Source of the DNA: an uncultured Pseudomonadales bacterium
GTDB lineage: Bacteria; Patescibacteriota; Microgenomatia; UBA1400; PJMF01
Length of the DNA: 64,000 bases
Reading direction: 5' to 3'
NCBI GenBank assembly: GCA_964457085.1
Contig: CAYWDM010000001.1
Location: 111,690 to 175,689, forward strand
Part shown: positions 1 through 64,000 of the stretch, piece by piece
Layout: each line of letters begins with the position of its first letter
Position numbering within the stretch: position 1 is the first letter of the stretch
Program-made: the position numbers and the translations under genes
Notes under the pieces: model-generated
What the model was told of the DNA's origin: nothing
Database searches by the model: none
The model's input: the letters and a program-made list of their open reading frames with translations, nothing else

Positions 1-774
1 CTAGCTCTAGTTCCACTGTGGTGGTGGCGAAACTGGATCTTGCAGTTTCCTAGCGGCATACCCGCTGCTGACTGGCTATTTAATAGTAATGGTATTCGCT
101 GGCGTCCAGCATGGTTTAGATGGCTTGGCTATGAGCGACTCACTAAAATCATGGTTGGCTACACTGGCTTAGTATTACTGGGTGCAAATTTTCTAAATAA
201 AAATACTAAAGAATGGATACTGCTGGGAAGTTGGTGGTTGGGCATCTTCGCCTACTTATCAATCATCGCTACAGGCAACGTGCAACATGATTATTATCAA
301 TCGATTACTATACCCGTGGTTTGTTTAACGTTGGGAAGAGGGGCAGTGGCTCTGTTTGATTTACTGAAAGCAAAATTTGGTCAAAAAACTGCCGCAATCA
401 CAGTCAGCATCATTGTGATCTCCAGTTGGTTTTTTGCTTGGCAGCAAGTCAAAGGTAACTTTAATATTAATCACTGGGAATATGTAGCAGCTGGCAAAGC
501 AGTTGATGCACAGGTGCCAATCGATGCAAAAGTTATTGCACCCGCATTTGGTGACACCATGTTTTTGTTTCAAACCAATCGAACTGGTTGGCCAATTGGG
601 TTTGAGATCGATCAAAAAATCAAGCTTGGTGCCACGCATTATGTGAGTACTAGCTACGATGACGAAGCTCGAATGCTGGAAAAAAACTTCAAAACTGTCC
701 AAAAAAATGAACAGTTTATCCTAATAGATTTAACTCAACCAATCTCTACAGATAGTGCGGAAATGAAACTATGA
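1..774 (+). CDS. C-terminal part of a polytopic membrane protein (possibly a GT-C-type glycosyltransferase); 5' end lies outside the window
   Basis: Reading frame is open from base 1 (no stop upstream). The listed TTG at 40 is an artefact of the window edge. Several hydrophobic helices are followed by a ~110 aa soluble tail. It sits directly upstream of, and overlaps by ATGA, a GT4 gene. Confidence 0.4.
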   Translation, partial: LALVPLWWWRNWILQFPSGIPAADWLFNSNGIRWRPAWFRWLGYERLTKIMVGYTGLVLLGANFLNKNTKEWILLGSWWLGIFAYLSIIATGNVQHDYYQSITIPVVCLTLGRGAVALFDLLKAKFGQKTAAITVSIIVISSWFFAWQQVKGNFNINHWEYVAAGKAVDAQVPIDAKVIAPAFGDTMFLFQTNRTGWPIGFEIDQKIKLGATHYVSTSYDDEARMLEKNFKTVQKNEQFILIDLTQPISTDSAEMKL

Positions 775-1970
775 AAATCTTGATGTTGACTCCGTATCTA
801 CCATATCCATTGCTTTCTGGTGGTCAAATTCGTACGTACAATTTACTCAAAAAATTAGCTCACAAACACGACATCACCTTATTTGCACTGATTAAAGATG
901 ATGAAGAACGACAACATATTAGTGAACTAGAAAAATACTGTACCAAAGTGCGAGTGTTTAATCGTTCAAAACATCCCTTTACTTTTCATAATGTTCTTGC
1001 AGCCCTTTTTTCAACCTATCCATTTCTAGTAATTCGCAATTTAGCACCCAAAACAATTGATGCCATTCGGGATGAACTCTCCAGCAACCAATACGACTTA
1101 ATTCATGCAGAGACTTTTTACATGATGCCGCATTTGCCCAATACAACTATTCCAACTATCCTAGTCGAACAAACCATTGAGTACTTAGGATATGAAAGCT
1201 ATGCCAATCGATCTCCGGCCATATTCAGACCATTCCTCAACCTTGATATCAACAAAATCAAGCGATGGGAAAAATATTACTGGGATAAATGCGATAAACT
1301 GATTGTGATGAGTGAAGATGATAAGAAATTCCTTTCTGATAAATTATCCGATCCTAAAAAAATTGAAGTTGTTTCAAATGGGGTAGACAGTGAGTGGTTT
1401 AATCAAAAAGAACGAGAACTGCCATCAGTACCTACCATTCTCTCTGTTGGAACATTCAACTGGTTACCAAACGTAGAAGCCGTTACTTTTCTTGTTAAAA
1501 AGGTCTGGCCATTAATTAAGCAGCAACTCGCAGTTGCACAGCTATTAATTGTTGGCAACAATCCCACTAAACAAGTTTTGAAATACCAAGAAAGTGATTC
1601 ACAAATTACTGTGGCAGGTCGAATTCCAGATATTCGAGATGCCTTTAAAAAATCACACGTCTTAGTTGCCCCAGTATTTAGTGGCAAAGGGACTCGTTAT
1701 AAAATTCTAGAAGCCATGGCTTCCGGCACCCCCGTTGTCGCTACCGACATTGCAGTTGAGGGCTTGGGTGTGGAAAATGGTAAGCATGTGCTGACTTCAA
1801 ATTCTGCTGAAGGTTTGGCAAAGAATGCCATCAAAGTCCTCAATGACAAACAACTTTGGCAGCAACTTTCAACTAATGGCTATTCATTCGTAATGAAGCA
1901 TTATAATTGGGATGTAATCGCAAATAAGTTAGACTCTATTTATCAACATATTGGTACAAAAAACCGATAA
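771..1970 (+). CDS. GT4-family glycosyltransferase (group 1)
   Basis: N-terminus MKILMLTPYLPYP..SGGQIR and a C-terminal EAMASGTPVVATD motif, both typical of the GT-B fold GT4 family. Start overlaps the previous stop. Confidence 0.8.
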   Translation: MKILMLTPYLPYPLLSGGQIRTYNLLKKLAHKHDITLFALIKDDEERQHISELEKYCTKVRVFNRSKHPFTFHNVLAALFSTYPFLVIRNLAPKTIDAIRDELSSNQYDLIHAETFYMMPHLPNTTIPTILVEQTIEYLGYESYANRSPAIFRPFLNLDINKIKRWEKYYWDKCDKLIVMSEDDKKFLSDKLSDPKKIEVVSNGVDSEWFNQKERELPSVPTILSVGTFNWLPNVEAVTFLVKKVWPLIKQQLAVAQLLIVGNNPTKQVLKYQESDSQITVAGRIPDIRDAFKKSHVLVAPVFSGKGTRYKILEAMASGTPVVATDIAVEGLGVENGKHVLTSNSAEGLAKNAIKVLNDKQLWQQLSTNGYSFVMKHYNWDVIANKLDSIYQHIGTKNR

Positions 1971-2001
1971 ACTACCTCGGTTTACAAAAGGAGCATAGTA
2001 C

Positions 2002-2883
2002 ATGTCAGCTACAAAACCCATGGATCTGAGTATTGTTATTCTCAACTACAATTCACAGTTCTGGCTCAAAAAAACCCTAGATTCACTCAAAAAATACTAT
2101 TTGGATAAAACAAAATTCGCAGTCGAAGTCATTGTCATCGACAATAATAGTACCGACGATTCAGTGAAAATGACCAAACGAGAGTTTAAATGGGCTACGT
2201 TAATCGTCAACCCAACCAACTGTGGATTTGCAGCTGGTAATAACGTCGCACTTAAAGATTCGACAGCCCGATACACCATGTTGCTTAATAATGACATTCA
2301 ATTTACTGAGCAATCCAACCTTGATTTGCTAATTAAGTTCATGGATAAGCATAACGAAACTGCAGTCATTTCACCAAAAGTTGTCCTTACCACCGGACAA
2401 TTAGACATGGCTTGCCACCGTGGAGAACCCACGCCACTTGCCTCACTCTATTACTTCATGAAGCTCGACAAATTGTTTCCGAAAAGTGCCACTTTTGGAC
2501 AGTACCACATGTCCTACAAGGACCTAGATACTCCACATATCATTGATGCTTGTACCGGTGCAGCCATGATTGTTCGCACCAAAGTCATGCACCAAGTTGG
2601 ATTACTAGATGAGCAGTTCTTCATGTATGCCGAAGACTTAGACTGGTGTAAAAGATTTCGCGATGCTGGTCACACTATAGTTTTTTACCCCGAAGTACAG
2701 ATCATTCATCACAAATACAAATCAGGCATCAAAAGCAAATCTAAAACTGTTGCATCAAAAACCAAGAGTTATTTTTACGACACCATGCTGCAGTATTATG
2801 ACAAACACTACCGCCGCCAATATCCAGAACTATATCGAATGTTGCTGAGTGCGTTTTTGTTTATCAAAAAAGAAGGTTTTTAA
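2002..2883 (+). CDS. GT2-family glycosyltransferase
   Basis: LSIVILNYNS...VIVIDNNSTDDS, the classic GT2 N-terminal DXD region. An AAAGGAG RBS lies at 1988-1994. Confidence 0.8.
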   Translation: MSATKPMDLSIVILNYNSQFWLKKTLDSLKKYYLDKTKFAVEVIVIDNNSTDDSVKMTKREFKWATLIVNPTNCGFAAGNNVALKDSTARYTMLLNNDIQFTEQSNLDLLIKFMDKHNETAVISPKVVLTTGQLDMACHRGEPTPLASLYYFMKLDKLFPKSATFGQYHMSYKDLDTPHIIDACTGAAMIVRTKVMHQVGLLDEQFFMYAEDLDWCKRFRDAGHTIVFYPEVQIIHHKYKSGIKSKSKTVASKTKSYFYDTMLQYYDKHYRRQYPELYRMLLSAFLFIKKEGF

Positions 2884-2888
2884 ATCTC

Positions 2889-4019
2889 ATGTCCCTGACA
2901 TCCGGCTATCGAATTGGCATTGATTGCAGACTGGCGGGAAGTCGTCACGCAGGTATCGGCAGGTATACGGCTAATTTAGTGCGTGAGTTATTACTGACTA
3001 CACCAGATAGCATCACCTGGGTATTATTTTTCTCTGACAAAACCCAGCAAGCTGAAATAGTCGCAATAATTCCCAAAAATGTCGAGGTTGTCATCGCACC
3101 AATACGACACTATTCACTTTCTGAACAGCTGAAAATGCCGGGCATCTTTAAAGCTGCAAAGCTAGATTTGCTGCATGTGCCACATTTTAATATTCCACTC
3201 GCTTACACTGGAAAATTGATCGTCACTATTCATGACTTGTTGTGGCACGAGCAGCGGGGGAGTACTGTTACCACGCTTGCTCCGGCAAAATATTGGTTAA
3301 AGTATTTTTTTTACCATCTAATTGTTTGGAAAGCAGTGCATTCAGCACAAAAAATTCTAGTACCGGCAGCTACAATCGCTGGAACTGTTAGCCGATACTA
3401 TCCTGGTGCAAAACAAAAAATCGTGATAACACCAGAAGGAATTGATCAATCATTCCTTGATACTTTGATTGGAAAAAGACGACAGCCACAGTCAGATGCA
3501 CTTGAACTAGTCTATACAGGGTCACTCTATCCACATAAAAATATCGAGGTAGTTCTACAACTATTGCAACAGTATCCTGATATTCACCTAACTATTGTTG
3601 GTTCAAGATCTGTTTTTCGTGACCAAGTCGAACAACGATGCAAGGAGCTATCTGTACAATACCAAGTGACATTTGCGGGCTATTTACCAGATGAGAAACT
3701 CTGTGATCTATACTCAGTATCGGATGTACTCATTCAACCGTCACTTTCTGAGGGTTTTGGACTTACAGGCTTAGAAGCACTCTCGCAGAACCTGCCAGTC
3801 ATTGTTTCTGATATTCCGATTTTTCGAGAAATTTATCAAAATGCAGCAGTCTTCTTCAATCCGCATGATCCAGTCTCTGTCTATGAGGCACTACTTGAAA
3901 CACTTAAAAAACAAACGGAGCTGTTGCAGAATTCCAAAAAATTATTGCCAAGGTATTCCTGGAAATTGATGGCCAATCAGACTTTGAACACCTACCTGCA
4001 AATACTAGAAAAAAAGTAA
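2889..4019 (+). CDS. GT4-family glycosyltransferase
   Basis: EGFGLTGLEALSQNLPVIVSD, the GT4 EX7E-type C-terminal motif. Confidence 0.8.
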   Translation: MSLTSGYRIGIDCRLAGSRHAGIGRYTANLVRELLLTTPDSITWVLFFSDKTQQAEIVAIIPKNVEVVIAPIRHYSLSEQLKMPGIFKAAKLDLLHVPHFNIPLAYTGKLIVTIHDLLWHEQRGSTVTTLAPAKYWLKYFFYHLIVWKAVHSAQKILVPAATIAGTVSRYYPGAKQKIVITPEGIDQSFLDTLIGKRRQPQSDALELVYTGSLYPHKNIEVVLQLLQQYPDIHLTIVGSRSVFRDQVEQRCKELSVQYQVTFAGYLPDEKLCDLYSVSDVLIQPSLSEGFGLTGLEALSQNLPVIVSDIPIFREIYQNAAVFFNPHDPVSVYEALLETLKKQTELLQNSKKLLPRYSWKLMANQTLNTYLQILEKK

Positions 4020-4040
4020 CTTATTCGCACATTTAGAGTT

Positions 4041-5204
4041 ATGGTGAAAAATCCCTCAGTTGCACTTGTCTATGACCGAGTCAACACCGCTTTCGGTGGT
4101 GCAGAGAGAGTTCTGTTAGCCCTACATCAAGCTTTTCCAGACGCACCCCTATATACTGCTGTAGCTGATAAACGTGCTTCAAGATGGGCAGAAGTCTTTG
4201 AGATACGAACTAGTTGGCTACAACAAGTTCCATTCGCAAGTCGACTCCACCGGCTGCTTGCTTCGCTCATGCCGTTGGCATTTGAATCGTTTGATTTGAG
4301 CAACTTTGACGTCATTATTAGTGTCACCAGTGCTGAGGCAAAAGCAGTTATTACCAGAACAAATCAACTGCATGTTTGTTATTTACTCAGTCCACCAAGA
4401 TATTTGTATCACCAAAGAGATGAATTGGTGAATGCTGCCTGGTGGTCATCCGTACCGGGATTATCACAACTTGGCAAACTTGCTCTGAAATATTTGACTT
4501 GGTGGGATCAGACTGCCATGTCTCGTCCAGATATCGTCATTCCCTTATCAAAAGTTGTTGCCAATAGATTTAAGAAAATTTATGGGCGAACAGCAAACCC
4601 AGTGTTGTATCCACCCATTGAGACAAAGCACCTTACTCCAAAAATCACTCAGCAAAAACTAAAACAATTTGCAGACACGCATCCTCACTTTCTGTTACTG
4701 ATTGCACGACTTGTTACCTACAAGCGTGTTGATTTAGCAATTGCTGCTGCCAAAAAATGTAATGTGCCATTAATCATCGTCGGCGATGGTCCAGATTTCA
4801 TCCAACTCAGTTCTCAAACTGGGGTCACAACCTTGTTGATTCCAAAAGTCTCGGAATCTGAACTGGCATGGTTATACTCTAACTGTACAATGGTGCTTAT
4901 TCCTGGAGTCGAAGATTTTGGCCTCACTGCACTTGAGGCAAATGCCTATGGTAAACCAGCGGTAATTAACAAAAATGCTGGTGCCAGTGAAGTAATTGAT
5001 GATGGAATCCATGGAGTACATGTCCAAAAAACTACTCTTGAAAGTCTGGTAACTGCTATTTTAAGCTGCCAAAAACTAGCCTTCTCACCAACCGTGCTTC
5101 GCCAAAACGCTAGTAAATATGATACAAGTATCTTTGTGACTGAATTCAAATCTATGGTTAAAATCGAGTGGGGAAAACAACAATCACGTATAATTCACAG
5201 TTAG
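4041..5204 (+). CDS. GT4-family glycosyltransferase
   Basis: EDFGLTALEANAYGKPAVI motif; GT-B fold. Confidence 0.75.
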   Translation: MVKNPSVALVYDRVNTAFGGAERVLLALHQAFPDAPLYTAVADKRASRWAEVFEIRTSWLQQVPFASRLHRLLASLMPLAFESFDLSNFDVIISVTSAEAKAVITRTNQLHVCYLLSPPRYLYHQRDELVNAAWWSSVPGLSQLGKLALKYLTWWDQTAMSRPDIVIPLSKVVANRFKKIYGRTANPVLYPPIETKHLTPKITQQKLKQFADTHPHFLLLIARLVTYKRVDLAIAAAKKCNVPLIIVGDGPDFIQLSSQTGVTTLLIPKVSESELAWLYSNCTMVLIPGVEDFGLTALEANAYGKPAVINKNAGASEVIDDGIHGVHVQKTTLESLVTAILSCQKLAFSPTVLRQNASKYDTSIFVTEFKSMVKIEWGKQQSRIIHS

Positions 5205-5217
5205 GCAAGGAGTTTTT

Positions 5218-6318
5218 ATGGCAACAGAGCACAGATATGCAGTGATTTTGGCTGGGGGTGGCGGCACAAGACTTTGGCCAAAATCCCGCAACCAAACACC
5301 AAAACAATTTTTAAACCTTTTCGGCAACCAAACTATGATTCAGGTGGCTGCAGAACGCGTCACTAAATTAGTGCCTTGGAAGAATGTGATTGTGGTGACT
5401 AACAGACTCTATTTAGATGATGTTCGAGATCAGTTACCTCAGGTTTTAAGTGAAAACATTATTGCGGAGCCAGAGAAGCGAGACACTGCAATGGCGATGC
5501 TGGTGGGAGCACTCTACGTCAAGAGTAAAGATCCCGATGCCATCATCATGAACGCTGCATCAGATCATGTAATCGCAGATGACAAGGAGTTTAGTCGGGT
5601 AATGACCGCAGCTGTCGAAGTGGCAGCGACAGATCACAAACTGGTAACAGTCGGTATCACTCCTACTTTCCCACATCCCGGTCTCGGATACATTAAAATT
5701 GGCCAAGATTTACGCAAGATTGGTCAAGGATTATCCCTTTTCAAGGTTGATAGCTTCACCGAAAAACCAAATCTACCAACTGCAAGAGCTTTTATCTCCA
5801 CAGGTAGATATTTTTGGAATGCCAATATGTATGTCTGGGGTGCTGAGGATCTCCAAGCTGCATTTGCTCGATATATGCCCAGCATGTTCGAGCTAACCAA
5901 ACATCTGCCAGACCTTGATTCCAAGGCATTTCACAAAGCTCTCCCTGCTGTCTATGCCAAAGCAGAGAGTATTTCCATTGACTACGCCATTAGTGAGAAA
6001 GCCGACAATCTGGTGTTGATTCCTGGAGATTTTGGCTGGAATGATGTAGGTGATTGGAAAGTAGTTTACGATCTGAGTAAAAAAGACTTAGCGAATAACG
6101 TGATCGTCGGCGATAAAGAAAAAGTTAAGACTCTGGCAATTAGCTCTCAAAACAACTTCATTCATGCTGATGGTAGATTAATTGCATTATTTGGCGTTAG
6201 TGACATGATTATTGTTGATACAGAAGAAATCCTGATGATCTGTCCCAAGTCTTCAAGTCAAGACGTTAAGAAAATCGTCGAGCGACTGAAAGAAGAAAAT
6301 AAAAAAGAATATCTATAA
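5218..6318 (+). CDS. manC: Mannose-1-phosphate guanylyltransferase (GDP-mannose pyrophosphorylase)
   Basis: AVILAGGGGTRLWPKSR nucleotidyl-transferase signature. AAGGAG RBS at 5205-5210. Confidence 0.75.
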   Translation: MATEHRYAVILAGGGGTRLWPKSRNQTPKQFLNLFGNQTMIQVAAERVTKLVPWKNVIVVTNRLYLDDVRDQLPQVLSENIIAEPEKRDTAMAMLVGALYVKSKDPDAIIMNAASDHVIADDKEFSRVMTAAVEVAATDHKLVTVGITPTFPHPGLGYIKIGQDLRKIGQGLSLFKVDSFTEKPNLPTARAFISTGRYFWNANMYVWGAEDLQAAFARYMPSMFELTKHLPDLDSKAFHKALPAVYAKAESISIDYAISEKADNLVLIPGDFGWNDVGDWKVVYDLSKKDLANNVIVGDKEKVKTLAISSQNNFIHADGRLIALFGVSDMIIVDTEEILMICPKSSSQDVKKIVERLKEENKKEYL

Positions 6319-6323
6319 ATCAA

Positions 6324-6950
6324 ATGCCATACGAAACCGAAAAACGACTGCTCGACATCACCGTATCATTGGCTCTGATTGTGGCTTTCATGCCAATCTG
6401 GATCTTTGCTCCAATCCTGATTTATCTTGACTCAGGCTGGCCAATTATGTTCATGCACAAACGCATGGGTAAGGGAGGCAAAGAGTTTCACCTCTACAAG
6501 TTTCGTTCCATGGTGCACAACGCCGATGAGATTTTGCATAAAAAAAACCCCGAGTTATTGGCAAAATTCAAAAAAGGCGACTGGAAAATCGAGGCCAAAG
6601 AAGATCCTAGAATCACCAAACTTGGGAGAATTCTCAGATCACTCACAATCGATGAGTTTCCTCAAATCTACAATGTGTTGCGCGGTGAAATGAGTATGGT
6701 TGGTCCTCGTGCTTACCTCAAAGCAGAGCTTGAAGAGCAAACCAAGAAATATCCCATCACCAAAAAGTTTGTCAAAGAAATTCTATCTGTTAAACCAGGA
6801 ATTACCGGTCCCTGGCAAACGAGTGGCCGTAACGAGATACCATTTGCACAACGAGCTGAAATCGACGCACATTATGCAAGAACCAGATCAATCAAAAATG
6901 ATCTCTTGATCTTACTGCGTACTCCAAAAGCCATGATTTCTAAGTGGTAA
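6324..6950 (+). CDS. Polyprenyl-phosphate sugar phosphotransferase (PglC/WbaP C-terminal-domain family), the initiating enzyme
   Basis: Single N-terminal TM helix. YKFRSMV and RGEMSMVGPRA motifs of the bacterial sugar transferase family. Confidence 0.8.
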   Translation: MPYETEKRLLDITVSLALIVAFMPIWIFAPILIYLDSGWPIMFMHKRMGKGGKEFHLYKFRSMVHNADEILHKKNPELLAKFKKGDWKIEAKEDPRITKLGRILRSLTIDEFPQIYNVLRGEMSMVGPRAYLKAELEEQTKKYPITKKFVKEILSVKPGITGPWQTSGRNEIPFAQRAEIDAHYARTRSIKNDLLILLRTPKAMISKW

Positions 6951-6998
6951 ACTTTGTTGGTGTGCTCACACCAATGATTTTGCTATACTGGTAGAACT

Positions 6999-9035
6999 AT
7001 GTCATTAGAACCAGTACAACAACTCGACCAAGAAAACTCATTACTGCCCACAGCTCAGGTTAAAAGACTTGATATTGATGATCTTGGCACCACTTCTGAC
7101 GACGAAACGCTCACACAGTTTACTCAATCAGCAGCAATCAAAACCTCTATGTCACGCAAATCATCATTTAAACCTTGGATGAAAGTATTGTTAGTCATCT
7201 GTATTATTTTGTTGGCAGTTGCTGGTGGTGTAGCTATTGTTGGCTTCAAAGCCTCACAAGTGGCCATCAAATTGCGATCACAGAGCGAAGATGCAAAAAT
7301 ACTTGGTAATTCCGCATATACAGCTTTCAAAGCTCAAAACCTTCCTGAAGCAGAAACAAAGCTCAAAGAGGTTAAAACCAAAGTCGATGAAATGGAAACT
7401 ACCTATCAGGAACTTGCTGTTTACGGCAAAATGCCCCTATTCAGTGGATATTTCCAAGATGGCGAGCATGCTTTCAAAGCTGCTAAGGCATCATTAAATG
7501 GTGGTGAAAAAGCACTAGCTGCAATTACTCCATACGCTGATGTTTTAGGGTTTAAGGGTGAAGGTACTTTCACTGGGGGTACTGCTGAAAATCGCATTAA
7601 AATGTTGATCGAGACGCTTGACAAAGTAATGCCGGTTTTTGACGAGATCAACACTGAATTTAAGATTGCCGAACAAGAATTGGCAGCCATTGACTCGAAT
7701 CGTTATCCCGAGCAATTTAAAGACATGAAAATCCGTTCACAAATTGTTGATGCTCAAAACATGGCTAAGACAACCATCGCCACTCTTGAAGAGTTCCGTC
7801 CTGTTTTGGCACAACTACCAGATATCGCTGGTGGCAAAGGTCAACGCAAAAAATATTTGATCTTATTTCAAAACGACAATGAACTCCGCCCAACTGGTGG
7901 TTTCTTAACTGCTTATGCAGTCGTTTACATAGAAAATGGCAAAGTTACTCCAGAAAAATCAGATGACATCTACGAACTAGATAAGAAATTTACCAAAAAA
8001 ATTCCTATCCCTGAAAAGTTAGGCAAATACCTGGTTACTGAGAAACTCTTTCACATGCGTGACATGAACACTTCACCAGATTTCAAAACTTCGATGGATC
8101 TCTTCTACTCACATTACAAAACCATCAAGACAGAGCCTGACAATATCGACGGCATCATTGCCATTGACACACAAATGCTGACCGATTTAGTTTCGATCCT
8201 TGGTCCAGTTGAAATTGCAGGTTATGGAACTTTTAGTGCTGAAAACGACAAACACTGTGACTGTCCACAAATTGTCTATGCACTCTCAGAAATCATTACT
8301 CGACCAACCCCATACCTAAGAGTAGACCGTAAAGGCATTCTTGGGCCCATGATGCAATCGATTTTAGCCAAGACCTATGGTGCTAACAAACAAGTCTGGC
8401 CAAAACTTTTTGAAACAGCTTGGAAAGGCGTTGAGGGACGTCATATTCAAATGTATTTCATGGATGAAAAAGCCCAAGCTGCTGCAGAAGCAGTGAATGG
8501 AGCAGGCAGAATGATTGCCCCAACCAACGGTGAGGATTTCCTAGCTATCGTTAATGCCAACCTTGGGGGTGCCAAATCAAATCTGTTTATCAATTACGAC
8601 CTCAAACAGACAGTTTCTGCACCAGAAAATGGTCAAATCACCAAAACTATCGAGATTACCTATAAAAACTCTCGAAAAGGTGATAACTGCAATCTCGAAG
8701 CTGGCTTGCTCTGTTTGAATGCACGTCTAAATGACTGGACTCGAATTTATGTTCCAGCTGGTTCGAAACTGGTCGAAGGTAAAGGTTTCATCAAAGAGCT
8801 CACTCAATATGATGAGGCTGGATTCACCGTCTTCGATGGAAACTTCAACCTTGAGCCAATGAGTTCTGCCAAATTAGTTGTAACGTACACAGTGCCATAC
8901 TCTGACGCGACAACTTATAAAACAACCGTGTGGAAACAGGGCGGCATCAGTCCATTCAATAGTATGTTTGATGTGGCTGGTGGCGAAGAGCAGGTGTTAG
9001 TTGATAAAGACACTGCCTTCCAAACCAAGTTCTAG
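6999..9035 (+). CDS. DUF4012-domain membrane-anchored protein
   Basis: N-terminal TM helix. KYLILFQNDNELRPTGGFLTAYAVVYIENGKV matches the DUF4012 signature (RYLVLFQNNAE.R.TGGFIG) found in polysaccharide loci. Confidence 0.7.
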   Translation: MSLEPVQQLDQENSLLPTAQVKRLDIDDLGTTSDDETLTQFTQSAAIKTSMSRKSSFKPWMKVLLVICIILLAVAGGVAIVGFKASQVAIKLRSQSEDAKILGNSAYTAFKAQNLPEAETKLKEVKTKVDEMETTYQELAVYGKMPLFSGYFQDGEHAFKAAKASLNGGEKALAAITPYADVLGFKGEGTFTGGTAENRIKMLIETLDKVMPVFDEINTEFKIAEQELAAIDSNRYPEQFKDMKIRSQIVDAQNMAKTTIATLEEFRPVLAQLPDIAGGKGQRKKYLILFQNDNELRPTGGFLTAYAVVYIENGKVTPEKSDDIYELDKKFTKKIPIPEKLGKYLVTEKLFHMRDMNTSPDFKTSMDLFYSHYKTIKTEPDNIDGIIAIDTQMLTDLVSILGPVEIAGYGTFSAENDKHCDCPQIVYALSEIITRPTPYLRVDRKGILGPMMQSILAKTYGANKQVWPKLFETAWKGVEGRHIQMYFMDEKAQAAAEAVNGAGRMIAPTNGEDFLAIVNANLGGAKSNLFINYDLKQTVSAPENGQITKTIEITYKNSRKGDNCNLEAGLLCLNARLNDWTRIYVPAGSKLVEGKGFIKELTQYDEAGFTVFDGNFNLEPMSSAKLVVTYTVPYSDATTYKTTVWKQGGISPFNSMFDVAGGEEQVLVDKDTAFQTKF

Positions 9036-9037
9036 AC

Positions 9038-9583
9038 ATGGGCAAACGATCAGGCTTTACAGTCACAGGGTTGATACTCAAACGAACGAGTGTCGGCGAA
9101 GCTGACCGCATTGTGACTCTTTTCACTCCAGATCAAGGCAAAGTAGTTTGTGTGGCCAAAGGTGCTCGTAAGCTAACTTCCTCTCAGCGAGGCTCTCTGG
9201 AACCAGGCAACCTTGTGAAAGCGATGATCATCCCCACTCAATCTCTCTGGCTGCTCACTCAAACGACATTGATTTCTGATTTGGGGGATTGTTGGAAAGA
9301 TTTGGCTCAATTGCGTCGAGTAAGCCAAATTCTTGAGATAACTGACAAACTGGTTGCGGAAGCCGATCCAGATCCAGAACTGTTTATTTTGGTTAGCCAA
9401 TTACTCACTAGAATCATCAAGCGAACTGCAAGTGATATCGTGGTGCGGGATCAATTAGACTCAATCATTCAGCATCTGGGTTTCCCAACTCTAGCCGAGT
9501 CTCAACACCAATCAATTTCTGATTATGTTAGTGAGCTAACTGATCGTGAAATTAAAAGTTTTAAATATCTTAAAGTTGAGTGA
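9038..9583 (+). CDS. recO: DNA repair protein RecO (short form, N-terminal OB domain)
   Basis: LILKRTSVGEADRIVTLFTPDQGKVVCVAKGARKLTS aligns to the RecO N-terminal domain (E. coli [38 protein letters not shown]). Only 181 aa, so the C-terminal zinc region is absent. Confidence 0.65.
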   Translation: MGKRSGFTVTGLILKRTSVGEADRIVTLFTPDQGKVVCVAKGARKLTSSQRGSLEPGNLVKAMIIPTQSLWLLTQTTLISDLGDCWKDLAQLRRVSQILEITDKLVAEADPDPELFILVSQLLTRIIKRTASDIVVRDQLDSIIQHLGFPTLAESQHQSISDYVSELTDREIKSFKYLKVE

Positions 9584-9641
9584 TTTTAGGCATATAATTG
9601 CTTTGTTCTAATGCCCTGAATTCGGCATTGATCAAAAAAAT

Positions 9642-10634
9642 ATGCCTCAAGATCCAATCAATCTTCAGTACACTACTATCAAGTCACCACTCCCTGATTT
9701 CATTTACGATGGGTTGAAACAATTTTCTGCAACAGCTAACGCCTATCAGCCACAACCGAAGATCCTAATTGATAAGCTCGCTGCCAAACACCACTTGCCT
9801 AGTGAACTGTTTTTCTTGACTGCCGGCATTGATGAAGCCATTCAAATGTTAATTCTGACGTACAGCAAGAATACCTTTGTATTTACCCCAACATACATTG
9901 TCTATGCTGATGTCGAGGTTTTTGGCGGCAAACTAACTCGCCTTCCTTCGATTATCGACTCCACATTTACCATTGATCCTCAACACATCCCCGGTGCTTC
10001 ATTAATTTTTCTTGCAAATCCAAACAATCCTTCTGGATTTACTGAAAAGTCTGTTGTAATGGAGTTAATTAAAAATAACCCCCAAGCAATTGTAGTCATC
10101 GATGAGGCTTATGGTGAGTTTGCAGAACTCTCAGTTATTGATGAAGTTCCAAAATATCCAAACTTAGTGGTGATGCGCAGTTTTTCTAAAGCATATAGCA
10201 TGGCTGGTAATCGAGTTGGTTATATCGTCGCAGCTCCGAATATCATTGCTGCCTGTCGCAATAAAGTGCAGTGGTCAAACATCTCGTACCTTTCGATAGG
10301 TGCAGCAGTGGTAGCACTCAACCATGAGAACTATTTTTTGGATCTGAGACAAAAAATTGGCCAGAGTAGGGATGAACTCCGTGAATTTTTAGTTGCCCAA
10401 GGTTTTAGTGTCCTGCCCTCAAAAATTAATGCTCTACTATTGCGGTTCTCATCTGAGACAGCTGGAACTGAGTTTGCTGAGTTCTTAACTGCTGAAGGTT
10501 TTATCATCAGCCATGGCAACGGGAATAGTAATATTGGTCTGGATAAATCGTTTGTCAGAATTGCGATTGGTACAGATGAACAGCTGGCAAAATTGCGTCA
10601 ATCCATTCTAAAATTCCACAGCGTGTTACAATAA
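9642..10634 (+). CDS. Class I/II PLP-dependent aminotransferase (HisC-like)
   Basis: RSFSKAYSMAGNRVGYIVA, a PLP-lysine motif of the histidinol-phosphate aminotransferase type. Confidence 0.65.
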   Translation: MPQDPINLQYTTIKSPLPDFIYDGLKQFSATANAYQPQPKILIDKLAAKHHLPSELFFLTAGIDEAIQMLILTYSKNTFVFTPTYIVYADVEVFGGKLTRLPSIIDSTFTIDPQHIPGASLIFLANPNNPSGFTEKSVVMELIKNNPQAIVVIDEAYGEFAELSVIDEVPKYPNLVVMRSFSKAYSMAGNRVGYIVAAPNIIAACRNKVQWSNISYLSIGAAVVALNHENYFLDLRQKIGQSRDELREFLVAQGFSVLPSKINALLLRFSSETAGTEFAEFLTAEGFIISHGNGNSNIGLDKSFVRIAIGTDEQLAKLRQSILKFHSVLQ

Positions 10635-10639
10635 ACACA

Positions 10640-10846
10640 GTGTTGATCCGCCTGGCAGGCGGGGAGCTATAACAAGTTCAGATAAAGCGGATAGGCAGAA
10701 TTGCGTTTCAGCCTATCAAAGGGGGTGGAACCGCGATTCCGCTCAGGATCTTAAAATCCTGACTAGAACCGTCCCTCTACAGTATTTTTTAATTAAATTG
10801 CTGTGGAGCGACGGTTTTTTATTACCCACCACAGCCGAAAGGTTTC
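10640..10846 (+). promoter_or_regulatory. T-box leader upstream of glyQS
   Basis: Exact T-box core AGGGGGTGGAACCGCG at 10720-10735 (consensus AGGGUGGNACCGCG). The variable N is A, complementary to the U73 discriminator usual in tRNA-Gly. A GGC codon occurs in a 5' hairpin (ccgcctGGCaggcgg). A ~200 nt structured leader directly precedes an aaRS gene. Confidence 0.55.
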
Positions 10847-12265
10847 ATGACTGACCAAATCCAGTCACCTCAACCACTTACACTCGACACCATCGTGGCA
10901 CTAGCCAAACGTCGAGGTTTTGTATTTCCCACCTCTGCAATTTATGGCGGTCTTGCCAACTCATATGACTATGGTCCACTCGGAGTCCAACTACTAAAAA
11001 ACATTAAAGATGCCTGGTGGCAGAGTTTTATCACTTCTAGACCTGACATGGTTGGACTTGACAGTCAGATAATGCTCCATCCTCGTACCTGGGAAGCTTC
11101 TGGTCACGTAGCTTCGTTTAGTGATCCTTTAGTTGAAGATCTCAAAACCAACAAGCGCTATCGAGCTGATCATTTGATCAAAGCCTGGCTGGCAACACAA
11201 ACTGATGAGACTCTTCGTGCCACCTCAGTTGAAGACATGAAAATAGAGGACATGGCGAAGTTTATCCTCGATCATCAAATTAAAAGTCCTGAAGGTAATC
11301 AAATCTCAGCACCTCGCTCTTTTAATCTCTTATTTGAGACTGCAATTGGTGCTGTCGCTGGTGAAAAATCCAAGGTCTATCTACGTGGTGAAACCGCACA
11401 GGGAATTTTTAGTAACTTTAAACAAGTACTGGACACCACTCGTACCAAACTACCATTTGGAGTTGGACAAATCGGAAAAAGTTTTCGCAATGAAATTACC
11501 ACTGGTCAGTTCATCTTCAGAACCTTTGAATTTGAGCAAGCAGAAATTGAGTACTTCTTCAACCCAGCACTGAGTGATTGGCAACAAATCATGAGCGACT
11601 GGAAAGACTCAATGTGGAGTTTTGTCACACAGAAACTGGGCATCCAGCAGGAACATCTGCGATGGCGCCAACACACCGATAAAGAACGCAGTCACTATAG
11701 TAAAGACACCTACGACCTGGATTATGAATATCCATTTGGGTGGAGTGAGCTTTGGGGAGTGGCTTACCGTACTGATTATGACCTCAAGCAGCATATGCAA
11801 TTTAGTGGTGAATCTCTTGAGTACATCGATCCATCCACTGGTGAGCGATTTGTACCACATGTGATTGAACCCGCAGTTGGTGTTAACCGCCTATTACTCA
11901 TGGTGCTCTGTGATGCATATTCTTTTGACAGTGAAAAACAGCGAACTGTACTTAAATTCGCACCAAGCATCGCTCCATACAAAGCAGCGATCTTTCCACT
12001 GGTCAAAAACAAACCAGAATTAGTCGGTTTAGCCCAAACTATTTTTGCAAGTCTATCCAAAAAGACTGCTGTTGCTTGGGATGACCGAGGTAATATCGGT
12101 AAACGATATTTAGCTCAAGATGAGATTGGTACTCCAATTTGTATCACCGTTGACTATCAATCACTTGAGGATCAAACGGTTACCATTCGACATCGTGACA
12201 GTGCTCTACAAGAACGACTACCAATAGAAAAACTTGAGGCATACATCGTAGCTATGATAAGCTGA
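10847..12265 (+). CDS. glyQS: Glycyl-tRNA synthetase, alpha2 (GlyQS) type
   Basis: AIYGGLANSYDYGPLGVQLLKNIKDAWWQ and class II aaRS motifs throughout. Confidence 0.9.
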   Translation: MTDQIQSPQPLTLDTIVALAKRRGFVFPTSAIYGGLANSYDYGPLGVQLLKNIKDAWWQSFITSRPDMVGLDSQIMLHPRTWEASGHVASFSDPLVEDLKTNKRYRADHLIKAWLATQTDETLRATSVEDMKIEDMAKFILDHQIKSPEGNQISAPRSFNLLFETAIGAVAGEKSKVYLRGETAQGIFSNFKQVLDTTRTKLPFGVGQIGKSFRNEITTGQFIFRTFEFEQAEIEYFFNPALSDWQQIMSDWKDSMWSFVTQKLGIQQEHLRWRQHTDKERSHYSKDTYDLDYEYPFGWSELWGVAYRTDYDLKQHMQFSGESLEYIDPSTGERFVPHVIEPAVGVNRLLLMVLCDAYSFDSEKQRTVLKFAPSIAPYKAAIFPLVKNKPELVGLAQTIFASLSKKTAVAWDDRGNIGKRYLAQDEIGTPICITVDYQSLEDQTVTIRHRDSALQERLPIEKLEAYIVAMIS

Positions 12266-12273
12266 AAGGAATA

Positions 12274-13083
12274 ATGAAAAAAAATCTCCCACTCATTGTA
12301 GGTGCTGCACTAGTTTTGGCGTTAGTTGGCGGTGCTGTTGTCATGAAACTCAATAATAAGCCACAGCAAACAGTTGAAACCGAACCAGAAAAAAAGAAAA
12401 AGGTGAGCGAACCAATTAATGCTATTGCAGTTAGTGATCGACCATATCTAACTGTCGAACCACTTGCAGATGGTAGAAATATTCTGATCAAGGTATTCAG
12501 TCTCAAAAAACCTGCTACTGAAGCAGAATATGAGCTCGAATATCAAGCAGGTTCATTGTTGCAGGGTGCATTTGGCAATATAAAAATCCCTAGCGTTCCA
12601 GCTGAGACCAAAATTTTACTAGGCAGCTGTTCAGCTGGTGGTGCCTGCACTTACCATGAGGATGTTAGAGGTGGCACTATCATTACTCGATTTAAAGGTG
12701 ACGAAAACTACGCACTTAAAAACGAGTGGAAATATATTGACAACAAAACCAAGGACAATGAATTTAGTTCTAAGGATGCCAAGTTCCAGATAGCGGCAGA
12801 CTCACTCAAAAAAGTACGCTTCATAACTATTACCAACAGTCCGGGATACCCAGAGGAGCCCACTGGAGTAGTCGTATCTGAGGTCTATGCGCTATCCACT
12901 GGTAGTGAGCTAACTGGCACGGCCAAAGTCTCGATCCGAGCCAAAGAAACTGGAGATCTAACCGTCATGGGTTGGGATGGCAAAACATGGACGGCACTGA
13001 CCACCACACTTGCCACTGATGATAATAAGATGGCACAGGCCGATGGCAAACTAATGCAACTCTACCTGGTTGTAAAAAAATAG
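12274..13083 (+). CDS. Hypothetical secreted / membrane-anchored protein
   Basis: N-terminal signal/TM segment (LPLIVGAALVLALVGGAVV) followed by a Lys-rich linker. RBS AAAGGA upstream. Confidence 0.5.
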   Translation: MKKNLPLIVGAALVLALVGGAVVMKLNNKPQQTVETEPEKKKKVSEPINAIAVSDRPYLTVEPLADGRNILIKVFSLKKPATEAEYELEYQAGSLLQGAFGNIKIPSVPAETKILLGSCSAGGACTYHEDVRGGTIITRFKGDENYALKNEWKYIDNKTKDNEFSSKDAKFQIAADSLKKVRFITITNSPGYPEEPTGVVVSEVYALSTGSELTGTAKVSIRAKETGDLTVMGWDGKTWTALTTTLATDDNKMAQADGKLMQLYLVVKK

Positions 13084-13107
13084 CCTCATAACTTTGTTAC
13101 AGGATTA

Positions 13108-13136
13108 GCGCTTGGCCAAAAACCAGGCGCTTTTTT
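13108..13136 (+). terminator. Rho-independent terminator
   Basis: GCGCTTGG / CCAGGCGC stem (one G-T pair) followed by TTTTTT. Confidence 0.5.
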
Positions 13137-13283
13137 GTGGTGTCTGCCAGTTTTCTACAAACTGACTATTTTCCATTTTCTTGACCAACAAACCCGAAAC
13201 AAGCTGACTATTGCATCAGTGTTTGTGGAGTGTTAATTTAATTATGGTAAAAAATGGTAAAAAATCCTATATAATTTCAGCAA

Positions 13284-13706
13284 ATGTTCATAGGCAAGTA
13301 CTATCATCGGCTGGAAAGCAATCAAAGGATTTCATTACCAAAAAAGTTTCGTGACCAAAGCGAAAGTTGGGTGGTAACTAGAGGTTTGGACGGATGTTTA
13401 TTTCTGTTTAAACCTGAAACCTTCCAAAGCGAAATCGCTGAGATCGCAAACCGCTCTTTGACAAAAAAAACTAATCGAGACTTAGTTCGGTTAATGACCA
13501 ATGAGGCACAAGAAGTTATTTCTGATGACAATGGTCGAGTACATCTGCCCGAGTACTTGATTGAGTTTGCCAAACTTCAAAAAGATGTCGTCGTGGTTGG
13601 CAGCTTAAACAGAGTGGAACTCTGGGATCAAAGTGCCTATCACGAATATGTCGCTAAACTGGAACTCTCAGCCGAGACCATCGCAGAAAGTATTGATGCA
13701 AACTGA
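13284..13706 (+). CDS. mraZ: Transcriptional regulator MraZ
   Basis: MFIGKYYHRLESNQRISLPKKFR, the hallmark MraZ N-terminus. First gene of the dcw cluster. TATAAT -10 box at 13268-13273. Confidence 0.9.
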   Translation: MFIGKYYHRLESNQRISLPKKFRDQSESWVVTRGLDGCLFLFKPETFQSEIAEIANRSLTKKTNRDLVRLMTNEAQEVISDDNGRVHLPEYLIEFAKLQKDVVVVGSLNRVELWDQSAYHEYVAKLELSAETIAESIDAN

Positions 13707-14601
13707 CCAACACCAAGCCGTTTTATTACACGAGGCAGTTGAATTACTCAACGTCAGGACTGGTGACTGGTATGTTGATGGGACTTTTGGTCGAGGTGGT
13801 CACACTGAAGCAATTCTTAAGTTGGGAGGCAATGTCATCGCTTTTGATTATGACGAACAAGCAATTCTTGCCGGACAAACTAGATTTGCGACCGAAATTG
13901 CAAACTCAAGACTGATCCTGGTTCGAGAAAATTTCGCCGCTCTCAAGACTATCCTGCCAACTCTCCCTGAGTATGCTGCAAAAATTTCTGGAGCCTTGTT
14001 TGACTTTGGAACCAGTATCGAGCAATTACGCTATGACCAACGAGGTCTGAGCTTTCTCAATGCTGCTGCACCGCTCGACATGAGACTAGACGCAAGGTTG
14101 GGTGTCACTGCTGCGGACTTGATCATGGTCTTACCAGAAAAACAGCTTGCCGATTTATTCTTCGAGGCTGGTGGAGAACTACGCGCTAAAGCCATTGCTA
14201 GAGCAATCGCCAAAGCAAAGAAAAAAGGCGTGGTTTACGCCACCACCGGTGATTTACTCAAAACCATCGGTTCAATCTCAGCTCACCGCCAAGGTCATTT
14301 GCACCCCGCAACTAAAGTCTTCCAAGCACTTCGTATCGCTGTAAACAATGAGCTCAGCAATATTAGTGATGGAATGCCGGTAGTATTTGAAGTGTTACAG
14401 CCAGCATCTCGATTAGTAACGATCGCTTTCCATGAGGGAGAGGATCGAATTGTCAAACAACTCTTTAAGAATTGGGAACAACTCAATTTGGGGACTAGCA
14501 TCACCAAAAAACCAATTGTTCCAAGTCCTGAAGAAATTAACAGTAATAGTAGAAGTCGCAGCGCTAAGCTTCGAGCCATAGAAAAAAATCATGCAAACTA
14601 A
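13696..14601 (+). CDS. rsmH: 16S rRNA m4C1402 methyltransferase RsmH (MraW)
   Basis: YVDGTFGRGGHTEAIL SAM-binding motif. The internal ATG at 13696 is preferred over the 13633 start in the track. Overlaps the mraZ stop. Confidence 0.85.
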   Translation: MQTDQHQAVLLHEAVELLNVRTGDWYVDGTFGRGGHTEAILKLGGNVIAFDYDEQAILAGQTRFATEIANSRLILVRENFAALKTILPTLPEYAAKISGALFDFGTSIEQLRYDQRGLSFLNAAAPLDMRLDARLGVTAADLIMVLPEKQLADLFFEAGGELRAKAIARAIAKAKKKGVVYATTGDLLKTIGSISAHRQGHLHPATKVFQALRIAVNNELSNISDGMPVVFEVLQPASRLVTIAFHEGEDRIVKQLFKNWEQLNLGTSITKKPIVPSPEEINSNSRSRSAKLRAIEKNHAN

Positions 14602-14887
14602 TCGCACCAATACCTTATATGCCACATGGTATTCAATCGGTGTCTTACTCCTGATTTTTCAAGCAGTTTCAACTGTCTATCAACTGAGTACTACCATCAG
14701 TGATGGCCAAAAAATTGCAAAACTCCAACGCGATCATCAAGAATTAACCAACCAAAAAACAACGTCCGAACAGCTTGCAACTTCATTAGTGGCAATTTCC
14801 CAGATCAAAGAACAGTTGCCTGCCGGTTTTGGTGCAGTCACCAAGCCACTGATTGTACGCACCAGTGACAGTGTTGCTTCAAGGTAA
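14591..14887 (+). CDS. ftsL: FtsL-like cell-division protein
   Basis: 98 aa with a single TM helix followed by a coiled-coil region. Sits in the canonical position between rsmH and ftsI. Confidence 0.5.
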   Translation: MQTNRTNTLYATWYSIGVLLLIFQAVSTVYQLSTTISDGQKIAKLQRDHQELTNQKTTSEQLATSLVAISQIKEQLPAGFGAVTKPLIVRTSDSVASR

Positions 14888-14899
14888 TAGACTATCCAC

Positions 14900-16681
14900 A
14901 TGGCACATTTGCCAATCACAGCCCATCAAGATCAACACTCTCATTCAACTAGAGGCAAGGTTTTTTTGTCATTGGTCTTTGTATCGCTTTTTTTCGTAAT
15001 TATCAGACTCGGATTTTGGCAAATAGTGAAAGGCAAGGAACTTCGAAGTGTGGCTGAACGGCAGTCACAGCGACAACTGAAAACTGCAGGGGACAGAGGA
15101 AAAATCTATACCAGCGACAACCACCTGTTGGTCTCAAATCAAGATTACTTTCGGGTGATGCTCAGCAAAGAGTTGCAAAAAGATCCAGCCGTCAGCATTG
15201 TTGATCGACTTGCCCCATTACTAATCGAAGCTGATCCTGAATATCTCCAAGCCTCCTCTGCGGCACAGCGAGAAGAGTTTACTTTGGCATTTACTGAAAA
15301 ACTCACCAAACAATTAAATCGTGACAGCAAATGGATTCAACTTAAAGCAAAAGTCCCAGCTGTCACAAAAGCTAAAATAGAGCTAATCAATCTGAGTGGA
15401 GTAACATTTGAATCATTTAGAGGCAGATATTACCCCGAAGCTTCGATGGCAGCTCATTTATTGGGGTTTGTGGGTAAAAATGATATTGGCGAAGACGTAG
15501 GATACTTTGGACTTGAGGGAGCACTAAACGAAGAACTGACAGGAAAAGTCGATAAACGTTTGGTCTTTACCGATGCCCTCGGACGTGCCTTACCTGGACA
15601 AGACTCAAGTGGCAACCGGGTGATTGATGGACGCGATATCGTATTAACTATTCGGCGAGATCTGCAAAACTTGGCAGAGAGCGAATTGTCTCGAGGCATC
15701 AGAAAATATGGTGCCCGCTCAGGTGAAATCATCATGATGGATCCAAATACAGGCAAGATATTAGCCCTCGCTACCTGGCCAAAGTACGATCCATATAGCT
15801 ACTTTATCTCACCAACCAGTTTGTATAAAAACCCCAGTGTGATTGATACATATGAGCCCGGCTCTACTTTTAAGACAATTACCGTTGCGGCAGCCCTGGA
15901 TGCTGGTGTAATCAACCCAGAAACTCAATGTCCTGTTTGTGCAGTTCCTCGTGAAATAGCAGGCCATGTAATTAAAACTTGGAACAATGAATATCACCCA
16001 AATATCACGATCACTGATGCCTTAGCCAAGTCAGACAATGTGGCCATGATTTATGTGTCTGATTTGCTTGGTCGTGACCGATTTGTCGAATACATCAAAA
16101 AATTCGGCATTAGTGAACCACTAAAAATTGACTTACAAGATGACACTAAAACACCTTTCCCCAGCAAGTGGGGACCGGTTGAGATTGCTACAGCATCTTT
16201 TGGTCAAGGAATCAGTACTACTAGCATGCAATTAATGCGTGCCGTGGGTGTAATCGCAAATGGAGGCAAATTAATGCGGCCTACAATCATCGAAAAGGTG
16301 ATTGATCACCAACTTAACAAAACAATCACTATCGAACCCATTGTGGAAAGGCAAGTAATTAGCCCAGCTGCAGCAGCCAGTGCCGCCAAAATGATGATTT
16401 ACTCAGCACACCACGGCGAAGCACAGTGGACAGTTTCCAAGCACTATACTGTGGCTGCAAAAACAGGTACCTCACAAGTCGTAACCGATGGAAAATATGA
16501 CGAAAATAAAACGATTGCCAGTTTTATCGGCTTCGCTCCACCAGAAAATCCAAAAGTACTAATGTTGGTCAAGTTCAATGAACCCAGCTCAAGCATTTGG
16601 GCAGCCGAAACTGCTGCACCAACTTGGTATGCTGTGGCTGAGAAAGCGTTCTTGCTGCTCAATATTCCTGCAGATCAATAG
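14900..16681 (+). CDS. ftsI: Penicillin-binding protein (FtsI/PBP2-class transpeptidase)
   Basis: SGSTFKTITVAAALDAG (SXXK), SDN, and KTGTSQ (KTG) transpeptidase motifs. Confidence 0.85.
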   Translation: MAHLPITAHQDQHSHSTRGKVFLSLVFVSLFFVIIRLGFWQIVKGKELRSVAERQSQRQLKTAGDRGKIYTSDNHLLVSNQDYFRVMLSKELQKDPAVSIVDRLAPLLIEADPEYLQASSAAQREEFTLAFTEKLTKQLNRDSKWIQLKAKVPAVTKAKIELINLSGVTFESFRGRYYPEASMAAHLLGFVGKNDIGEDVGYFGLEGALNEELTGKVDKRLVFTDALGRALPGQDSSGNRVIDGRDIVLTIRRDLQNLAESELSRGIRKYGARSGEIIMMDPNTGKILALATWPKYDPYSYFISPTSLYKNPSVIDTYEPGSTFKTITVAAALDAGVINPETQCPVCAVPREIAGHVIKTWNNEYHPNITITDALAKSDNVAMIYVSDLLGRDRFVEYIKKFGISEPLKIDLQDDTKTPFPSKWGPVEIATASFGQGISTTSMQLMRAVGVIANGGKLMRPTIIEKVIDHQLNKTITIEPIVERQVISPAAAASAAKMMIYSAHHGEAQWTVSKHYTVAAKTGTSQVVTDGKYDENKTIASFIGFAPPENPKVLMLVKFNEPSSSIWAAETAAPTWYAVAEKAFLLLNIPADQ

Positions 16682-16711
16682 TTCACCTCGGAAAAAATAC
16701 TCCTGAAAATT

Positions 16712-17542
16712 TTAGTCAATTTTTTGGTCTGCTAGTTGCAGAATTTTTTCCAAATCTTGCTGTGTTTCTTCTGGACTCCCTTTGAGTGTAATCGAAACTC
16801 TGGTTTGATTGCGTGAGCGAATTAATTTTAAGGCAGTTGGAGTGGTAAAGTACTCCTTGAACTTGGTTTCCCATTTCTTGACCTCCTCATCAGGTTGTGA
16901 AATTGGACGACCATGTCCAGCAGATTCACCCTTATTGGCAGAATCTTTAAATCTTCTGGCCAGTTCTTCTGCCCGGCGAACCGAAGCATTTTCCTTGAGA
17001 ATAATCTTGTAACACTCAATCATGTCCTGCTCGTCTTCGATGCCAAAAATTGCCCGAGCATGACCCTCAGTAATCTGTTGGCCTAACAAGCCATCACTAA
17101 TAGCGTCAGGTAAATCAAGTAATTTGATAGTGTTGCTAATGTATCCTGCAGATTTGCCGATTCTCTGTGCCACAGTACTTGCTGGCAGACCAAATTCTCG
17201 AATCAATCTTTGGAAAGCCTGTGCTCGTTCGATTGGATTGAGATCGGTGCGTTGCAGATTCTCTACAATCGCCATCTCCAGCATCCCTTTTGGAGTGGTT
17301 TTTTTGATGTGTACCGGCACGTCAGTTAGACCTGCAATTTTTGCGGCTCTCCAGCGTCGCTCACCTGCGATAATTTGATAGCCAGCTGGGGTTTCGGCAA
17401 CTACTAATGGCTCCAAAATCCCATACAATTTTATTGATTCAACTAACTCAGCAATTTCTTCTTTTTTAACTTTCTCTCTGGGTTGAAATGGGTTTGGCTG
17501 CAGGTTATTGATTGGTAGGGTTTGAATAGCTTGATTAGTCAT
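16712..17542 (-). CDS. parB: Chromosome partitioning protein ParB/Spo0J
   Basis: LEPLVVAETPAGYQIIAGERRWRAAKIAGLTDVPV, the ParB box. Confidence 0.85.
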   Translation of the reverse strand: MTNQAIQTLPINNLQPNPFQPREKVKKEEIAELVESIKLYGILEPLVVAETPAGYQIIAGERRWRAAKIAGLTDVPVHIKKTTPKGMLEMAIVENLQRTDLNPIERAQAFQRLIREFGLPASTVAQRIGKSAGYISNTIKLLDLPDAISDGLLGQQITEGHARAIFGIEDEQDMIECYKIILKENASVRRAEELARRFKDSANKGESAGHGRPISQPDEEVKKWETKFKEYFTTPTALKLIRSRNQTRVSITLKGSPEETQQDLEKILQLADQKID

Positions 17543-17618
17543 ATGCTTGATATACCATAATCATCACCTTTTTCACAAGGGGATTTTCACAAGCGAATTA
17601 AAAAGTAGCCTAGTAGCA

Positions 17619-17653
17619 ACAAAAAAGCTGCGTTTTGCGCAGCTTTTTACAAA
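17619..17653. terminator. Palindromic bidirectional terminator (copy 1 of a 35-bp exact repeat)
   Basis: aacaaaaaAGCTGCGttttCGCAGCTttttacaaa: 7-bp perfect stem, TTTT loop, A-run 5' and T-run 3'. Confidence 0.6.
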
Positions 17654-17668
17654 AAATAATCAAAAAAA

Positions 17669-18646
17669 CTATTTGACTACATTCATAATACTAAGCCAGT
17701 CATGGGCTTGCATCATTGACTGTTTTTTAACCCAATCTGGTAGATCTTTAACTACGTCCTGGAGACTAATGGCATCACCTTCAAGAACAGCAGTAACATA
17801 ATGATTTTTACCTACAGTGACATCAACAAATGAACCGTTGCCATCGGTATAATAGTTGAATTTTACATCGCCTTTTTTTGACTCTTCGACTCCAGCTAGT
17901 ACCTGTTTAACCTCGTCCTGCCACTCACGCACGACAGTTTCTCGACGATCCTGCTCATCAGGCGCGTCTGTTCTGTGCTGGATATATAAGTCACCCAAAT
18001 CTGAAATCTTAAAGAATCCATCGCCATCTTTGATTCCTAATTCATCTAGCGCCTTGAACGCGGGTAGAATTTTTTTCTTATGCTCTGCTGACTTCTTGTA
18101 ATTAACATTCATTAAATGAAGAGTTCCATTGGCGTCGAGAAAACCAAGCTGCTGATTCATACCTAGAAAAAAAGTATCGCCACTAAACGACATCGTTCTC
18201 GTTGGCTTAAGTGCTTGCAATGCCAAAATAAAATCCTTTGCATCAGCATACTCTACATATTCACGTCCTTCTTTTTCGCCTAATTCAGACTTCTTCAAAG
18301 TTGGAACCACTTCCTCAATGAATTTTCTAGCTTGAGAATTCACACCAGAATTTTCTGCATAAAATGTTGAGAATCCATCTGGTTCAGGTTTATCAACCTG
18401 ATCTTGCACAATCTCCTTGAGTGATGAAACAAACGCAACTTCATCCAGCTCAGGTGTATCAAGCAGTTTATTGATCTGGGCGATGGTAGCATCTCCGGAT
18501 TCATTATTTGCTCTAGAAGCTGCTCTTACTATATTTACGACTTCTGTTGAAATTGCTGGACCAAATCTTCCCTCAACTTTCTGAACCAAATCATTTAGTC
18601 GAGTTGCGTATGTCTCAAAAGGGATTGTTTTGTGAAATTCAGTCAT
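17669..18646 (-). CDS. Hypothetical cytoplasmic protein
   Basis: 325 aa ORF with host-like composition and no recognisable motifs. Flanked on both sides by the identical 35-bp terminator. Confidence 0.5.
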   Translation of the reverse strand: MTEFHKTIPFETYATRLNDLVQKVEGRFGPAISTEVVNIVRAASRANNESGDATIAQINKLLDTPELDEVAFVSSLKEIVQDQVDKPEPDGFSTFYAENSGVNSQARKFIEEVVPTLKKSELGEKEGREYVEYADAKDFILALQALKPTRTMSFSGDTFFLGMNQQLGFLDANGTLHLMNVNYKKSAEHKKKILPAFKALDELGIKDGDGFFKISDLGDLYIQHRTDAPDEQDRRETVVREWQDEVKQVLAGVEESKKGDVKFNYYTDGNGSFVDVTVGKNHYVTAVLEGDAISLQDVVKDLPDWVKKQSMMQAHDWLSIMNVVK

Positions 18647-18727
18647 TATTCTTTCGTAAAATAGATATCAAAGTTCAGTATCTCACGATATATAACAGAA
18701 CGTCAATCCACTGTGAAGCTTGATTAA

Positions 18728-18763
18728 AACAAAAAAGCTGCGTTTTGCGCAGCTTTTTACAAA
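18728..18763. terminator. Palindromic bidirectional terminator (copy 2 of the 35-bp exact repeat)
   Basis: Same sequence as 17619-17653. Lies downstream of rpmA. Confidence 0.6.
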
Positions 18764-18777
18764 TTCAATAAAAAAGA

Positions 18778-19035
18778 TTATTGATTAACGACGTTAACCA
18801 CAACCTTACCAAGTCGGCGACTGAAGGAAACGACGCCTTCAACCAGTGCGTGCAAAGTATAATCCTTGCCCATACCTACATTTTTGCCTGGCTTGTAGTT
18901 GGCACCTTTTTGACGAATCAAAATATTGCCAGCAATCACAGTTTCACCACCAGCTTTTTTCAAGCCTAAGTGACGACCTCTGCGTTTACCTTGTGCGTGT
19001 TGAATAACGCTACCAGAACCTTTGACGTGTGCCAT
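18778..19035 (-). CDS. rpmA: 50S ribosomal protein L27
   Basis: MAHVKGSGS...[27 protein letters not shown]; no N-terminal propeptide. Confidence 0.9.
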
Positions 19036-19047
19036 ATATATTTCTCC

Positions 19048-20211
19048 TTATTTGGATTGTTTCCAAGTGAAAACGATGATTTGACGCTGCACCACTGCTT
19101 TTGGCCTGGCGTATAGCACCGGATCGACCGTAAGAGTATAGCCGAAGGGCTTAAGCTTGTCAAACAAGTTTTCGAGACTAAAAGTACGTTTTCCACTCTG
19201 GACATACGGGAAAACAACCACCACTCGTGCATCATTTTTCAACCATCTGCACCAGTGCTTAAATGAACCGAGATAGAGCTTTTCTAAACCTTTAAAGATA
19301 TTAGCCAAATCATCCAATTTTGGAGTTGGCTTACCAAGGAAAGGTTCAGTGACTAAATAATCAATTGAGTGGTCGGGGAATGGCAATTGCAGATTTGTGG
19401 CATCAGCTGCTTGGACAAACAGTTTCACTTTTGATTGATACTCGGCAGCGAACCAATTGATGTTGCTCAACGTACCTCTGACAGCAGTTTTATCAAGATC
19501 AGAACCGTGAGCTGCTAAACCAATCATGGCTGACTCGAGTAAAATAGTACCTGAGCCACAGAATGGATCTAATAGTTGCTGTTTGGAAAGTGTTTCAGCT
19601 GGTGTGTTGGCTGCAGCGATGTTGACCATAATTCGAGCCAACTTTGGGGGCAACATACCTTTTTTGCGATCAGCGTATGGTTTGTATCGATCACGAACTG
19701 TCCAGTCATCAATGTCTTGAACTGATAAGGTACGAGCTACAAAAACAGTACCTGCCTCATACACGAGGCACCAATCCTGCACTTTTGTTTGATGTAGTAA
19801 GACTGCTGCTGGCAAACCAGTACCTGGTTGCTTAAGATAACGACTCTTAATTCCCAGTTCGCGCAGTGCTACTTTAATTTCTTGAAGTGAAAATTGTTCA
19901 AAACCAGATTGACCAAACTCTGCAAATCCAAAATCAATACCGTTGGCTGCTGCATGTGGAGCCATGACATCAGCTAATTGGCGAAGCAACGATTGCTCGT
20001 CGTCAGGTAATGGGAAACTAGTTAGTACACCATACAGTTTTACGATACTACCAGAACGCTTGAAAATTGCTTGTGCCTCGAGGTCTGACTCTAATTCAAA
20101 TGCCAATAACTTATCACCACCCACAAACTCTGGCTTTTGACCAACAACCATTTCCAACTCAAGCTTTGATAAAGCTGGAGTCGCACCAACCAAAAAATAA
20201 TATCTGGACAT
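19048..20211 (-). CDS. THUMP-domain class I SAM-dependent RNA methyltransferase
   Basis: DPFCGSGTILLESAMIG methyltransferase motif I. An N-terminal THUMP-like region resembling the RlmL/TrmN family. Confidence 0.7.
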   Translation of the reverse strand: MSRYYFLVGATPALSKLELEMVVGQKPEFVGGDKLLAFELESDLEAQAIFKRSGSIVKLYGVLTSFPLPDDEQSLLRQLADVMAPHAAANGIDFGFAEFGQSGFEQFSLQEIKVALRELGIKSRYLKQPGTGLPAAVLLHQTKVQDWCLVYEAGTVFVARTLSVQDIDDWTVRDRYKPYADRKKGMLPPKLARIMVNIAAANTPAETLSKQQLLDPFCGSGTILLESAMIGLAAHGSDLDKTAVRGTLSNINWFAAEYQSKVKLFVQAADATNLQLPFPDHSIDYLVTEPFLGKPTPKLDDLANIFKGLEKLYLGSFKHWCRWLKNDARVVVVFPYVQSGKRTFSLENLFDKLKPFGYTLTVDPVLYARPKAVVQRQIIVFTWKQSK

Positions 20212-20531
20212 TAGGCTGTGATTTTGTCGATAGTCACCACAGTTTGCTGTTGGCGATGACCCATCGTACGGCGATATCTCGACTTAGATTTGTATTTAAA
20301 AACGCGAATTTTATCTGCCTGTTTGCGAACTCCGACACTCACAGCGACAACCGCACCATCAACAAGTGGCATACCGATGCTGTGCTTCTCACCATCAACA
20401 ACTAATAAAACATCAGTTATCTTGAGTGAATCACCCTCAGCTGAAGAATGTAGTTGGTCAACAACAAATTGATCTTGTTCTTGAACTTTGTACTGCTTGC
20501 CTTGTAATTGAATTACTGCGTATTTTGACAT
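20211..20531 (-). CDS. rplU: 50S ribosomal protein L21
   Basis: MSKYAVIQLQGKQYKVQEQD from the internal ATG at 20531. The track ORF extends further 5' in frame. Confidence 0.85.
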   Translation of the reverse strand: MSKYAVIQLQGKQYKVQEQDQFVVDQLHSSAEGDSLKITDVLLVVDGEKHSIGMPLVDGAVVAVSVGVRKQADKIRVFKYKSKSRYRRTMGHRQQQTVVTIDKITA

Positions 20532-20598
20532 GGGATGGATTATATCATTTCGAGGACATTTTGAAAGTCGCAGTCGGTTACAAACAATATGTGCGGAT

Positions 20599-21678
20599 TT
20601 AAACAATTTTTACCGATATTTTTGATGATTCAACTGCTATTTGACGATGAATCAATCCAAACGTCACGCAAGTTGCCAGTATTGAACTACCACCATACGA
20701 CAACAATGGTAGCGTGATTCCAGTGATTGGTAACAACCCAATGTTCATACCAATATTTATCCCTGTCTGTACAAAAAAATAAATACTAGTTCCAAGCAAC
20801 ATGAATTTTCCGCCTGTTTGCAACTGGTATTGCTTGTCAATTAACCAGGTAATCAACGATGCATAGGCCAATACTACAGTCAGTGTGCCAATAAATCCCG
20901 TTTCTTCAGCCAACGATGCGAAAATGAAGTCAGTTTGTCGCTCGGGCAAAAATCGCAAATGAGACTGAACACCCTGTCCCAAACCTTTGCCCCACAAACC
21001 TCCCGAGCCAACCGCGATTAGTGACTGGCGTGCATTGTATTGAGTGCTTGTTTCCTCGCTAACTTGCCACTGGGTACTAGGATTTAGAAATCCCAAGATT
21101 CGATCCTTTTGATATTGCTTAAATATAAATAGCCAAACAAACACCACACCGATAACCAATGCTCCCGCTGCACTCAACACAACTTTTCTAGGAATTCCAT
21201 ATAACAGTAACATTCCAAATATTGATAAGAAATAGACTACACCAGTTCCGAAATCAGGTTCAAGAAAAATTAATACTCCAGGAAGTATTGCGATCACTGC
21301 GACAAGCAAAAGTTTTTTCCCAACCAGCTTGATACCAGTAGAAAATATCTGGACTAAATACGCCATCACTATTGGCACTGCAAATTGCGAGGGTTGAATC
21401 TTTAAGCCATATCCAACCTCAAACCATCCAGTGGTACCTCTAGTTCGGTCACCAAAAAAAAGTAATCCTAGGAGCACAATTGTAAGTACAACATATATCC
21501 AAAATACAGATCGACGATACAGTGACTCAGGAAGTTGTGTCAGTAAAAAACAGCTAAACCAACCGCCACAAAAAAACCAAAATTGTTTATCAACTAAATC
21601 TGGGCTGATACTTTTGAGCACCACTAAACTAAAGACTGACAAAAAACCACCAATGAGCCACAGAATCGACGAACGCAT
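20599..21678 (-). CDS. SEDS-family peptidoglycan glycosyltransferase (RodA/FtsW paralog)
   Basis: Ten predicted TM segments and SEDS motifs. The ATG at 21678 (MRSSILWL) is preferred over the extended track start. Confidence 0.8.
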   Translation of the reverse strand: MRSSILWLIGGFLSVFSLVVLKSISPDLVDKQFWFFCGGWFSCFLLTQLPESLYRRSVFWIYVVLTIVLLGLLFFGDRTRGTTGWFEVGYGLKIQPSQFAVPIVMAYLVQIFSTGIKLVGKKLLLVAVIAILPGVLIFLEPDFGTGVVYFLSIFGMLLLYGIPRKVVLSAAGALVIGVVFVWLFIFKQYQKDRILGFLNPSTQWQVSEETSTQYNARQSLIAVGSGGLWGKGLGQGVQSHLRFLPERQTDFIFASLAEETGFIGTLTVVLAYASLITWLIDKQYQLQTGGKFMLLGTSIYFFVQTGINIGMNIGLLPITGITLPLLSYGGSSILATCVTFGLIHRQIAVESSKISVKIV

Positions 21679-21724
21679 GATTTGATTGTAGCAAGTGTTT
21701 TTACAACCACTGTGCCAAACTTTT

Positions 21725-24568
21725 TTACACAACGAGCAATAGCTTGGGTTCGTCACCAATGAGTAGTTTGGTGAAGGTTTTTTTCTCGATTTCGCTCTGC
21801 CAGCTTGTTGGCCAACTCTGCAATTGCATTGTTGCAACCTGTCCAACTTTCAAGCCTGCTTGTTTCCTCAGGTTTTGGATTTGGCGCATGATGTCCCGGG
21901 CTTCACCTTCAGCTTTTAGCTCGTCGGTCAAAACTGTATCAAAAACAGGTTCTACTTCCACTTCAGCAATTTTCCAAAATACCTGCTTCACATTGAGTTC
22001 TGACGCAATCACACCTGAAAGTGTATCTGCCATAGTTAGTGCTGTTGAAACAGTAAATGTCACCGATGCTAATGGTTGTCTGACTTTGACACCAGCTTCT
22101 TTGCGTTTTGCATGTGCAGATTCAACTAATTTTCGTACCAACACCATTTCACTATTTAGTACCTCATCAACTTGTGCACTCGCATATGTTGGCCAGTCAG
22201 TTAGGTGAATGGAGCTCTGTGCATCTACCATGGTGTGGTGAACCAACTCTGCAAAAAATGGTGCTACCGGTGCAAACATTTGAGCTAATGTGTAGAGTGC
22301 ATACCCAAAAGTTTGACTTGTTTCTGTTTGAGTTTGATCTTTAATTCGCTCTCGACTCAACCGCAAATACCATGTCGAAATCATATCTACAAATTCCATC
22401 AAGGATCTGCAAGCACGAATCACATCATAGCCATCCATATACTTGGTGACATCTCGAACCAATGTCTCTGTCGCACTGAGCAACCACTGATCCATAATGT
22501 TGGTAACTTTTTCTGGTTTTGTGAATCCAACTTCATGGTTTGCAAAAGTTTGATAGAAACCAAGCACATTCCACCAAATTACAAATACTTTGCGACGGAG
22601 ATCTGAAACTTCTTTTTCCGAAAAATTTAGATTCTCAGATTTCATCACCGTCGAACTCATCAGATATAGTCGCAAACTATCGACACCATATTTATTAATT
22701 AAGACCATAGGGTCGGGATAGTTTTTCTTAGACTTGCTCATTTTTGAACCATCTTCGGCGAGGATGGTCCCGGTGGTTAAAACATTTTCAAATGAAGGTT
22801 TCACAAAAATTCCCACTGAAAGTACATGCATGGTGTAAAACCAAGCTCGAGTTTGAGCTATGTACTCACTCACAAATTGTGCAGGGTAGTTTCGCTCAAA
22901 CAACTCTTTGTTTTCGAACGGATAATGCTGTGCTGCAAATGGCATTGAGCCAGATTCAACCCAACAATCAAAAACCTCGCTGGTACGTTTACCCTTGACG
23001 GTTTTAGCTTCATCAACCCAAACCTCGATTTCATCTAAAAATTCACGGTGGATATCTGTTAATTCGTTGACCAGTTTTGGCTCAACAGCCCACTGAGCAA
23101 GTTCCTTGCGAGAACTGATAACTCGTAGCAATTCAACACCATCGTTATTGGTGCCTCTCCAAATTGGCATTGGGGTACCCCAATACCGTGATCGTGAAAT
23201 ATTCCAGTCAGGTGCATTCTCCAAACCCTTCAAGAAACGGCCATGTTTGAGATGTTTTGGATACCAATTAACGTTTTCATTTTGAGCAATTAATTCACTG
23301 CGTAGTTTAGAGACATTGATAAACCAAGCTGGTAATGGTGCAAAATACAAACGAGTATTACAGCGATAGCAAGCAGGCACGCTATGCGTATGTGGTTTTT
23401 CAGAATACATCAAACCACGAGCCGCTAAATCCGCATTGACCAATGGATTGGTTTTTAAAATGTACATTCCAGCCCATGGAGTTACTTCACTACGTATTTT
23501 TCCTTCACTGTCTACATGCTCAACCAATTGCACATGCTCACGCTGCATTACCCGGTAGTCATCTTCGCCATATACAGCTAAAGTGACGATTCCCGTACCT
23601 TCTTCTGCAGTTACAAACTCATCAGCAATAACCACCCCAATTTTCTCTCCCTTACTGCGATCTGGATACCAATCATAGTGTGGCTCGAATTGCCATGCTG
23701 CCAAATCAGTTCCTGAATATCTCTCGACTATCTCATATGGCAACTCACCGAGCATTGCCAGTGTAGTTTCAGCTAAGACATAAAACTCATCTTGCTGGGA
23801 AACTTTCACATATGTCAAAGTGGGATTAACCGCCAGTGCAGGTGTCGCTAATTTATTCCATGGTGTGGTTGACCATGCTAATAAATAGGTTTTTTCCTGA
23901 CCAACAACTTTATATTTATAGGTATTTGCTGGTTCAGTTACCGTTTGGTAACTGTTATCCATGGCGATCTCAAAGTTTGAAAGTGGAGTAGCACATCGTG
24001 GACAGTACAAGATTACTTTTCGACCCTCATATATCAGTCCCTTGTTGTAGAGTTGGGCAAAGCCCCACCAAACAGATTCCATATAGGGAGCATCCATAGT
24101 CTTATAGCTATGTTCGAAGTCAACCCAGCGACCCAACCGGCCAATGATTTTTTCCCATTCGCTGTCTAAACGAAGCACTTCAGTTCGACAAGCTTGATTA
24201 AATTTGTCGATGCCAAGTGCTTCAATACCTTTTTTGCCACCTTTAATGTCGAGGTTTTTCTCGATCATATTCTCGATTGGCAAACCATGACAATCCCAGC
24301 CCCAAACACGCTCAACTCTTTTACCTCTCATGGTTTGGTAGCGAGGAATGACATCTTTTGTGGTCGATGCAAGCAAGTGACCATAATGTGGCATGCCAGT
24401 TGCAAATGGAGGGCCGTCATAAAAAACGTAGCTATTTTTGCTGTTTTTTGATTCGACAGATTTTTTAAAAGTACCGTCTTGTTGCCAAAACTGCTGTGTT
24501 TGCTCTTCCAACTCCGGAAGATTTGGTGGAGTAGAGAAGTTAAGTTGTTTTTTCATATTTTTTTCCAA
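21725..24568 (-). CDS. ileS: Isoleucyl-tRNA synthetase
   Basis: PHYGHLL (HIGH), WGWDCHGLPIE (IleRS-specific) and KMSKSKKN motifs; 947 aa. Confidence 0.9.
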   Translation of the reverse strand: MEKNMKKQLNFSTPPNLPELEEQTQQFWQQDGTFKKSVESKNSKNSYVFYDGPPFATGMPHYGHLLASTTKDVIPRYQTMRGKRVERVWGWDCHGLPIENMIEKNLDIKGGKKGIEALGIDKFNQACRTEVLRLDSEWEKIIGRLGRWVDFEHSYKTMDAPYMESVWWGFAQLYNKGLIYEGRKVILYCPRCATPLSNFEIAMDNSYQTVTEPANTYKYKVVGQEKTYLLAWSTTPWNKLATPALAVNPTLTYVKVSQQDEFYVLAETTLAMLGELPYEIVERYSGTDLAAWQFEPHYDWYPDRSKGEKIGVVIADEFVTAEEGTGIVTLAVYGEDDYRVMQREHVQLVEHVDSEGKIRSEVTPWAGMYILKTNPLVNADLAARGLMYSEKPHTHSVPACYRCNTRLYFAPLPAWFINVSKLRSELIAQNENVNWYPKHLKHGRFLKGLENAPDWNISRSRYWGTPMPIWRGTNNDGVELLRVISSRKELAQWAVEPKLVNELTDIHREFLDEIEVWVDEAKTVKGKRTSEVFDCWVESGSMPFAAQHYPFENKELFERNYPAQFVSEYIAQTRAWFYTMHVLSVGIFVKPSFENVLTTGTILAEDGSKMSKSKKNYPDPMVLINKYGVDSLRLYLMSSTVMKSENLNFSEKEVSDLRRKVFVIWWNVLGFYQTFANHEVGFTKPEKVTNIMDQWLLSATETLVRDVTKYMDGYDVIRACRSLMEFVDMISTWYLRLSRERIKDQTQTETSQTFGYALYTLAQMFAPVAPFFAELVHHTMVDAQSSIHLTDWPTYASAQVDEVLNSEMVLVRKLVESAHAKRKEAGVKVRQPLASVTFTVSTALTMADTLSGVIASELNVKQVFWKIAEVEVEPVFDTVLTDELKAEGEARDIMRQIQNLRKQAGLKVGQVATMQLQSWPTSWQSEIEKKTFTKLLIGDEPKLLLVV

Positions 24569-24588
24569 TCAGTTTTGCTGACTTAATC

Positions 24589-24672
24589 CAAAAAAGCCTG
24601 CACAACTGACCAATTACTTGATCAATTACGCAGGCTTCTTCACAAATGCAAAGAAAGGTACCAGCCTGGTAC
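24589..24672 (-). promoter_or_regulatory. ileS leader with two tandem terminator-like hairpins (putative attenuator)
   Basis: Minus-sense GGTACCAGCCTGGTACC + UUUCUUUGCAUUU. Then AAGCCTGC..(34 nt)..GCAGGCTTTTTT, ending 28 nt before the ileS ATG. Confidence 0.35.
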
Positions 24673-24838
24673 TACTTAATTTTCTGTGATTACGGACAGC
24701 TCCGGCTCGATCTAGTTTTCAATTCGCACTTAAGCAAATGAATTTCTGCAAGCACCTCGCGTGGTGATAGCCACACTCAAACGGATTTACATAGGTAGTA
24801 TAACACTCGAAAATAAATTGCGAAAAGACTACTTAAAC

Positions 24839-25027
24839 TCATCCAGACCCAAACTTTTTTTCTGCTTCTCTTTTTCTTGCCTCTTCCAATGCTTTTTCTA
24901 ACAACGCTGCTCGTTCCTGCCTTGCTTGTCGCTCAACTGCCTCTTGTCGCAGTTTTTCCTCGTATTCTTTCATCTTCTGTTTTCTCGCAGCTTCCTTAAT
25001 TGGGTCAAAAGGGTATGCATCAATCAT
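24839..25027 (-). CDS. Small highly charged coiled-coil protein (hypothetical)
   Basis: 62-64 aa, K/E/R/A-rich (EEKLRQEAVERQARQERAALLEKALEEARKREAEKK). Immediately downstream of ftsZ. No clear SD. Confidence 0.3.
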   Translation of the reverse strand: MIDAYPFDPIKEAARKQKMKEYEEKLRQEAVERQARQERAALLEKALEEARKREAEKKFGSG

Positions 25028-25069
25028 ATTCAATCTACATAAGGATTAATTTGATCCAACAAAATCAGG

Positions 25070-26398
25070 TTAAGATTTGCGTTGTCTCAAAAACGCGGGA
25101 ATCTCGAACTCATCGTCGAAATCATCAGAATTAGCTGGAGCACTCTGCTGTGCTGGTTTTTCAGCCACTCTAGTATTTTCAAAACTTGTGGAGCGAACAA
25201 ATGGTTGTTCTGCTTCATCTTCACCAGCTATCTGACCCATGGTTTGTGGTTGTGTAAATGCTGATGGTGCTCGGTCAATTTTGCCTGGCTCCTCATCACT
25301 ATCCGGCATGCCAGCTCTGGCAACTACCGTGCTTGGTGATGGTGATCGACGGCGTGAATCTCGGCTGTATGCTCCAAACATCACTCGTTGGTTATATCCA
25401 GGTCGCTCATCAAACCCAGTGGCGATAACACTGACTTTAATCTTGCTACCTAGCTCTTCATCAATAGTGGCACCAAAGATAATGTTTGCATCTGGATCTG
25501 CAGCATCAGCAATGATTGCAGAAGCATCAGAAACCTCAGACATAGTCATATCTGGACCACCAACGATGTTGTACAGAATTCCTTTAGCACCGGTAATAGA
25601 AACTTCGAGCAAAGGTGATGAAATTGCCATTCGAGCAGCCGTAGCGGCACGATTCTCGCCGGTTGACTCTCCAATACCCATGAGAGCACTACCAGAATCA
25701 AGCATGATAGTTTTCACATCTGCAAAATCAACATTAATTAATCCTGGAGTAGTAATCAAATCTGAAATGCCTTTGACACCCTGACCCAACACATTGTCAG
25801 CTAATCTGAAAGCATCCAGCAAGGTCATTTTCTTATCTACAACTTCCATCAAGCGTTGGTTGGGGATCACAATCAAAGTATCAACGACATCGGTTAGACT
25901 TTCGATGCCTTCTTCAGCGGTCTGCATCCGACGAATGCCTTCAAACGCAAATGGCTTGGTAACAACTGCGACAGTCAAAGCCCCAGATTCTTTAGCGATC
26001 TCAGCTACAATTGCTGAAGCACCAGTTCCAGTGCCACCACCCATACCAGCAGTAATAAACACCATGTCGGTATCAAATAGCAAATCTTTCAATTTTTCGC
26101 GACTCTCTTCAGCTGCAGTACGACCCACTTCAGGGTCGGCACCTGCACCAAGTCCACGAGTAAAATTACTGCCAATTTGAACTTTAGTCTCTGCTTTTGA
26201 GGTCAGCAATGCTTGAGCATCAGTGTTAATAGCAATAAACTCAACATTTTGAATTTGCTTGGACATCACCATCGAGTTGATAGCATTGCCACCACCACCT
26301 CCAACACCGATGACCTTGATCTTTGCAAATGTAGTATTGGATGGTTTAACGAGTCCCATAAGTTGGTGTGCGCCTCTGGCGCGATTCTTGTGTATCAA
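25070..26398 (-). CDS. ftsZ: Cell division GTPase FtsZ
   Basis: [13 protein letters not shown] and [18 protein letters not shown] tubulin signature. The track start is TTG; the true start may be the ATG 13 codons downstream (MGLVKP). Confidence 0.9.
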
Positions 26399-26432
26399 AG
26401 TATAGCATAGCCATAACTACATACAGAATGTG

Positions 26433-27740
26433 TTATGGCAACACTGACTTAAATATTCCCATGATTTTTTGACCAATAGAACCTAGATTAAATGAGCTTA
26501 GGAAAGAAGGAAATGCACTTCCGGAAGACACAACCTCGCCACCACCTTGCTTAGCACCATATACGATCAGGCCAATACTGGTTGCATACGAAGGTTTATC
26601 AATATCACTAACTAGTCCATCTAGTTTCTTGGGATTCCCGATTCTGACAGGTAAGTTCAATGCTTTACGGGCAGTGTCAGCAATTCTAACTGTCTGAGCC
26701 CCACCTCCGCACAACACCAAGCCAGCAGGTACTCGACTCACCAAATCTTGCTCAACTAATTTCTCAGCAACTAAATCAAAAATTTCTTTAATTCGTGGAG
26801 CCATGATACCTTCAATCAAAGTGCGCTTTGATAATTTCTCACCACCATTGTCGACTCCTAATTTATCCAGATCTAATTGATCTGCCTTGCGACGTCGACG
26901 ATTTAGTTCCTCCTTAGATTCACCTGGCATTGGTTGGATAACTTGAAGATCTTCTAAACCGAGGGCTAACTTTACTTTTTCAGCTGCGTCCAAACTAATA
27001 CGGCAACCTAAGGCAATATCTTGAGTAATGTGACGGGCACCGATTGGCACAGATCCAGAATATTCTAAGCAACCATCAACATATGCACAAATTGAAGTGG
27101 TGCCAGCACCAATATCAATCGTGACCACTCCCAGTTCTTTCTCGGTTTCAGTCAAAACTACTTCTGCTGAAGCAAGTCCAGAAAATACAAAACCGTCCAC
27201 TTTGAGTGCTAAATCATTGAGACATTTTTCAAGATTCTTAAGCGAAGTGGTCATAGCACTAATAATATGCGCCTCTGACTCAAGTCGAACACCGGTCATA
27301 CCAACCGGGTCTTTAATACCTTCCTGTGAATCAACCTTAAAATCTCTAGGTACCACATGAATAATTTCGCGATCAGCTGGAAGTGAGATAGCACGAGCTG
27401 CTTCAATTACACGATTAATATCTAGCCGAGTAATTTCTTGATCTGGAGAAGCCACAGCCACTACGCCTTTTGAGTTGCGCGATGTAATGTGAGTGCCACT
27501 AACAGAAACGAACGCACTTTTTACTTCAAAGCCGGCCATACGCTCTGCAGCATCGACGCTTTCACTGATGGTATTGAGCACCTGCTCAAGATCAACAATA
27601 ACACTGCGTCGCATACCCCTTGAGGGAACCACTGAAACGCCAACCACACGCAGCAACCGATCTTCGTCGATAACAGCAATGAGGGTGACGCACTTATCAG
27701 TGCCCAGATCAATAACGGTAACTACTCGATTTTTTGACAT
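26433..27740 (-). CDS. ftsA: Cell division protein FtsA (actin-like ATPase)
   Basis: MSKNRVVTVIDLGTDKCVTLIA and conserved FtsA phosphate-binding motifs. Confidence 0.9.
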   Translation of the reverse strand: MSKNRVVTVIDLGTDKCVTLIAVIDEDRLLRVVGVSVVPSRGMRRSVIVDLEQVLNTISESVDAAERMAGFEVKSAFVSVSGTHITSRNSKGVVAVASPDQEITRLDINRVIEAARAISLPADREIIHVVPRDFKVDSQEGIKDPVGMTGVRLESEAHIISAMTTSLKNLEKCLNDLALKVDGFVFSGLASAEVVLTETEKELGVVTIDIGAGTTSICAYVDGCLEYSGSVPIGARHITQDIALGCRISLDAAEKVKLALGLEDLQVIQPMPGESKEELNRRRRKADQLDLDKLGVDNGGEKLSKRTLIEGIMAPRIKEIFDLVAEKLVEQDLVSRVPAGLVLCGGGAQTVRIADTARKALNLPVRIGNPKKLDGLVSDIDKPSYATSIGLIVYGAKQGGGEVVSSGSAFPSFLSSFNLGSIGQKIMGIFKSVLP

Positions 27741-27860
27741 ATCAACAACGAGTCATTTCTGTGTCTAACTATACAGAACTTAGAAGCAACTGTCGATAAG
27801 TTTATATGACTTATCACCAAATTGCTGCAGAGTAATCAGTACTCCAAGCTTACTCTAACA

Positions 27861-28667
27861 TCACTTACCTACAAATCTAATCACTGGAAACTTAAAACGC
27901 AAGTCAATTTCTGAAATTTTAGCCTCTGAAGTTCTCTCATTATTCTTGATTTCTTGTTCAATTAATTTTAGTCGTGCCAACTCAACTTGAGGAACTGATT
28001 TTGCTGCCACCAAAATACGTCTGCCATTTTGAAATAAAATTGAGATTTGATTGAGATCGTCGAATCCAATATAGGTAACCTCAGAACCAGCATCGTTTGC
28101 TGATTCAAGCCAATTGAGAATGAGTGAGTGCTCCTTTAGTGCCATGTTGTCAGTCCAAACCGCTTTTTGACTCCAAGCTTGACTAAAAAAACAAACTGGA
28201 ACCGAAATTTTTTGTGAAATTTGTTTAACCTTACCTTGCTCATTAACCACATACCACTCTTTTTGATCCTCCGTTACCAAATATTTTGGCTGGCTCACGT
28301 TAAAGTACAACTCAACTGTAGCGGGTAGTCGCTTACGAAGGTGAGTGAAATAAATAAGTTGATCTGACACTGAAATTTGTTGAATTTGTTGCAAACTGTT
28401 TTGGTCGTCGAGTTTTGAAAACAACAATGATTTACCATACAAGCCAGTTGCAGCCTGGCATTCTTGACTACTAATCTGTTGATTAGCTAGAAAACAATTA
28501 AGGTTTTTTATCACCAACCATTTCCAAAATAGCTGATAAAAACCAAAACAGAACACCGAAATCACACTTATAACGATAATAATTATTCCAACAATCTTTG
28601 CCACTTTTAAAACTTGAAGTGGATGTCGGTTTGCCTGTCCACTATGGCTACGATTATGGTGCAACAT
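27861..28667 (-). CDS. ftsQ: FtsQ/DivIB-like cell division protein
   Basis: Cytoplasmic N-terminus, one TM helix, then a POTRA-like and beta domain. Positioned between murG and ftsA. Confidence 0.55.
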   Translation of the reverse strand: MLHHNRSHSGQANRHPLQVLKVAKIVGIIIIVISVISVFCFGFYQLFWKWLVIKNLNCFLANQQISSQECQAATGLYGKSLLFSKLDDQNSLQQIQQISVSDQLIYFTHLRKRLPATVELYFNVSQPKYLVTEDQKEWYVVNEQGKVKQISQKISVPVCFFSQAWSQKAVWTDNMALKEHSLILNWLESANDAGSEVTYIGFDDLNQISILFQNGRRILVAAKSVPQVELARLKLIEQEIKNNERTSEAKISEIDLRFKFPVIRFVGK

Positions 28668-29754
28668 ATTTCATCAGTAAAAATAGCTTAGCAGTTGCAT
28701 CAATTGGCAAATGTAGTGATTGCAAACGAAGTTGTCTGAGTGCATACGTTCTATCCAAATCATCTATAGCAGCCAACAATTTTTGTGTCGATAACTCATT
28801 TTGCTCTAAAATGGTTGCCCCTCCGATACTTTCTAGCCATTTAGCATGTGCTTGCTGCTCACCATCAGCAGATCCAGGCAGTGGCACAAGTATGGCAGGC
28901 ACTGCCATAACTGCTAATTCATAGATTGTGTTTGCCCCAGACCGACAAATAGTTCGTGCATGTTGACGATATAACCAAAAGAGATCTTCGGCATTTAACC
29001 AAGCAGCACAGACATAATTTGGATATTCATCAGCCAATTTACGCAAACTTTGTTGAATACCATCCGCCTGAGTGCCGTCGTTGTGACCTATTTGATGCAC
29101 CACATACCATTTACTCAACAACTCAGGGAGAATTTTTAATACTGCCTGATTGATTGCTTGTGAACCCTGACTGCCACCAGTAACTACTAGAATTGGTAAG
29201 TTTTTATCATTTATATACCAAGTAGGCTGCGGCAAATTTTGATTAAAAGCAGCAGGACGTATGGCATTTCCAATCACACTGGTTGTTTGCTTTGGAAAAG
29301 TGCCCACTGTTTCTGGAAAACTAAGGGCAATTTGGTCCGCAAATCGTACAATTAATCGATTAGCCAAACCTGGTACCATGGTCTGTTCATGTGCCACAAC
29401 TTTAATCCGCAGTAATTTTGCAGCAAGCACCACGGGTACTGCCAAATAGCCACCAAATACTACTACTACATCAGGTTTAATTACTGATAATTTTTGAAGT
29501 GCTACTAAAATCGCCCAGACTAATTGTGGTAGTAACCATGGCCATTGCCATGTTCGACCAGCTAATTTGGGAGAATTAAATGCAATAAAAGTCGCTTTCC
29601 TTGCCTGGACCTCATCTGATTCAACAGCTTTCTGTCCTGGCCTACTAAAAATCCTCCCGAAAAACCACCACTGCACACCCAATTGGTGATGACTCGTGTG
29701 ATCCATTAGTGCTAGAGCTGGGGTTAGATGGCCGCCAACAGTTACTGCTTTCAT
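28654..29754 (-). CDS. murG: MurG (UDP-GlcNAc:lipid I GlcNAc transferase)
   Basis: VTGGSQGSQAINQAV and the GGY..P N-terminal region typical of MurG. Confidence 0.85.
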   Translation of the reverse strand: MKAVTVGGHLTPALALMDHTSHHQLGVQWWFFGRIFSRPGQKAVESDEVQARKATFIAFNSPKLAGRTWQWPWLLPQLVWAILVALQKLSVIKPDVVVVFGGYLAVPVVLAAKLLRIKVVAHEQTMVPGLANRLIVRFADQIALSFPETVGTFPKQTTSVIGNAIRPAAFNQNLPQPTWYINDKNLPILVVTGGSQGSQAINQAVLKILPELLSKWYVVHQIGHNDGTQADGIQQSLRKLADEYPNYVCAAWLNAEDLFWLYRQHARTICRSGANTIYELAVMAVPAILVPLPGSADGEQQAHAKWLESIGGATILEQNELSTQKLLAAIDDLDRTYALRQLRLQSLHLPIDATAKLFLLMKYVAP

Positions 29755-30923
29755 AGCTGCGTATATTCTCGCACAGTACGGGTGTGTCTATCTCCAGATG
29801 TGTGACTAATTTGCAATAAAACTCCAATGATAAAAAATAGCATTAATAACGATGAGCCTCCATACGAGAAAAAGGGTAGAGGGATGCCAGTGAGCGGCAC
29901 CAGGGCAACAACAGCAGCTAAATTAAGTACTATTTGGCCACTAATCCACAGCATGATGCCATAACCCACCAATCTCTCAAATGAATTTGGCTTGGTCATG
30001 CCAGTCAACAAATACAGCAAATAAATAAAATAGCCAAAAAGACTAATTAAAAAAACAGAACCTACAAACCCTACCTCCTCTGCAACCACTGCAAAAATCG
30101 AGTCACTGCTTGCCTCAGGAATATATAAATATTTCTGATGCGAGTTGCCGATACCCTTTCCCATCATGCCTCCGCTACCAAGTGCAATCGTAACTTGTCT
30201 CACATGAAAGCCTGCACCATAAGGATCTTTCTCTGGATTCAAATAGGTAGTGAGCCGCTGTAAACGATATGGAGAAATAATAATCGCGATAATCATCAAT
30301 AAAATCCCTAATCCAAAAAATGGTAGTAGTTTACGAATGCTACCGTACGCCAAAAAATACATTCCAAATGAAATCCACAATACTACCAACAGCGAACCCA
30401 AATCTGGCTGCAAGATAATTAGTAAGGCTGGCAAACCCACAAATATCAAAAAAGCACCCAGTCGTTGATGCTTTATCATCCACGAGGCAAAAAAAATAAT
30501 CACTGCAAACTTATAAAACTCAGCTGGCTGGAATAATGTAAATCCCAAATTTATCCAACGGTGTGCACCGTTCAGCTGTACACCAATTCCAGGCAAAAAA
30601 ACAGCAATTAAAAACAAAAAACCGATTCCATACCATAAAACTGCCGTTTTTCGCCAAAACTCTGTTGGCAAAAATCTACCAATAAGTAATGTCACCATAC
30701 CGAGCAGCATCCATAATGATTGCTGGCGTAAAAAGTGATATTGGTTGCCAACCATAGCAAAACTCTCAGCAGTGGAAGACTCAAAGACAAAAAATAAGCC
30801 AATGACACATAAGATTGCCATTACCGCCAAGGTTTTAATTCCCAAACTGGAAAGTTCCAACGCACTCCAAAAACGTTGTCTCAAACTAGCTGATTGCGTG
30901 CGTCGCCCCACTTGTATCATCAC
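29751..30923 (-). CDS. ftsW: FtsW (SEDS family)
   Basis: Polytopic; FAVVAEEVGFVGSVFLI SEDS motif. Adjacent to murG and mraY. Confidence 0.85.
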   Translation of the reverse strand: MMIQVGRRTQSASLRQRFWSALELSSLGIKTLAVMAILCVIGLFFVFESSTAESFAMVGNQYHFLRQQSLWMLLGMVTLLIGRFLPTEFWRKTAVLWYGIGFLFLIAVFLPGIGVQLNGAHRWINLGFTLFQPAEFYKFAVIIFFASWMIKHQRLGAFLIFVGLPALLIILQPDLGSLLVVLWISFGMYFLAYGSIRKLLPFFGLGILLMIIAIIISPYRLQRLTTYLNPEKDPYGAGFHVRQVTIALGSGGMMGKGIGNSHQKYLYIPEASSDSIFAVVAEEVGFVGSVFLISLFGYFIYLLYLLTGMTKPNSFERLVGYGIMLWISGQIVLNLAAVVALVPLTGIPLPFFSYGGSSLLMLFFIIGVLLQISHTSGDRHTRTVREYTQL

Positions 30924-30975
30924 CTACATTCTGTGCAGTTTTATCTTGAAAAATCAACTCCAAACTCACTAGGAA

Positions 30976-32019
30976 TTAAATAACAGCCAGCCAAACACCA
31001 AACAAGGTCAACATAATCTGCATCAGCCAAACTCGTTGGACAATTTTTGGCTCTTCCCATCCAGCTTGTTGTAACGTCAGATGAAAAGGTGCTGCAGGCA
31101 TCAATTTGCGTTTCAAAAATCTCTTACTAAGCAGCTGTGCAAATGAAGTACTAATCTCAAAAACAAAAATAAAACCGATCACCACTAAAGCGATCACTTT
31201 TCCCAACAGTAGTCCGACCACTGCCAACGTAGCACCAAATGCCATCGCCCCAACATCACCCATAAAAATTCTGGCAGGAAAAACGTTGAAGTATAAAAAT
31301 GACACCAACGAGCCAATCCACAAAACCAAAAATAACGAGAGGGGAATATCAAGAATTGCCGCAGACAAAAACCACAAGCCAAACAATGAAATCATCAGAG
31401 TGCCTGAAGCCAAGCCATCAAGTCCATCGGTAATATTCACCGCATTGGCAAAGGCCACAATCACAAAAATCGCGAAAGGAATAAAAAACATACCCAACTG
31501 AAAGGTACCAATAAAAGGGATATGAATGAATGAAATTCCCAAACTAAAGTACAACAAACTGGAAATAATAGTCGCTAACACTAGTTGTAAAAATAATTTG
31601 TGATGCATTCGCAAACCAAAGAACTGTTCTTTATCAAACCCGAAAAACTTTTTGATGTCATCGTACAAACCAAGAATACCAAATGATAAAAAGGTAAAAA
31701 ACAAAATATTAACCTCTGATTGGTAGTTGGTATAGACACTAGTCACCTTAATCCCAAACCAGCTTAGTAGGGGCAATAACAAAGCAAACAAGAAACACAC
31801 TACTAAAATCACTAACAAACCACCACCAACAGGGACTCCCGCTTTTACTCCGTGAAATTTATCAAAAATTGGGGTGGTCTTACCAAATGCATCTTTGGTA
31901 ACTTGATTTGCACGCTGAAATTTTAGTGCATACAGCAAGTTAATAAAGGGCACAATTACGATACTGGTGACTAAGAATGAGAAAATTAAAAAGCCTAATG
32001 ATAATGCTAATGAACTCAT
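30976..32019 (-). CDS. mraY: Phospho-N-acetylmuramoyl-pentapeptide transferase MraY
   Basis: NAVNITDGLDGLASG motif. Confidence 0.9.
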   Translation of the reverse strand: MSSLALSLGFLIFSFLVTSIVIVPFINLLYALKFQRANQVTKDAFGKTTPIFDKFHGVKAGVPVGGGLLVILVVCFLFALLLPLLSWFGIKVTSVYTNYQSEVNILFFTFLSFGILGLYDDIKKFFGFDKEQFFGLRMHHKLFLQLVLATIISSLLYFSLGISFIHIPFIGTFQLGMFFIPFAIFVIVAFANAVNITDGLDGLASGTLMISLFGLWFLSAAILDIPLSLFLVLWIGSLVSFLYFNVFPARIFMGDVGAMAFGATLAVVGLLLGKVIALVVIGFIFVFEISTSFAQLLSKRFLKRKLMPAAPFHLTLQQAGWEEPKIVQRVWLMQIMLTLFGVWLAVI

Positions 32020-32024
32020 ATAAA

Positions 32025-33380
32025 TTAACTTCTCGTTATTTTAGCTCCCAGTAATCGAAGTTTTTCTTCGATTCGCTGATAGCCTCGTTCCACTTGTTCG
32101 ATGTTGTGCAAAATGGTGGTGCCACTGCCACTGATCGCAGCTAACATTGTAGTCGCTCCAGCACGAAGATCATGTACAGTAAATTCGCCACCGGTGAAAT
32201 TGGTTGGGCCATAAATTCGAATCGCATGGATATCAGCCTCAGTGCCATCTTTCCACTCAAAATTGTATACATCTTCTGGGTGCTTTACCTCAGGATTAAA
32301 ATATTCAATTTTTGCTCCCATTTGTTTTAATGTCTCCACATATTGGAACCTGTTTTGCATTACCGTCTCGTGTATCACAGAAGCGCCCGTTGCATGACAA
32401 ACTAATGTTGCCCACAGTGGCTGCCAATCAGTCATAAATCCAGGGTGGATTTCAGTTTCAATATCGGTGGCACGAAGTGGTTGTTTGTAAAAAAAGCGAA
32501 TTCCATAATTACCGATTTCATATCCGCCACCAATCTCATCCAGTTTGTTTAAAAAGGCAATTAAGTCCTCACGATTAGCATTTTCGACCACGATATCGCC
32601 CTTAGATGCAATAGCGGCACAAGCGTATGAAACGGCCTCATTTCGATCTGGCATAATCCGATGAATACATCCACCAAGACTTGCCACACCCTCAATTTCA
32701 ATAACTCGAAAAGCTCTACGTCGAATCTTGGCACCCATTCCAATCAAGAAACGAATTAAATCATCAATTTCTGGCTCTAAAGCAGCGTTCTCCAAGACAG
32801 TCGTACCTTTTGCCAACACCGCTGCCATCAGTAAAGTCTCGGTGCCGGTATGTGTATTCTTGTTAAATTTATAGGTTGTTCCGACTAGACCATTAGTTTT
32901 TGCTCGAAGCATGCCATTTTCTTGCACTAGCTCCACACCCATGGCTCGCAAGCCATCCATGTGTCGCTCAAGTGGTCTCTTACCGATCTTGTCACCACCA
33001 GGTAAAGGCACTTCAGCTTGACCAAATCGTGCCAACAGTGGACCAAGGAAAAGTGTCGAAGCACGTGATGCTTCACCATGATTTGAATCGATACGAAATG
33101 ACGATAATAACTCAGGCTTTATAAACAATGTCTGCTCACCAGCATCTTGGACTTCTGCTCCGAGTTGGCCAATGATTTTTTTAACCAAATCGACATCTGA
33201 AATCGCAGGCAAATTGAGCAGTCGTGATTCCTGTCGACTGAGTAGTGCAGCAATCATCAACTTATAAGAAGCATTTTTTGCACCACCCACACGCACGCAA
33301 CCTCGAAGTGGTGTCCCACCTTCAATAGTAAAAGTACCGCCGGTAACTACTTGATTGGTCATAGCGAAATCATACCGCAC
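32025..33380 (-). CDS. murA: UDP-N-acetylglucosamine 1-carboxyvinyltransferase MurA
   Basis: FTIEGGTPLRGCVRVGGAKNASYKLMIAALL, the EPT-family N-terminus. Confidence 0.9.
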   Translation of the reverse strand: MRYDFAMTNQVVTGGTFTIEGGTPLRGCVRVGGAKNASYKLMIAALLSRQESRLLNLPAISDVDLVKKIIGQLGAEVQDAGEQTLFIKPELLSSFRIDSNHGEASRASTLFLGPLLARFGQAEVPLPGGDKIGKRPLERHMDGLRAMGVELVQENGMLRAKTNGLVGTTYKFNKNTHTGTETLLMAAVLAKGTTVLENAALEPEIDDLIRFLIGMGAKIRRRAFRVIEIEGVASLGGCIHRIMPDRNEAVSYACAAIASKGDIVVENANREDLIAFLNKLDEIGGGYEIGNYGIRFFYKQPLRATDIETEIHPGFMTDWQPLWATLVCHATGASVIHETVMQNRFQYVETLKQMGAKIEYFNPEVKHPEDVYNFEWKDGTEADIHAIRIYGPTNFTGGEFTVHDLRAGATTMLAAISGSGTTILHNIEQVERGYQRIEEKLRLLGAKITRS

Positions 33381-34403
33381 TTACGAAATAAAAAACACTT
33401 CCTCGTGCAACTCAACTGCAAAAAGTGTCTGTACCTTTTCTTTGATCAAGTTAATTAATTGTAATAATTCTTTAGCAGTACCACCACCGTGATTCACAAT
33501 AAATGCTGCGTGCTTATCGCTCACTTCAAGAGCTCCTACTCGAGTATTTTTTAGCCCTGCTTGGTCAATTAAAAAACCACCAGGGACATAACTTTTATCA
33601 GCAAATTGAGGAAAACGCTGTTTCAGTGCATCGGAATTTGGTACATTTTGGAAAATACACCCAGAACTTGGCATTCCCAGTGGTTGCGTTTCAGCTCGGT
33701 ACTTAATTGCACGAGTAATTAATTCTTTTGAAGTAGCAGGGTTCCCAGATTTTAATCGAAACTCAACAGCCACAATGATTTCTTTCGTTGATTGAAACCT
33801 TGAATGATCATATCCAAAATCACATTCTTCTAATGACAACCATTTTAAATTACTTTCAAGATCAATAACTTGAACTCGTTCAATATGTGCACTAATTAAA
33901 TCTGATAAATAATGAGCATTGTTAAACACTGCTCCGCCCAACATTCCTGGAACACCTAGGAAAAATTCAAGTCCGGTCAGCCCCTGATCTACAGTCTTTG
34001 CAACTAATGTTGCCATTTTAATGCCTGCACCCACGGTTACTAGAGTACCCAACTCATTTTGTTCACCCAGCATAAACTCGTTATTGGTAAGTCTAATCAA
34101 GACACCAGCTACTCCAGCATCTGCGACTACCACGTTACTCATACCACCAATGACTCGGCTTGGAATACCCTGTTGTCGGCAAAATTGGTTGACTTTTTGC
34201 AGCACGTCTAAATCTGCAACCTCCAAGTACAGCTCTGCAGCTCCACCTAGTTTAAAATACGCTATTGGTGACAGTGCAAAATCAAGCTTCCAATCAAGTG
34301 TTGGAAAAGCGGCTACTAGCTGCTGTTGAGTTACTGTCATACTCTTATTGTACTGTATGAGTGAAATAAACACTGATTTGAATGGTATTTTGTTGCTCGA
34401 CAA
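33381..34403 (-). CDS. murB: UDP-N-acetylenolpyruvoylglucosamine reductase MurB
   Basis: FAD-binding FKLGGAAELYLEV and PGMLGGAVFNNAHY motifs. The true start is probably the internal ATG (MTVTQQQ) ~21 codons downstream of the track start; that start would leave it clear of truB instead of overlapping it. Confidence 0.85.
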   Translation of the reverse strand: MSSNKIPFKSVFISLIQYNKSMTVTQQQLVAAFPTLDWKLDFALSPIAYFKLGGAAELYLEVADLDVLQKVNQFCRQQGIPSRVIGGMSNVVVADAGVAGVLIRLTNNEFMLGEQNELGTLVTVGAGIKMATLVAKTVDQGLTGLEFFLGVPGMLGGAVFNNAHYLSDLISAHIERVQVIDLESNLKWLSLEECDFGYDHSRFQSTKEIIVAVEFRLKSGNPATSKELITRAIKYRAETQPLGMPSSGCIFQNVPNSDALKQRFPQFADKSYVPGGFLIDQAGLKNTRVGALEVSDKHAAFIVNHGGGTAKELLQLINLIKEKVQTLFAVELHEEVFFIS

Positions 34404-35112
34404 ACCAATCGGTTATTCGAGTCACAATGTAGTAAACACAGTTCGGAAGGAAACTGGTGTAAAGCGAGTGGGGCATACTGGTACTCTCGACCCATTCGCT
34501 ACCGGGTTGCTCATTATCTTAGTCGGTAAAAAGTTCACCAAACTTCAAGATTTATTTCTCAAACAAGATAAACACTATCTCTGTGAATTTGAATTGGGTT
34601 ATGAGACCACGACTCTCGACAAAACTGGCGAACTCACACTCCAAACTCCACAAGACCAGATCATAACAATTACTCAGAAACAAGTTCAAACTGTAATGAA
34701 ACAGTTTATCGGGCCACAATTACAACAAGCCCCCGCATTTGCAGCAATCAAAGTTGCTGGAGAAAAACTCTATAGTCATGCTCTCAAATTGCTACACAAT
34801 CCGGATCACGCTGATTTTGAAGCCTGGCAGTCCCAACTTCCAAAACGTCAAATCGAGATTTTTGAGATCGTTTTAACGCAGTTCCACGCTGCCTGTAGTA
34901 CTAAATCTGCATGCTGCACCATCTCAGTTCACTGCAGTAGTGGCACTTACATTCGCTCACTGATTCGAGATATTGGCAAAGCACTCAACACCTATGCCAC
35001 TGCAATTTCACTCAAACGTACCCAGATAGGCACCATCAGGCTTTCTGACGCACAACAAGTCGACCAACCAGAATCTTGGGTTTGGCATCAAAAAACTGAA
35101 CTTCTCAACTAA
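34348..35112 (+). CDS. truB: tRNA pseudouridine-55 synthase TruB
   Basis: GHTGTLDPFATGLLIILVGKKFTKL catalytic Asp motif. The start may be the ATG 3 codons in (MSEINT). Confidence 0.85.
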   Translation: MYCMSEINTDLNGILLLDKPIGYSSHNVVNTVRKETGVKRVGHTGTLDPFATGLLIILVGKKFTKLQDLFLKQDKHYLCEFELGYETTTLDKTGELTLQTPQDQIITITQKQVQTVMKQFIGPQLQQAPAFAAIKVAGEKLYSHALKLLHNPDHADFEAWQSQLPKRQIEIFEIVLTQFHAACSTKSACCTISVHCSSGTYIRSLIRDIGKALNTYATAISLKRTQIGTIRLSDAQQVDQPESWVWHQKTELLN

Positions 35113-35115
35113 AAA

Positions 35116-35742
35116 TCAATACTTCGGCGGAATGATCTGCCCCATGGCAGTAAATGGAAAATAGCGGAAAAATGCTCTGCCAACAATTCCTGATTTTTTA
35201 ACTGGTCCCCAGGTTCGAGAATCGGCTGAATAAGGTCGGTTGTCACCACACACAAAATACTCATCTGGTCCAACCGTTATTGGGCCATTCGACGTGTATT
35301 TTCCTGGCATGATCGGAAAATCTTCAGGAATATATGGTTCAGATACCGGCACACCATCCACAACTATCTGACCATCCTTCACTTCAACTGTTTCACCTGG
35401 CAGTGCAAGAACGCGTTTAATAAAATCACAACCAGTACCCTTAGGACAATTCGCTGCCTCAGGTGCATGAATCACCACCACTTCACCCCGTTCAGGATTT
35501 CTCATTCGGTAGGTAACTTTATCGGTTAAAACGTACTCACCACTCTGGAAATTTGGCACCATTGACTGACCGTTCACTTGATGCGGTTGCATAAAAAAAA
35601 GATATACCACCAAAAAAATCGAGAGAGCGATAACTAATGTCTCGATCATGTCTAAGAAAAAAGCACCTAATTTTGAAAATATCATAGTCAGAAGACCCAT
35701 ACATTTTGGGTCTGTGCTCATACTACCTATGTTAAACAACAC
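35116..35742 (-). CDS. lepB: Signal peptidase I (S26 family)
   Basis: Ser/Lys catalytic boxes (SMVPNF..., RVLALPGETVEV, YFVCGDNRPYSADSR). Confidence 0.85.
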   Translation of the reverse strand: MLFNIGSMSTDPKCMGLLTMIFSKLGAFFLDMIETLVIALSIFLVVYLFFMQPHQVNGQSMVPNFQSGEYVLTDKVTYRMRNPERGEVVVIHAPEAANCPKGTGCDFIKRVLALPGETVEVKDGQIVVDGVPVSEPYIPEDFPIMPGKYTSNGPITVGPDEYFVCGDNRPYSADSRTWGPVKKSGIVGRAFFRYFPFTAMGQIIPPKY

Positions 35743-35848
35743 TCTGCAATAGGAAAAACAAAATTTGAATAGCTACTGCAGAAGAACCTGTTGCCTAAAT
35801 TATAACTTCCCCCACACAGTCATGATCTGACTCAGCTATAATAAATCT

Positions 35849-37096
35849 ATGGGTTATACCAAAAATGCTATCTCTGGGTTGAGTTGGCAAACTGTCCTCA
35901 AAATTGGCACTTCAGTACTGACTTTGGCGAAAATCTCAATACTTGCTCGTTTGCTGAGTCCCACTGATTTTGGTCTGTTTAGCTTGACAGCAGTGGCCCT
36001 GGGAATTACTGAAAGCCTGACGCAGACTGGCATAAATCTCACTATTATCCAAGCAAAACAATCTGTACGGTATTTTCTTGATACCGCTTGGGTTATTGCC
36101 ATAGCTAGAGGCTTTGCAATTGGGTTGATTATGGTCGCAGTAGGCTGGGGAATTAGCCAATGGTACAACGAGCCCGCATTATTTGCTCTAATTGCTGCTA
36201 CTGCTTTAGTCCCGATCATCAAAGGTTTTATCAATCCAGCAATAGTTTCGATGCACAAAGAAATGAAGTTTTTTCAAGATAGTGCCTATCGGTTTTCACT
36301 GTCACTAGTCGAGACTATCATCGCACTTGTTTGCGGTTTTGCACTTCATTCGGTCTGGGCTCTAGTGGTGGCACTCATTGGCACCGCTTTGTTTGAAGTT
36401 CTAATTTCATTTGTTTTTTTTGCCGATCGTCCAGTGTTCCATTACTATAAATCTCGAGCAGAAGTCATTATTAATAACGGAAAATGGCTCGGAATTGCAA
36501 CACTATTAAACTATTTAAATGAAAATGCTGACAACGTTGTGTTGGGGAAAATAGTGGGTACCCATAGTCTGGGACTCTATCAAAACAGTTATGCGCTAGC
36601 ACATAAAACTAACTACGAGATGGCAAAATCCATTCACCATGGTGTCATTCCGATTTTTTCTAAACTCAGCGACCAACCAGATAGATTAGTGGCTGCATTT
36701 AAAAAATCTCTCGCCTCCACGATTGTACTTTCGATACTAGGCAGTATCCCGCTCATATTCTTCCCTGATCTTGCAGTGCGAATTGTTTTGGGCTCAAAAT
36801 GGCTAGAGGCGGTACCATTACTCCCAATCCTAGCTGCAGCCGGAGCAGTGCAGAGCGTTAGCGTGGCCAGCTACACTTTATTTCTCGCCAAAAAACATTA
36901 CCATGTGCTCAACACACATCTTTGGATCACACTACTGACAATGGTAGGATTATTGCTTTGGCTAGCTCAAAAATATGGTGTGCAAGGTGCAGTTTGGGGA
37001 GTGTTACTCTCTAGAATTATATCTTTGCCAATCTTGGTGTATGGAGTCCGCTGGAGTCTAATGCACCCCACTAACTCGATTCATGAAAATAAGTGA
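35849..37096 (+). CDS. Polysaccharide flippase (Wzx/MOP superfamily)
   Basis: 12-14 TM helices. N-terminal QTVLKIGTSVLTLAKISILARLLSPTDFGLF is typical of the Wzx/RfbX family. Confidence 0.7.
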   Translation: MGYTKNAISGLSWQTVLKIGTSVLTLAKISILARLLSPTDFGLFSLTAVALGITESLTQTGINLTIIQAKQSVRYFLDTAWVIAIARGFAIGLIMVAVGWGISQWYNEPALFALIAATALVPIIKGFINPAIVSMHKEMKFFQDSAYRFSLSLVETIIALVCGFALHSVWALVVALIGTALFEVLISFVFFADRPVFHYYKSRAEVIINNGKWLGIATLLNYLNENADNVVLGKIVGTHSLGLYQNSYALAHKTNYEMAKSIHHGVIPIFSKLSDQPDRLVAAFKKSLASTIVLSILGSIPLIFFPDLAVRIVLGSKWLEAVPLLPILAAAGAVQSVSVASYTLFLAKKHYHVLNTHLWITLLTMVGLLLWLAQKYGVQGAVWGVLLSRIISLPILVYGVRWSLMHPTNSIHENK

Positions 37097-38621
37097 AATG
37101 AAAAAAACTAGTCCAAGTCATAAAAAAAAGAGTGCTTTACTCGCGACTGTTACCAGTTTTCTCAAAACACATTGGCTTGCCATTATTCTGGTCGCAATTG
37201 GCACTTGGCTCAGAATCGTCGATTTGCCAAACAACGCTATTGTTTTTCCTGACGCAGGCAGAGACTTACTTGAGGCAGTGACTGCAATCAAAAACCACGA
37301 GTTTCCATTGTTAGGTATTCCTTCAAGTATCCCTCGTTTTAAACAAGGACCTCTTTCAATCTGGCTTAATATGTCTATTTACTCCGCCGTAGGCTACAAA
37401 ATGGAAACATATAGTCTTGTGTATGCTTTTATTGGCATCCTGGCGATAATCGGCATTTACGAAACTTGTATTGTATTTTTTAATCAACGAGTGGGTTTGA
37501 TTGCCCTAGCCTTACTCAGCTTTTCACCACTAGCCATTGCCCATAGTCGCATGGCTTATCACACCACACCGATCCCAATTTTCACGATTTTTTATTGGTG
37601 GGGTTTACAGGCACTACTTCAAAATAAAAAACACGGGGTTTTCTGGGCAGTACTTACTGGTTGGCTGTTGTTTCAATTTGAACTGAGCCTGTTTCCAGTG
37701 TTACTAGCCATTCCCATAGTTTTATATCTCAAGAAAACTACATTCTTAAAATGCTGGAAAGATTGTCTGTTCGGGACTCTACTTGGATTGCTACCACAAA
37801 TCATTTTTGATCTCACACATAAGTTTGCACAGCTGGGTGGATTTGCAGTTTGGATGGGTTATCGAATTATCAGTCTCATTCTCCCTGGACAACATACTAT
37901 TAGTAGTCACAAGCTCTCACAATTTTGGACCAGTGTCAGCACCTATATACCTAGAATCTGGGGAGTCGATGTGAACTGGGTAAACGTTTTGCTCTTGTTG
38001 TTGTTTGTGCTTGGATTCATTCAAGTTTACAGAATTTGGAAACAAACTAAAAACCAATCATTTGGACTGTTGTTGTTACTATTTTTTTTAATCACTCTTG
38101 GCTATTTTGTCCACGGTTCGCCATCAGAAGCATACTATCCGATTTACCTAATTTTGCTGCCACTAATCACTGCAGCTGGTTTGGAATCACTAGGCAAAAA
38201 ACAATTTTTAGTCAGTCTCTGCGTTGTTTTAATTGTTGGAACTGCAAATTACCAAACGGTTATTCGACACTCGTTTTTTGTCAGCAATACACAGGAAATG
38301 AGCTACGGTCCGAGCAACTCTGAATTACAACAAATTGCCAGTGTACTACAAGCAGCCAATCGTCCCAAAATCACCATCGGTCTTGGTGGTGGAACAACTC
38401 AGTTTCCAAGTAGTTTTGATAATATCAAATGGGCAGCTGCTCAAAACCATCAAAAACAACCAAAGATGGAGCTCATGCTTGAGCCAACTACACCAGAAAT
38501 AGCCGAAGTACTCTATTTACCAAATAAATTAGTACAGTCTTCAGCTCAAAAAAACTCCAGACAAATCAAGTTTGCGAGTCAAACACTGCTGTGGCAAAAA
38601 ACACCTAATGCCAGAAACTAA
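37083..38621 (+). CDS. GT-C fold membrane glycosyltransferase (ArnT/PMT-like, GT39/GT83)
   Basis: Polytopic, with a DxD/DE-like motif in the first extracytoplasmic loop (FPDAGRDLLE); 512 aa. Confidence 0.5.
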   Translation: MKISEMKKTSPSHKKKSALLATVTSFLKTHWLAIILVAIGTWLRIVDLPNNAIVFPDAGRDLLEAVTAIKNHEFPLLGIPSSIPRFKQGPLSIWLNMSIYSAVGYKMETYSLVYAFIGILAIIGIYETCIVFFNQRVGLIALALLSFSPLAIAHSRMAYHTTPIPIFTIFYWWGLQALLQNKKHGVFWAVLTGWLLFQFELSLFPVLLAIPIVLYLKKTTFLKCWKDCLFGTLLGLLPQIIFDLTHKFAQLGGFAVWMGYRIISLILPGQHTISSHKLSQFWTSVSTYIPRIWGVDVNWVNVLLLLLFVLGFIQVYRIWKQTKNQSFGLLLLLFFLITLGYFVHGSPSEAYYPIYLILLPLITAAGLESLGKKQFLVSLCVVLIVGTANYQTVIRHSFFVSNTQEMSYGPSNSELQQIASVLQAANRPKITIGLGGGTTQFPSSFDNIKWAAAQNHQKQPKMELMLEPTTPEIAEVLYLPNKLVQSSAQKNSRQIKFASQTLLWQKTPNARN

Positions 38622-39357
38622 CTCAAAACTTGCAGTCAGCGTTCTAATCCTAGCTCCCAGCATATCCACACAATCGATATTGTCTAAGAACCAGTTACAG
38701 CGTGCAAGAGATTCAGCATCATTTGCAGATGAAGTAATCATTGTTGAACATACAGAACCGATTACTGACTTTGCCAAAGCACGCAATAATGCTATGGATC
38801 ACGCAAAGTACGACTGGGTTTTCTTTTTAGACAGCGATGAGTGGTTTGCAGTTGGTGCTGACGATGCAATTGCAGAATTACTTTCAGACAAACATATTGC
38901 TGGATTATGCATCCGCCGAATTGACGTCTTTCACAACAAGATACTTAAATATGGTGAAACTGGTCAGCATTTTTTACTACGATTCATGAGAAAAGACAAA
39001 AGCTGTTTTGTTAGGCCAGTACATGAGTTCGCACAAGTTATGGGCTGCGTGAAAAACAATAATTTAACCATCTGGCATGAGGGACATCACGATATCAATG
39101 ACTTCATCAAGAGCATAGCTCGCTACAGTAATTTGGAAGCCGAGTGGCAAATAGAGTCTGACCCAAAGATTTCAAGAGTAAAAGTGATACTACAAATGGT
39201 AACTTATCCAGTTGGTAAGTTCTTGTTAAATTATATTTGGAAGGGTGGCATTTTTGATGGTTGGCACGGTTTGGTCTATGCAGTGGTGATGAGTTTGCAT
39301 TCGTTATTTGTTCGTATTTTTTTGCTGGAAAAAATCAATCAGAATTCAAATAAATAA
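38608..39357 (+). CDS. GT2-family glycosyltransferase (WaaE/KdtX-like)
   Basis: VSVLILA...FLDSDEWF DXD region, and a C-terminal GWHGLVYAV segment typical of the WaaE-like subgroup. The ATG at 38608 is preferred over the track start. Confidence 0.55.
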   Translation: MPETNSKLAVSVLILAPSISTQSILSKNQLQRARDSASFADEVIIVEHTEPITDFAKARNNAMDHAKYDWVFFLDSDEWFAVGADDAIAELLSDKHIAGLCIRRIDVFHNKILKYGETGQHFLLRFMRKDKSCFVRPVHEFAQVMGCVKNNNLTIWHEGHHDINDFIKSIARYSNLEAEWQIESDPKISRVKVILQMVTYPVGKFLLNYIWKGGIFDGWHGLVYAVVMSLHSLFVRIFLLEKINQNSNK

Positions 39358-39374
39358 ATGAATAAATATTAATA

Positions 39375-40616
39375 ATGCTAAAAAAGATTGATTTATCATT
39401 TGTTTTGCTAGTATTTTTACTTTGTACAATATGCTTAGGTCAATTAACACGATTTAGTCTTTTTGGAATAACTCTTTACGCACAAGACATACTTCTAATC
39501 GTTGCATTTCTTAGCTCTGTAATCATAAATCCAGGTACATTTACTAACATATTGAAAAAAATCTGTCTATTTTGTGTCAGCAACAAACTGATTATGGCAA
39601 TGGGGCTTTGGATTTTGGTTGGATGGGGAATAGCGTTATCCAAATCGTCACTCTCATTGATGGCAGTTTTGACTACACTACGACTTGTTTTTTACAGTCT
39701 TTCCACGGCAACACTATTTTCTAATTTGTCAAAATCAAAGTTATGGGTCTCAACTGGTATATTTTTCACGAGTTTTCTGATGAGTATCTTAGGAATCTTT
39801 CAGTATCTACTACTGCCTGATGTGAGATTTTTGCAAATCTATGGTTTTGATGATCACTATTATCGACTGATTGGTCCACTGCTTGATCCAAACTTTGCAG
39901 GTTTGATAGTGATAATCGGCTGGCTATTTTGGCAAAAAATACAACCTAATATTCTTAATTGGCTAAAACAGCAAAAACTAAAATCGTTTGCTAGTACAAT
40001 GTTGTCCTTCTTGGTAGAAATCACTTTAGCAACTGCACTCGCAATGACCTTTTCAAGATCTAGCTGGCTGGCATTTATATTGGTCAGCATTTTTTTATTG
40101 ATTTCAAAAAAGTTAAATTGGAAACTGGTCACGAATTTCTTTCTTAAAACTGTCATCGTGTTTTGTATTGTCATCATCCTGCCCAAACCAACAGGAGAAG
40201 GTGTGGTGATTACTCGTACCAGCACCATTAAAGCTCGAGCAGAGCTAGGTCAGGAATTGGTCAAAGATTGGAAGCCAATCGAATGGATCTTTGGTAAAGG
40301 CTTATTCAATGTCAGACTGCAAAACTACTCCTCACAGTCCTTGGTGCCAAACACGGCTTGGCAACCAGATAATATTCTGCTGCAAATTATGGGATCGCTT
40401 GGGTTGATTGGAAGTCTGTTAGTGGCGTTGTTGGCTTATCAACGACGACGAGAATTGATGGAGCTGTCGATCACAACGCAAGCATTATTTGTGGCAATTT
40501 TTATCCATGCCCAGTTCAATAATAGTTTTTTTCAACCACAAATTTGGCTACTCTTTACACTTGGAATTTTAGCTGATCAAAAACCTCAGAATTTAAAAAC
40601 GAAATTGGACAATTAG
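39375..40616 (+). CDS. O-antigen ligase/polymerase-like membrane protein (Wzy_C family)
   Basis: ~10 TM helices with a large loop carrying MTFSRSSWLAFILVSIFLL, consistent with the O-antigen ligase domain. Confidence 0.5.
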   Translation: MLKKIDLSFVLLVFLLCTICLGQLTRFSLFGITLYAQDILLIVAFLSSVIINPGTFTNILKKICLFCVSNKLIMAMGLWILVGWGIALSKSSLSLMAVLTTLRLVFYSLSTATLFSNLSKSKLWVSTGIFFTSFLMSILGIFQYLLLPDVRFLQIYGFDDHYYRLIGPLLDPNFAGLIVIIGWLFWQKIQPNILNWLKQQKLKSFASTMLSFLVEITLATALAMTFSRSSWLAFILVSIFLLISKKLNWKLVTNFFLKTVIVFCIVIILPKPTGEGVVITRTSTIKARAELGQELVKDWKPIEWIFGKGLFNVRLQNYSSQSLVPNTAWQPDNILLQIMGSLGLIGSLLVALLAYQRRRELMELSITTQALFVAIFIHAQFNNSFFQPQIWLLFTLGILADQKPQNLKTKLDN

Positions 40617-41318
40617 CTCAGTTTCTGCCTGATTTCCAGCCTTATCAACCACTTTAATCTTGAGTTTGTTCTCACCCTCACTCAGCGAGTAGAGGATGGA
40701 GAAACTACCATCTGCCTTGGCATAATTGAGACGATCATTCACGTAGACTTTTGCATCTGGTTTTGCCATCCCTTTGATCGTCAAGTTTTGATTCTTGCGA
40801 CCTTCAATTTGTGCACCTGCAGCAGGTTCATCAACCTTGATTTCAACTGGCAGGTTGTCCATGTAGACTTGGTAGGTAATTGATTTTGCAGATTCATTTC
40901 CAGCACCATCCACGCCATACACTTCCAAACCATTTTCACCCTGATCGAGTCTTAAGTCTTGAGTAAAAGTGCCGTCAGCACCTGCTTTCACACGGCTAAT
41001 CTCACTACCATTTAATACAAACACAACAGAAGAATCTGCCTCTGCAAATCCAGAGAGTGCTACAGAAGCACTGCTGGTCGCATCAAGTGGAGCAGCCAAA
41101 ATAGGAATTTGAGGTGGCATCTGGTCACTCACGTCCATGCCTTTGTTGCTGTCCAGAAACTTGAAAAAGAATTTAATGGCGTTGGGCATAATCACCACCA
41201 CAAACACACCCAAGATTACTATGCCCAATACCACAAACCAAACAGTTTGTAGAACTAACTGTCGTTGTTCTTTTTTTACTAATCTAGAGGAAACGTGATG
41301 CACTGGTTCTGGAGTCAT
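40593..41318 (-). CDS. Membrane-anchored protein with tandem bacterial Ig-like repeats (hypothetical)
   Basis: N-terminal TM helix. Two ~70 aa repeats (..VKAGADGTFTQDLRLDQGENGLEVYGVD.. / ..AKADGSFSILYSLSEGENKLKIKVVD..). Confidence 0.45.
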   Translation of the reverse strand: MTPEPVHHVSSRLVKKEQRQLVLQTVWFVVLGIVILGVFVVVIMPNAIKFFFKFLDSNKGMDVSDQMPPQIPILAAPLDATSSASVALSGFAEADSSVVFVLNGSEISRVKAGADGTFTQDLRLDQGENGLEVYGVDGAGNESAKSITYQVYMDNLPVEIKVDEPAAGAQIEGRKNQNLTIKGMAKPDAKVYVNDRLNYAKADGSFSILYSLSEGENKLKIKVVDKAGNQAETELIVQFRF

Positions 41319-41370
41319 AAGACTATTCTAGCAGAAGTGCAAAATGGGAGTTAGTATCCTCATGAAAATG

Positions 41371-41443
41371 AGCCAGAGGTGGGAATCGAACCCACGACCT
41401 ACGGTTTACGATACCGCCGCTCTACCAACTGAGCTACACTGGC
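41371..41443 (-). tRNA. tRNA-Thr (anticodon CGU)
   Basis: Folded by hand: acceptor GCCAGTG/CTCTGGC (one T-T mismatch), D-arm GCTC/GAGC with AGTTGGTA loop, anticodon arm GCGGT/ACCGT with loop ATCGTAA, T-arm GTGGG/CCCAC with loop TTCGATT. The overlapping plus-strand ORF 41344-41694 is spurious. Confidence 0.85.
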
Positions 41444-41532
41444 TAACTGGTGCATTGTACAAAAGATATCAGGGGAGAGCAAATAAATTACTGGCAAATT
41501 TAAAAAAATTAAGCCAAATAAGGATTATTCAA

Positions 41533-41556
41533 GGGGTGCGACTTACGCCGCACCCC
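41533..41556 (-). terminator. Rho-independent terminator
   Basis: GGGGTGCG / CGCACCCC stem with an 8-nt loop, followed on the minus strand by a U-rich tract. Confidence 0.5.
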
Positions 41557-41565
41557 AAGAAAAAA

Positions 41566-41760
41566 CTACTCTTTCTTTTTCTCCTTCGGTTGAACAACCC
41601 CACGGGTTGCCTTATCAACACCAACGAGTTGCGCGATGCCCCAAAGAGCAAGCAATACCTCGTCGATGAAACCAGGAACAAAAAGAGCGACTAAACCAAG
41701 CACAAGGAAAAGCAAAATGCGCTTGGCTGGGGACAGCGAACCTATCCCTTTGAAATTCAT
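41566..41760 (-). CDS. Small membrane protein (64 aa)
   Basis: Strong AGGAGG RBS 8 nt upstream of the ATG. Two hydrophobic helices. Confidence 0.5.
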   Translation of the reverse strand: MNFKGIGSLSPAKRILLFLVLGLVALFVPGFIDEVLLALWGIAQLVGVDKATRGVVQPKEKKKE

Positions 41761-41786
41761 AGAACTGCCTCCTTACTGAATGATGA

Positions 41787-43004
41787 TTAGTAGATCGGAG
41801 TGCTGTTACGCTCCGCATAACTAATTAGCCGCTTGTGAGCAGCCAATGAGCCATCTTTCTCGCCCGTTACAGCCCAGATCTCACCATTGACTAGTGCGAT
41901 CTCAGCTTGCTGAGGGTTTGTGGTAAAGCGCTCAAACCGCCGAGTACGGGTTTGCGATACATCTACCTTTGGATAGGGAGCCATCGGTAAACCGGTGAGC
42001 ACCCACTTCGAGGTGGTACCGCTGTCCATGGTTTCATCCGTGAAAGCGGCCTCGGACGATTTCTTGTCCTTAGCAGCCAACAAAACAGACGAAACTACAG
42101 TCAACGAACGGTCTCCAAAATCCCCAGCCACTCCCAATAGTTCTGAAACATACTGGATAGAGCTGGTATAGATACCGCCTGAGATCATGCCACCTTCAGC
42201 CGCCACAACCGTGGATCGACTGTGTGCCATAACAGCACGGGTAACAGAATCGCAAATAAACACCACATCATATCCTGCTTGTGTAAGTCGACGAGCTCGC
42301 TTCACAGCAAACTCGAAAACCTGCACCTGGATATGCAATGGATCCTCACGAGGAGAAGTGAAGAATTCACCACGCTCAGGACCAACCAGATCCCAAACTT
42401 TTTTGTAATCGGTGAAGTCTTCAGATCTTTCTCCTAGATGAAGAACAATGGGATACAACTTCGCATCTTCTTTCGTAAGACGAAGCAGTGCTTCCCATAA
42501 TGCCAGCAGAACGCTGGTTTTACCACTGCCGCCTGGGGCGGCTAGGTAAATGGACTGGCCTTTGCCAATCGGGGCCAACAAAGTCAGCACCCGCAAAGAC
42601 AAATTGCCAAACTTTTCCACTCTCAAAGGACGAGTGGGATAGTTGGCCCCGAGAAATATACGCTTGTCGCGCAAATCCTCAGCCTCGCCAACGATCCGTG
42701 GCCACGCAGAGACCATTGCTGGATCTGTGCAGCCATTAACCGAGATGATGCTGTCTGGACTCTCGGAACTGAGTTCAACCAAATCGCCTTCTTCCAGATT
42801 CCACCTTAACACCACCGATGGACTAACCACCAGTGAATATTGAGGAGCATTGGGAGATTGCGCTTGGTCAATCAGATGCTGACGCCGGTGAGTTCTGAGT
42901 TTCCCCAGATTTCCCGGTATTAACGTTGTGAGTGGCGGCACGCGTTCCCCGTAAACGAGGACTGCGTTTGGATCCACTCCTTGCTGAAGCACCCATGCTT
43001 TCAA
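41787..43004 (-). CDS. Divergent Rho-family RecA-like ATPase (transcription termination factor Rho homolog)
   Basis: [31 protein letters not shown] versus Rho [40 protein letters not shown] versus [38 protein letters not shown] versus HVQVAEMVIEKAKRLVE..VIILLDSITRL. TTG start with an AGGAGGTG RBS. Higher GC than the surrounding genes. Confidence 0.65.
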   Translation of the reverse strand: [405 protein letters not shown]

Positions 43005-43219
43005 GGTTCACCTCCTGAGTGACTGAATGGGGTTTGACTCACCTCGCCTCTTTTTAAGGCATAGGGGAAAACTTAGTCCTATCAATTAATTTCAATAAGA
43101 CAAACTTTTCCCCTGTGCCAAATAATCCTTATTTGGCTGTTAAAGAACAAACACAACAAGAGAGCTTGGCCAACGGGCAAGGGGTGGAAAACCACCCCAA
43201 GCCCGAAGACACAAACTAA

Positions 43220-44401
43220 CTAACTTTCACGGAATGCGGGCCAGGGGTTTTCCATGGCTGGTGCATCGGTAGATGCAGGGATGACGGATTGACCATTTCT
43301 TCGATCCCAAATTCCAGGATCATCAGCTGTCAACAAGTCAATTACTTTGCCATCCTTTCCAACTTTTGCCCTTAGGGCCTCAAGATCAGCCACTTTGAAA
43401 GTGCCTGTTCTTAGGTTTCCTTGGAGCCCAACCTTGATTTTCTCTGCTTCCACAGCCAGAGCTCTAATGATTTGATTGGTCGACATGCACCAATCAACGC
43501 CACCAATGATGTTTGTGGCAAACTGCATGGCACTGGGAATGATTAGATACCCTGTGCCACTCTTCGAGTATAACAAGCGATTCCAGAGGTCCTGGAGGGC
43601 ACCAGTTCTACTCGGTCCCATGTTTTTGGTTAATCTGTCGATATCAGTTCCAGCCAATAACTCTTTGCAAGGAATTAGATCACCAAATGAAGCATCTGGA
43701 TCTTTCCCAAACAAAGTTGGCCTGACATTTATCTCCACCATAAACATGTTTGTGATTACCAACCGAGAATGCCGAGATTCCCAAGCTTTCACCCAATAGA
43801 TCAAGGGTAAAATGAAAAATGGCACTACGAAACCAACTAGAAAGTACCAGTAGTTCATTTCTGGCACCACTTCGCTGATCAACCCGGTGGTAACAATGAC
43901 ATAGAATCTATAGAGAAACTCTACAATGACGACCAATAGTCCGAAGACAAAGCCGGCACCAACAGCAGCCAGACTGGATGAGAACGTTACCCAACCAGCT
44001 GTTGCCATCAAATTCTTGTCAATGACAAGTTGGAGCTTTTCTCCTTCCTGCATAACCCAAGGCATAGAGCTTGGGAGCCACAGAAAATCAAAAACTTTGG
44101 AGATTAGAGGCTCTACTACCCGAACTATCCAGGCAATCAGAAACCAGAAAATCACCAATCCTACCACCGTCCAACCAATAGCTAGTAGGATCCTTACGAT
44201 GTTTTCCACACGTACCTCCTTTGTGGGTGGTACTCCTCTTACTTCCATACTCGCGAGAGTTGGGGAGCAGATGAAGCACCATGAATGAAGTGGATTGACA
44301 CCGGTATCCTTCAAGAGGACACCGTCGGCCGTTCTGCTCCCTTTTTCGGAGCTAGGGCTTTGTCTCATTGTTTTTTTGTCACTGCATGTCATGGTTGACA
44401 T
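43220..44401 (-). CDS. Polytopic membrane protein (hypothetical)
   Basis: Four TM helices then a ~200 aa soluble domain. The first 40 codons lie inside the 446-bp repeat and are identical to those of the ORF at 46192-48261. The true start may be an internal Met (MEVRGVPP). Confidence 0.45.
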   Translation of the reverse strand: MSTMTCSDKKTMRQSPSSEKGSRTADGVLLKDTGVNPLHSWCFICSPTLASMEVRGVPPTKEVRVENIVRILLAIGWTVVGLVIFWFLIAWIVRVVEPLISKVFDFLWLPSSMPWVMQEGEKLQLVIDKNLMATAGWVTFSSSLAAVGAGFVFGLLVVIVEFLYRFYVIVTTGLISEVVPEMNYWYFLVGFVVPFFILPLIYWVKAWESRHSRLVITNMFMVEINVRPTLFGKDPDASFGDLIPCKELLAGTDIDRLTKNMGPSRTGALQDLWNRLLYSKSGTGYLIIPSAMQFATNIIGGVDWCMSTNQIIRALAVEAEKIKVGLQGNLRTGTFKVADLEALRAKVGKDGKVIDLLTADDPGIWDRRNGQSVIPASTDAPAMENPWPAFRES

Positions 44402-44727
44402 GTCTTGAGAAACAGTGACACAGAGCCCTAGCTATATATCTGAAAAAGAAGAGTGGAGAAACAAACCAAAAAAGAAGTTATCAGTTTTTTTATTTTAATA
44501 AAAACATCTTTGTTTTTATATATCTCTCTTGTTGTGTTGTTAAAGATCTACCAAGCAAAACAGTTGAGAACTATACGCAAACAGAGACGCAGTGTGATTT
44601 GTGTTATACAGATCACGGTCTCTGTTGCACCTCTCAACCGATTATATTTACTTGGTCACTGTTTCGACTTCGAGAAGTCTCATCAGGTCTAGGCAAAACC
44701 TAGACGACAGTGCACAACAAGAGAGTG
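44282..44727. repeat. 446-bp direct repeat, copy 1 (100% identical to 48142-48587)
   Basis: Verified block by block. Contains a hammerhead ribozyme, an AT-rich putative promoter, nested hairpins around a start codon, and 40 shared codons. Confidence 0.9.
44657..44712 (-). ncRNA. Type III hammerhead ribozyme (copy 1)
   Basis: Minus-strand RNA 5'-CACUGUC|GUCUAGG-UUUUG-CCUAGAC-CUGAUGA-GACUUCUCGAAGUC-GAAA-CAGUG-3'. Closed stem I (7 bp), complete CUGAUGA core, stem II closed by G10.1-C11.1, GAAA, and a 6-bp stem III with a GUC cleavage triplet. Confidence 0.8.
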
Positions 44728-44767
44728 TTGCTTGGACGGAGGGAGAAGAGCACAATGCCCAACTCCC

Positions 44768-46189
44768 TCACGGTCCAATCAACGCCGGTGCCGCACTAGT
44801 CGGTACCGTTTCAAAGATGAGTAAATCACCAGATTCTGACCACTTTGCAGTGATCTCATGGTCAGTAGTATTCTCAATCACTAAATCCGCACTCTGACAA
44901 TTTATGCCCACCGTGAAGATAGGATAAAATGGATAGAAAGTGTGAGAAGGAGCTTTGGCTACTACAAGACCTGGTACTTGGCTTGCCCAGTTTTTGATGA
45001 CTGAAGCATTGGCACAAATACCACCAGCACTGATGTTTGCCGCGAATTTATATTGATCCCAGCCGGTCTCGTTCGTCTGTTGACAGAACGACCAAGTGCC
45101 ATTGGCTGGAACTACTATTGTCTGGTTTAAAGTTGACCAAAGCGCTACGTTATAGGCTTGGCCATCTGCAACCGGGACATCGCGGGTGAGATTGATTGTC
45201 AATTGCCCTGAACCAGGTACGAGTGTACCTCCAGGTAGACCAGCAGCTGCATTACCAGCTTCGGCCTGCCAATTCTCTGGCAAGAGACCCATCTCTTGGA
45301 AAAACTGAATGCTTGCTGACTGGAAAAATGCATATTCTCCAGGAGAACCAAATGATAGGCTGGTCTGGACATCAAAACCGCCCAAACCTCGACCGGCATA
45401 AATATCAGCCGTCGCTACCAACTGACGTCGGTAGGGCTCATCGTGGTTCCACCCATAAAGAACCTTCACTCTTTCCTCTACAGTCATGTCAGAGCGATAA
45501 CCCATGCGATTTACTTCATAGGCCATTGCAAAAAACATGACTTTCTGGTCCCAGAAGTCACAAGATTTGACAACCGGGTCAGTTGAGGTTTGAAGCGCCA
45601 CCTTACAGATTCGCCAAGCAGTGGTGGGAATAAACCCACCAGCACCAAGCTCACCTGCAGACGCGTGCCCCAACCAATCTGAATAATCTGACTTGATGTA
45701 TTGAGCTGCCACTGGGTTATGAGCCCGAATGTCCTGCTCTTTCCATAAAGCCAATAACTCCAGGCCAGCTTCCTTTTCTTTAGCAGCTATGAGGTTTGTG
45801 TTCCCCATTGCTGATGCAAGACCAGGCGAGCTACCCAGATTTGTTCCGCCTGCACTTTCGCCGCTATGGAGAGACTGCAAAATGGCGAGGTCAAGCTGAC
45901 CTTTCCACTGAGCGTTCACCCATGTGATTGCGGCTTGAGCGTCAGCCACAGCTGTCGGATCAAGTCCGATCGCCTTTACCGTCACCTCGTCGGTGGCAGA
46001 GAGCGAGTAGGAGAGTTCCGACCGAACCCCGAGGATCTGAGCCATCATGCGCTCATAACCCTCGGGGTTGGTATCATGTTGGTACAACAGGTAGACGAAT
46101 CCACCCATCGGAACAACACAGCTGACGACTGTGGCCACCACGATCGCAAGCAAGATGAGTTTTTTTGATAAGTTACGATGTCGCCTCAC
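44768..46189 (-). CDS. Membrane-anchored cell-wall-active protein with a lytic-transglycosylase-like region and a C-terminal VanW-like domain
   Basis: N-terminal TM helix. SGESAGG...AGELGAGGFIPTTAW resembles the SLT ES / AGAxGLMQ motifs. The C-terminus GGICANASVIKNWASQVPGLVV...YPFYP..G.DL.IEN resembles the VanW domain. Confidence 0.45.
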   Translation of the reverse strand: MRRHRNLSKKLILLAIVVATVVSCVVPMGGFVYLLYQHDTNPEGYERMMAQILGVRSELSYSLSATDEVTVKAIGLDPTAVADAQAAITWVNAQWKGQLDLAILQSLHSGESAGGTNLGSSPGLASAMGNTNLIAAKEKEAGLELLALWKEQDIRAHNPVAAQYIKSDYSDWLGHASAGELGAGGFIPTTAWRICKVALQTSTDPVVKSCDFWDQKVMFFAMAYEVNRMGYRSDMTVEERVKVLYGWNHDEPYRRQLVATADIYAGRGLGGFDVQTSLSFGSPGEYAFFQSASIQFFQEMGLLPENWQAEAGNAAAGLPGGTLVPGSGQLTINLTRDVPVADGQAYNVALWSTLNQTIVVPANGTWSFCQQTNETGWDQYKFAANISAGGICANASVIKNWASQVPGLVVAKAPSHTFYPFYPIFTVGINCQSADLVIENTTDHEITAKWSESGDLLIFETVPTSAAPALIGP

Positions 46190-46191
46190 GG

Positions 46192-48261
46192 CTAATCGCT
46201 CCTACCTAAACTCTCTACCAACACAGCTGGCAGGTGAACCTGCAAATGTGCGAGTAATTCTTGCTCGGATTCGGCTTTCCCAAATCGTCTAGGATCGTAC
46301 ACGTCAGCCATTTGATGGCCATCGTTTCCCAAACGAACGAGAATACTGCAAGACTCTACGAAACCGGCTGGGAAGTCTTTCACCAGCTCTTCCACCGAGT
46401 GAACGGTGAAATAGATATGTTGCCGATCCTTACGGACCGTATCTACAGCTTCGCGCATCTTGAGACGCGCACGTGCACCCAGTTGAGGACCGGTTTGGCC
46501 CAAAAATGAGTCTGCTGCTGATGGAAAACTCACCATGTCATCGAAAACGACATGGATTGTCCTACCACTCTCAACAGTCCACAAAGCCCACGCCTGAGTT
46601 AGTGCCTCGTAAAAGGCAAGAACCCAATTGTAGTACCGTAGGCTGTTGACCTTAGGTCTAATTGCAAGTGGCAACCAGCTTTCACCAGTTGTTCTCCACT
46701 TTTCTGCCAGTTTCCTGACAAAATCTTGAGCCTTTGCCGAATCCTTACGGAACAGCTCCTGTTCAAGATCAATGGCAGTTCTGTCGCCCTCTCCCTGATT
46801 GACATCAGGAAGATCTATTTCAACGACTTGACCACCAAAGGCTTTCGACCATTTATGACTCCCCTCCTTATCAGCGCTTTTCAACTGAACAAATACAACG
46901 TCAGCTGATTGCTGCAACATATAGAATGCTGCAAGCGTTGATTTTCCCGTCCCAGATGGACCCTCGAAAATCGTTGAGGGATACCTGGAGGCGTTCAAGA
47001 AAAAGGGTTGCTCCGGTTTTGCCAATTTACCGATCATGGCATAACCGAATGAGTGAGCTGTCTTCGGGGAGACAGATTCAGCGAGTTTGGCAAGTAGCTT
47101 CTCCGGCTTTTTAAGCAGGAAAGGTTTCCAAGCAGGTGGGGGTTGGTGACCTACCATGAAGCCAAAGTGAGCCTCACGGACTGCATTCCCAGTCAACCGC
47201 TCCCAACCTGGACCAATCAAGTCAAGCCTATCTTGAAGTGAATCAAGATTTGTTTGACCATTACTCGCAACCGCACTTTCTGCTCGAATAACTAACCGAA
47301 CATAAGCACGATTTTCAACTCTTTCGAGATGAAGCAGCACGTCAACATTGAGTGCCAATAGCTCATCGAGCTGGCGCTGCAATTCTGAGAGCTGTTTTTC
47401 AGGGTCTTTTTCCAGAGTTGCTATCACCCCAGTCCAAAACCCTAGCGCCTTACTACCTAGAAGCACATCGCTCATTCGCCAGCGGATAGCCAGCGGTGCA
47501 GCAATTAACTCGGGTTGTAAGGTGCCTGTGTACGTCATCGAAGACAGGTCAGCGTTATTTCTGCCATACTGACTTCGATTAAGCGTTGCCCGGACGAAGT
47601 TTCCTGATTCATGGTACGAAACCAGGTGACCTTCCGCAAAACGGCGCTGCTTATCTAAATGACGGCGAATGTTCAACCATGGTGCCCAAAGAACCAATTC
47701 TCTACCAAAAGGTTTTGAACCGGTGGGCACAGCCCATTCACTGACAGAAGCCAGGAATTCGGCGTATGGTTGGATCGCCTGCTTGCGTAGTTGCGCCTGG
47801 CGCAACATCTCCTTAAACGTCCCAGTGTCTTTCGGCACAGCACGAAAAAGAAGAGTAAACTCAGGCAACAATCTTGTCAGCTGCGCCAGATCAGGAACAC
47901 CACGGTTAAAATACACCGCCGCATTCCATCCCTTTTGAGCCTCATGACTGTCACTAACGTACCTACGGGAAAATCCCGCAGCGCCACCATCCAATGATGC
48001 TATCTGAAGATCGATCATTTGTCTTGATTCGACCAACTGATTTCTCACTGGTACTGGCAATTGAGAACCTAACGTGGCCACAGTACCTCCTTGTGGGGGT
48101 ACCTCGTCTCGCTCCTTTTGAGGGGAACAAAACAAAGTACCTGAATGAAGTGGATTGACACCGGTATCCTTCAAGAGGACACCGTCGGCCGTTCTGCTCC
48201 CTTTTTCGGAGCTAGGGCTTTGTCTCATTGTTTTTTTGTCACTGCATGTCATGGTTGACAT
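46192..48261 (-). CDS. P-loop NTPase, VirB4/TraC(ConE)-like ATPase candidate
   Basis: Walker A IFEGPSGTGKSTLAAF in the C-terminal half. Walker B-like HVVFDDM ~130 aa later. 689 aa. The first 40 codons are shared with the 43220-44401 ORF through the repeat. The true start may be internal. Confidence 0.45.
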   Translation of the reverse strand: MSTMTCSDKKTMRQSPSSEKGSRTADGVLLKDTGVNPLHSGTLFCSPQKERDEVPPQGGTVATLGSQLPVPVRNQLVESRQMIDLQIASLDGGAAGFSRRYVSDSHEAQKGWNAAVYFNRGVPDLAQLTRLLPEFTLLFRAVPKDTGTFKEMLRQAQLRKQAIQPYAEFLASVSEWAVPTGSKPFGRELVLWAPWLNIRRHLDKQRRFAEGHLVSYHESGNFVRATLNRSQYGRNNADLSSMTYTGTLQPELIAAPLAIRWRMSDVLLGSKALGFWTGVIATLEKDPEKQLSELQRQLDELLALNVDVLLHLERVENRAYVRLVIRAESAVASNGQTNLDSLQDRLDLIGPGWERLTGNAVREAHFGFMVGHQPPPAWKPFLLKKPEKLLAKLAESVSPKTAHSFGYAMIGKLAKPEQPFFLNASRYPSTIFEGPSGTGKSTLAAFYMLQQSADVVFVQLKSADKEGSHKWSKAFGGQVVEIDLPDVNQGEGDRTAIDLEQELFRKDSAKAQDFVRKLAEKWRTTGESWLPLAIRPKVNSLRYYNWVLAFYEALTQAWALWTVESGRTIHVVFDDMVSFPSAADSFLGQTGPQLGARARLKMREAVDTVRKDRQHIYFTVHSVEELVKDFPAGFVESCSILVRLGNDGHQMADVYDPRRFGKAESEQELLAHLQVHLPAVLVESLGRSD

Positions 48262-48587
48262 GTCTTGAGAAACAGTGACACAGAGCCCTAGCTATATATC
48301 TGAAAAAGAAGAGTGGAGAAACAAACCAAAAAAGAAGTTATCAGTTTTTTTATTTTAATAAAAACATCTTTGTTTTTATATATCTCTCTTGTTGTGTTGT
48401 TAAAGATCTACCAAGCAAAACAGTTGAGAACTATACGCAAACAGAGACGCAGTGTGATTTGTGTTATACAGATCACGGTCTCTGTTGCACCTCTCAACCG
48501 ATTATATTTACTTGGTCACTGTTTCGACTTCGAGAAGTCTCATCAGGTCTAGGCAAAACCTAGACGACAGTGCACAACAAGAGAGTG
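48142..48587. repeat. 446-bp direct repeat, copy 2
   Basis: Identical to 44282-44727 and offset by 3860 bp. Confidence 0.9.
48517..48572 (-). ncRNA. Type III hammerhead ribozyme (copy 2)
   Basis: Identical 56-nt sequence to copy 1. Confidence 0.8.
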
Positions 48588-48625
48588 AGAGAAGGTGGGC
48601 ATCTTACGACGCCCACCTCTTCACA
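48588..48625 (-). terminator. Terminator-like hairpin downstream of the 99-aa gene
   Basis: GGTGGGC..(10 nt)..GCCCACC followed on the minus strand by uucucuc. Confidence 0.4.
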
Positions 48626-48629
48626 TTTA

Positions 48630-48929
48630 CTACTGCTTTAATCTCCACTCTTCGTCTTCATGTCCTTTACCGCTTTCTTCACACTGACGCATATAGCGTC
48701 GATTTTTAATCCACCCAGGAATTCGAGTGAGCATGAAAATTACGGCAATAACTCCAAACACTTGGTACGTATATTTGGAATAATTAAACATGAGAACAAT
48801 CACGGCGCCACCAACCATAGCGATCACTTTCGTAATCAATGGCAATCCGTGCGAGCGATCGAACCACTCGTAGCGAGATCTTTTTAGCCAACGCTTGATT
48901 CCTCGAATCACTGGAGATGACGTGTTCAT
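48630..48929 (-). CDS. Small two-TM membrane protein (VirB3-like by size, topology and position; hypothetical)
   Basis: 99 aa with two hydrophobic helices. Lies immediately upstream (in operon order) of the VirB4-like ATPase. Confidence 0.4.
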   Translation of the reverse strand: MNTSSPVIRGIKRWLKRSRYEWFDRSHGLPLITKVIAMVGGAVIVLMFNYSKYTYQVFGVIAVIFMLTRIPGWIKNRRYMRQCEESGKGHEDEEWRLKQ

Positions 48930-50338
48930 GGTAGATCATCTCCATCGCTAATCACGATCGTATCCTTACCGGTAAACGGGTCGGATGCTGACTGCGAAGC
49001 GGAATCATCGAAATTGCTGGACAAATCACTTGGCCCTGTAGGCAGCACGTCGTCATCTGACACCAAAGTGTCTGAGACTATTGTTGCTGTAGTTGTGCCA
49101 ACTTGAGTGATTGTCCCTTCGATTTGCGTTTGGGTAGTGGGCAACTCATCCAGCTTGTCCACATCGTCACTGACGACAATCGTAGCCGCATCAACCGAAG
49201 CTGAACGACTCTTCTCATCACCGGTTTCGATTACGGGCAGCTCATCTTCTAAATCATGAGAGTCTGCCCCGTAAACCACTTGCTTAGGTGAATCCGAAAA
49301 TTCATCGTTTGCTGTTTCCTTAACCTGACCATCGACGACTCCGCTAGTTGCAGAGAGAAGACCGTCATTGGGAGGATAAGCATAGATGACATCAGAGTCG
49401 CCTTGTGGACCGTTGCCACCACTGCCACCACCGTCCACACCATCATCCGAAGAATTAGGCGTGAAAGGAAAAGGCACGAATGTTGCTGTGCTAGAAGCAT
49501 CAGCTCCAGTACCTTCGGCGGGCAGTTCGTCTTGAGCTGATTCTTGCTCGTCAGCGCTTTCACTTGGCATATAAACAATCGCCAAGATCGGCGGCAAAAA
49601 GTAAGTAACCAACCCCAGAATTAGCATTGTCACCAGATAAATCAGGTTAAACGCAACAAAGCTGCTCACGATCGCATTATCCGGACGGATGCTGCCAAGC
49701 AATTCTGTCACATTTTTGACCACTTCTGGTGCCAGTATCCAACCAGCAATACTCGCCGCAGCAACCCCAAGAGGCCGCCACGACCAAGTCATTATCGCGA
49801 CCGCAACACAGATGATGAGCACCACTGAGGTGACAATCTGCATCGCAGCATGAAATAACGGCCAGTTGAGAATGAACGACAACGCCCATATGAAACTGAG
49901 TGGGTTGGTGTCACCGACTGGAATCGGAAACGTCCAACCCAACTGAGTAGCAATCCAGCTGAGCGTGAGCGCCTCAGGCCAAGTAGCTCGGCCGAGTTGC
50001 TCAATGGCTGGTAAGATATAAGGGAGTATTCCTACCCCAAACATCAAACCAAACATTTTACGGACTTTACCCCAATTTTGTTTCTTCAAGCCAGAAATAA
50101 TGCCGAGTAAAGCAATCGGCACAAGGCACTGAAGAACAGAGAGCAACCCTTTGGCTGCAGATTGGGATAGATTGATGAACGCCATGCTTTTTAAGGGCAC
50201 CGCGTCATCAATTGCCCGATCGATTGCGCCACATCCCGAAAGAAATAGCATCGAAAGGGTTAGAATGATCGCGACCCTGAGTTTCATGGTCGCACTTCTA
50301 CTTGATACTGGAGACGAGGTTTGTGATGAGCAAACCAA
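48926..50338 (-). CDS. Polytopic membrane lipoprotein with a long acidic disordered C-terminal tail (VirB6/ConG-like candidate)
   Basis: Lipobox LSGC after a signal peptide. At least six TM helices. ~170 aa D/E/S/T-rich C-terminus. Likely start at the internal ATG near 50287 (MKLRVAIIL). Confidence 0.45.
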   Translation of the reverse strand: MVCSSQTSSPVSSRSATMKLRVAIILTLSMLFLSGCGAIDRAIDDAVPLKSMAFINLSQSAAKGLLSVLQCLVPIALLGIISGLKKQNWGKVRKMFGLMFGVGILPYILPAIEQLGRATWPEALTLSWIATQLGWTFPIPVGDTNPLSFIWALSFILNWPLFHAAMQIVTSVVLIICVAVAIMTWSWRPLGVAAASIAGWILAPEVVKNVTELLGSIRPDNAIVSSFVAFNLIYLVTMLILGLVTYFLPPILAIVYMPSESADEQESAQDELPAEGTGADASSTATFVPFPFTPNSSDDGVDGGGSGGNGPQGDSDVIYAYPPNDGLLSATSGVVDGQVKETANDEFSDSPKQVVYGADSHDLEDELPVIETGDEKSRSASVDAATIVVSDDVDKLDELPTTQTQIEGTITQVGTTTATIVSDTLVSDDDVLPTGPSDLSSNFDDSASQSASDPFTGKDTIVISDGDDLP

Positions 50339-50546
50339 TCCCCTGTGTCAGTGGACCGCTGGTGATGATATCCTTGGCTGCAAAAGCTGAAAGCGCCAGG
50401 ACAAACCACATCGCGACGACGACAGAAGTGTCGCCCCAAGAGGTCATCTTCTTGACCTTATTCACAGACTCGGGGAACACAGTGACCACACCAAACACTA
50501 TCATGGCGCTGATCAGAGCCGTACCGAAGTTGATTAAAGCTTGCAT
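50298..50546 (-). CDS. Small membrane protein (82 aa)
   Basis: AGGAG RBS 6 nt upstream of the ATG. Two TM helices. Preceded by conserved structured leader A. Confidence 0.45.
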   Translation of the reverse strand: MQALINFGTALISAMIVFGVVTVFPESVNKVKKMTSWGDTSVVVAMWFVLALSAFAAKDIITSGPLTQGIGLLITNLVSSIK

Positions 50547-50571
50547 GTTTACTCCTTATTTCTGAATGGTT

Positions 50572-50664
50572 GAATGGATTGACGATTGGAACAACGACGG
50601 GCGTCTTGCGACGCCGTGAGGATGCCCCATCTAGGGGCGGACAATTTGTGCGATATGCACCTCC
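50572..50664 (-). promoter_or_regulatory. Conserved structured 5' leader, copy A
   Basis: Minus-sense GGAGGUGCAUAUCGCAC..CCCCUAGAUGGGG..GGCGUCGCAAGACGCC (GNRA-like loop), then RBS and ATG. ~85% identical to copy B. Confidence 0.45.
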
Positions 50665-50950
50665 GTTAAGGATGGGATGTAGTGCAACGAACAGCTTTGC
50701 CCTTTTTTTGGGCTTGGGCCTAATAAACACTCATAAAAAAATAAGCGCTCATTGAGCCCAAGCCACGACAACCAACAGCTATATAAGAAGTTTAGTAAAT
50801 TCTCTTGTTGTGCTGTTAATGAGCAAGGCGACAAGTAACCTATTACAATAACAAGTTCTTATCGAAATACCCAGGCCAAATATGGCCAGATAACAACACA
50901 ATTATGCGGTTATCCAGCAATACTTTAAAAAGTAGGGGAATGAGTATTCA

Positions 50951-50984
50951 TTCAATTATGAGAGCGAAGTTTCCTTCGCCCTCA
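50951..50984 (-). terminator. Rho-independent terminator of the 153-aa gene
   Basis: 15-bp near-perfect stem ATTATGAGAGCGAAG / CTTCGCCCTCATAAT with a T-rich tail on the minus strand. Confidence 0.5.
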
Positions 50985-51006
50985 TAATTTCTGAATGATT
51001 GGTGGC

Positions 51007-51468
51007 TTATGTCGTGGTGTCTACGGACAGAGTCGACGGAGCGACGGGATAGGCAAACATCGGCGCCATCTCCGCATCACTCATGCCGCATGCTTTTGCC
51101 ATAATGCGTGCAGAATTAGCAGACGCTTTATTGATTTGGCTTCGAGTGTTAATGCGGAGAACTTCCACATCGCCAATCATGCCAACCAAAAAACCATCCT
51201 TTAACTCTACACGGACAAAACACATGCCCTTTGGGGCAAGCAGGCGAGTGTACAACTTACGTGCGAAAATCTCGCGCGAAACAGCTGTGCTCAACTTCAA
51301 GCTCATCTTGGGCGACTCGTAATCCCAGATGACTTCCCCACCGGGGTCGTCAGTGCTGAAACCACAAACAAACAACAACTGCGCTTCATTAGTGCAGATG
51401 ATCGCAAAACCGTCTTCTGGCATGCGAATCGAACGTGACCCTTTCGAGGCCGGGGCTTGTTTAGCCAT
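51007..51468 (-). CDS. Hypothetical protein (153 aa)
   Basis: GAAGGAG RBS then ATG at 51468 (MAKQAPASKG). Preceded by leader copy B. Confidence 0.5.
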   Translation of the reverse strand: MAKQAPASKGSRSIRMPEDGFAIICTNEAQLLFVCGFSTDDPGGEVIWDYESPKMSLKLSTAVSREIFARKLYTRLLAPKGMCFVRVELKDGFLVGMIGDVEVLRINTRSQINKASANSARIMAKACGMSDAEMAPMFAYPVAPSTLSVDTTT

Positions 51469-51493
51469 GACTGATACTCCTTCTAACTTGAAT

Positions 51494-51584
51494 GAATGGA
51501 TTGACAACGAGCAACGACGGGCGCCTTATGACGCCGTGAGGGTACCCCATCTAGGGGCGGACAATTTGTGCGATATGCACCTCC
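51494..51584 (-). promoter_or_regulatory. Conserved structured 5' leader, copy B
   Basis: Same three-hairpin arrangement as copy A, with a compensatory U-A to U-G change in the third stem. Confidence 0.45.
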
Positions 51585-52082
51585 AAAAAAAACAGAATGT
51601 AATACGGGCATGCTCTTTTTTTGAGCTGGGGCCAAAGCTACTAACAGGTATGACTATTAACAGCTTTGACCTCAGCTCTTATACTCATTCCCCTGTTAAG
51701 GTGCGAAACGACAAAAAAATTGCAACGCAAATGCTGCAAATATTTATATCGTTTTGCTATCAAATCTAAACAAAAAGTATCCTATATATATCAGTAGAAA
51801 AACATTACAGGACGTGTTATACATCTTCAATATGTAAAAGTCAATATACTTTGATAGAGTTCAACTCGATAAAAAATACAAAAAAACCTTCTCCCTCTTG
51901 CGAGAGAGCAGGCGATGCCACAAATGGAACGATATTTTGGCAGTCTGTTGAGCGGCATTCTGACAAACGCATTCACTTCAGTTCATCTCGAATTCTCGAT
52001 CAACCTTGTCAACAAATAACAAACAACTATGAGTTTTTACTCCAGACACAATTGCATTAGAAAAACTAATCCATACCTGAAT

Positions 52083-52445
52083 TTAATACATTTTTCCACC
52101 AACCACAGCAAAAACCTTATCAGGCCTAATCAATACACAGTCACCCTCGCCATCTGGGACTCCAAGCGTCAAACACTCAGAAATAAAAGGACCAATCTGA
52201 CGTGGTGGAAAATTTACCACTCCTAGAACTAGGGTATTCAATAATTGATCTGGCGTATAGTGTTTTACCAATTGAGCACTAGATTTCTTGGTTCCAATTT
52301 CAGCACCAAAATCTATTAACAGTTTGTATGCTGGCTTCCGAGCTTCAGGAAATTCTTTAACCTCTACAATCTTTCCAACTCGAACGTCAATTTTTTGGAA
52401 ATCTGAATATTCAATTTGCGAGAATGGTAGGGTAGAAACAGACAT
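52083..52445 (-). CDS. csaA: tRNA-binding protein CsaA/Trbp111 (EMAP-fold)
   Basis: KIDVRVGKIVEVKEFPEARKPAYKLLIDFG, the tRNA-binding OB fold. Confidence 0.8.
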   Translation of the reverse strand: MSVSTLPFSQIEYSDFQKIDVRVGKIVEVKEFPEARKPAYKLLIDFGAEIGTKKSSAQLVKHYTPDQLLNTLVLGVVNFPPRQIGPFISECLTLGVPDGEGDCVLIRPDKVFAVVGGKMY

Positions 52446-52607
52446 AACTATTCCTTAATTAACAAAAATAAAATCTATCTACTCATATCTTACCAGATTA
52501 AAAAAACTAACTACAAGTCTGGTGAAAAGTAGTGAATAGATTAATATAGTATTGTTAAAGCCGTAGTTATTCTAACAAACGAGCACTATGTATCGATGTA
52601 TACTAAT

Positions 52608-52776
52608 ACTACCTTCGGGGTAGGTTGATCTTGCGTAACCGCGAGAAAATACCAATCGGTGGTACACTCCACGAGTCTTGCTTGCGAGACATGATCTGGT
52701 GAAACTCCAGAAGCGACCGTATAGTCGGGTATAAAGAAGGTACTCAAAAAACCACGCTATTTTGCGTGGTGTTTTG
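52608..52776 (+). promoter_or_regulatory. FMN riboswitch (RFN element) with intrinsic terminator
   Basis: P1 UACCUUC/GAAGGUA. 5' UUCGGGGUAGGUUGA..ACCG..CGGUGGUA and 3' UGGUGAAACUCCAGAAGCGACCGUAUAGUCGGGUAUAAAGAAGG, closely matching RFN UGGUGAAAUUCCAAAGCCGACAGUGAAAGUCUGGAUGGGAGAAGG. Terminator CCACGC/GCGTGG + UUUU at 52752-52776. CCCCGAAG at 52782-89 is complementary to the P1 5' strand, and GGGGCAU pairs across the SD. Confidence 0.75.
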
Positions 52777-52812
52777 AGATGCCCCGAAGTTATATAAATT
52801 ACTGTAGGGGCA

Positions 52813-53379
52813 TTGATGAAATTTTTAAATAGTTTCTCTAATCGGGATATCGCACTTTCCGCTGCATTAGCAGCTGTTTCAGCTGTTCTCCAATTCGTTC
52901 ATATTGGCTACCAGTCGCCACAGTGGGGAATGTGGATTGACGTGGTTGCAGTTTCCTGGGTGATTGCGTATTTCTTATTGGGAACTCGAGCTTCGCTACT
53001 GGTCACACTCACCGGCTCACTCATCATCACACTTTTTGCACCCGACACCTGGCTTGGTGCCTCGATGAAATTAGTGGCAACACTCCCGATACTTTTCTCA
53101 TTATTTATCTGGAAAAAAATCAAAAATACTGGCTACTCGAACCCTAGAAATCTCGCAGTCCCTGTCATAGCAGGCATGATTATTCGCTGCGCAGTAGTAC
53201 TTCCTGCAAATTACTACTACGCAATTCCCATCTGGACTGGACTAACCCCAGCTCAAGCTATAGCAGCCATCCCCTGGATGGCCATCGCCGGATTTAATAT
53301 TGTCCAAAGTATTTTAGATGTCGCACTTGCTTGGATAGTGGTCTATCGATTCAAGGTAATTAGATTTAAACAAGGCTAA
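52813..53379 (+). CDS. ribU: ECF-transporter S component, riboflavin-type (RibU-like)
   Basis: 188 aa, 5-6 TM helices, directly downstream of the FMN riboswitch, followed by ecfA and ecfT. Confidence 0.6.
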   Translation: MMKFLNSFSNRDIALSAALAAVSAVLQFVHIGYQSPQWGMWIDVVAVSWVIAYFLLGTRASLLVTLTGSLIITLFAPDTWLGASMKLVATLPILFSLFIWKKIKNTGYSNPRNLAVPVIAGMIIRCAVVLPANYYYAIPIWTGLTPAQAIAAIPWMAIAGFNIVQSILDVALAWIVVYRFKVIRFKQG

Positions 53380-53386
53380 GTTAGCT

Positions 53387-54133
53387 ATGAAAAGTGGCAT
53401 TCAACTGCGATCAGTCACGTTTCAATATCCTGAAAAGCCACCAGTGCTTCGAGATATCTCGCTGTTTATTGAAAAAGGTGATTTTGTGGGGATCACCGGG
53501 GTAAATGGCTCGGGAAAAAGCACCCTCACCTACCTATTGAACAGCATTATTCCTCATGCAATTCCAGGCCAGCTAACAGGCGAAATCACTATTAATGGTA
53601 TAAACACTCGAGAAAAATCAATCGCTTACTTCGCCAGCCAAGTTGGGATGGTATTTCAAAATCCTGATTTTTCTCTATTTAATCTCACAGTGGCTGACGA
53701 GATTGCCTTTGGCCGTCAAACTGCAAAAAGCTCAATTGATGCTTCAGAAATTACTAAACTACTCAAGCGAGTGGGTTTGGATGGTTTTGAGTCTCGAGAC
53801 CCGCAAACATTGTCATTTGGCGAAAAACAAAAAGTGAGTATCGCCAGCGTGTTAGCACTCGACGTGTCATACATAGTCTTAGATGAACCAACGGCAATGC
53901 TCGACTATGCAAGTTCGATTAGTCTCTATCAACTCTTGCAGGAACTTAATCGAGAAGGCAAAACCATCATTACCATTGAGCATGATACTGATTTTCTCTG
54001 GGCTTACACCAAGAGAACCGCAATTATTGATCGGGGTACTATCAAAGCATATGGCAAGACTAACGTCGTACTCTCAAACATAAAGCAACTCAAGCAACTA
54101 GGTATCAAGCGACCACATTCACGCATCATATGA
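53387..54133 (+). CDS. ecfA: ECF transporter ATPase (EcfA/CbiO family)
   Basis: ITGVNGSGKSTL Walker A, LSFGEKQKVSIA signature and ILDEPT Walker B motifs. Confidence 0.8.
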   Translation: MKSGIQLRSVTFQYPEKPPVLRDISLFIEKGDFVGITGVNGSGKSTLTYLLNSIIPHAIPGQLTGEITINGINTREKSIAYFASQVGMVFQNPDFSLFNLTVADEIAFGRQTAKSSIDASEITKLLKRVGLDGFESRDPQTLSFGEKQKVSIASVLALDVSYIVLDEPTAMLDYASSISLYQLLQELNREGKTIITIEHDTDFLWAYTKRTAIIDRGTIKAYGKTNVVLSNIKQLKQLGIKRPHSRII

Positions 54134-54711
54134 CACAACTCTGGTTAACTCGTCTCAAATTGTTGCTATTACTAGCCACTACCTCCACACTGATCTTAAT
54201 TAGAAATCCCAACATCAGCCTGACGATATCAGTGCTTATAACAGTAATCGTCATCTCGACTATTAAACGGCAAAATATTGCAAATAGAATTAAGCCGTTA
54301 TTGGCTATTTGCTGTCTGGCGATCGTTTCTCAACTACTGGGAAATCACTTGGCGTCTTTAACAGACAGATTACTGCTTGGTATTGCCCATGCAACAAAAC
54401 TTTTAGCACTTAGTTTATTGGTTTTCCAATTTACTCAGACCACCTCCGCCAACAGCCTGGTGCGAGTTTTTTCTTTTCTGCCTCCTAAAATTGTACTGCT
54501 ACTAACAATCAGTTTTTCCCTAGTTCCTGTGATGATACGAGAAATTGATGCCATTCAAATTGCTCAAAAATCAAAAGGGCTCCAGTTCCAAGGGCTCCAG
54601 GCTTGGCGCAGTTTTATACCAGTAATTGTGCCACTACTCAACAGAACCTTAACTCGAGCTCAGCAGATCGCCATTGTGCTTGAAATTAGAGGATTTGAGA
54701 ATAAAAAATGA
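54130..54711 (+). CDS. ecfT: ECF transporter transmembrane T component (EcfT/CbiQ family)
   Basis: Polytopic 193 aa protein overlapping the ecfA stop, with the characteristic Arg-containing coupling region near the C-terminus. Confidence 0.65.
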   Translation: MTQLWLTRLKLLLLLATTSTLILIRNPNISLTISVLITVIVISTIKRQNIANRIKPLLAICCLAIVSQLLGNHLASLTDRLLLGIAHATKLLALSLLVFQFTQTTSANSLVRVFSFLPPKIVLLLTISFSLVPVMIREIDAIQIAQKSKGLQFQGLQAWRSFIPVIVPLLNRTLTRAQQIAIVLEIRGFENKK

Positions 54712-55240
54712 GCGGGTATTGGGCAGGTGTTTCATTACTCAAGCACGAGTAGTTAATCATCCTCACTTGCCGGCAGGAGTCATCCCATGCCTCGCATACT
54801 CGGCAGCTTGCCACCCATTTTGCCACTTCATAAAAATACTGGCTCTGCGAGCCACTATTTTTATGAGCGGGTAAAGGGAGTCGGACCCTCTTCTCATCCT
54901 TGGGAAGGATGCATTCTACCGGTGAACCATACCCGCACCATGAGACCAGTGCTGATTATAACCAACTTCATCATTTTTGCACCAAACGAATCTGTTCACC
55001 TGATCTAGCAGGAACGTTTTCACCATTTTTCATCTTGAGATAATATTGAAATTAGCTAAAGATTATCTTTGAGGTCATCAGGGAGTCTCCCACGGGACTA
55101 GGCAGGAGTTTGCTAATTTAGAACACCAGCAATTACACTTGTTCTCTTGCTGGCGGAACCCTTATTCATTTCATTCATCGGGTTGATCCGGTCCAAGCTC
55201 ATCATAAACAAAAAAATCCCTTGCGGGATATTTTTGTTTA

Positions 55241-55316
55241 TGGCGACCTCAACGGGAGTCGAACCCGTGATCTTCTCCGTGACAGGGAGACATGTTAACC
55301 ACTACACCATGAGGCC
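55241..55316 (-). tRNA. tRNA-Asp (anticodon GUC), CCA encoded
   Basis: Folded by hand: acceptor GGCCTCA/TGAGGTC, anticodon arm TCTCC/GGAGA with loop CTGTCAC, T-arm ACGGG/CCCGT with loop TTCGACT, discriminator G then CCA. The overlapping plus-strand ORF 55147-55437 is spurious. Confidence 0.9.
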
Positions 55317-55472
55317 AATGGAGTGCATTATAAGAAAAATAAGCGGTTTTGCCAAGCGGCTTAATATAGCTGTAAGATATCTCTCAACGGTTGTTGTTGA
55401 AAAACAGTGCCATGTATACTATAGGTACTATAATTAGCTAGTAATTATTTTAGGAGGCTCTCGCCAAATTCT

Positions 55473-56054
55473 ATGTTAATCCCACTCATCATCGTTGCAG
55501 CATTAGTTTTTTACTTGATCTCAGTTTTCAATTCACTTCAGACACTCAAAACCCAGATCACAGCTAGTATTCAAGAAATTGGCAATCAATTGAAGCGTCA
55601 AGCATCTTTGATTCCAAATCTAGAAACTGCCACCAAGGGTTATTTAAAGCATGAAAAAGGTGTCTATGAGATGCTGACCAAAGCTCGCATGAGTGCACAA
55701 AAAGCAAGTGAGAGTGGTGAGTCGGCAGACATTTCTAAAGCAATCGATAGTTTACAGTCAGTAATTCCACAAATTATCGTCACAGTAGAGAGCAATCCTG
55801 AACTTAAAGCAGATCAAACAATCGGTAAGTTCATGTCAGAACTCACTGACACCGCAGACAAACTTACCTACGCTAGAAGAAGTGTGATTGATTTGTCACA
55901 GGCATTTAATCAAATGCTCGTGGTATTTCCCTCTAACTTAGTTGCCAACGTCTTTGGCTTCAAGCCAGAAAAGGGCTTGGAAACACCAATGAGTGGTGAC
56001 CATGTCTCAGTCAGTGCTTCAGAGACGAAAGACGTCAAAGTTACTCTTGACTAG
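55473..56054 (+). CDS. lemA: LemA-family membrane protein
   Basis: N-terminal TM helix then the conserved LemA region (NSLQTLKTQI...LETATKGYLKHEKGV...). AGGAGG RBS upstream. Confidence 0.75.
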   Translation: MLIPLIIVAALVFYLISVFNSLQTLKTQITASIQEIGNQLKRQASLIPNLETATKGYLKHEKGVYEMLTKARMSAQKASESGESADISKAIDSLQSVIPQIIVTVESNPELKADQTIGKFMSELTDTADKLTYARRSVIDLSQAFNQMLVVFPSNLVANVFGFKPEKGLETPMSGDHVSVSASETKDVKVTLD

Positions 56055-56087
56055 AGAAAGCAAATTTTCGCGACAGGAAACCGTGCT

Positions 56088-56996
56088 ATGACGCACTATA
56101 ACTTGATAGCTAAAAATCAGCAGCAATCATGGATTGTGTTGATTTTGTTTATGGGGTTTATCTCCCTGTCCGCATATTTGATTACAGTTGGTCTTGGGTA
56201 TGGTCCTGACACCATCGCGATTGCCCTGATACTTGCAGGTATTTCAAGCTTTGCCGGTTATTATTTCTCTGACAAAATTGTGCTCAGCATCTCTGGAGCT
56301 CGACCAGCTACCAGGACAGAGTTTTTCGATTTTTACACCATCACCGAAAATATCTGCATGGCTCAGCGAATGCCAATGCCGGCACTCTATGTAATTGAAG
56401 ATAGTGCCATGAACGCATTTGCCACTGGTCGTGATCCAGAGCACAGTGCGGTTTGTGCTACTACTGGGATACTGAGTCGCCTGAGTCGTGGCGAATTAGA
56501 AGGTGTGATTGCCCATGAACTTAGTCATGTCCGTAATTACGATATTAGATTGATGTCGGTAGTTAGTGTTTTGGTTGGCATGTTAGCACTACTTTCAGAC
56601 TGGTTACTGCGAATGAGTAGCTGGGGTGGAGGACGACGTCGTTCTGATCGTGAAGACAATCAAGTGCAGTTAATCGTTTTCTTTGCTGGACTAGTCTTAG
56701 CTTTTTTGTCACCAATAATCGCCAAACTAATTCAACTAGCAATCTCACGTAATCGAGAATTTTTAGCAGATGCATCTGGGGCAGGTATGACCAAAAATCC
56801 AGAAGGGTTGGCGAGGGCACTAGAAAAGATTTCGCAGGATCAAGAACCACTGGAGGCTGCAAATAAAGCCACAGCACATTTGTATATTTCAAATCCACTT
56901 AAAAACACTCATGGTGGAGTCAGCTGGTTCGCAAAACTATTTAATACTCATCCGCCTGTCGAAGAGCGAATTAAACAGCTGAGAGCACTTACGTAA
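56088..56996 (+). CDS. htpX: Zinc metalloprotease HtpX (M48 family)
   Basis: HELSHVRNYD HEXXH motif and four TM segments. Confidence 0.85.
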   Translation: MTHYNLIAKNQQQSWIVLILFMGFISLSAYLITVGLGYGPDTIAIALILAGISSFAGYYFSDKIVLSISGARPATRTEFFDFYTITENICMAQRMPMPALYVIEDSAMNAFATGRDPEHSAVCATTGILSRLSRGELEGVIAHELSHVRNYDIRLMSVVSVLVGMLALLSDWLLRMSSWGGGRRRSDREDNQVQLIVFFAGLVLAFLSPIIAKLIQLAISRNREFLADASGAGMTKNPEGLARALEKISQDQEPLEAANKATAHLYISNPLKNTHGGVSWFAKLFNTHPPVEERIKQLRALT

Positions 56997-56997
56997 C

Positions 56998-57504
56998 ATG
57001 CCAGAAGAGCCACGGCTGCCAAACGCTTGGGAGAAAATCTTGTATAGATCTCCACAAATTCAACCGGAATTAAGTGCGGACGTGCAGATAATTGTCTCTG
57101 AGTTGTTAAAAATTGAGCAATTTATTGATACGATTATTCAACTGGGGGGCCATAAAAGATGGAAAACACTGCTTTCACTAGCACCAGAAAATACCGCACA
57201 TAGAGAATCGCAGACGCCACAGATTAGACTCTTACGTATAGTTCATAATGATCGCGTCATTGGCTTATTGGCAAAACTCAAGGAAAAAGATCCCAAACAA
57301 GCAAAGAAATATGCCAAAATTTTGAGCAAGACCACCCTAGCTCAACGCTACATTAATGAAGCAACGGCTCCACAAGGAGAGATAGAAATAACTCATGATA
57401 GAAAATCCTATCGACCAATCATTCAAGACTTAATCAACTGGCTCAGATCGTGGAAAAAAACTCCCAAGAATAATTCTGTCACTGCAATTGTAAAAAAAGC
57501 ATAA
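56998..57504 (+). CDS. Hypothetical protein
   Basis: 168 aa ORF with no recognisable motif. Tightly packed after htpX. Confidence 0.4.
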   Translation: MPEEPRLPNAWEKILYRSPQIQPELSADVQIIVSELLKIEQFIDTIIQLGGHKRWKTLLSLAPENTAHRESQTPQIRLLRIVHNDRVIGLLAKLKEKDPKQAKKYAKILSKTTLAQRYINEATAPQGEIEITHDRKSYRPIIQDLINWLRSWKKTPKNNSVTAIVKKA

Positions 57505-57546
57505 GCTGATCCTGTCAAACAAATTATTTTTTGCTACACTACAAAG

Positions 57547-57864
57547 TTGATGTCAAAAAACACGGTTTCACCAAACCAAGTCCAACATATTGCAAATCTA
57601 GCAACTATTCCAGTGTCCCAACAAGAGATTGAGAAACTCGCAGTTGAATTTAGCGAAACCCTTGACGTTGTTGATCAGCTTCGTACCCTCGATACCAGTA
57701 AAACCGCCATTACCTATCAGGTGACTGGCATGCAGAATGTGTGGCGCGAAGACATCGTCACGCCAGCACATAGTTTTACTCAGCAGCAAGCTTTGGCAAA
57801 TGCCTCACAAACTCACCAAGGCTACTTCGTGGTACCTGGACTGTTAAAAAATAAAGATTCCTAA
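57547..57864 (+). CDS. gatC: Glu/Asp-tRNA amidotransferase subunit C
   Basis: VQHIANLATIPVSQQEIEKLAVEFSETLDVVDQL, the GatC fold. Followed by gatA and gatB. Confidence 0.8.
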   Translation: MMSKNTVSPNQVQHIANLATIPVSQQEIEKLAVEFSETLDVVDQLRTLDTSKTAITYQVTGMQNVWREDIVTPAHSFTQQQALANASQTHQGYFVVPGLLKNKDS

Positions 57865-57915
57865 CAAAACAACCCAAGACACCACAACAGTAGCACCCAA
57901 GAAATAAGGAAAAAA

Positions 57916-59313
57916 TTGTATATGCTCAACACTCTAACACTCAAATCAGCAATCGATAAACTCAAATCAGGTGAGATCTCACTTGAAAATCTGTATCAAG
58001 ATACGATGGCTGCGATCGCAAAAGATAACAGTCGTTTAAATATTTACCTGACATTGAATGAATCAGCTTTAGAACAAGCAAAAAAGCAAAATAATACACC
58101 ATTGGCAGGCGTGCCAATTGCAGTTAAAGACAATTTCTGCACTGCAGGCATTCGCACTACAGCTAGTGCAAAACTCTTGGAAAACTTTGTCCCGGTTTAT
58201 GAATCTACCGTAACTACTCGACTACTGAAGCAAGGCGGTGTCATTATTGGCAAAACCAACATGGATGCTTGGGCACATGGTTCGTCAACTGAGACTAGTG
58301 ATTTTGGATCGACTAAGAACCCACGAAATCCAGAACATTTACCTGGTGGTTCATCTGGTGGCAGTGCTGCTGCAATCTCTGCAAATCTCTGCATCGGCAG
58401 CCTTGGCAGTGAAACTGCCGGCTCAATTCGTCAACCAGCTGCTTGGTGCGGCGTGGTGGGTCTTAAGCCCACATATGGTCGAGTGAGTCGGTATGGCGTC
58501 ATCTCCATGGCTTCATCCACTGACAGTCCAGGTCCAATTGGCAAGACTGTTGAAGACACTACTATTTTACTGAACACCTTTGCTGGCCCAGATCCACTTG
58601 ATGGTACCAGTCATCCTGAAGCAGCACCTGACTTCACTCAATTTTTGAATAAAAGTATTAAAGGCCTAAAAATTGGGGTTATTTACCATGACATTGCCGG
58701 CATGGAAGAGATCAACTCTACATTTGAAGAACAGTTAAAGGTTTTTACTGAACTTGGGGCTATTGTGGAAAAAACCACTGCTCTCGATCCAAAATATGCC
58801 ATTGGCGTGTATACCGTTGTGCAACGTGGTGAGGTCAGTAGTAATCTTGCTCGGTTCGATGGCATTCGCTATGGTCATGACCGTAGTTTCTTTGGCAGAG
58901 AGGCCAAACGACGCATTATGCTTGGTACTTTCACATTGGCAAAAGGCTATGCTGAAAAATACTACGAGCTGGCACAAAAAGTCAGAACCATGTTTATTGA
59001 AGATTACAACAAACTATTCCAAAAATACGATGTGTTGATAGCACCAACTTCACCAGGATATGCCAAAAAACTTGGTGCCAGTGCAGCTTCACCCATGTTT
59101 GGTGAATTGGAGGATATGCTGGTTGAAGCAAGCTCAGTGGCAGGATTGCCTGGCATAAATGTGCCTTGTCATCTTGATCCTACCAGTAACTTATTCCTAG
59201 GAATGAACATCATCGCCCCAATGTGGCGAGAAGATTTGGTGATTCAAGTCGGCGATGCTTTTGAAAAGAACACCCCTTGGAACACTTGGAGGCAAGATGT
59301 CACTATACGATAA
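57916..59313 (+). CDS. gatA: Glu/Asp-tRNA amidotransferase subunit A (amidase)
   Basis: GGSSGGSAAAISANLC amidase signature and DAWAHGSSTE. Confidence 0.9.
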   Translation: MYMLNTLTLKSAIDKLKSGEISLENLYQDTMAAIAKDNSRLNIYLTLNESALEQAKKQNNTPLAGVPIAVKDNFCTAGIRTTASAKLLENFVPVYESTVTTRLLKQGGVIIGKTNMDAWAHGSSTETSDFGSTKNPRNPEHLPGGSSGGSAAAISANLCIGSLGSETAGSIRQPAAWCGVVGLKPTYGRVSRYGVISMASSTDSPGPIGKTVEDTTILLNTFAGPDPLDGTSHPEAAPDFTQFLNKSIKGLKIGVIYHDIAGMEEINSTFEEQLKVFTELGAIVEKTTALDPKYAIGVYTVVQRGEVSSNLARFDGIRYGHDRSFFGREAKRRIMLGTFTLAKGYAEKYYELAQKVRTMFIEDYNKLFQKYDVLIAPTSPGYAKKLGASAASPMFGELEDMLVEASSVAGLPGINVPCHLDPTSNLFLGMNIIAPMWREDLVIQVGDAFEKNTPWNTWRQDVTIR

Positions 59314-59803
59314 AAAAATCGGTCACTTTATGGTTGCCGTTGGTGCAATCATCGAAGATGTAGGTACCAATAAAATTTTATTGGTTAAAAGAAACGACCC
59401 TTTTCATTTTGGTGAATGGGAAGTTACGTACGGTCGACTTGATCAACATGAGGAAATCCTTGAGGGACTTGCTCGTGAATTAAAAGAGGAAACAGGTATA
59501 ACCAAATTTGAAGTCATTCAAGTGTTACGACTCTGGCACATCTATCGGGGAGAGAAAAAAGCAGAAAATGAAGTCATGGGTACTACCTTTCATATCCAAG
59601 TTAGTAGCCCAACGATCACTTTGAGTGATGAACACTCAGAATTTCGTTGGGTCAGCGTCGAAGAAGCACTGCAAATGATTTCTGTCAAAGGTATTAAAGC
59701 AGACATGGCTCACTTCGCGGAGATGATGCATTCGAAGCAACAACATGTATTAGTTGCCCAAGCAGATGAGACTACCAGTAGCATAATTTCAAGAAAAAAA
59801 TAA
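59297..59803 (+). CDS. Nudix hydrolase
   Basis: Nudix box GRLDQHEEILEGLARELKEETGI (GX5EX7REUXEEXGU). ATG at 59297 preferred; overlaps the gatA end. Confidence 0.7.
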   Translation: MSLYDKKIGHFMVAVGAIIEDVGTNKILLVKRNDPFHFGEWEVTYGRLDQHEEILEGLARELKEETGITKFEVIQVLRLWHIYRGEKKAENEVMGTTFHIQVSSPTITLSDEHSEFRWVSVEEALQMISVKGIKADMAHFAEMMHSKQQHVLVAQADETTSSIISRKK

Positions 59804-59826
59804 ATACCAAAAACTAAGAAAAAATA

Positions 59827-61176
59827 ATGAAAAAAATAAAATACTACCCAATTATCGGTTTAGAAGTTCATGCAGAACTCAAGACAAAATCAAAAATGTT
59901 TTGTGGTTGTAAGAATGATCCATTCCATGCTGAAACTCCAAACTCGAACACATGTCCGGTCTGTTTAGGCATGCCGGGTGCACTACCAGTTGCCAACCAA
60001 AAAGCTATTGAATGGACCATCAAGCTTGGTTTAGCACTCAATTGCAAAATCAGTCTATTCTCAAAATTTGACCGCAAACATTATTTTTATGCAGATCTAC
60101 CAAAGGGATATCAGATTAGTCAGTATGATCAACCATTCTGCTACGACGGGTATATTGATACCAGCGAAGGCAGAGTCAGAATTCATCGCATTCATCTAGA
60201 AGAGGACACCGCAAAATTGCAGCATCAAGTCGTTGATGGCAAAAAGGTCAGTTTAGTTGATTTTAATCGCAGCAGCGTTCCCCTGGTGGAAGTGGTTACA
60301 GAGCCAGATATTAAAAATGGTGAACAAGCCAAAGAATATGGCAAAAAACTACGAGGCATCATTCGCTATCTGGACATTGGCGACTGCGACATGGAACAAG
60401 GTGGTATGAGACTTGAAGCCAACATCTCACTGTCACCAACTCAATACGACGGTAGCGAACAGTTTGTGTTGCCTGCATACAAAATTGAGGTTAAAAACAT
60501 CAATTCATTTCGTTTCTTAGAACAAGCAATTAACTTTGAAATTGAACGACAATCTGTTGTTCTGGACGACGGTACGGTTCCTATCCAAGAAACTCGTGGA
60601 TGGGATAGCGTCAAAAACTGTACTTTTTCACAGCGAAGTAAAGAATCTGCTGAAGATTATCGGTATTTTCCAGATCCAGATCTAGCACCTTTTTCTTTTA
60701 CCACTGAATATATTGAAAAATTACGAGCAAAATTACCAGAACTGCCAGAGGAAGTCATGAGTCGATGGCAGAAAGAATACGGAGTCGAAACTACTGTGAG
60801 TGAGCAATTAGTAACCTCGCCAACCACAGTGGCATGGTATGACCAAGTCATGAGTCTGGCACAAACACAGCAAATAGCCCCAACCAAGATACTGAACGCA
60901 TTGATAAATAAAAAAATCGCTGTCACCACATCTCAACCACCACAGATGGCCATTGATGCATTCACCGCTCAAAATAGCACTGATGTTGTGGGCGAGAGTG
61001 AGCTTGAGACAGCTATTACCAATGTCTTGGTTGCAAATCCTGACACCGTAGAAAAGTTCAAATCGGGCAAAACAGCAGTGGTTGGTTTCATTATCGGTCA
61101 AGTGATGAGAACCATGGGCAAAAAACTCGATCATGCCGTCGTTTCTAGTGCTGTCATCAAAGCACTCTCAGCATAG
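59827..61176 (+). CDS. gatB: Glu/Asp-tRNA amidotransferase subunit B
   Basis: MKKIKYYPIIGLEVHAELKTKSKMFCGC, the GatB N-terminus, and a conserved C-terminal YqeY-like domain. Confidence 0.9.
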   Translation: MKKIKYYPIIGLEVHAELKTKSKMFCGCKNDPFHAETPNSNTCPVCLGMPGALPVANQKAIEWTIKLGLALNCKISLFSKFDRKHYFYADLPKGYQISQYDQPFCYDGYIDTSEGRVRIHRIHLEEDTAKLQHQVVDGKKVSLVDFNRSSVPLVEVVTEPDIKNGEQAKEYGKKLRGIIRYLDIGDCDMEQGGMRLEANISLSPTQYDGSEQFVLPAYKIEVKNINSFRFLEQAINFEIERQSVVLDDGTVPIQETRGWDSVKNCTFSQRSKESAEDYRYFPDPDLAPFSFTTEYIEKLRAKLPELPEEVMSRWQKEYGVETTVSEQLVTSPTTVAWYDQVMSLAQTQQIAPTKILNALINKKIAVTTSQPPQMAIDAFTAQNSTDVVGESELETAITNVLVANPDTVEKFKSGKTAVVGFIIGQVMRTMGKKLDHAVVSSAVIKALSA

Positions 61177-61226
61177 GCACACAAACTGACAACAGACCAA
61201 CATCCTCGACTATAGCTATGGTATAA

Positions 61227-64000
61227 ATGGTGTTAGTGAACACAGCAAAAGACGCCATTTCCAGCAAAACTGAAACTCCAAAGAGCGACTCGGGTTCTCA
61301 ATTTGTGCATCTTCACGTCCACACTCAGTACTCGATGTTGGATGGTCTGTGCAAACTCTCTAAATTGGTTGATAAAGCAGTAAGCTGTGGACATACATCA
61401 CTAGCAATAACTGACCATGGCAATGTCTATGGTGCAATTCACTTCTACAATGCTTGCAGGAAAGCCGGAGTCAAGCCAATTATTGGCTGTGAGTTATATA
61501 TTGCTAAAAAATCTCGATTCGATAAGCAGGGCAAGCCTGGTTCAGATCAAGAGCATTTGACTGTTTTAGCCATGAATGCCGATGGCTACCGAAACATACT
61601 CAAGATGGTGACTACTGCACATCTTGAAGGGTTCTCATACAAACCGCGAATTGATCAGGAAATTTTAGAACAATTTAGCAAAGATATCATCGTGCTCTCA
61701 GGCTGTTGGTCGAGCCCTATTAACCATTTATTAAAAGATGGTGACTATGAGGGTGCAAAAGAAAAAGCTCTTTGGTACAAATCAGTATTTGGGAACCGGT
61801 TTTACATTGAGTTACAGTTGCCACCCTCATTTCCAGATGCTAAGCAACGCATGCAGCAGCTCTTGAGTCTAGCCAGAGAAATTGATGTGCAGGTTGTGGC
61901 CACCAATGACATTCATTACATTGAAGTAGATGACGCAGAAGCCCAAGATGCACTATTGTGCGTCCAAACTCGAAAACTGATTTCAGATGAAAAACGGATG
62001 AAGATGATCGATCATCCTGATTTTTACTATAAAACTACTGCTCAAATGCAGGAGTTATTCCACGATATTCCCGAAGCAATTGAAAACTCCACTGTAATTG
62101 CAGATCGCTGTAACGTCACCATTCAAACCGGACAACTGAATTTTCCTGCATATCCGCTGCCAAAAGGTGAAACAGAATCATCACTACTAGCCATCATGGC
62201 AAATGAAGGCATGCACAAGAAATTTAAAATAGTCACGAAAGAAGTCACTGACCGTCTCAAATACGAACTTGATATTATTCAACAAAAAGGCTATTCGACC
62301 TACTTTTTAATCACCCAAGATTTTGTTAACTGGGCAAAAAGCCAAGGGATTGGTGTCGGACCAGGAAGAGGTAGTGCTGCAGGCTCACTAGTGGCTTATT
62401 CGCTCAACATTACCACCCTGAATCCACTCGAGCATGGTTTGCCATTTGAACGATTCTTAAACCCTCAGCGACCAACGCCGCCTGATATTGATATGGACTT
62501 TGCTGATGATCGCCGTGATGAAGTGATTAGTTATGTGGCAGAAAAATATGGACATGACCATGTGGCACAAGTGATTACTTTTGGAAAAATGGAGGCACGC
62601 GTCGCCATTCGTGATATTGGCAGAGTGCTGGGTTTGCCATACGAAGATCCAGATAAAATTGCCAAACTGATTCCCAATGATCCCGGCAAACATGTCACTT
62701 TAAGTGACGCTCTGGCACAAGTGCCTGAGCTTGCTGAATATTACAAGCAACCTAAGATCAAGAAACTCATTGATTTGGCAAAAAAAGTTGAAGGCACTTC
62801 ACGTCATACCAGTGTTCATGCCGCGGCAGTGATTATTGGTGATAAACCGCTCCCAGAATACACCGCACTCCAACGCGATACTAAGTCTGGAAAAATGATC
62901 ACCCAGTACGATATGTATGCATTGGACTGCAACGTCTCTGATGATGCAATCGGTTTGTTAAAGTTTGATTTTTTGGGCCTGCGAAACTTATCAACTATTC
63001 AGACTGCAGTTCGGCTCGTTAAAGAAAATAAAAAAATTGAATTAGATATCGATACATTGCCTCTGGATGATCAAAAAACATTCGACTTGCTTTCCAGTGG
63101 CGATACCACTGGAGTATTCCAACTTGAGTCTGGTGGCATGAGACGGGTTGCTAAAACACTGCAACCAAACCAATTCAGTGATATTACTGCTATGGTGGCA
63201 CTATACCGACCAGGACCAATGGAGCTGATTCCCAAATTTGTAGAAGGCAAGCACAAACCTGAAACCGTGGTCTATCCACATCCCAGTCTAGAACCGATTC
63301 TCAAAGAAACCTATGGAATCATGGTCTACCAAGAGCAGATTTTGCAGATTGCCAATGTCATGGCTGGCTACTCCCTGGGAGAAGCCGATATTTTACGTCG
63401 GGCTATTGGTAAAAAGAAAAAAAGCCTGCTGGATGAAAATAAAAAAGGTTTTATTAAACAATCAGTTGATAAAGGTTATAAAAAAGAGATTGCTGAAAAA
63501 GTCTGGGGCTTTATCGAAGCTTTTGCCAACTACGGTTTCAACAAATCCCATGCTGCTTGCTATGCACTCATCGCGTATCAAACAGCTTATCTCAAAGCAC
63601 ATTTTCCAGTGGAATACATGACCGCACTGATGAGTGTTGAGTCGAATTCACATGGGGCAAACCGAGATGAAAAAGTGGCCGTCGCCATTGAAAATAGCAA
63701 AAAGATGGGCATCAAGATTTTGCCACCAGATATCAATAACTCTAGCGATGACTTCACCATTGAAGCCCACCCAGGATCACTCCAAGACTTGGCTGTGCGT
63801 TTTGGATTTACTGCTATTAAACATGCTGGAATCGCTGCAATTGAAAATATTTTGGCAACCCGAAAGCGAGTAGGTAAATTCACCTCGTTCACTCAATTTA
63901 TTCGAGAATCTGATGGTCGAAAAGTTAATAAAATGGTCTTGGAATGTTTAATTAAAGTTGGTGCATTTGATCAATTTGGGACTAGAGCCAGTATGCTCGA
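61227..64000 (+). CDS. dnaE: DNA polymerase III alpha subunit, N-terminal ~925 aa (3' end outside the window)
   Basis: ATG at 61227 preceded by an in-frame TAA. FVHLHVHTQYSMLDGL PHP-domain start. The frame stays open to 64000, which is why it is absent from the ORF track. Confidence 0.9.
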   Translation, partial: MVLVNTAKDAISSKTETPKSDSGSQFVHLHVHTQYSMLDGLCKLSKLVDKAVSCGHTSLAITDHGNVYGAIHFYNACRKAGVKPIIGCELYIAKKSRFDKQGKPGSDQEHLTVLAMNADGYRNILKMVTTAHLEGFSYKPRIDQEILEQFSKDIIVLSGCWSSPINHLLKDGDYEGAKEKALWYKSVFGNRFYIELQLPPSFPDAKQRMQQLLSLAREIDVQVVATNDIHYIEVDDAEAQDALLCVQTRKLISDEKRMKMIDHPDFYYKTTAQMQELFHDIPEAIENSTVIADRCNVTIQTGQLNFPAYPLPKGETESSLLAIMANEGMHKKFKIVTKEVTDRLKYELDIIQQKGYSTYFLITQDFVNWAKSQGIGVGPGRGSAAGSLVAYSLNITTLNPLEHGLPFERFLNPQRPTPPDIDMDFADDRRDEVISYVAEKYGHDHVAQVITFGKMEARVAIRDIGRVLGLPYEDPDKIAKLIPNDPGKHVTLSDALAQVPELAEYYKQPKIKKLIDLAKKVEGTSRHTSVHAAAVIIGDKPLPEYTALQRDTKSGKMITQYDMYALDCNVSDDAIGLLKFDFLGLRNLSTIQTAVRLVKENKKIELDIDTLPLDDQKTFDLLSSGDTTGVFQLESGGMRRVAKTLQPNQFSDITAMVALYRPGPMELIPKFVEGKHKPETVVYPHPSLEPILKETYGIMVYQEQILQIANVMAGYSLGEADILRRAIGKKKKSLLDENKKGFIKQSVDKGYKKEIAEKVWGFIEAFANYGFNKSHAACYALIAYQTAYLKAHFPVEYMTALMSVESNSHGANRDEKVAVAIENSKKMGIKILPPDINNSSDDFTIEAHPGSLQDLAVRFGFTAIKHAGIAAIENILATRKRVGKFTSFTQFIRESDGRKVNKMVLECLIKVGAFDQFGTRASML

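What the first reader, a model, noticed from the sequence alone, without database searches (positions are those of the whole stretch)
10640..10846. T-box riboswitch on glyQS in a CPR-like genome, possibly acting at translation
The exact AGGGGGTGGAACCGCG T-box core has its variable base matching a U73 discriminator, as expected for tRNA-Gly. A GGC codon is displayed in a 5' hairpin. Downstream, GCUGUGG..(U-rich)..CCACAGC forms a hairpin adjacent to the weak SD and is not followed by a U-tail. Control may therefore be by SD sequestration rather than termination. That mechanism has been described for Actinobacterial ileS T-boxes; applying it here is inference.
Basis: partly seen in the sequence, partly recalled or inferred. 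Interest (0 to 1): 0.5.

Follow-up and report, generated by a model that had tools for sequence, protein, structure and literature searches.

The report
Minimal glycine T-box with terminator
The leader of the glycyl-tRNA synthetase gene is a real tRNA-sensing T-box riboswitch, but a stripped-down form that lacks both structures thought to hold the tRNA, and it ends in a classical transcription terminator rather than a ribosome-binding-site trap.

Summary
The T-box core, the UGGA bulge, GGC in a 5' hairpin loop and the GCUGUGG/CCACAGC hairpin are at the stated positions. That arm is the antiterminator's 3' strand, and the hairpin is followed by UUUUUU. So the platform is a textbook terminator/antiterminator switch, not SD sequestration. 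Modelled SD accessibility is the same in both states.

Rfam's T-box model scores only 27.5 bits (threshold 93). Stem I is about 30 nt: a K-turn, a 6-bp helix and a UGGCA apical loop. It has no elbow-binding distal platform, and a 21-nt single-stranded linker stands where Stem II would be.

This is a conserved family. I collected 52 leaders from CPR genomes and metagenomes, some Clostridia-like. About 48 are clean members. Nearly all with an identifiable downstream gene sit before glycyl-tRNA synthetase genes. All helices covary (90% of cells paired against 63% shuffled), and 40 have overlapping terminators. A model built without the window scores it at E = 4e-14.

Published schemes pair a short Stem I with an obligatory Stem II and translational control. 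I found no description of this combination. Verdict: a T-box, probably a new architectural variant. The translational reading is not supported.

The parts
10624..10632 (+). Putative extended -10 promoter, TGTTACAAT. It overlaps the stop codon of the upstream aminotransferase ORF. The transcript would start about 7-9 nt downstream, just before Stem I.
   Evidence: Read from the sequence. A TANNWT hexamer lies within 30 nt upstream of the leader in 38 of 52 family members. The same TGnTAcAAT or TACAAT is seen in L001, L015, L018, L041 and L053. This is an inference; the generic promoter scan did not call it.
10639..10668 (+). Ultrashort Stem I. C-stem: A10639-U10668, G10640-C10667, U10641-G10666. 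K-turn: bulge GUU 10642-10644, with sheared G10645-A10665 and A10646-G10664. Helix: 10647-10652 with 10658-10663. Apical loop: UGGCA, 10653-10657.
   Evidence: Rfam and R2 alignments. Covariation across 52 leaders: C-stem 90% of cells paired, with compensatory changes in all 4 pairs; Stem I helix pairs show GC/CG/AU/UA exchanges. Stem I length is 30-35 nt across the family.
10654..10656 (+). Specifier codon GGC (glycine), flanked by U10653 and A10657.
   Evidence: U precedes GGC in 16 of 16 loci found through protein homology, and A follows in 14 of 16 (with L041 read from the alignment because the script picked an earlier GGC). The downstream gene is GlyRS.
10669..10689 (+). Single-stranded, A-rich linker in place of Stem II and IIA/B. 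It ends in the AAGCG (RRRNG) motif at 10685-10689.
   Evidence: Family linker length is 6-27 nt, median 17. No conserved helix appears in the alignments. The RRRNG consensus is conserved. The motif is defined in PMC7778990.
10690..10717 (+). Stem III: 10690-10696 paired with 10711-10717, followed by AA at 10718-10719.
   Evidence: All five modelled pairs have compensatory changes, and 94.7% of cells are paired. The AA flank is present in 14 of 16 and 16 of 16 loci.
10720..10778 (+). Antiterminator (discriminator). Helix A1: 10720-10725 with 10773-10778. T-box bulge: UGGAACC, 10726-10732. Helix A2: 10733-10739 with 10766-10772, including the sensor pair G10733-U10772. A lineage-specific inserted hairpin lies at 10743-10762.
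   Evidence: A1 and A2 each have about 91% of cells paired and 4 of 6 pairs with compensatory changes. The bulge is invariant in 16 of 16 loci, with G at the A2 sensor position in 13 of 16 and its partner U in 14 of 16. The fold evaluates at -20.2 kcal/mol.
10767..10823 (+). Intrinsic terminator. The hairpin spans 10767-10816; its 5' arm, CCGUCCCUCUACAG, is the antiterminator 3' strand. The U-tract UUUUUUAUU follows at 10815-10823.
   Evidence: MFE fold. Hairpin dG is -26.4 kcal/mol. The same overlapping hairpin plus U-run is found in 40 of 52 leaders. The terminator state scores -43.2 against -20.2 kcal/mol for the antiterminator over 10718-10823.
10800..10835 (+). Terminator 3' strand GCUGUGG (10800-10806) pairs with CCACAGC (10829-10835), with the U-tract in the loop.
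   Evidence: dG is -12.4 kcal/mol. It is not above chance in the window alone (p = 0.37). The equivalent pairing is significant in L005, L006, L007, L038, L041, L053, L096, L124 and L160 (p <= 0.025). Its function is unknown.
10837..10849 (+). SD GAAAGG (10837-10842) and the start codon ATG (10847-10849) of glyS.
   Evidence: The SD lies outside all three hairpins, and its modelled accessibility does not depend on the state.
10847..12265 (+). The regulated gene: a glyQS-type (alpha2) glycyl-tRNA synthetase of 472 aa.
   Evidence: Pfam tRNA-synt_2b and HGTP_anticodon. It is 53-72% identical to the GlyRS of CPR MAGs.

Best explanation
This is a glycine-specific T-box riboswitch of minimal architecture. 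It controls glyS by transcription attenuation.

Proposed sequence of events:
1. Transcription starts about 8 nt downstream of an extended -10 box.
2. The first roughly 30 nt fold into a K-turn and a 6-bp helix. Its five-base apical loop, UGGCA, displays the GGC codon to the anticodon of tRNA-Gly(GCC).
3. A 21-nt single-stranded linker leads to Stem III and the discriminator.
4. If the bound tRNA is uncharged, its 3' UCCA end pairs with UGGA in the T-box bulge. This stabilises the antiterminator (-20 kcal/mol on its own), and RNA polymerase reads into glyS.
5. If the tRNA is charged or absent, the antiterminator 3' strand CCGUCCCUCUACAG pairs with CUGUGGAGCGACGG instead (-26 kcal/mol), and transcription stops at the U-tract.

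Shown here: every sequence element, the covariation of every helix, the mutual exclusivity of the two folds, and the absence of a Stem I distal platform and of Stem II.

Inferred: tRNA binding, sensing of charging, termination itself, and the promoter.
For: - The T-box core, the UGGA bulge, the K-turn, the RRRNG-Stem III-AA flanks and the sensor G-U pair are all present.
- The specifier GGC matches the regulated gene, GlyRS.
- tRNA-Gly in this genome has discriminator U73.
- In the family of 52 leaders, 90.3% of helix cells are paired, against 63.1% in shuffles (0 of 500 reach it) and 46% or less with slid partners. 21 of 25 pairs show compensatory change.
- Model R2, built only from metagenome members, scores the window at 55.7 bits, E = 4e-14, over its full length.
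- A terminator overlapping the antiterminator 3' strand, followed by a U-run, is found in 40 of 52 leaders. In the window it is -26.4 kcal/mol.
- Among the 31 metagenome leaders where a downstream ORF could be called, 20 precede a glyQS-type GlyRS and 4 precede a glyQ alpha subunit. The 16 named loci, including the window, were all fetched as glyS loci.
Against: - RF00230 scores far below its gathering threshold (27.5 against 93 bits).
- The field holds that transcriptional T-boxes need the elbow-binding IDTM, and that a truncated Stem I barely binds tRNA without Stem II (PMC7583486). It is therefore not evident how tRNA is captured fast enough during transcription.
- The cognate tRNA-Gly(GCC) gene is not in the window or in any fetched locus.
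- There are no experimental data.
Confidence: 0.8

Rival explanations
1. Translational T-box. The GCUGUGG/CCACAGC hairpin or a neighbouring structure occludes the SD unless uncharged tRNA stabilises an antisequestrator, as in actinobacterial ileS leaders.
For: - Stem I is short with an apical-loop specifier, as in class III translational T-boxes (PMC10482949).
- The hairpin ends 1 nt from the SD and recurs in relatives.
- Some distant family members (L085, L142, L189, L121, L094) appear to have the SD inside or opposite the alternative hairpin.
Against: - A strong hairpin plus U6 overlaps the antiterminator.
- The SD is outside the third hairpin.
- SD unpaired probability is 0.44 in both the antiterminator-forced and the terminator-forced ensembles, with no consistent shift in relatives.
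- The third hairpin is not above chance in the window on its own (p = 0.37).
Confidence: 0.05
2. Two-layer control. Attenuation is primary. In read-through mRNA the terminator 3' strand is captured by the downstream complement. This keeps the terminator from re-forming and sets the structure next to the SD, affecting translation initiation or mRNA stability.
For: The three-strand arrangement recurs with different sequences in at least 9 relatives (p <= 0.025 each). In the seven of those with a GAAAGG-type SD, and in the window, the complement lies directly 5' of the SD.
Against: - Thermodynamic modelling predicts no change in SD accessibility.
- The arrangement is absent from close relatives L001, L015 and L017.
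- The space between the U-tract and the SD is so short that adjacency to the SD is nearly unavoidable.
Confidence: 0.15
3. A decayed, non-functional remnant of a canonical glyQS T-box that lost the distal part of Stem I.
For: The Rfam score is low. Only about 16 of about 45 CPR-type glyS loci carry the element.
Against: - The same truncated form recurs in about 48 diverse leaders, with compensatory changes in every helix.
- K-turn, specifier, bulge and sensor pair are invariant or nearly so.
- Terminators are intact.
- The form occurs in lineages as far apart as CPR and Clostridia.
Confidence: 0.03

Closest known systems
Class II T-box (Bacillus subtilis glyQS type; Rfam RF00230)
   Same: Both are glycine-specific with a GGC specifier. 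Both have a K-turn at the base of Stem I, a single-stranded linker instead of Stem II and IIA/B, Stem III with RRRNG/AA flanks, a UGGA bulge, a G-U sensor pair, and a terminator/antiterminator platform upstream of GlyRS.
   Different: [quoted passage not shown] The specifier sits in a 5-nt apical loop as U-GGC-A. The canonical Firmicute leaders fetched here have A-GGC-G in an internal loop. Stem I is about 30 nt rather than about 100 nt.
Class III T-box (actinobacterial ileS, e.g. Nocardia farcinica or Mycobacterium tuberculosis; Sherwood et al. 2015 as cited in PMC7583486 and PMC10482949)
   Same: Both have a short Stem I without IDTM, with the specifier in a penta- or hexanucleotide apical loop above a K-turn.
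   Different: Class III requires Stem II (S-turn) plus the IIA/B pseudoknot to bind tRNA, is isoleucine-specific and acts by SD sequestration. Here there is no Stem II, the specificity is glycine, and the platform is an intrinsic terminator.
Staphylococcal glyS T-box with stem Sa insertion (PMC9177973, PMC4574755)
   Same: Both are glycyl T-boxes with a lineage-specific insertion in the antiterminator/terminator domain. The window has a 20-nt hairpin (10743-10762) in the A2 loop, and L018 has an insert of about 100 nt there.
   Different: The staphylococcal leaders keep a full-length Stem I. I did not compare the inserts, so no relation between them is claimed.

Membership tests
T-box riboswitch (general) | The specifier codon in Stem I matches the amino acid of the regulated gene. 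| tested here: met
   GGC lies at 10654-10656 in the apical loop, and the downstream ORF is GlyRS. The same holds across the family.
T-box riboswitch (general) | A conserved T-box sequence forms a 7-nt bulge, UGGNACC, with N complementary to the tRNA discriminator base. | tested here: met
   UGGAACC lies at 10726-10732, so N = A. The window's tRNA-Gly(CCC) has U73. The cognate GCC isoacceptor is not available.
T-box riboswitch (general) | Antiterminator helices A1 and A2 are mutually exclusive with a downstream terminator or sequestrator. | tested here: met
   A1 and A2 covary. The terminator's 5' arm is the A1/A2 3' strand, in the window and in 40 of 52 leaders.
T-box riboswitch (general) | Stem III carries purine-rich 5' RRRNG and 3' AA flanks, and a G-U pair tops A2 (the aminoacylation sensor). 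| tested here: met
   AAGCG at 10685-10689, AA at 10718-10719 and G10733-U10772. All are conserved in the unbiased set of 16.
T-box riboswitch (general) | The Rfam RF00230 covariance model reaches its gathering score. | tested here: not met
   27.5 bits against 93. The deficit comes from 76 Stem I positions and 40 Stem II positions with almost no counterpart. Several canonical Firmicute leaders also fell below 93.
T-box riboswitch (general) | Binds uncharged cognate tRNA and switches expression. | not testable with these tools
   This requires in vitro antitermination or binding assays.
Class I/II transcriptional T-box | A long Stem I with the distal interdigitated T-loop platform (AG bulge plus distal loop) that stacks on the tRNA elbow. 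| tested here: not met
   Stem I spans 10639-10668 only. The promoter and the upstream ORF's stop codon abut it. Family Stem I length is 30-35 nt.
Class III translational T-box (actinobacterial ileS) | A Stem II S-turn domain and the IIA/B pseudoknot between Stem I and Stem III. | tested here: not met
   The linker is 21 nt (family median 17) with no conserved pairing.
Class III translational T-box (actinobacterial ileS) | The expression platform sequesters the SD. | tested here: not met
   The SD is outside all hairpins, and its accessibility is equal in both states. A U-tailed terminator is present.
Class III translational T-box (actinobacterial ileS) | A short Stem I with the specifier in a 5-6 nt apical loop. 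| tested here: met
   The UGGCA pentaloop at 10653-10657.

The most novel reading that the evidence does not exclude
A natural, widespread class of transcriptional T-box works with only two RNA-RNA contacts, anticodon and NCCA end. It has neither the elbow-binding platform nor Stem II. This contradicts the current rule that tRNA binding must be reinforced by one or both. The loss may be offset by the all-G/C GGC:GCC pairing. The invariant flanking U, and the usual A, of the apical loop might extend it into a 4-5 bp kissing helix with tRNA positions 33-37.
Probability: 0.45. Interest if true: 0.7.

Novelty: new variant of a known kind. Interest (0 to 1): 0.58.

Why it matters
The current view is that tRNA capture needs either the Stem I distal platform or Stem II, and that transcriptional T-boxes in particular need the platform for fast binding (PMC7583486, PMC10482949). 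A covariation-supported family with neither, mostly ending in terminators, tests that view directly.

At about 115-150 nt from the K-turn to the end of the antiterminator, these may be unusually small natural T-boxes. That makes them attractive for structural work and for engineering tRNA sensors.

The result also extends T-box regulation to CPR/Patescibacteria. I found no report of that in the searchable literature. Standard Rfam annotation at the gathering threshold misses these leaders.

Tried and rejected
- Whole-window Rfam scans at the gathering and E-value thresholds found no other T-box.
- A second near-exact core, GGGTGGAACCACG at 45442-45454 (minus strand), lies inside a 473-aa ORF (reads YGWNHDE). 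It has no partner strand and scores E = 0.59 with R2. I rejected it as a coding coincidence.
- The generic promoter/terminator scan found nothing in the leader, because the terminator loop exceeds its 8-nt limit.
- RNAalifold on the raw MAFFT alignment gave a poor consensus that paired UGG of the bulge. I replaced it with an explicit T-box structure and Infernal realignment.
- My first terminator script picked downstream hairpins and had to be rewritten.
- R1 hits in Bacillus, Neobacillus and Clostridia loci turned out to be canonical long-Stem-I leaders matching through the shared 3' half.
- The metagenome pattern also returned canonical glyQS leaders and GC-rich coding false positives, which I filtered out.
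- A search for tRNA-Gly(GCC) in 60 loci found none.
- SD sequestration was tested by constrained partition functions and rejected. Some start codons among the relatives were mis-called in that script.
- Sherwood 2015 and Vitreschak 2008 are not in the library, so an earlier mention cannot be excluded.

Full report
**Observation**

The stretch 10634-10850 lies between an aminotransferase ORF (9642-10634) and a 472-aa ORF (10847-12265). That ORF carries the class II aaRS core and HGTP anticodon domains, making it a glyQS-type GlyRS.

- AGGGGGTGGAACCGCG at 10720-10735
- a UGGA bulge at 10726-10729
- GGC at 10654-10656 in the loop of a 5' hairpin
- complementary GCUGUGG (10800-10806) and CCACAGC (10829-10835), ending one base before the SD GAAAGG

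The 13-nt core is expected 0.01 times per window by chance. The tRNA-Gly(CCC) gene in the window has a U discriminator, which matches the A of UGGA.

**What Rfam says**

RF00230 does not reach its gathering score: 27.5 bits against 93 (E = 2.5e-4 on 451 nt, 0.035 on the whole window). The alignment shows why. The K-turn, Stem III, T-box and antiterminator align well. However, 76 model positions of Stem I are replaced by 7 nt, and the 40 positions of Stem II by none.

**The expression platform**

CCGUCCCUCUACAG is the 3' strand of the antiterminator, and it pairs with CUGUGGAGCGACGG. The resulting hairpin spans 10767-10816 (-26.4 kcal/mol) and is followed by UUUUUU at 10815-10820. The antiterminator fold alone is worth -20.2 kcal/mol. 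The terminator state of the same segment is worth -43.2 kcal/mol. This is the usual T-box logic: the antiterminator needs tRNA to win.

It leaves the SD outside. The modelled unpaired probability of the SD is 0.44 whether the antiterminator or the terminator is enforced. SD sequestration is therefore not supported.

**Relatives**

The closest GlyRS loci in the genome collection are mostly CPR/Patescibacteria MAGs at 53-72% identity. Their labels include Paceibacterota, Roizman-, Woese-, Levyibacteria and Microgenomates. About 16 of the 45 or so CPR-type loci carry the same leader.

After canonical glyQS leaders and coding false positives were removed, about 40 non-redundant leaders of the same build remained.

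Among the 31 metagenome leaders where a downstream ORF could be called, 20 precede a glyQS-type GlyRS and 4 precede a glyQ alpha subunit. One precedes a PurU-like ACT plus formyltransferase protein.

Some members have a GlyRS 68-72% identical to Clostridia MAGs. A human-gut member is 75-80% identical to Oscillospiraceae-type proteins. The build is therefore not confined to CPR.

**Structure test**

A covariance model (R1) was built with an explicit T-box-style structure and used to realign 52 leaders (A2). Results:

- 90.3% of helix cells form standard pairs, against 63.1% in shuffles (0 of 500 reach the observed value).
- With partners slid by 1-3 columns, 46.4% or less are paired.
- 21 of 25 pairs show compensatory changes.
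- The covariation score is 0.676, against 0.194 in shuffles.
- Every helix contributes: K-turn C-stem, Stem I, Stem III, A1 and A2.

A second model (R2) was built only from metagenome members. It matches the window end to end at 55.7 bits (E = 4e-14 for 64 kb), and nothing else in the window scores.

**Anatomy of the family**

- Stem I totals 30-35 nt: a 3-4 bp C-stem, a K-turn (UGA opposite GGAG or UGAG), a 3-8 bp helix and an apical loop.
- The loop always holds U-GGC, followed by A in most cases. In the 16 loci found through protein homology, and so unbiased by my search pattern, U is present in 16 of 16 and A in 14 of 16.
- Canonical Firmicute leaders fetched in the same search have A-GGC-G in an internal loop.
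- The linker is 6-27 nt (median 17), A-rich and without conserved pairing.
- The discriminator hallmarks are intact: the AAGNG flank 5' of Stem III, AA 3' of it, the invariant UGGAACC bulge, and the G-U sensor pair on top of A2.

40 of 52 leaders have a simple terminator that begins 8-16 nt inside the antiterminator 3' strand and ends in a 5-8 nt U-run. By my reading of the sequences printed, L093 has a longer terminator, and L092, L097, L119 and L172 have composite ones followed by a U-run. The scan did not call these five. In L085, L142, L189, L121 and L094 the SD appears to lie in or opposite the alternative hairpin. Translational versions of the build may therefore exist.

**Comparison with what is known**

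A 2023 scheme defines four classes (PMC10482949):

| Class | Stem I | Stem II | Notes |
|---|---|---|---|
| I | long, with IDTM | present | |
| II | long, with IDTM | replaced by a single-stranded linker | glyQS type, glycine-specific |
| III | short, specifier in a 5-6 nt apical loop | required | |
| IV | intermediate length | as in III | |

The same paper states that binding is augmented by the IDTM, by the Stem II S-turn, or by both.

A 2020 review states that transcriptional T-boxes generally require the IDTM. It adds that a truncated Stem I hardly binds tRNA without Stem II (PMC7583486).

A 2024 study of glycyl T-boxes suggests that the strong GGC:GCC pairing is why glycyl leaders can do without Stem II (PMC11404447).

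The window's leader combines a class III Stem I with a class II linker and a terminator, so it has neither reinforcement. I found no paper describing this combination, and none reporting T-boxes in Patescibacteria. TBDB notes that class I hits with a truncated Stem I were re-scored with its translational model, so such sequences may sit unremarked in databases.

**Mechanism**

Best supported (0.8): tRNA-Gly(GCC)-dependent transcription antitermination, as set out under the best explanation.

The open point is how tRNA is captured in time. One idea comes from the loop sequence. U-GGC-A is complementary to tRNA positions A37-C36-C35-G34-U33, so a 4-5 bp kissing helix is conceivable. This is inference only.

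**Third hairpin**

The pairing of the terminator 3' strand with a second complement just 5' of the SD is not above chance in the window alone (p = 0.37). It recurs with different sequences in nine relatives (p <= 0.025 each). It does not gate the SD in the models. Its role is unexplained. Candidates are holding the terminator strand in read-through mRNA, stabilising the mRNA after leader processing, or acting as a standby site for the ribosome.

**Verdict**

The T-box call is supported and the translational mechanism is not. The element belongs to a conserved, previously unremarked minimal variant of the glycyl T-box.

Noticed in passing
window 52607-52745 (+): An FMN riboswitch (RF00050) scores 70.5 bits, above its gathering score of 66.2. 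It is the only other Rfam cis-regulatory hit in the window.
   Followed up: no
window 54865-54936 (-), 55241-55316 (-), 41370-41443 (-): tRNA-Gly(CCC), tRNA-Asp(GTC) and tRNA-Thr(CGT) genes. tRNA-Gly(CCC) has U73 and A37. It is not cognate for the GGC specifier.
   Followed up: partly
window 45442-45454 (-): GGGTGGAACCACG, one mismatch from the T-box core, lies inside a 473-aa ORF (44768-46189, minus strand) and reads YGWNHDE. It is a coding coincidence, not a riboswitch.
   Followed up: yes
window 10725-10743: In the terminator state, the T-box bulge GGUGGAA can pair with UUCCGCU (the A2 5' strand region). The bulge would then be masked when the antiterminator is not formed. A shorter GGAA/UUCC or GAA/UUC complement is visible in L001, L038, L096 and L193.
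   Followed up: partly
L183 8262-8385 and 8430-8563: Two R1 hits in tandem, each with its own terminator, lie upstream of a 297-aa ORF with no Pfam match rather than a GlyRS. The first copy lacks the UGA K-turn strand and may not be of the ultrashort type.
   Followed up: partly
L087 925-1054: An ultrashort glycine leader precedes an ACT plus formyltransferase (PurU-like formyl-THF deformylase) gene. The build is therefore also used outside aaRS genes, in one-carbon/glycine metabolism.
   Followed up: partly
L082 6325-6459, L198 2405-2539: These Clostridia-like members have a short apical-loop Stem I but extra hairpins between Stem I and Stem III. They could be a Stem II plus pseudoknot, which would make a glycine class III-like leader with a terminator.
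   Followed up: no
L085, L142, L189 (also L121/L149, L094/L140): In these family members the hairpin alternative to the antiterminator contains the SD, or an anti-SD faces it, and there is no clear U-tract. They look like translational versions of the same minimal build.
   Followed up: partly
L018 2666-2891: This leader is almost identical to L015 but carries an insertion of about 100 nt, GC-rich and structured, inside the antiterminator A2 loop. The window itself has a 20-nt inserted hairpin at the same place (10743-10762).
   Followed up: no
L001-L042 (record titles): Many loci whose GlyRS is 60-70% identical to the window's are labelled 'uncultured Pseudomonadales' or 'Gammaproteobacteria'. 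Given their similarity to CPR MAGs, these labels are probably taxonomic mis-assignments.
   Followed up: no
window 9038-9583 (+): A recO-like gene lies two genes upstream of glyS.
   Followed up: no

What the first reader, a model, noticed from the sequence alone, without database searches (positions are those of the whole stretch)
41450..51600. Higher-GC ~10 kb island upstream of tRNA-Thr with a minimal Gram-positive-type T4SS-like module and no recombinase
The island runs at about 47-55% GC against about 30-45% in the flanks. All nine genes are on the minus strand. In operon order they are: small membrane protein, VirB6/ConG-like polytopic lipoprotein, VirB3-like 2-TM protein, VirB4/ConE-like Walker ATPase, and a cell-wall hydrolase with SLT-like and VanW-like regions (CwlT/VirB1 analogue). 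This order mirrors the ConG-ConD-ConE-CwlT core of Firmicute conjugation systems (established for ICEBs1/pCW3; applied here by motif-level inference). No integrase, relaxase, coupling protein or att-site duplication of the tRNA 3' end is visible, and the island lies on the 5' side of the tRNA. It may be a domesticated T4SS, as widely reported in Saccharibacteria, rather than an active ICE.
Basis: partly seen in the sequence, partly recalled or inferred. Interest (0 to 1): 0.7.

Follow-up and report, generated by a model that had tools for sequence, protein, structure and literature searches.

The report
Divergent T4SS-like island with hammerhead ribozymes
A 10-kb foreign gene block in an ultra-small (Patescibacteria) bacterium encodes a very divergent type IV secretion-like machine that always travels with a Rho-like motor protein and is punctuated by self-cleaving hammerhead ribozymes, a combination not described for such systems.

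Summary
The island is real. It spans about 41,520-51,870, carries nine minus-strand genes, and has 47% GC against 42% elsewhere. Its tetranucleotide usage lies about 9 SD from host segments. It sits between tRNA-Thr and tRNA-Gly, which are 16-170 nt apart in the eight related Microgenomatia-type Patescibacteria loci scanned for tRNAs. The host is therefore not a Saccharibacterium.

No sequence HMM recognises VirB4, VirB6 or SLT; VanW scores only below threshold. However, a confident AlphaFold model of the 629-aa ATPase (pLDDT 92) matches full-length TrwK/VirB4 best (Foldseek E 1.7e-15). The gene order (2-TM protein, polytopic lipoprotein, small TM protein, ATPase, wall hydrolase) recurs in distant relatives, whose hydrolase is Peptidase_M23. 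No integrase, relaxase, coupling protein or att repeat was found.

- A Rho-family ATPase (41787-43004) is a constant member of the cassette in every lineage examined.
- Two 446-nt, 100% identical non-coding repeats flank the ATPase-hydrolase pair.
- Each repeat carries a type III hammerhead ribozyme, supported by compensatory changes across lineages.

Verdict: a new, rare variant of a T4SS-like system, and its function is inferred rather than shown.

The parts
51816..51844 (-). Putative sigma-70-type promoter of the cassette (TTGACT, 17 nt, TATAAC). It follows the CsaA terminator-like hairpin at 51891-51908.
   Evidence: Read from the sequence. A similar TTGACT-17-TATACT stands at the equivalent place in L001. 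This is an inference and was not tested.
51470..51815 (-). Leader of gene 1. It contains a hairpin, an A-loop hairpin (GCUCAAAAAAAGAGC, 51626) and one copy of the ~93-nt repeat (51493-51584) with the motif GGAGGTGCATATCG.
   Evidence: The repeat is 89% identical to the copy upstream of gene 2. The same arrangement occurs in L001 and L005.
51007..51468 (-). Gene 1: a soluble protein of about 153 aa with unknown function (the ORF is listed as 166 aa from TTG 51507).
   Evidence: Orthologues in L001/L005 are 42% identical. There are no Pfam, NCBIfam, PHROG, PADLOC or PDB hits.
50547..51006 (-). Spacer between genes 1 and 2. It holds an orphan reverse motif CACAACAAGA (50812), a hairpin (50697-50778), an A-loop hairpin (50713) and the second ~93-nt repeat copy (50571-50664).
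50298..50546 (-). Gene 2: an 82-aa protein with two hydrophobic helices. Its topology resembles a VirB2/pilin, but homology is not established.
   Evidence: Hydropathy. Orthologues occupy the same position in L001, L005, L092, L094 and L097. No Pfam hit in any orthologue.
48926..50290 (-). Gene 3: a 454-aa polytopic membrane lipoprotein (lipobox LSGC, at least 4 TM helices, acidic low-complexity C-terminus). It is a positional and topological analogue of VirB6/PrgH.
   Evidence: The lipobox is conserved in L001 (LTGC), L092 (LSGC) and L094 (LAGC). No VirB6/TrbL HMM hit in six orthologues.
48630..48929 (-). Gene 4: a 99-aa basic N-terminus followed by 1-2 TM helices, immediately upstream of the ATPase. 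It is a positional analogue of VirB3/PrgI.
   Evidence: The only hit is phrog_1024 (unknown function, E 4e-5). No Pfam VirB3/PrgI hit in seven orthologues.
48142..48587 (-). Repeat copy A (446 nt, non-coding, 100% identical to copy B). It contains inverted-repeat arms (48585-48573 and 48396-48384), a type III hammerhead, an AT-rich stretch and a long leader hairpin (48206-48298).
48516..48573 (-). Type III hammerhead ribozyme, copy A. The predicted cleavage is after C48566 (GUC^G).
   Evidence: Identical to copy B. See copy B for the scores.
46192..48081 (-). Gene 5: a 629-aa VirB4-fold ATPase (the ORF is listed as 689 aa from ATG 48261; the likely start is GTG 48081). Walker A is GPSGTGKS and Walker B is HVVFDD.
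44768..46189 (-). Gene 6: a 473-aa membrane-anchored extracytoplasmic protein, the putative peptidoglycan hydrolase (VirB1/PrgK-type role). It has an ES...GAGGFIPTTAW lytic-transglycosylase-like motif and a sub-threshold VanW-like C-terminus.
   Evidence: VanW scores E 0.002 and 18.1 bits, below the 27-bit cut-off. No PDB sequence hit. Orthologous positions encode Peptidase_M23, plus a weak SLT_2 in L096.
44282..44727 (-). Repeat copy B (446 nt, 100% identical to copy A). Its inverted-repeat arms are 44725-44713 (CTCTCTTGTTGTG) and 44536-44524 (CACAACAAGAGAG). It also holds a hammerhead, an AT-rich stretch and a leader hairpin (44346-44438).
44656..44713 (-). Type III hammerhead ribozyme, copy B. 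The predicted cleavage is after C44706.
   Evidence: Rfam RF00008 scores 30.7 bits, E 3.6e-5 in a 161-nt search (gathering score 48.5). The MFE fold reproduces the three-way junction. Across the window, L001 and L005, 100% of cells are paired and 4 pairs carry compensatory changes.
43220..44206 (-). Gene 7: a 328-aa protein with 3-4 N-terminal TM helices and a soluble C-terminal domain (the ORF is listed as 393 aa). Its function is unknown.
   Evidence: Orthologues of 331-429 aa occupy the same position in every cassette. No Pfam or PDB hit.
43005..43219 (-). Spacer before the Rho-like gene. It holds a terminator-like hairpin, an orphan forward motif CTCTCTTGTTGTG (about 43164-43152) directly followed by TTCTTTAACA, and a hairpin (43053-43124).
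41787..43004 (-). Gene 8: a 405-aa Rho-family RecA-type ATPase paralogue. It keeps Walker A/B, Q- and R-loop-like segments and an Arg finger. It has no detectable Rho_N or Rho_RNA_bind domain.
   Evidence: Pfam ATP-synt_ab 9.9e-14. NCBIfam Rho scores 98 bits against a 315-bit cut-off. PDB Rho E 8.6e-24. It belongs to a distinct small clade and is conserved in cassettes L001, L002, L005, L092, L094, L096 and L097.
41566..41760 (-). Gene 9: a 64-aa single-TM protein, followed by a terminator-like hairpin (about 41533-41556).
   Evidence: No homologue was detected in the other cassettes by tblastn.
41370..41443 (-). tRNA-Thr(CGT), the left flank of the insertion. Its partner tRNA-Gly(CCC) is at 54865-54936.
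   Evidence: In the relatives scanned that carry both genes, the two tRNAs are 16-170 nt apart.

Best explanation
This is a horizontally acquired cassette of about 10.4 kb and nine genes. It is inserted between tRNA-Gly and tRNA-Thr of a Microgenomatia-type Patescibacterium.

What it encodes:
- A minimal, extremely divergent, monoderm-style T4SS-like envelope translocon.
- Its parts are a 2-TM pilin-like protein, a polytopic lipoprotein (VirB6 analogue), a small membrane protein (VirB3 analogue), a VirB4-fold ATPase, a membrane-anchored wall hydrolase and a 3-4-TM protein.
- There is no VirD4-type coupling protein or relaxase. Instead the system is invariably partnered with a Rho-family ATPase. 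By analogy with canonical Rho hexamers, I infer this is the second motor or substrate receptor, probably acting on single-stranded nucleic acid.

How it is expressed (inferred):
- A long transcript starts at a promoter upstream of gene 1.
- Two identical type III hammerhead ribozymes lie just after genes 4 and 6. They cut read-through RNA into separate [g2-g4], [g5-g6] and [g7-g9] units.
- Four of the units (g1, g2, g5 and g7) begin with a conserved structured leader.

Shown: the insertion, the composition shift, the VirB4 fold, conservation of the cassette, Rho-family membership, and the hammerhead core with covariation.
Inferred: that the machine secretes or imports anything, the roles of g2, g3, g4 and g7, the role of the Rho-like protein, and ribozyme activity.
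For: Insertion and foreign composition:
- Among the 80 related species representatives, the loci that reach far enough carry Big-domain gene ... LemA-M48-GatA; in the eight scanned for tRNAs, Thr, Gly and Asp fill the gap (seven have tRNA-Gly), with Thr and Gly 16-170 nt apart. None of the 80 carries island genes at this locus.
- GC and tetranucleotide usage are shifted.

VirB4 fold:
-.
- A profile of 63 family members hits EccC, FtsK, VirB4 and HerA around Walker A.

Cassette conserved down to 25-30% ATPase identity:
- The same order is kept, with a wall hydrolase (Peptidase_M23, plus weak SLT_2 in one) after the ATPase. This holds in L089-L091, L092, L093, L094, L096 and L097.
- From my recollection of pCF10, this order matches its PrgH-PrgI-PrgJ-PrgK core.

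Rho-like partner:
- It is present in every cassette whose contig reaches that position.
- It is recovered reciprocally when the search starts from the Rho-like protein.

Hammerheads:
-.
- Homologous copies occur in L001, L005, L007 and L091.
- Multiple hammerheads flanking gene blocks of mobile or prophage DNA are a known arrangement, interpreted as processing of polycistronic RNA (PMC3088659).

Missing conjugation genes:
- T4SS without a relaxase is the rule in Patescibacteria (PMC12102498).
Against: - No sequence HMM (Pfam, NCBIfam, PHROGs) recognises any T4SS component.
- TM-scores to TrwK are only 0.43-0.49.
- The VirB2, VirB3, VirB6 and VirB8 roles rest on size, topology and position alone.
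- The window's own hydrolase has no significant domain hit.
- The hammerheads score below Rfam's gathering threshold (30.7 and 34.3 bits against 48.5), and cleavage is untested.
- Some cassettes (L089, L094, L096, L097) have the spacer motifs but no hammerhead.
- A Rho paralogue could equally be a transcription regulator of the cassette.
Confidence: 0.6

Rival explanations
1. The machine is related to VirB4 or HerA but is not a secretion system in the usual sense. One option is a DNA- or nucleic-acid-import apparatus like the archaeal Ced/Ted system, which has small TM proteins, a polytopic protein and a VirB4-like ATPase. In that case the Rho-like hexamer would pull single strands in. Another option is a surface-filament assembly machine.
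For: - The gene set (2-TM protein, polytopic protein, small TM protein, VirB4-fold ATPase) has the same minimal composition I recall for Ced. This rests on my own knowledge and was not tested.
- There is no relaxase or T4CP.
- Patescibacteria depend on hosts for nucleotides (PMC12102498, introduction).
- The Rho family are single-strand translocases (for family membership).
Against: - No comparison with CedA or CedB could be run.
- The wall hydrolase and the lipoprotein fit monoderm conjugation-type systems equally well.
- The direction of transport cannot be read from the sequence.
Confidence: 0.2
2. The island is an active integrative conjugative or mobilisable element that moves itself between chromosomes.
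For: - It has foreign composition and was inserted in a tRNA cluster.
- Related cassettes lie at different loci: YchF/rpsF in L001 and L005, and aminoacyl-tRNA synthetase or ribosomal-protein neighbourhoods in L092, L094 and L096.
Against: - No integrase, relaxase, coupling protein, replication gene, att duplication or tRNA-fragment repeat was found.
- The insertion lies at the 5' side of the tRNA.
- All nine genes are accounted for by the conserved cassette.
Confidence: 0.08
3. The island is a prophage-like or virus-like element, for example a membrane-containing or non-tailed virus. Its ATPase would package the genome and its hydrolase would act as a lysin. Clustered hammerheads are typical of prophages.
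For: - Clustered hammerheads are mostly reported in prophage contexts (PMC3088659).
- All genes share one orientation.
- The best viral structural match is Bacillus phage G gp155, at E 1.3e-14.
- g4 hits phrog_1024.
Against: - PHROGs gives no capsid, terminase, portal, integrase or replication hit.
- Viral packaging ATPases match only the P-loop core, at about 1e-5.
- VirB4 matches the full length.
- No relative was found in 2.9 million viral contigs.
Confidence: 0.07

Closest known systems
Chromosomal relaxase-less T4SS of Patescibacteria (MPF-FATA-like; Quinonero-Coronel et al. 2025, PMC12102498)
   Same: - The host phylum is the same.
- It is chromosomal and lacks a relaxase.
- A VirB4-class ATPase is accompanied by small membrane proteins and nearby wall hydrolases, including Peptidase_M23.
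- VirB6 is hard to recognise in Microgenomatia.
   Different: - Here the ATPase is invisible to the Pfam VirB4/T4SS family models, and the family is rare: 66 representatives among 1.84 billion, and 4 homologues among 5.8 billion by word search.
- The cassette is an accessory insertion rather than a conserved locus near the replication origin.
- It always contains a Rho-family ATPase and structured spacers with hammerheads. The paper mentions neither.
Enterococcus pCF10 PrgH-PrgI-PrgJ-PrgK-PrgL, and the ICEBs1 ConG/ConD/ConE/CwlT core of Gram-positive conjugation systems
   Same: - The order is polytopic protein, small TM protein, VirB4 ATPase, then a membrane-anchored multi-domain wall hydrolase (M23 or SLT types).
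- The envelope is monoderm.
   Different: - There is no detectable sequence homology, no VirB8-like NTF2 protein, and no coupling protein, relaxase or oriT.
- A Rho-like ATPase and a 3-4-TM protein follow the hydrolase.
- The pCF10 and ICEBs1 gene orders come from my own knowledge and were not checked with tools.
Clustered hammerhead ribozymes flanking genes in prophages and mobile DNA (Perreault et al. 2011, PMC3088659)
   Same: - Several hammerheads stand in intergenic positions of a co-oriented gene block of foreign origin.
- The canonical core is present.
- The proposed role is processing of polycistronic RNA.
   Different: - Here the ribozymes are type III and sit inside 426-469-nt repeats that are 100% identical within each genome.
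- Each ribozyme is enclosed by a conserved 13-nt inverted repeat.
- They flank the VirB4-hydrolase pair of a secretion-like cassette in Patescibacteria.
Transcription termination factor Rho
   Same: - It shares the RecA-type ATPase core, with Walker A/B, Q- and R-loop-like segments and an Arg finger.
- Part of the OB-fold is retained (VSPS..R.NL..GD).
- PDB Rho scores E 8.6e-24.
   Different: - It scores 98 bits against the equivalog cut-off of 315.
- It has no Rho_N or Rho_RNA_bind Pfam hit, unlike most of the canonical Rho proteins recovered.
- The aromatic GFGF RNA-binding motif is replaced by GNLGKL, as read from the sequence.
- It is encoded only inside this cassette family.

Membership tests
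Type IV secretion system (MPF, monoderm/FATA type) | VirB4-family signature ATPase recognised by sequence profiles | tested here: not met
   Pfam, NCBIfam and PHROGs give only a sub-threshold P-loop match. Among 63 family members there was one T4SS-DNA_transf hit and one FtsK hit at about 3e-3. CONJscan/TXSScan profiles were not available.
Type IV secretion system (MPF, monoderm/FATA type) | VirB4 two-domain fold (N-terminal domain plus RecA-like C-terminal domain) | tested here: met
Type IV secretion system (MPF, monoderm/FATA type) | VirB6-like polytopic and VirB3-like small membrane proteins next to virB4 | tested here: inconclusive
   Topology, size and position fit, and they are conserved in at least 6 cassettes. 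No HMM hit was found in any orthologue.
Type IV secretion system (MPF, monoderm/FATA type) | Dedicated peptidoglycan hydrolase (VirB1/PrgK/CwlT class) | tested here: inconclusive
   The window protein has only a sub-threshold VanW match (18.1 bits, below 27) and a motif-level SLT resemblance. The orthologous position carries Peptidase_M23 in L089-L094 and L097, and SLT_2 (weak) plus M23 in L096.
Type IV secretion system (MPF, monoderm/FATA type) | Coupling protein (VirD4/TcpA), and a relaxase for conjugative systems | tested here: not met
   None of the nine proteins hits these families. A Rho-family ATPase is present instead.
Hammerhead ribozyme, type III (Rfam RF00008) | Catalytic core CUGANGA...GAAA with an NUH cleavage triplet | tested here: met
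   CUGAUGA / GAAA / GUC is present at 44656-44713 and 48516-48573. L001 and L005 have CUGAAGA, a change at the variable position 7.
Hammerhead ribozyme, type III (Rfam RF00008) | Three helices around the core, stems I and II capped by loops, supported by covariation | tested here: met
   The MFE folds give the junction. All 18 pairs are 100% paired, and 4 carry compensatory changes, including two in stem III and one in stem II. Slid controls reach only 27-46% paired. Only about 3 independent lineages are aligned.
Hammerhead ribozyme, type III (Rfam RF00008) | Score at or above Rfam's gathering threshold (48.5 bits) | tested here: not met
   The window scores 30.7 bits and L091 scores 34.3 bits. 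Both were missed by the whole-window and 11.6-kb scans.
Hammerhead ribozyme, type III (Rfam RF00008) | Self-cleavage | not testable with these tools
   This needs in-vitro transcription or mapping of 5'-OH and 2',3'-cyclic-phosphate RNA ends.
Transcription termination factor Rho | Rho ATPase core motifs | tested here: met
   PDB Rho scores E 8.6e-24, with Walker A/B, ERxE, SGG and the Arg finger aligned.
Transcription termination factor Rho | Equivalog-level score and the Rho N-terminal and RNA-binding domains | tested here: not met
   It scores 98 bits against a cut-off of 315. Only PF00006 is found, whereas most canonical Rho proteins in the same search carry PF07497 and often PF07498.
Integrative conjugative element or tRNA-targeting genomic island | Integrase or recombinase, with att direct repeats duplicating the tRNA 3' end | tested here: not met
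   No recombinase family hit. No shared repeat longer than 10 nt at the borders and no tRNA-fragment copy. The island lies at the 5' side of tRNA-Thr.
Prophage | Capsid, portal, terminase or other virion genes | tested here: not met
   PHROGs gives no structural-gene hit. No relative was found in IMG/VR contigs.

The most novel reading that the evidence does not exclude
The most novel reading is that the cassette is an RNA-centred mobile or secretion system.
- The two identical hammerhead-bearing repeats would behave like the LTR-type repeats of retrozymes.
- Self-cleavage at 48566 and 44706 would release a 3,860-nt RNA carrying VirB4 and the hydrolase, with 5'-OH and 2',3'-cyclic-phosphate ends.
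- This RNA could be circularised, or handled by the Rho-family RNA translocase as a substrate of the T4SS-like channel.
- This would explain three things: the perfect homogenisation of the repeats in three lineages, the absence of a relaxase and integrase, and the constant Rho partner.
Probability: 0.05. Interest if true: 0.92.

Novelty: new variant of a known kind. Interest (0 to 1): 0.64.

Why it matters
T4SS-like genes are reported to be essential for the epibiotic life of cultivated Patescibacteria (as summarised in PMC12102498), but what they transport is unknown.

- This cassette defines a second, very divergent lineage of such machines that standard HMM screens would miss.
- It points to a concrete, testable partner. 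A Rho-family hexameric motor replaces the coupling protein, which hints at a single-stranded nucleic-acid substrate.
- It places hammerhead ribozymes inside a Patescibacteria secretion-type gene cluster. No paper in the searched library mentions hammerheads together with Patescibacteria. This offers a compact natural example of ribozyme-based operon processing with strong concerted evolution of the ribozyme modules.

Tried and rejected
- Sequence searches on the nine proteins (Pfam, NCBIfam, PHROGs, PADLOC) gave nothing beyond ATP-synt_ab/Rho for g8 and sub-threshold hits.
- PDB sequence searches of g1, g5, g6 and g7 gave no significant hit.
- tblastn of the ATPase against plasmids gave no match.
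- Scans of genome, viral and metagenome contig collections with the ATPase alignment found no relative.
- The first AlphaFold run, with a 4-sequence alignment, was unusable (pLDDT 45). It was replaced by a run with 63 sequences.
- The afdb50 fold library was unavailable.
- Rfam scans of the whole window and of 11.6 kb missed the hammerheads. No other Rfam family was found in the spacers; the microRNA-like hits only reflect hairpins.
- A by-eye hammerhead in L092 (about 9790-9855) was not confirmed by Rfam, so I treat it only as a candidate.
- I looked for att repeats and tRNA fragments at the borders and found none.
- I considered a HerA-type anti-phage defence system. I rejected it because there is no PADLOC hit and the membrane, lipoprotein and hydrolase context does not fit.
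- I considered that the 40 identical N-terminal codons of the 689-aa and 393-aa ORFs mark a shared protein domain. I rejected this because they lie in the non-coding repeat and orthologues start downstream.
- The consensus promoter scan found no more sites than in shuffled sequence, so internal promoters remain unproven.

Full report
**Observation.** Nine ORFs on the minus strand lie between tRNA-Thr(CGT) at 41370-41443 and the CsaA-like gene at 52083-52445.
In 1-kb windows the island averages 47.2% GC (43.3-50.7%). The rest averages 41.6% (34.6-44.7%), Mann-Whitney p = 4e-7.
- GC3 is 45-49% in eight of the nine island genes (66% in the 82-aa gene), against 27-43% in flanking genes.
- The tetranucleotide distance to the rest of the window is 0.0206. 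Same-size host segments give 0.009 +/- 0.0013.
- From the sequence I place the borders at about 41,520 and about 51,870. The left border follows a terminator-like hairpin after the last gene. The right border follows CsaA's terminator-like hairpin and includes a TTGACT-17-TATAAC promoter at 51844-51816.

**Host and insertion.**
- The flanks are core chromosome: FtsZ, FtsA, MurA, PBP, FtsW, IleRS, GatA and GatB.
- GatA's best matches among 185,579 species representatives are Patescibacteria of the Microgenomates/'Pacebacteria' group, at up to 73% identity. The host is therefore not a Saccharibacterium.
- In those relatives, loci that reach far enough carry a Big-domain gene upstream of LemA-M48-GatA-GatB. 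In the eight scanned for tRNAs, tRNA-Thr, tRNA-Gly (seven of eight) and tRNA-Asp fill the gap, with Thr and Gly only 16-170 nt apart.
- In the window they are 13.4 kb apart. The gap holds the island plus a CsaA gene and an FMN-riboswitch/ECF-transporter unit of host-like composition.
- None of the 80 loci carries island genes. The block is therefore a derived insertion, that is, accessory DNA.
- No att-like repeat or tRNA-fragment duplication marks the borders. No island protein hits an integrase, relaxase or coupling-protein family.

**What the proteins are.** Sequence profiles are almost silent.
- The 689-aa ORF shows only a sub-threshold P-loop match.
- The 473-aa ORF has a sub-threshold VanW hit (E 0.002, 18.1 bits, below the 27-bit cut-off).
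- There is no VirB4, VirB6, VirB3 or SLT hit.
ORF 41787-43004 is a Rho-family ATPase: Pfam ATP-synt_ab 9.9e-14, NCBIfam Rho 98 bits against a 315-bit cut-off, and PDB Rho E 8.6e-24. Walker A/B, the ERxE segment, the SGG loop and the arginine finger are all aligned.

**The ATPase family.** The large ATPase belongs to a very rare family.
- It has 4 homologues among 5.8 billion clustered proteins, and 66 representatives among 1.84 billion by exhaustive profile search.
- A profile of 63 members touches EccC, FtsK, VirB4 and HerA only around Walker A.
- With that alignment AlphaFold gave a confident model (pLDDT 92, pTM 0.90). A 4-sequence run had failed.
- Foldseek against the PDB ranks TrwK/VirB4 of the R388 T4SS in the first 12 places (E 1.7e-15 to 3e-11, about 800 aligned columns, TM 0.43-0.49). 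HerA follows at 6e-8 and FtsK at 1e-5.
- Viral packaging ATPases match only the core, at about 1e-5. An uncharacterised Bacillus phage G protein matches at 1.3e-14.
- I conclude that this is a VirB4-architecture ATPase of the HerA/FtsK/VirB4 superfamily.

**The cassette is a conserved unit.**
- Contigs carrying homologues have the same order, down to 25-30% ATPase identity. The order is: soluble protein of about 150-220 aa; 81-90-aa 2-TM protein; 450-640-aa polytopic lipoprotein with a conserved lipobox; about 100-aa small TM protein; ATPase; 289-478-aa N-terminally anchored hydrolase; 330-430-aa multi-TM protein; 396-448-aa Rho-like ATPase.
- In the remote cassettes the hydrolase is a Peptidase_M23 protein. 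In L096 it also has a weak SLT_2 hit. This backs the wall-hydrolase role for the window's 473-aa protein, whose GAGGFIPTTAW motif resembles lytic transglycosylases.
- Starting instead from the Rho-like protein recovers a small clade: 11 proteins at 33-100% identity, ten of which carry only PF00006 (one has no precomputed Pfam hit). A gap separates it from canonical Rho proteins, most of which carry PF07497 and often PF07498.
- Both contexts of that clade that I looked up again contain the ATPase-hydrolase cassette.
- The cassettes sit at different chromosomal loci: YchF/rpsF, aminoacyl-tRNA synthetases and ribosomal proteins.
- The order polytopic / small TM / VirB4 / hydrolase is that of Gram-positive T4SS cores. 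I recall this from pCF10 PrgH-I-J-K and from ICEBs1.
- Relaxase-less chromosomal T4SS are known in Patescibacteria (PMC12102498). That paper mentions no Rho-like partner and no ribozymes.
- The VirB2, VirB3 and VirB6 assignments remain positional and topological. No orthologue hits the corresponding Pfam families.

- The 689-aa and 393-aa ORFs share 40 identical N-terminal residues because both run into a non-coding repeat. Positions 44282-44727 and 48142-48587 are 446 nt long and 100% identical. Orthologue alignments place the true starts downstream, at GTG 48081 and GTG 44206.
- Each repeat begins with a textbook type III hammerhead on the gene strand: CACUGUC^GUCUAGG-uuuug-CCUAGAC-CUGAUGA-G-ACUU-cucg-AAGU-C-GAAA-CAGUG.
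- Rfam's whole-window scans missed it. A short-range scan gives RF00008 at 30.7 bits, E 3.6e-5, below the 48.5-bit gathering score.
- Homologous copies stand at the same two positions in L001 and L005, where the core is CUGAAGA, a change at variable position 7. A partial copy lies at the contig end of L007. L091, a cassette only about 29% identical in the ATPase, scores RF00008 34.3 bits, E 4.6e-6.
- Across the window, L001 and L005, all 18 pairs are kept and 4 show compensatory changes. Slid controls reach 27-46% pairing. MFE folds reproduce the junction.
- Cleavage is predicted after C48566 and C44706, which are 3,860 nt apart and bracket the VirB4-hydrolase pair.
- Clustered hammerheads that flank gene blocks in prophage or mobile DNA are known, and they cleave polycistronic transcripts in vitro (PMC3088659).

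**Further spacer features.**
- Within L001 and L005 the two copies are also 100% identical (426 and 469 nt). Between genomes only the hammerhead and a hairpin base remain similar. The two modules therefore evolve in concert.
- The hammerhead plus a hairpin is enclosed by a 13-nt inverted repeat, CTCTCTTGTTGTG ... CACAACAAGAGAG. This repeat, with a compensatory C-G to T-A change read by eye in the arms, recurs in spacers of cassettes that lack a hammerhead: L089, L094 and L096, with a degenerate reverse arm in L097. In L091 it merges with stem III.
- Four leaders, before g1, g2, g5 and g7, share a long hairpin followed by a small A-loop hairpin. A rough alignment shows many compensatory pairs.
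- I read these spacers as RNA-processing and leader modules. Binding sites for a cassette regulator are an alternative.

**Mechanism and rivals.**
- Most likely (0.6), this is a rare, highly divergent T4SS-like translocon. It was acquired horizontally and is expressed as a long RNA that hammerheads cut into sub-operons. A Rho-family ATPase (by analogy with canonical Rho, a hexamer) serves as the second motor in place of VirD4 and a relaxase. The last point is an inference (about 0.3).
- Rivals are a Ced-like import or other VirB4/HerA-type envelope machine (0.2), an active ICE (0.08) and a virus-like element (0.07).
- The most novel reading is a retrozyme-like, RNA-centred unit whose ribozyme-released 3.86-kb RNA is circularised or handled by the Rho-like translocase. 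It is not excluded, but nothing supports it directly (0.05).

**Verdict.**
- The host assignment and the 'widely reported domesticated T4SS' framing are not supported.
- The Rho-family partner, the hammerheads and the perfectly homogenised repeats make this a new variant of a known kind.

Noticed in passing
window 44282-44727 and 48142-48587 (minus strand): Two 446-nt non-coding direct repeats are 100% identical and bracket the ATPase-hydrolase pair. The equivalent pairs in L001 (426 nt) and L005 (469 nt) are also 100% identical within each genome but diverged between genomes, which indicates concerted evolution.
   Followed up: yes
window 44656-44713 and 48516-48573 (minus strand); L001 9595-9652 and 13296-13353; L005 about 9565-9622 and 13303-13360; L007 1-33; L091 3731-3801 and 1-45: Type III hammerhead ribozymes lie in the spacers, with compensatory changes in all three stems. 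Rfam's default scans missed them and they score below its gathering threshold.
   Followed up: yes
window 41787-43004 (minus strand): A Rho-family ATPase paralogue without detectable Rho RNA-binding domains is a constant member of this cassette in all lineages examined. It forms its own small clade.
   Followed up: yes
window 44725-44713/44536-44524, 48585-48573/48396-48384, orphans about 43164-43152 and about 50812-50803; also L089, L094, L096, L097 spacers: A conserved 13-nt inverted repeat (C/T)T(C/T)TCTTGTTGTG ... CACAACAAGA(G/A)A(G/A) encloses a 110-200-nt domain in the spacers, even in cassettes that lack a hammerhead. It could be an RNA helix (a processing site) or paired protein-binding sites; this is undecided.
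   Followed up: partly
window 51493-51584 and 50571-50664; hairpins 44346-44438, 48206-48298, 50697-50778; A-loop hairpins at 51626 and 50713: Four gene leaders share a long hairpin, a small hairpin with an A7 loop, and (for g1 and g2) a ~93-nt repeat containing GGAGGTGCATATCG. The hairpin base (CTAGGGCTTTG...AGCCCTAG) is conserved even in L092. This may be a new cis-regulatory RNA motif.
   Followed up: partly
window 46192-48261 and 43220-44401 (minus strand): The longest ORFs (689 and 393 aa) start inside the repeat and share 40 identical N-terminal residues. The database protein P0001 (678 aa) also uses an upstream start. Orthologues indicate shorter proteins of 629 and 328 aa.
   Followed up: yes
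window 52083-54711: A CsaA-like tRNA-binding protein, and an FMN riboswitch (52607-52745, 70.5 bits) followed by an ECF-type transporter operon, also lie between tRNA-Thr and tRNA-Gly. They are absent from that locus in the relatives and have host-like GC, so they may be a separate insertion.
   Followed up: partly
L007 (both ends) and L091 (both ends): These short contigs start and end inside the hammerhead-bearing repeat. Assemblies tend to break at the repeat, so cassettes of this family are probably under-represented or fragmented in metagenome assemblies.
   Followed up: no
ATPase model m61cc5749d4a4 against BFVD: Bacillus phage G gp155 (549 aa, uncharacterised) matches the VirB4-fold ATPase at Foldseek E 1.3e-14, far better than any viral packaging ATPase.
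   Followed up: no
window 30001-32000 and 57001-58000: AT skew is unusually high (0.25-0.30 and 0.24) compared with the rest of the window.
   Followed up: no

What the first reader, a model, noticed from the sequence alone, without database searches (positions are those of the whole stretch)
41787..43004. Divergent Rho paralog inside the island
The protein aligns to Rho across the P-loop, Q-loop, R-loop and C-terminal regions. It deviates, however, at positions that are nearly invariant in housekeeping Rho ([17 protein letters not shown] instead of [17 protein letters not shown]). It has a TTG start with a strong SD and island-like GC. A horizontally acquired or specialised Rho-like RNA translocase next to ribozyme-processed T4SS transcripts is unusual. 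It could be an element-specific termination or antitermination factor, or an RNA helicase for the T4SS.
Basis: partly seen in the sequence, partly recalled or inferred. Interest (0 to 1): 0.6.

Follow-up and report, generated by a model that had tools for sequence, protein, structure and literature searches.

The report
Rho-fold ATPase tied to secretion operon
This gene encodes a protein built like the bacterial transcription terminator Rho that has kept its ATP motor but lost Rho's RNA-gripping residues, and in several ultra-small (Patescibacteria) bacteria it is always the last gene of a type IV secretion-like operon, so it is probably a secretion motor rather than a terminator.

Summary

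It is not a canonical Rho. It scores 93-98 bits against cut-offs of 315-509. It lacks the N-terminal helix bundle, the primary RNA-site residues (F64, R66, Y80, Y110) and the Q-/R-loop lysines. All ATPase catalytic residues are kept.

It belongs to a sparse, fast-evolving clade of about 49 clusters. Every named member comes from a Patescibacteria genome.

Wherever upstream DNA was available, the gene sits directly after a conserved 3-TM membrane protein gene. In most of those loci it closes a conserved operon: VirB2-like, VirB6-like, VirB3-like and VirB4-like genes, then a wall hydrolase, the 3-TM protein and the Rho-like gene.

The best reading (about 0.5) is a ring ATPase dedicated to this T4SS-like machine. 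It would be anchored by the 3-TM partner and fill the slot of the missing coupling protein. A termination or antitermination role is disfavoured. Whether the genome also has a canonical rho could not be tested.

The parts
41787..43004 (-). Rho-fold ATPase gene (405 aa, TTG start). It has an OB-like N-domain with a helical insert and a RecA/F1-type ATPase domain. A conserved C-terminal tail is found in many family members (N-P-x-P-x-Y; here NSTPIY).
43011..43016 (-). Shine-Dalgarno AGGAGG, 6 nt before the TTG start.
   Evidence: It is conserved in L028.
43005..43219 (-). 215-nt leader between the 3-TM partner gene and the Rho-like gene. In order it holds:
- a GC hairpin (ggggtgg/ccacccc);
- a CTCTCTTGTTGTG box;
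- a 9-bp hairpin GCCAAATAA-GGA-TTATTTGGC (43137-43117);
- a second hairpin AGGGGAAAAG...TTTTCCCCT.

There is no hammerhead here.
   Evidence: The box, both hairpins and the GGA loop are conserved in L028.
43220..44209 (-). 3-TM membrane protein ('g393 family'). It is probably 329 aa, starting at the GTG at 44209, which follows an AAGGAGG. The ORF as listed runs to 44401 only because it reads into a duplicated leader. This gene is the invariable upstream partner of the Rho-like gene. K/R-rich residues follow TM3, so the roughly 190-aa C-terminal domain is probably cytoplasmic (inference).
44657..44712 (-). Hammerhead type III motif in the leader of the 3-TM gene: CACUGUC|GUCUAGG..CCUAGAC CUGAUGA GACUUC..GAAGUC GAAA CAGUG.
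   Evidence: Homologous copies with compensatory changes are in L001 and L008. Not called by Rfam.
44768..46189 (-). TM-anchored cell-wall hydrolase in the VirB1/PrgK position. It has a conserved N-terminal domain (SLT_2 hit in one orthologue). The C-terminus is VanW-like here and M23 peptidase in 4 of 6 orthologues.
46192..48081 (-). P-loop ATPase, probably 629 aa from the GTG at 48081, which follows a GGAGG. It is VirB4-like by weak structural evidence only.
48517..48572 (-). Second, identical hammerhead type III motif, in the leader of the VirB4-like gene.
48630..48929 (-). 99-aa protein with 2 TM segments, in the VirB3/PrgI position.
48926..50290 (-). Polytopic membrane protein with at least 5 TM segments, in the VirB6/PrgH position. 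The true start is probably just below 50298. The listed TTG at 50338 overlaps the small upstream gene.
50298..50546 (-). 82-aa protein with 2 TM segments, VirB2/pilin-like by topology only. It is homologous to the small genes at the same position in L001, L006, L011, L013 and L014. The listed 90-aa ORF at 50458-50730 is in another frame and is probably spurious.
51007..51507 (-). 166-aa soluble protein and first gene of the cluster. It is conserved in L001 (42% identity). Function unknown.
41566..41760 (-). 64-aa membrane ORF (one or two hydrophobic segments) directly downstream of the Rho-like gene. It is conserved only in the closest relatives (L025, L028). Its membership of the system is uncertain.

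Best explanation
The gene encodes a ring-forming ATPase derived from Rho that has been recruited as a dedicated cytoplasmic motor of a Patescibacteria type IV secretion-like apparatus.

**Shown.**
- It has the Rho fold, including an OB-like N-domain.
- It keeps the full catalytic set: Walker A, catalytic Glu, Arg valve, Walker B and Arg finger.
- It has lost Rho's N-terminal helix bundle, the primary RNA-site residues and the Q-/R-loop lysines.
- Its clade conserves its own pore-loop motifs: GGMI[SA]GG and K-K-[ST]-S-E.
- The gene always follows a 3-TM membrane protein gene.
- It usually closes an operon of VirB2-, VirB6-, VirB3- and VirB4-like genes plus a wall hydrolase.

**Inferred.**
- It forms a hexamer that docks on the cytoplasmic domain of the 3-TM partner, perhaps through the conserved C-terminal N-P-x-P-x-Y tail.
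- It uses ATP to engage, unfold or thread a substrate towards the VirB4-like channel.
- This is the job that a VirD4-type coupling protein does in classical systems. No such protein is encoded in these operons.

It is not a general transcription terminator.
For: **Fold.**
- Foldseek top 50 hits are all Rho.

**Residues across 49 family sequences versus 113 canonical Rho.**
- Kept: G-K-[TS] 49/49, E211 as E or D 49/49, R212 46/49, D265 as D or E 47/49, R366 47/49.
- Lost: F64, R66 and Y110 are gapped in 44/49; Y80 is replaced by E, V, I, K or L.
- Lost: K283 is G in 39/49; K326 is S or T in 36/49.
- Lost: R272, K298, R347 and R353 are not conserved.

**Separate clade.**
- In an exhaustive profile search, family members match from profile position 1-3. 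Canonical Rho matches only from about position 53-57 and at E of about 1e-37 or weaker.
- In an NJ tree the 49 sequences form one clan. The exact split recurs in 39/60 bootstraps and is always within 1-3 sequences of it.

**Synteny.**
- tblastn and HMM searches show the same gene order in L001-3, L006, L007, L011, L013 (a complete WWE3 genome) and L014.
- The 3-TM gene lies directly upstream in every locus where upstream DNA was available, including L004/5, L008 and the distant L023.

**T4SS character of the operon.**
- Gene order and topologies match pCF10 PrgH-I-J-K-L. That match rests on my knowledge of pCF10.
- The hydrolase has M23 and SLT domains.
- The top 3 Foldseek hits of the P-loop protein are TrwK/VirB4 (E 8e-7), followed by TrwB, HerA, VirB4 4ag5 and TcpA.

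**Literature.**
- Patescibacteria T4SS clusters mostly lack a nearby coupling protein and a relaxase (PMC12102498).

**Sparse distribution.**
- There are about 49 clusters among 1.84 billion representatives.
- The window's FtsZ has more than 100 clusters at 71-81% identity. The Rho-like protein has only 3 at 56-58%.
Against: - No direct evidence of interaction, oligomeric state or substrate.
- The VirB4 assignment rests on a poor model (pLDDT 47; only the C-terminal ATPase domain reaches about 75). No sequence HMM supports it.
- The VirB2, VirB3 and VirB6 labels rest on size, topology and position only.
- L004 and L005 keep the 3-TM gene and the Rho-like gene intact while the six upstream genes are absent. 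So the pair can persist without the adjacent VirB4-like core.
- A VirD4 homologue may be encoded elsewhere in the genome (PMC12102498).
- The OB-like domain is retained, so some nucleic-acid binding cannot be excluded.
Confidence: 0.5

Rival explanations
1. It is a nucleic-acid translocase for the secretion-like machine. The ring still threads single-stranded RNA or DNA, as Rho does, but with remodelled pore loops. It pumps nucleic acid into or out of the cell through the T4SS-like channel, for example in the uptake of host RNA.
For: - Rho fold with a retained OB-like domain.
- Conserved operon linkage.
- These clusters have no relaxase or coupling protein (PMC12102498).
- A 2026 preprint reports host-RNA uptake by a cultivated Patescibacterium. 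It suspects T4SS pili are involved, with the mechanism unresolved (10.64898/2026.06.21.733656).
Against: - The residues that contact RNA in Rho are replaced: the primary-site aromatic residues, K283 and K326.
- The family's Q-loop is hydrophobic (G-M-I) rather than basic.
- No nucleic-acid processing gene lies in the operon.
Confidence: 0.2
2. It is an operon-specific transcription termination or antitermination factor, or an RNA remodeller. It would act on the long, structured, ribozyme-processed leaders of the cluster.
For: - Rho ancestry.
- The cluster has unusually long leaders with hammerheads, repeated boxes and hairpins.
- Short Rho paralogs without the N-terminal domain are known in other phyla (PMC11347177).
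Against: - Those known short paralogs keep the RNA-binding domain and the catalytic and bicyclomycin-pocket residues (PMC11347177). This family does not keep the RNA sites.
- It scores 92 bits against a cut-off of 628 for the short-form model.
- Its constant neighbour is a membrane protein, not a regulator.
- In L004/5 the pair persists with almost no operon left to regulate.
Confidence: 0.12
3. It is simply the lineage's only, highly diverged housekeeping Rho.
For: - No other Rho homologue lies in the 64-kb window.
- NCBI submitters named WWE3 members 'transcription termination factor Rho'.
- The presence of a canonical rho elsewhere in these genomes could not be checked.
Against: - The distribution is very sparse compared with housekeeping genes of the same lineage.
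- It is always embedded in an accessory, GC-deviant operon whose chromosomal position differs between lineages.
- RNA-site residues and the N-terminal domain are lost.
- The family is internally more divergent (mean distance 1.6) than canonical Rho across the sampled canonical sequences (0.93).
Confidence: 0.08

Closest known systems
Transcription termination factor Rho (TIGR00767 / NF006886; PDB 7oqh, 3ice, 1pv4)
   Same: - Same catalytic residues: Walker A and B, E211, R212 and R366.
- Same order of the P-, Q- and R-loops.
   Different: - No N-terminal helix bundle.
- A helical insert in the OB domain.
- Primary-site residues F64, R66, Y80 and Y110 are lost.
- K283 is G and K326 is S or T.
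- HMM scores are 3-5 times below the cut-offs.
- The genomic context is a membrane-apparatus operon.
- The distribution is sparse and accessory.
Short-form Rho paralogs ('Group B', NF041509 paralog_Rho2) of Actinomycetota and the PVC group
   Same: A second-type Rho that lacks the N-terminal domain.
   Different: - Those proteins keep the RNA-binding domain and the catalytic and bicyclomycin-pocket residues, and they coexist with a full Rho (PMC11347177).
- This protein scores 92 bits against a cut-off of 628.
- It forms a separate clan from the canonical Rho sequences sampled.
Type III secretion and flagellar export ATPases (SctN/EscN, FliI)
   Same: - They are the precedent for a Rho/F1-related hexameric ATPase serving as the cytoplasmic motor of a secretion machine.
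   Different: - They belong to a different subfamily (HMM 50 bits or less against cut-offs of 380-750).
- They have a different N-domain.
- They work with FliH/SctL stators and a T3SS export gate, none of which is present here.
Type IV coupling proteins (VirD4/TrwB, TcpA)
   Same: - The proposed job is the same: a second, membrane-tethered hexameric ATPase next to VirB4 that hands substrate to the channel.
- Here the membrane tether would be supplied in trans by the 3-TM partner.
   Different: - The fold is unrelated at this level (FtsK/HerA-type versus Rho/F1-type).
- There is no homology.
- The analogy is inferred from gene position only.
Monoderm (MPF-FATA) T4SS operons such as pCF10 prgH-prgI-prgJ-prgK-prgL, and the Patescibacteria T4SS described in PMC12102498
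   Same: - The order matches: polytopic membrane protein, 2-TM protein, large P-loop ATPase, wall hydrolase, membrane protein.
- The hydrolase lies immediately after the ATPase.
- There is no relaxase and no nearby coupling protein.
   Different: - The P-loop ATPase is not recognised by the Pfam, NCBIfam or PDB sequence searches run here.
- A Rho-fold ATPase as a fixed member is not mentioned in that paper.

Membership tests
Rho transcription termination factor | Scores above the curated cut-off of the equivalog models (TIGR00767, 509 bits; NF006886, 315 bits). | tested here: not met
   93.0 and 98.2 bits.
Rho transcription termination factor | N-terminal helix bundle (Rho_N, PF07498). | tested here: not met
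   There is no Pfam hit. The protein and its homologues begin at the first strand of the OB-like domain. Canonical Rho aligns only from profile position about 53-57.
Rho transcription termination factor | Cold-shock-like RNA-binding domain with the primary-site residues F64, R66, Y80 and Y110 (E. coli numbering; established knowledge). | tested here: not met
   [not shown]
Rho transcription termination factor | RecA-type ATPase with Walker A and B, catalytic Glu211, Arg212 and the Arg366 finger. | tested here: met
   GK[TS] 49/49; E or D 49/49; R212 46/49; D or E 47/49; R366 47/49.
Rho transcription termination factor | Secondary-site RNA contacts in the Q-loop (K283, T286) and R-loop (K326). 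| tested here: not met
   K283 is G in 39/49. K326 is S or T in 36/49. T286 is S in only 18/49. The family has its own conserved GGMI[SA]GG and KK[ST]SE motifs.
Rho transcription termination factor | Homohexameric ring that translocates RNA 5' to 3' and dissociates elongation complexes. | not testable with these tools
   Needs biochemistry or multimer modelling.
Rho short-form paralog (NF041509) | Scores above the model cut-off (628 bits) and coexists with a full-length Rho. | tested here: not met
   The score is 92.1 bits. Coexistence with a canonical rho could not be tested.
FliI/SctN secretion ATPases | Scores above the subfamily cut-off (TIGR01026, 379.5 bits) and is closest in fold. | tested here: not met
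   [not shown]
Type IV coupling protein (VirD4/TcpA) | FtsK/HerA-type ATPase fold with an N-terminal transmembrane anchor. | tested here: not met
   The fold is Rho/F1-type. The protein has no TM segment. Only a functional analogy is proposed.
Type IV secretion system (the operon around the gene) | A VirB4-family ATPase, the signature protein of the system. | tested here: inconclusive
   No hit appears in Pfam, NCBIfam or PDB sequence searches, even with a 7-member profile. The AlphaFold model is poor (pLDDT 47). Even so, its three best Foldseek hits are TrwK/VirB4 (E 8e-7 to 2e-6), followed by TrwB, HerA, VirB4 4ag5 and TcpA.
Type IV secretion system (the operon around the gene) | Accessory set: polytopic VirB6-like, 2-TM VirB3-like and small 2-TM pilin-like proteins, plus a cell-wall hydrolase next to virB4. 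| tested here: inconclusive
   Topology, size and order fit. The hydrolase is confirmed as M23/SLT. The membrane proteins have no sequence match to known VirB2, VirB3 or VirB6.
Conjugative or integrative mobile element | Integrase or relaxase, and att repeats at a tRNA 3' end. | tested here: not met
   No such gene lies in 41.4-52.5 kb. The cluster lies on the 5' side of tRNA-Thr. No tRNA-derived repeat marks the far end.

The most novel reading that the evidence does not exclude
A Rho-derived ring ATPase is the missing substrate motor of the Patescibacteria T4SS-like apparatus and threads nucleic acid through it, for example host RNA during epibiotic feeding. That would be the first Rho-family helicase working in trans-envelope transport rather than in transcription.
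Probability: 0.15. Interest if true: 0.9.

Novelty: new variant of a known kind. Interest (0 to 1): 0.65.

Why it matters
Rho is regarded as a single-purpose transcription terminator. The only relatives of its fold known to work in secretion are the more distant T3SS and flagellar ATPases. A clade that keeps Rho's motor, discards its RNA sites and is locked into a secretion-like operon would be a clear case of a core transcription factor being exapted into an envelope machine.

It also bears on an open problem. Patescibacteria T4SS genes are essential for epibiotic growth in a cultivated member (cited in PMC12102498). Yet the clusters lack a relaxase and mostly lack a linked coupling protein, so what is transported, and how it is energised, is unknown.

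The Rho-like ATPase and its 3-TM partner give a concrete candidate that can be tested biochemically. In practice, database entries that name these proteins 'transcription termination factor Rho' are probably wrong.

Tried and rejected
**Searches that found nothing.**
- Rfam at the gathering threshold and at E<=1 and E<=10 found no hammerhead or other ribozyme in the cluster. The hammerheads were found only by reading the sequence and by a custom pairing scan.
- Pfam, NCBIfam, PHROGs, PADLOC and PDB sequence searches gave nothing specific for the operon's other proteins, except the hydrolase.
- A word-based homologue search for the VirB4-like protein returned only 4 sequences. Its structure model was therefore poor.

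**Searches that could not be run as planned.**
The 11-member alignment found only 4 family loci among GTDB representatives, plus 8 matches at 28-33% identity in Omnitrophota and Aquificota genomes, presumably canonical Rho.
- The afdb50 fold library was unavailable.

**Looking for a canonical rho in the same genomes.**
- Literature searches gave nothing.
- The best-scoring canonical Rho sequences are from Bacteroidota, Chlamydiales and Chloroflexota, not Patescibacteria.
- No remaining tool could read whole genomes.

**Ideas rejected.**
- A defence system: no PADLOC hits.
- A phage module: no informative PHROGs hits.
- A tRNA-integrated mobile island: it is on the wrong side of the tRNA, has no integrase, and lies at the same site in a relative with an 80%-identical protein.
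- A pseudo-enzyme: the catalytic residues are conserved across 49 clusters.
Full report
**1.

The window has a 405-aa ORF at 41787..43004 on the - strand with a TTG start. AGGAGG lies 6 nt upstream of it. In another genome whose protein is 80% identical, the SD, the TTG and the first codons are conserved. Homologues from other lineages begin at the same residue, so the start is right. The gene has 50.8% GC and the gene cluster 47.8%, against 41.6% for the rest of the window. GC3 is 0.46-0.49 against 0.36-0.39.

**2. It is a Rho-fold protein but not a canonical Rho.**

Pfam sees only the generic ATP-synt_ab nucleotide-binding domain. The NCBIfam Rho models match at E 1e-26 to 4e-28. The scores are 92-98 bits against cut-offs of 315, 509 and 628.

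PDB Rho chains align with residues 57-369 at E about 1e-22 to 1e-23. hhalign of the family against E. coli Rho gives 99.7% probability.

**3. It belongs to a separate, sparse, fast-evolving clade.**

A word-indexed search found 11 close relatives at 33-100% identity, then a gap to canonical Rho at E 1e-21.

An exhaustive profile search of 1.84 billion representatives found about 45-50 clusters that match the profile from its first residues (E 1e-180 to about 1e-40). Canonical Rho follows at about 1e-37 and matches only from position about 53-57.

In an NJ tree of 162 sequences, 49 form one clan against 113 canonical Rho. The exact split recurs in 39/60 bootstraps, and every replicate is within 1-3 sequences of it. 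Mean distance within the clan is 1.6, larger than among the canonical Rho sequences (0.93).

All named members come from Patescibacteria: candidate division WWE3, including the complete genome CP006914.1, and a 'Patescibacteria group bacterium'. The window itself is Patescibacterial. Its FtsZ is 74-77% identical to Ca. Woesebacteria and Pacebacteria proteins.

FtsZ has more than 100 clusters at 71-81% identity, whereas the Rho-like protein has three at 56-58%. So the gene is accessory and not lineage-wide.

**4. What is kept and what is lost.**

I compared 49 family and 113 canonical sequences at E. coli-numbered positions. The roles of these positions come from established Rho structural work.

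- **Kept:** G183, K184 and T185 (49/49, with T or S at 185); E211 (E 36, D 13); R212 (46/49); D265 (D 41, E 6); R269; R366 (47/49).
- **Lost at the primary RNA site:** F64, R66 and Y110 are gapped in 44/49. Y80 is replaced by aliphatic or charged residues. D78 is not conserved.
- **Lost at the secondary site and basic ring residues:** K283 is G in 39/49, K326 is S or T in 36/49, and R272, K298, R347 and R353 are not conserved.

In their place the family conserves its own loops: GGMI[SAG]GG at the Q-loop, and SLT...K-K-[ST]-S-E at the R-loop. Many members end in a conserved N-P-x-P-x-Y tail. So the motor is under selection, but what it grips has changed.

**5. The context is constant.**

Gene calls and my tblastn and HMM checks show the same order, on one strand, in the window, L001-3, L006, L007, L011, L013 and L014:

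- a small 2-TM protein;
- a polytopic membrane protein of about 450-500 aa;
- a 2-TM protein of about 100 aa;
- a P-loop protein of about 600-650 aa;
- a TM-anchored wall hydrolase of about 430-470 aa;
- a 3-TM protein of about 330-430 aa;
- the Rho-like gene.

The 3-TM gene lies directly upstream in every locus where upstream DNA was available. That includes L008 and L023, which carry distant members (HMM E 1.8e-53 for a sequence not used in the model).

In L004 and L005 the chromosomal flanks match L001, but only the 3-TM gene and the Rho-like gene remain, both intact. The tightest functional unit is therefore this pair.

After TM3 the partner has a K/R-rich stretch. This suggests its C-terminal domain of about 190 aa is cytoplasmic (inference).

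**6. The operon looks like a monoderm-type T4SS.**

The hydrolase family carries M23 peptidase (4 of 6 members) or VanW-like C-termini. Its conserved N-domain hits SLT_2 in one member.

The P-loop protein has no sequence match to anything specific, even as a profile. Its model is poor overall (pLDDT 47), although the ATPase domain reaches about 75. Even so, the three best Foldseek hits are TrwK/VirB4 of R388 (E 8e-7 to 2e-6). TrwB, HerA, Thermoanaerobacter VirB4 and TcpA follow.

Order and topology match prgH-prgI-prgJ-prgK-prgL of pCF10 (my knowledge). A recent survey reports three relevant points (PMC12102498):
- Patescibacteria T4SS clusters are related to that class.
- They mostly lack a relaxase and a nearby coupling protein.
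- They often have peptidase or lysozyme genes right after virB4.

That paper does not mention a Rho-like or PF00006 protein. I found no paper that links a Rho-like ATPase to a T4SS.

**7. Mechanism.**

The best-supported reading is a hexameric ATPase tethered to the membrane by the 3-TM partner. It would serve the T4SS-like machine in the slot where classical systems have a VirD4-type coupling protein.

The fold, the conserved catalytic residues, the lost RNA sites and the gene linkage are shown. The ring, the docking and the substrate are inferred.

The precedent for a Rho/F1-type ATPase in secretion is SctN/FliI, the next-closest fold group. The substrate may still be nucleic acid. A 2026 preprint reports host-RNA uptake by a cultivated Patescibacterium and suspects T4SS pili, with the mechanism open. 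The loss of Rho's RNA-contact residues argues against a simple carry-over of RNA translocation, but does not exclude a remodelled site.

**8. Rivals.**

- **Operon-specific terminator or antiterminator.** This is disfavoured by the lost RNA sites, by the membrane partner and by L004/5.
- **Housekeeping Rho.** This is disfavoured by the sparse distribution, the accessory context and the divergence. I could not check whole genomes for a canonical rho. The window has none.
- **Known short Rho paralogs.** Those of Actinomycetota and the PVC group keep the RNA-binding and pocket residues (PMC11347177). Their model scores only 92 bits against a cut-off of 628 here.

**9. 'Island' status.**

The cluster is GC-richer than its flanks by 3-6 points in all eight lineages examined. 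Its chromosomal position differs between lineages: between ychF and rpsF in L001, next to thrS in L007, and beside tRNA-Thr here.

There is no integrase, relaxase or att repeat. A relative with an 80%-identical protein has the cluster at the same site, followed by the same 62-64-aa ORF, tRNA-Thr and the Big-domain gene.

So this is an old, compositionally distinct accessory module and not a recent insertion.

**10. Verdict.**

The finding is real. It describes an uncharacterised variant of the Rho family with a new and constant genomic association. Current database names for its members ('transcription termination factor Rho') are probably misleading.

Noticed in passing
window 44657-44712 (-) and 48517-48572 (-); L001 4747-4802 and 8448-8503; L008 1349-1417: These are complete hammerhead type III motifs: stem III, C17, a stem I hairpin, CUGAUGA, a stem II hairpin, GAAA and stem III again. 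They lie in the leaders of the VirB4-like gene and the 3-TM gene. The MFE fold of the window copy is the expected three-way junction. L001 carries compensatory changes in stems I-III and has CUGAAGA in the core. Rfam cmscan did not report them, even at E<=10.
   Followed up: partly
window 44262-~44725 and 48122-~48585: A direct repeat of about 460 nt, nearly identical (97-100%), forms the leaders of the 3-TM gene and the VirB4-like gene. Because of it, both listed ORFs (393 aa and 689 aa) share a false N-terminus of about 46 codons. The likely true starts are GTG at 44209 and GTG at 48081. Each follows CCACAA(A)GGAGGTAC. Recombination between such repeats could explain deletion variants like L004/L005.
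   Followed up: partly
window 41512-41529 (+) and 43121-43138 (the - strand reads the same 18-mer): A perfect 18-nt inverted repeat, AGCCAAATAAGGATTATT, brackets the Rho-like gene plus the 64-aa ORF. In the Rho-like leader it forms a 9-bp hairpin with a GGA loop. The core AGCCAAATA and the hairpin with GGA in its loop are conserved at both positions in L028. Function unknown; it could be a regulator site or an RNA element.
   Followed up: partly
window 50589-50681 and 51509-51601: A 93-nt repeat (85% identity) lies immediately upstream of the starts of the VirB2-like small gene and of the first gene of the cluster. On the - strand it holds two GC hairpins (GCCCC..GGGGC and GGCGTC..GACGCC). It has no Rfam match. 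It may be a second type of shared leader.
   Followed up: no
window 50298-50546 (-): An unlisted 82-aa gene encodes a 2-TM protein, with an AGGAG SD and an ATG at 50546. It is homologous to the small genes at the same position in five related loci. The listed 90-aa ORF at 50458-50730 is in another frame and looks spurious. The listed TTG start of the 470-aa gene (50338) overlaps this gene and is probably too far upstream.
   Followed up: partly
L004 8860-11185 and L005 6510-8835, compared with L001 1828-11191: These closely related genomes share flanks (ychF ... rpsF-ssb-rpsR). Some carry the full 8-gene cluster, and others carry only the 3-TM gene and the Rho-like gene. Both genes are intact, and the reduced form was seen in independent metagenomes.
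   Followed up: partly
window 43150-43164, ~44713-44725, ~48573-48585, 50801-50822: A CTCTCTTGTTGTG box recurs at the start of each intergenic leader of the cluster. It usually lies just after a GC-rich hairpin that follows the preceding stop codon. It is conserved in L028. It could be a promoter, a processing signal or a terminator-associated element.
   Followed up: no
window 52607-52745 (+): An FMN riboswitch (70.5 bits, above the gathering score) lies just outside the cluster, upstream of + strand genes that start at 52813. Ordinary.
   Followed up: no
window 41444-41500 (- strand, upstream of tRNA-Thr 41370-41443): A conserved TTTTGTACAATGC (an extended -10-like TGnTACAAT) lies upstream of tRNA-Thr in both the window and L028. 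It is probably the tRNA promoter. The tRNA would then be transcribed independently of the Rho-like gene.
   Followed up: no
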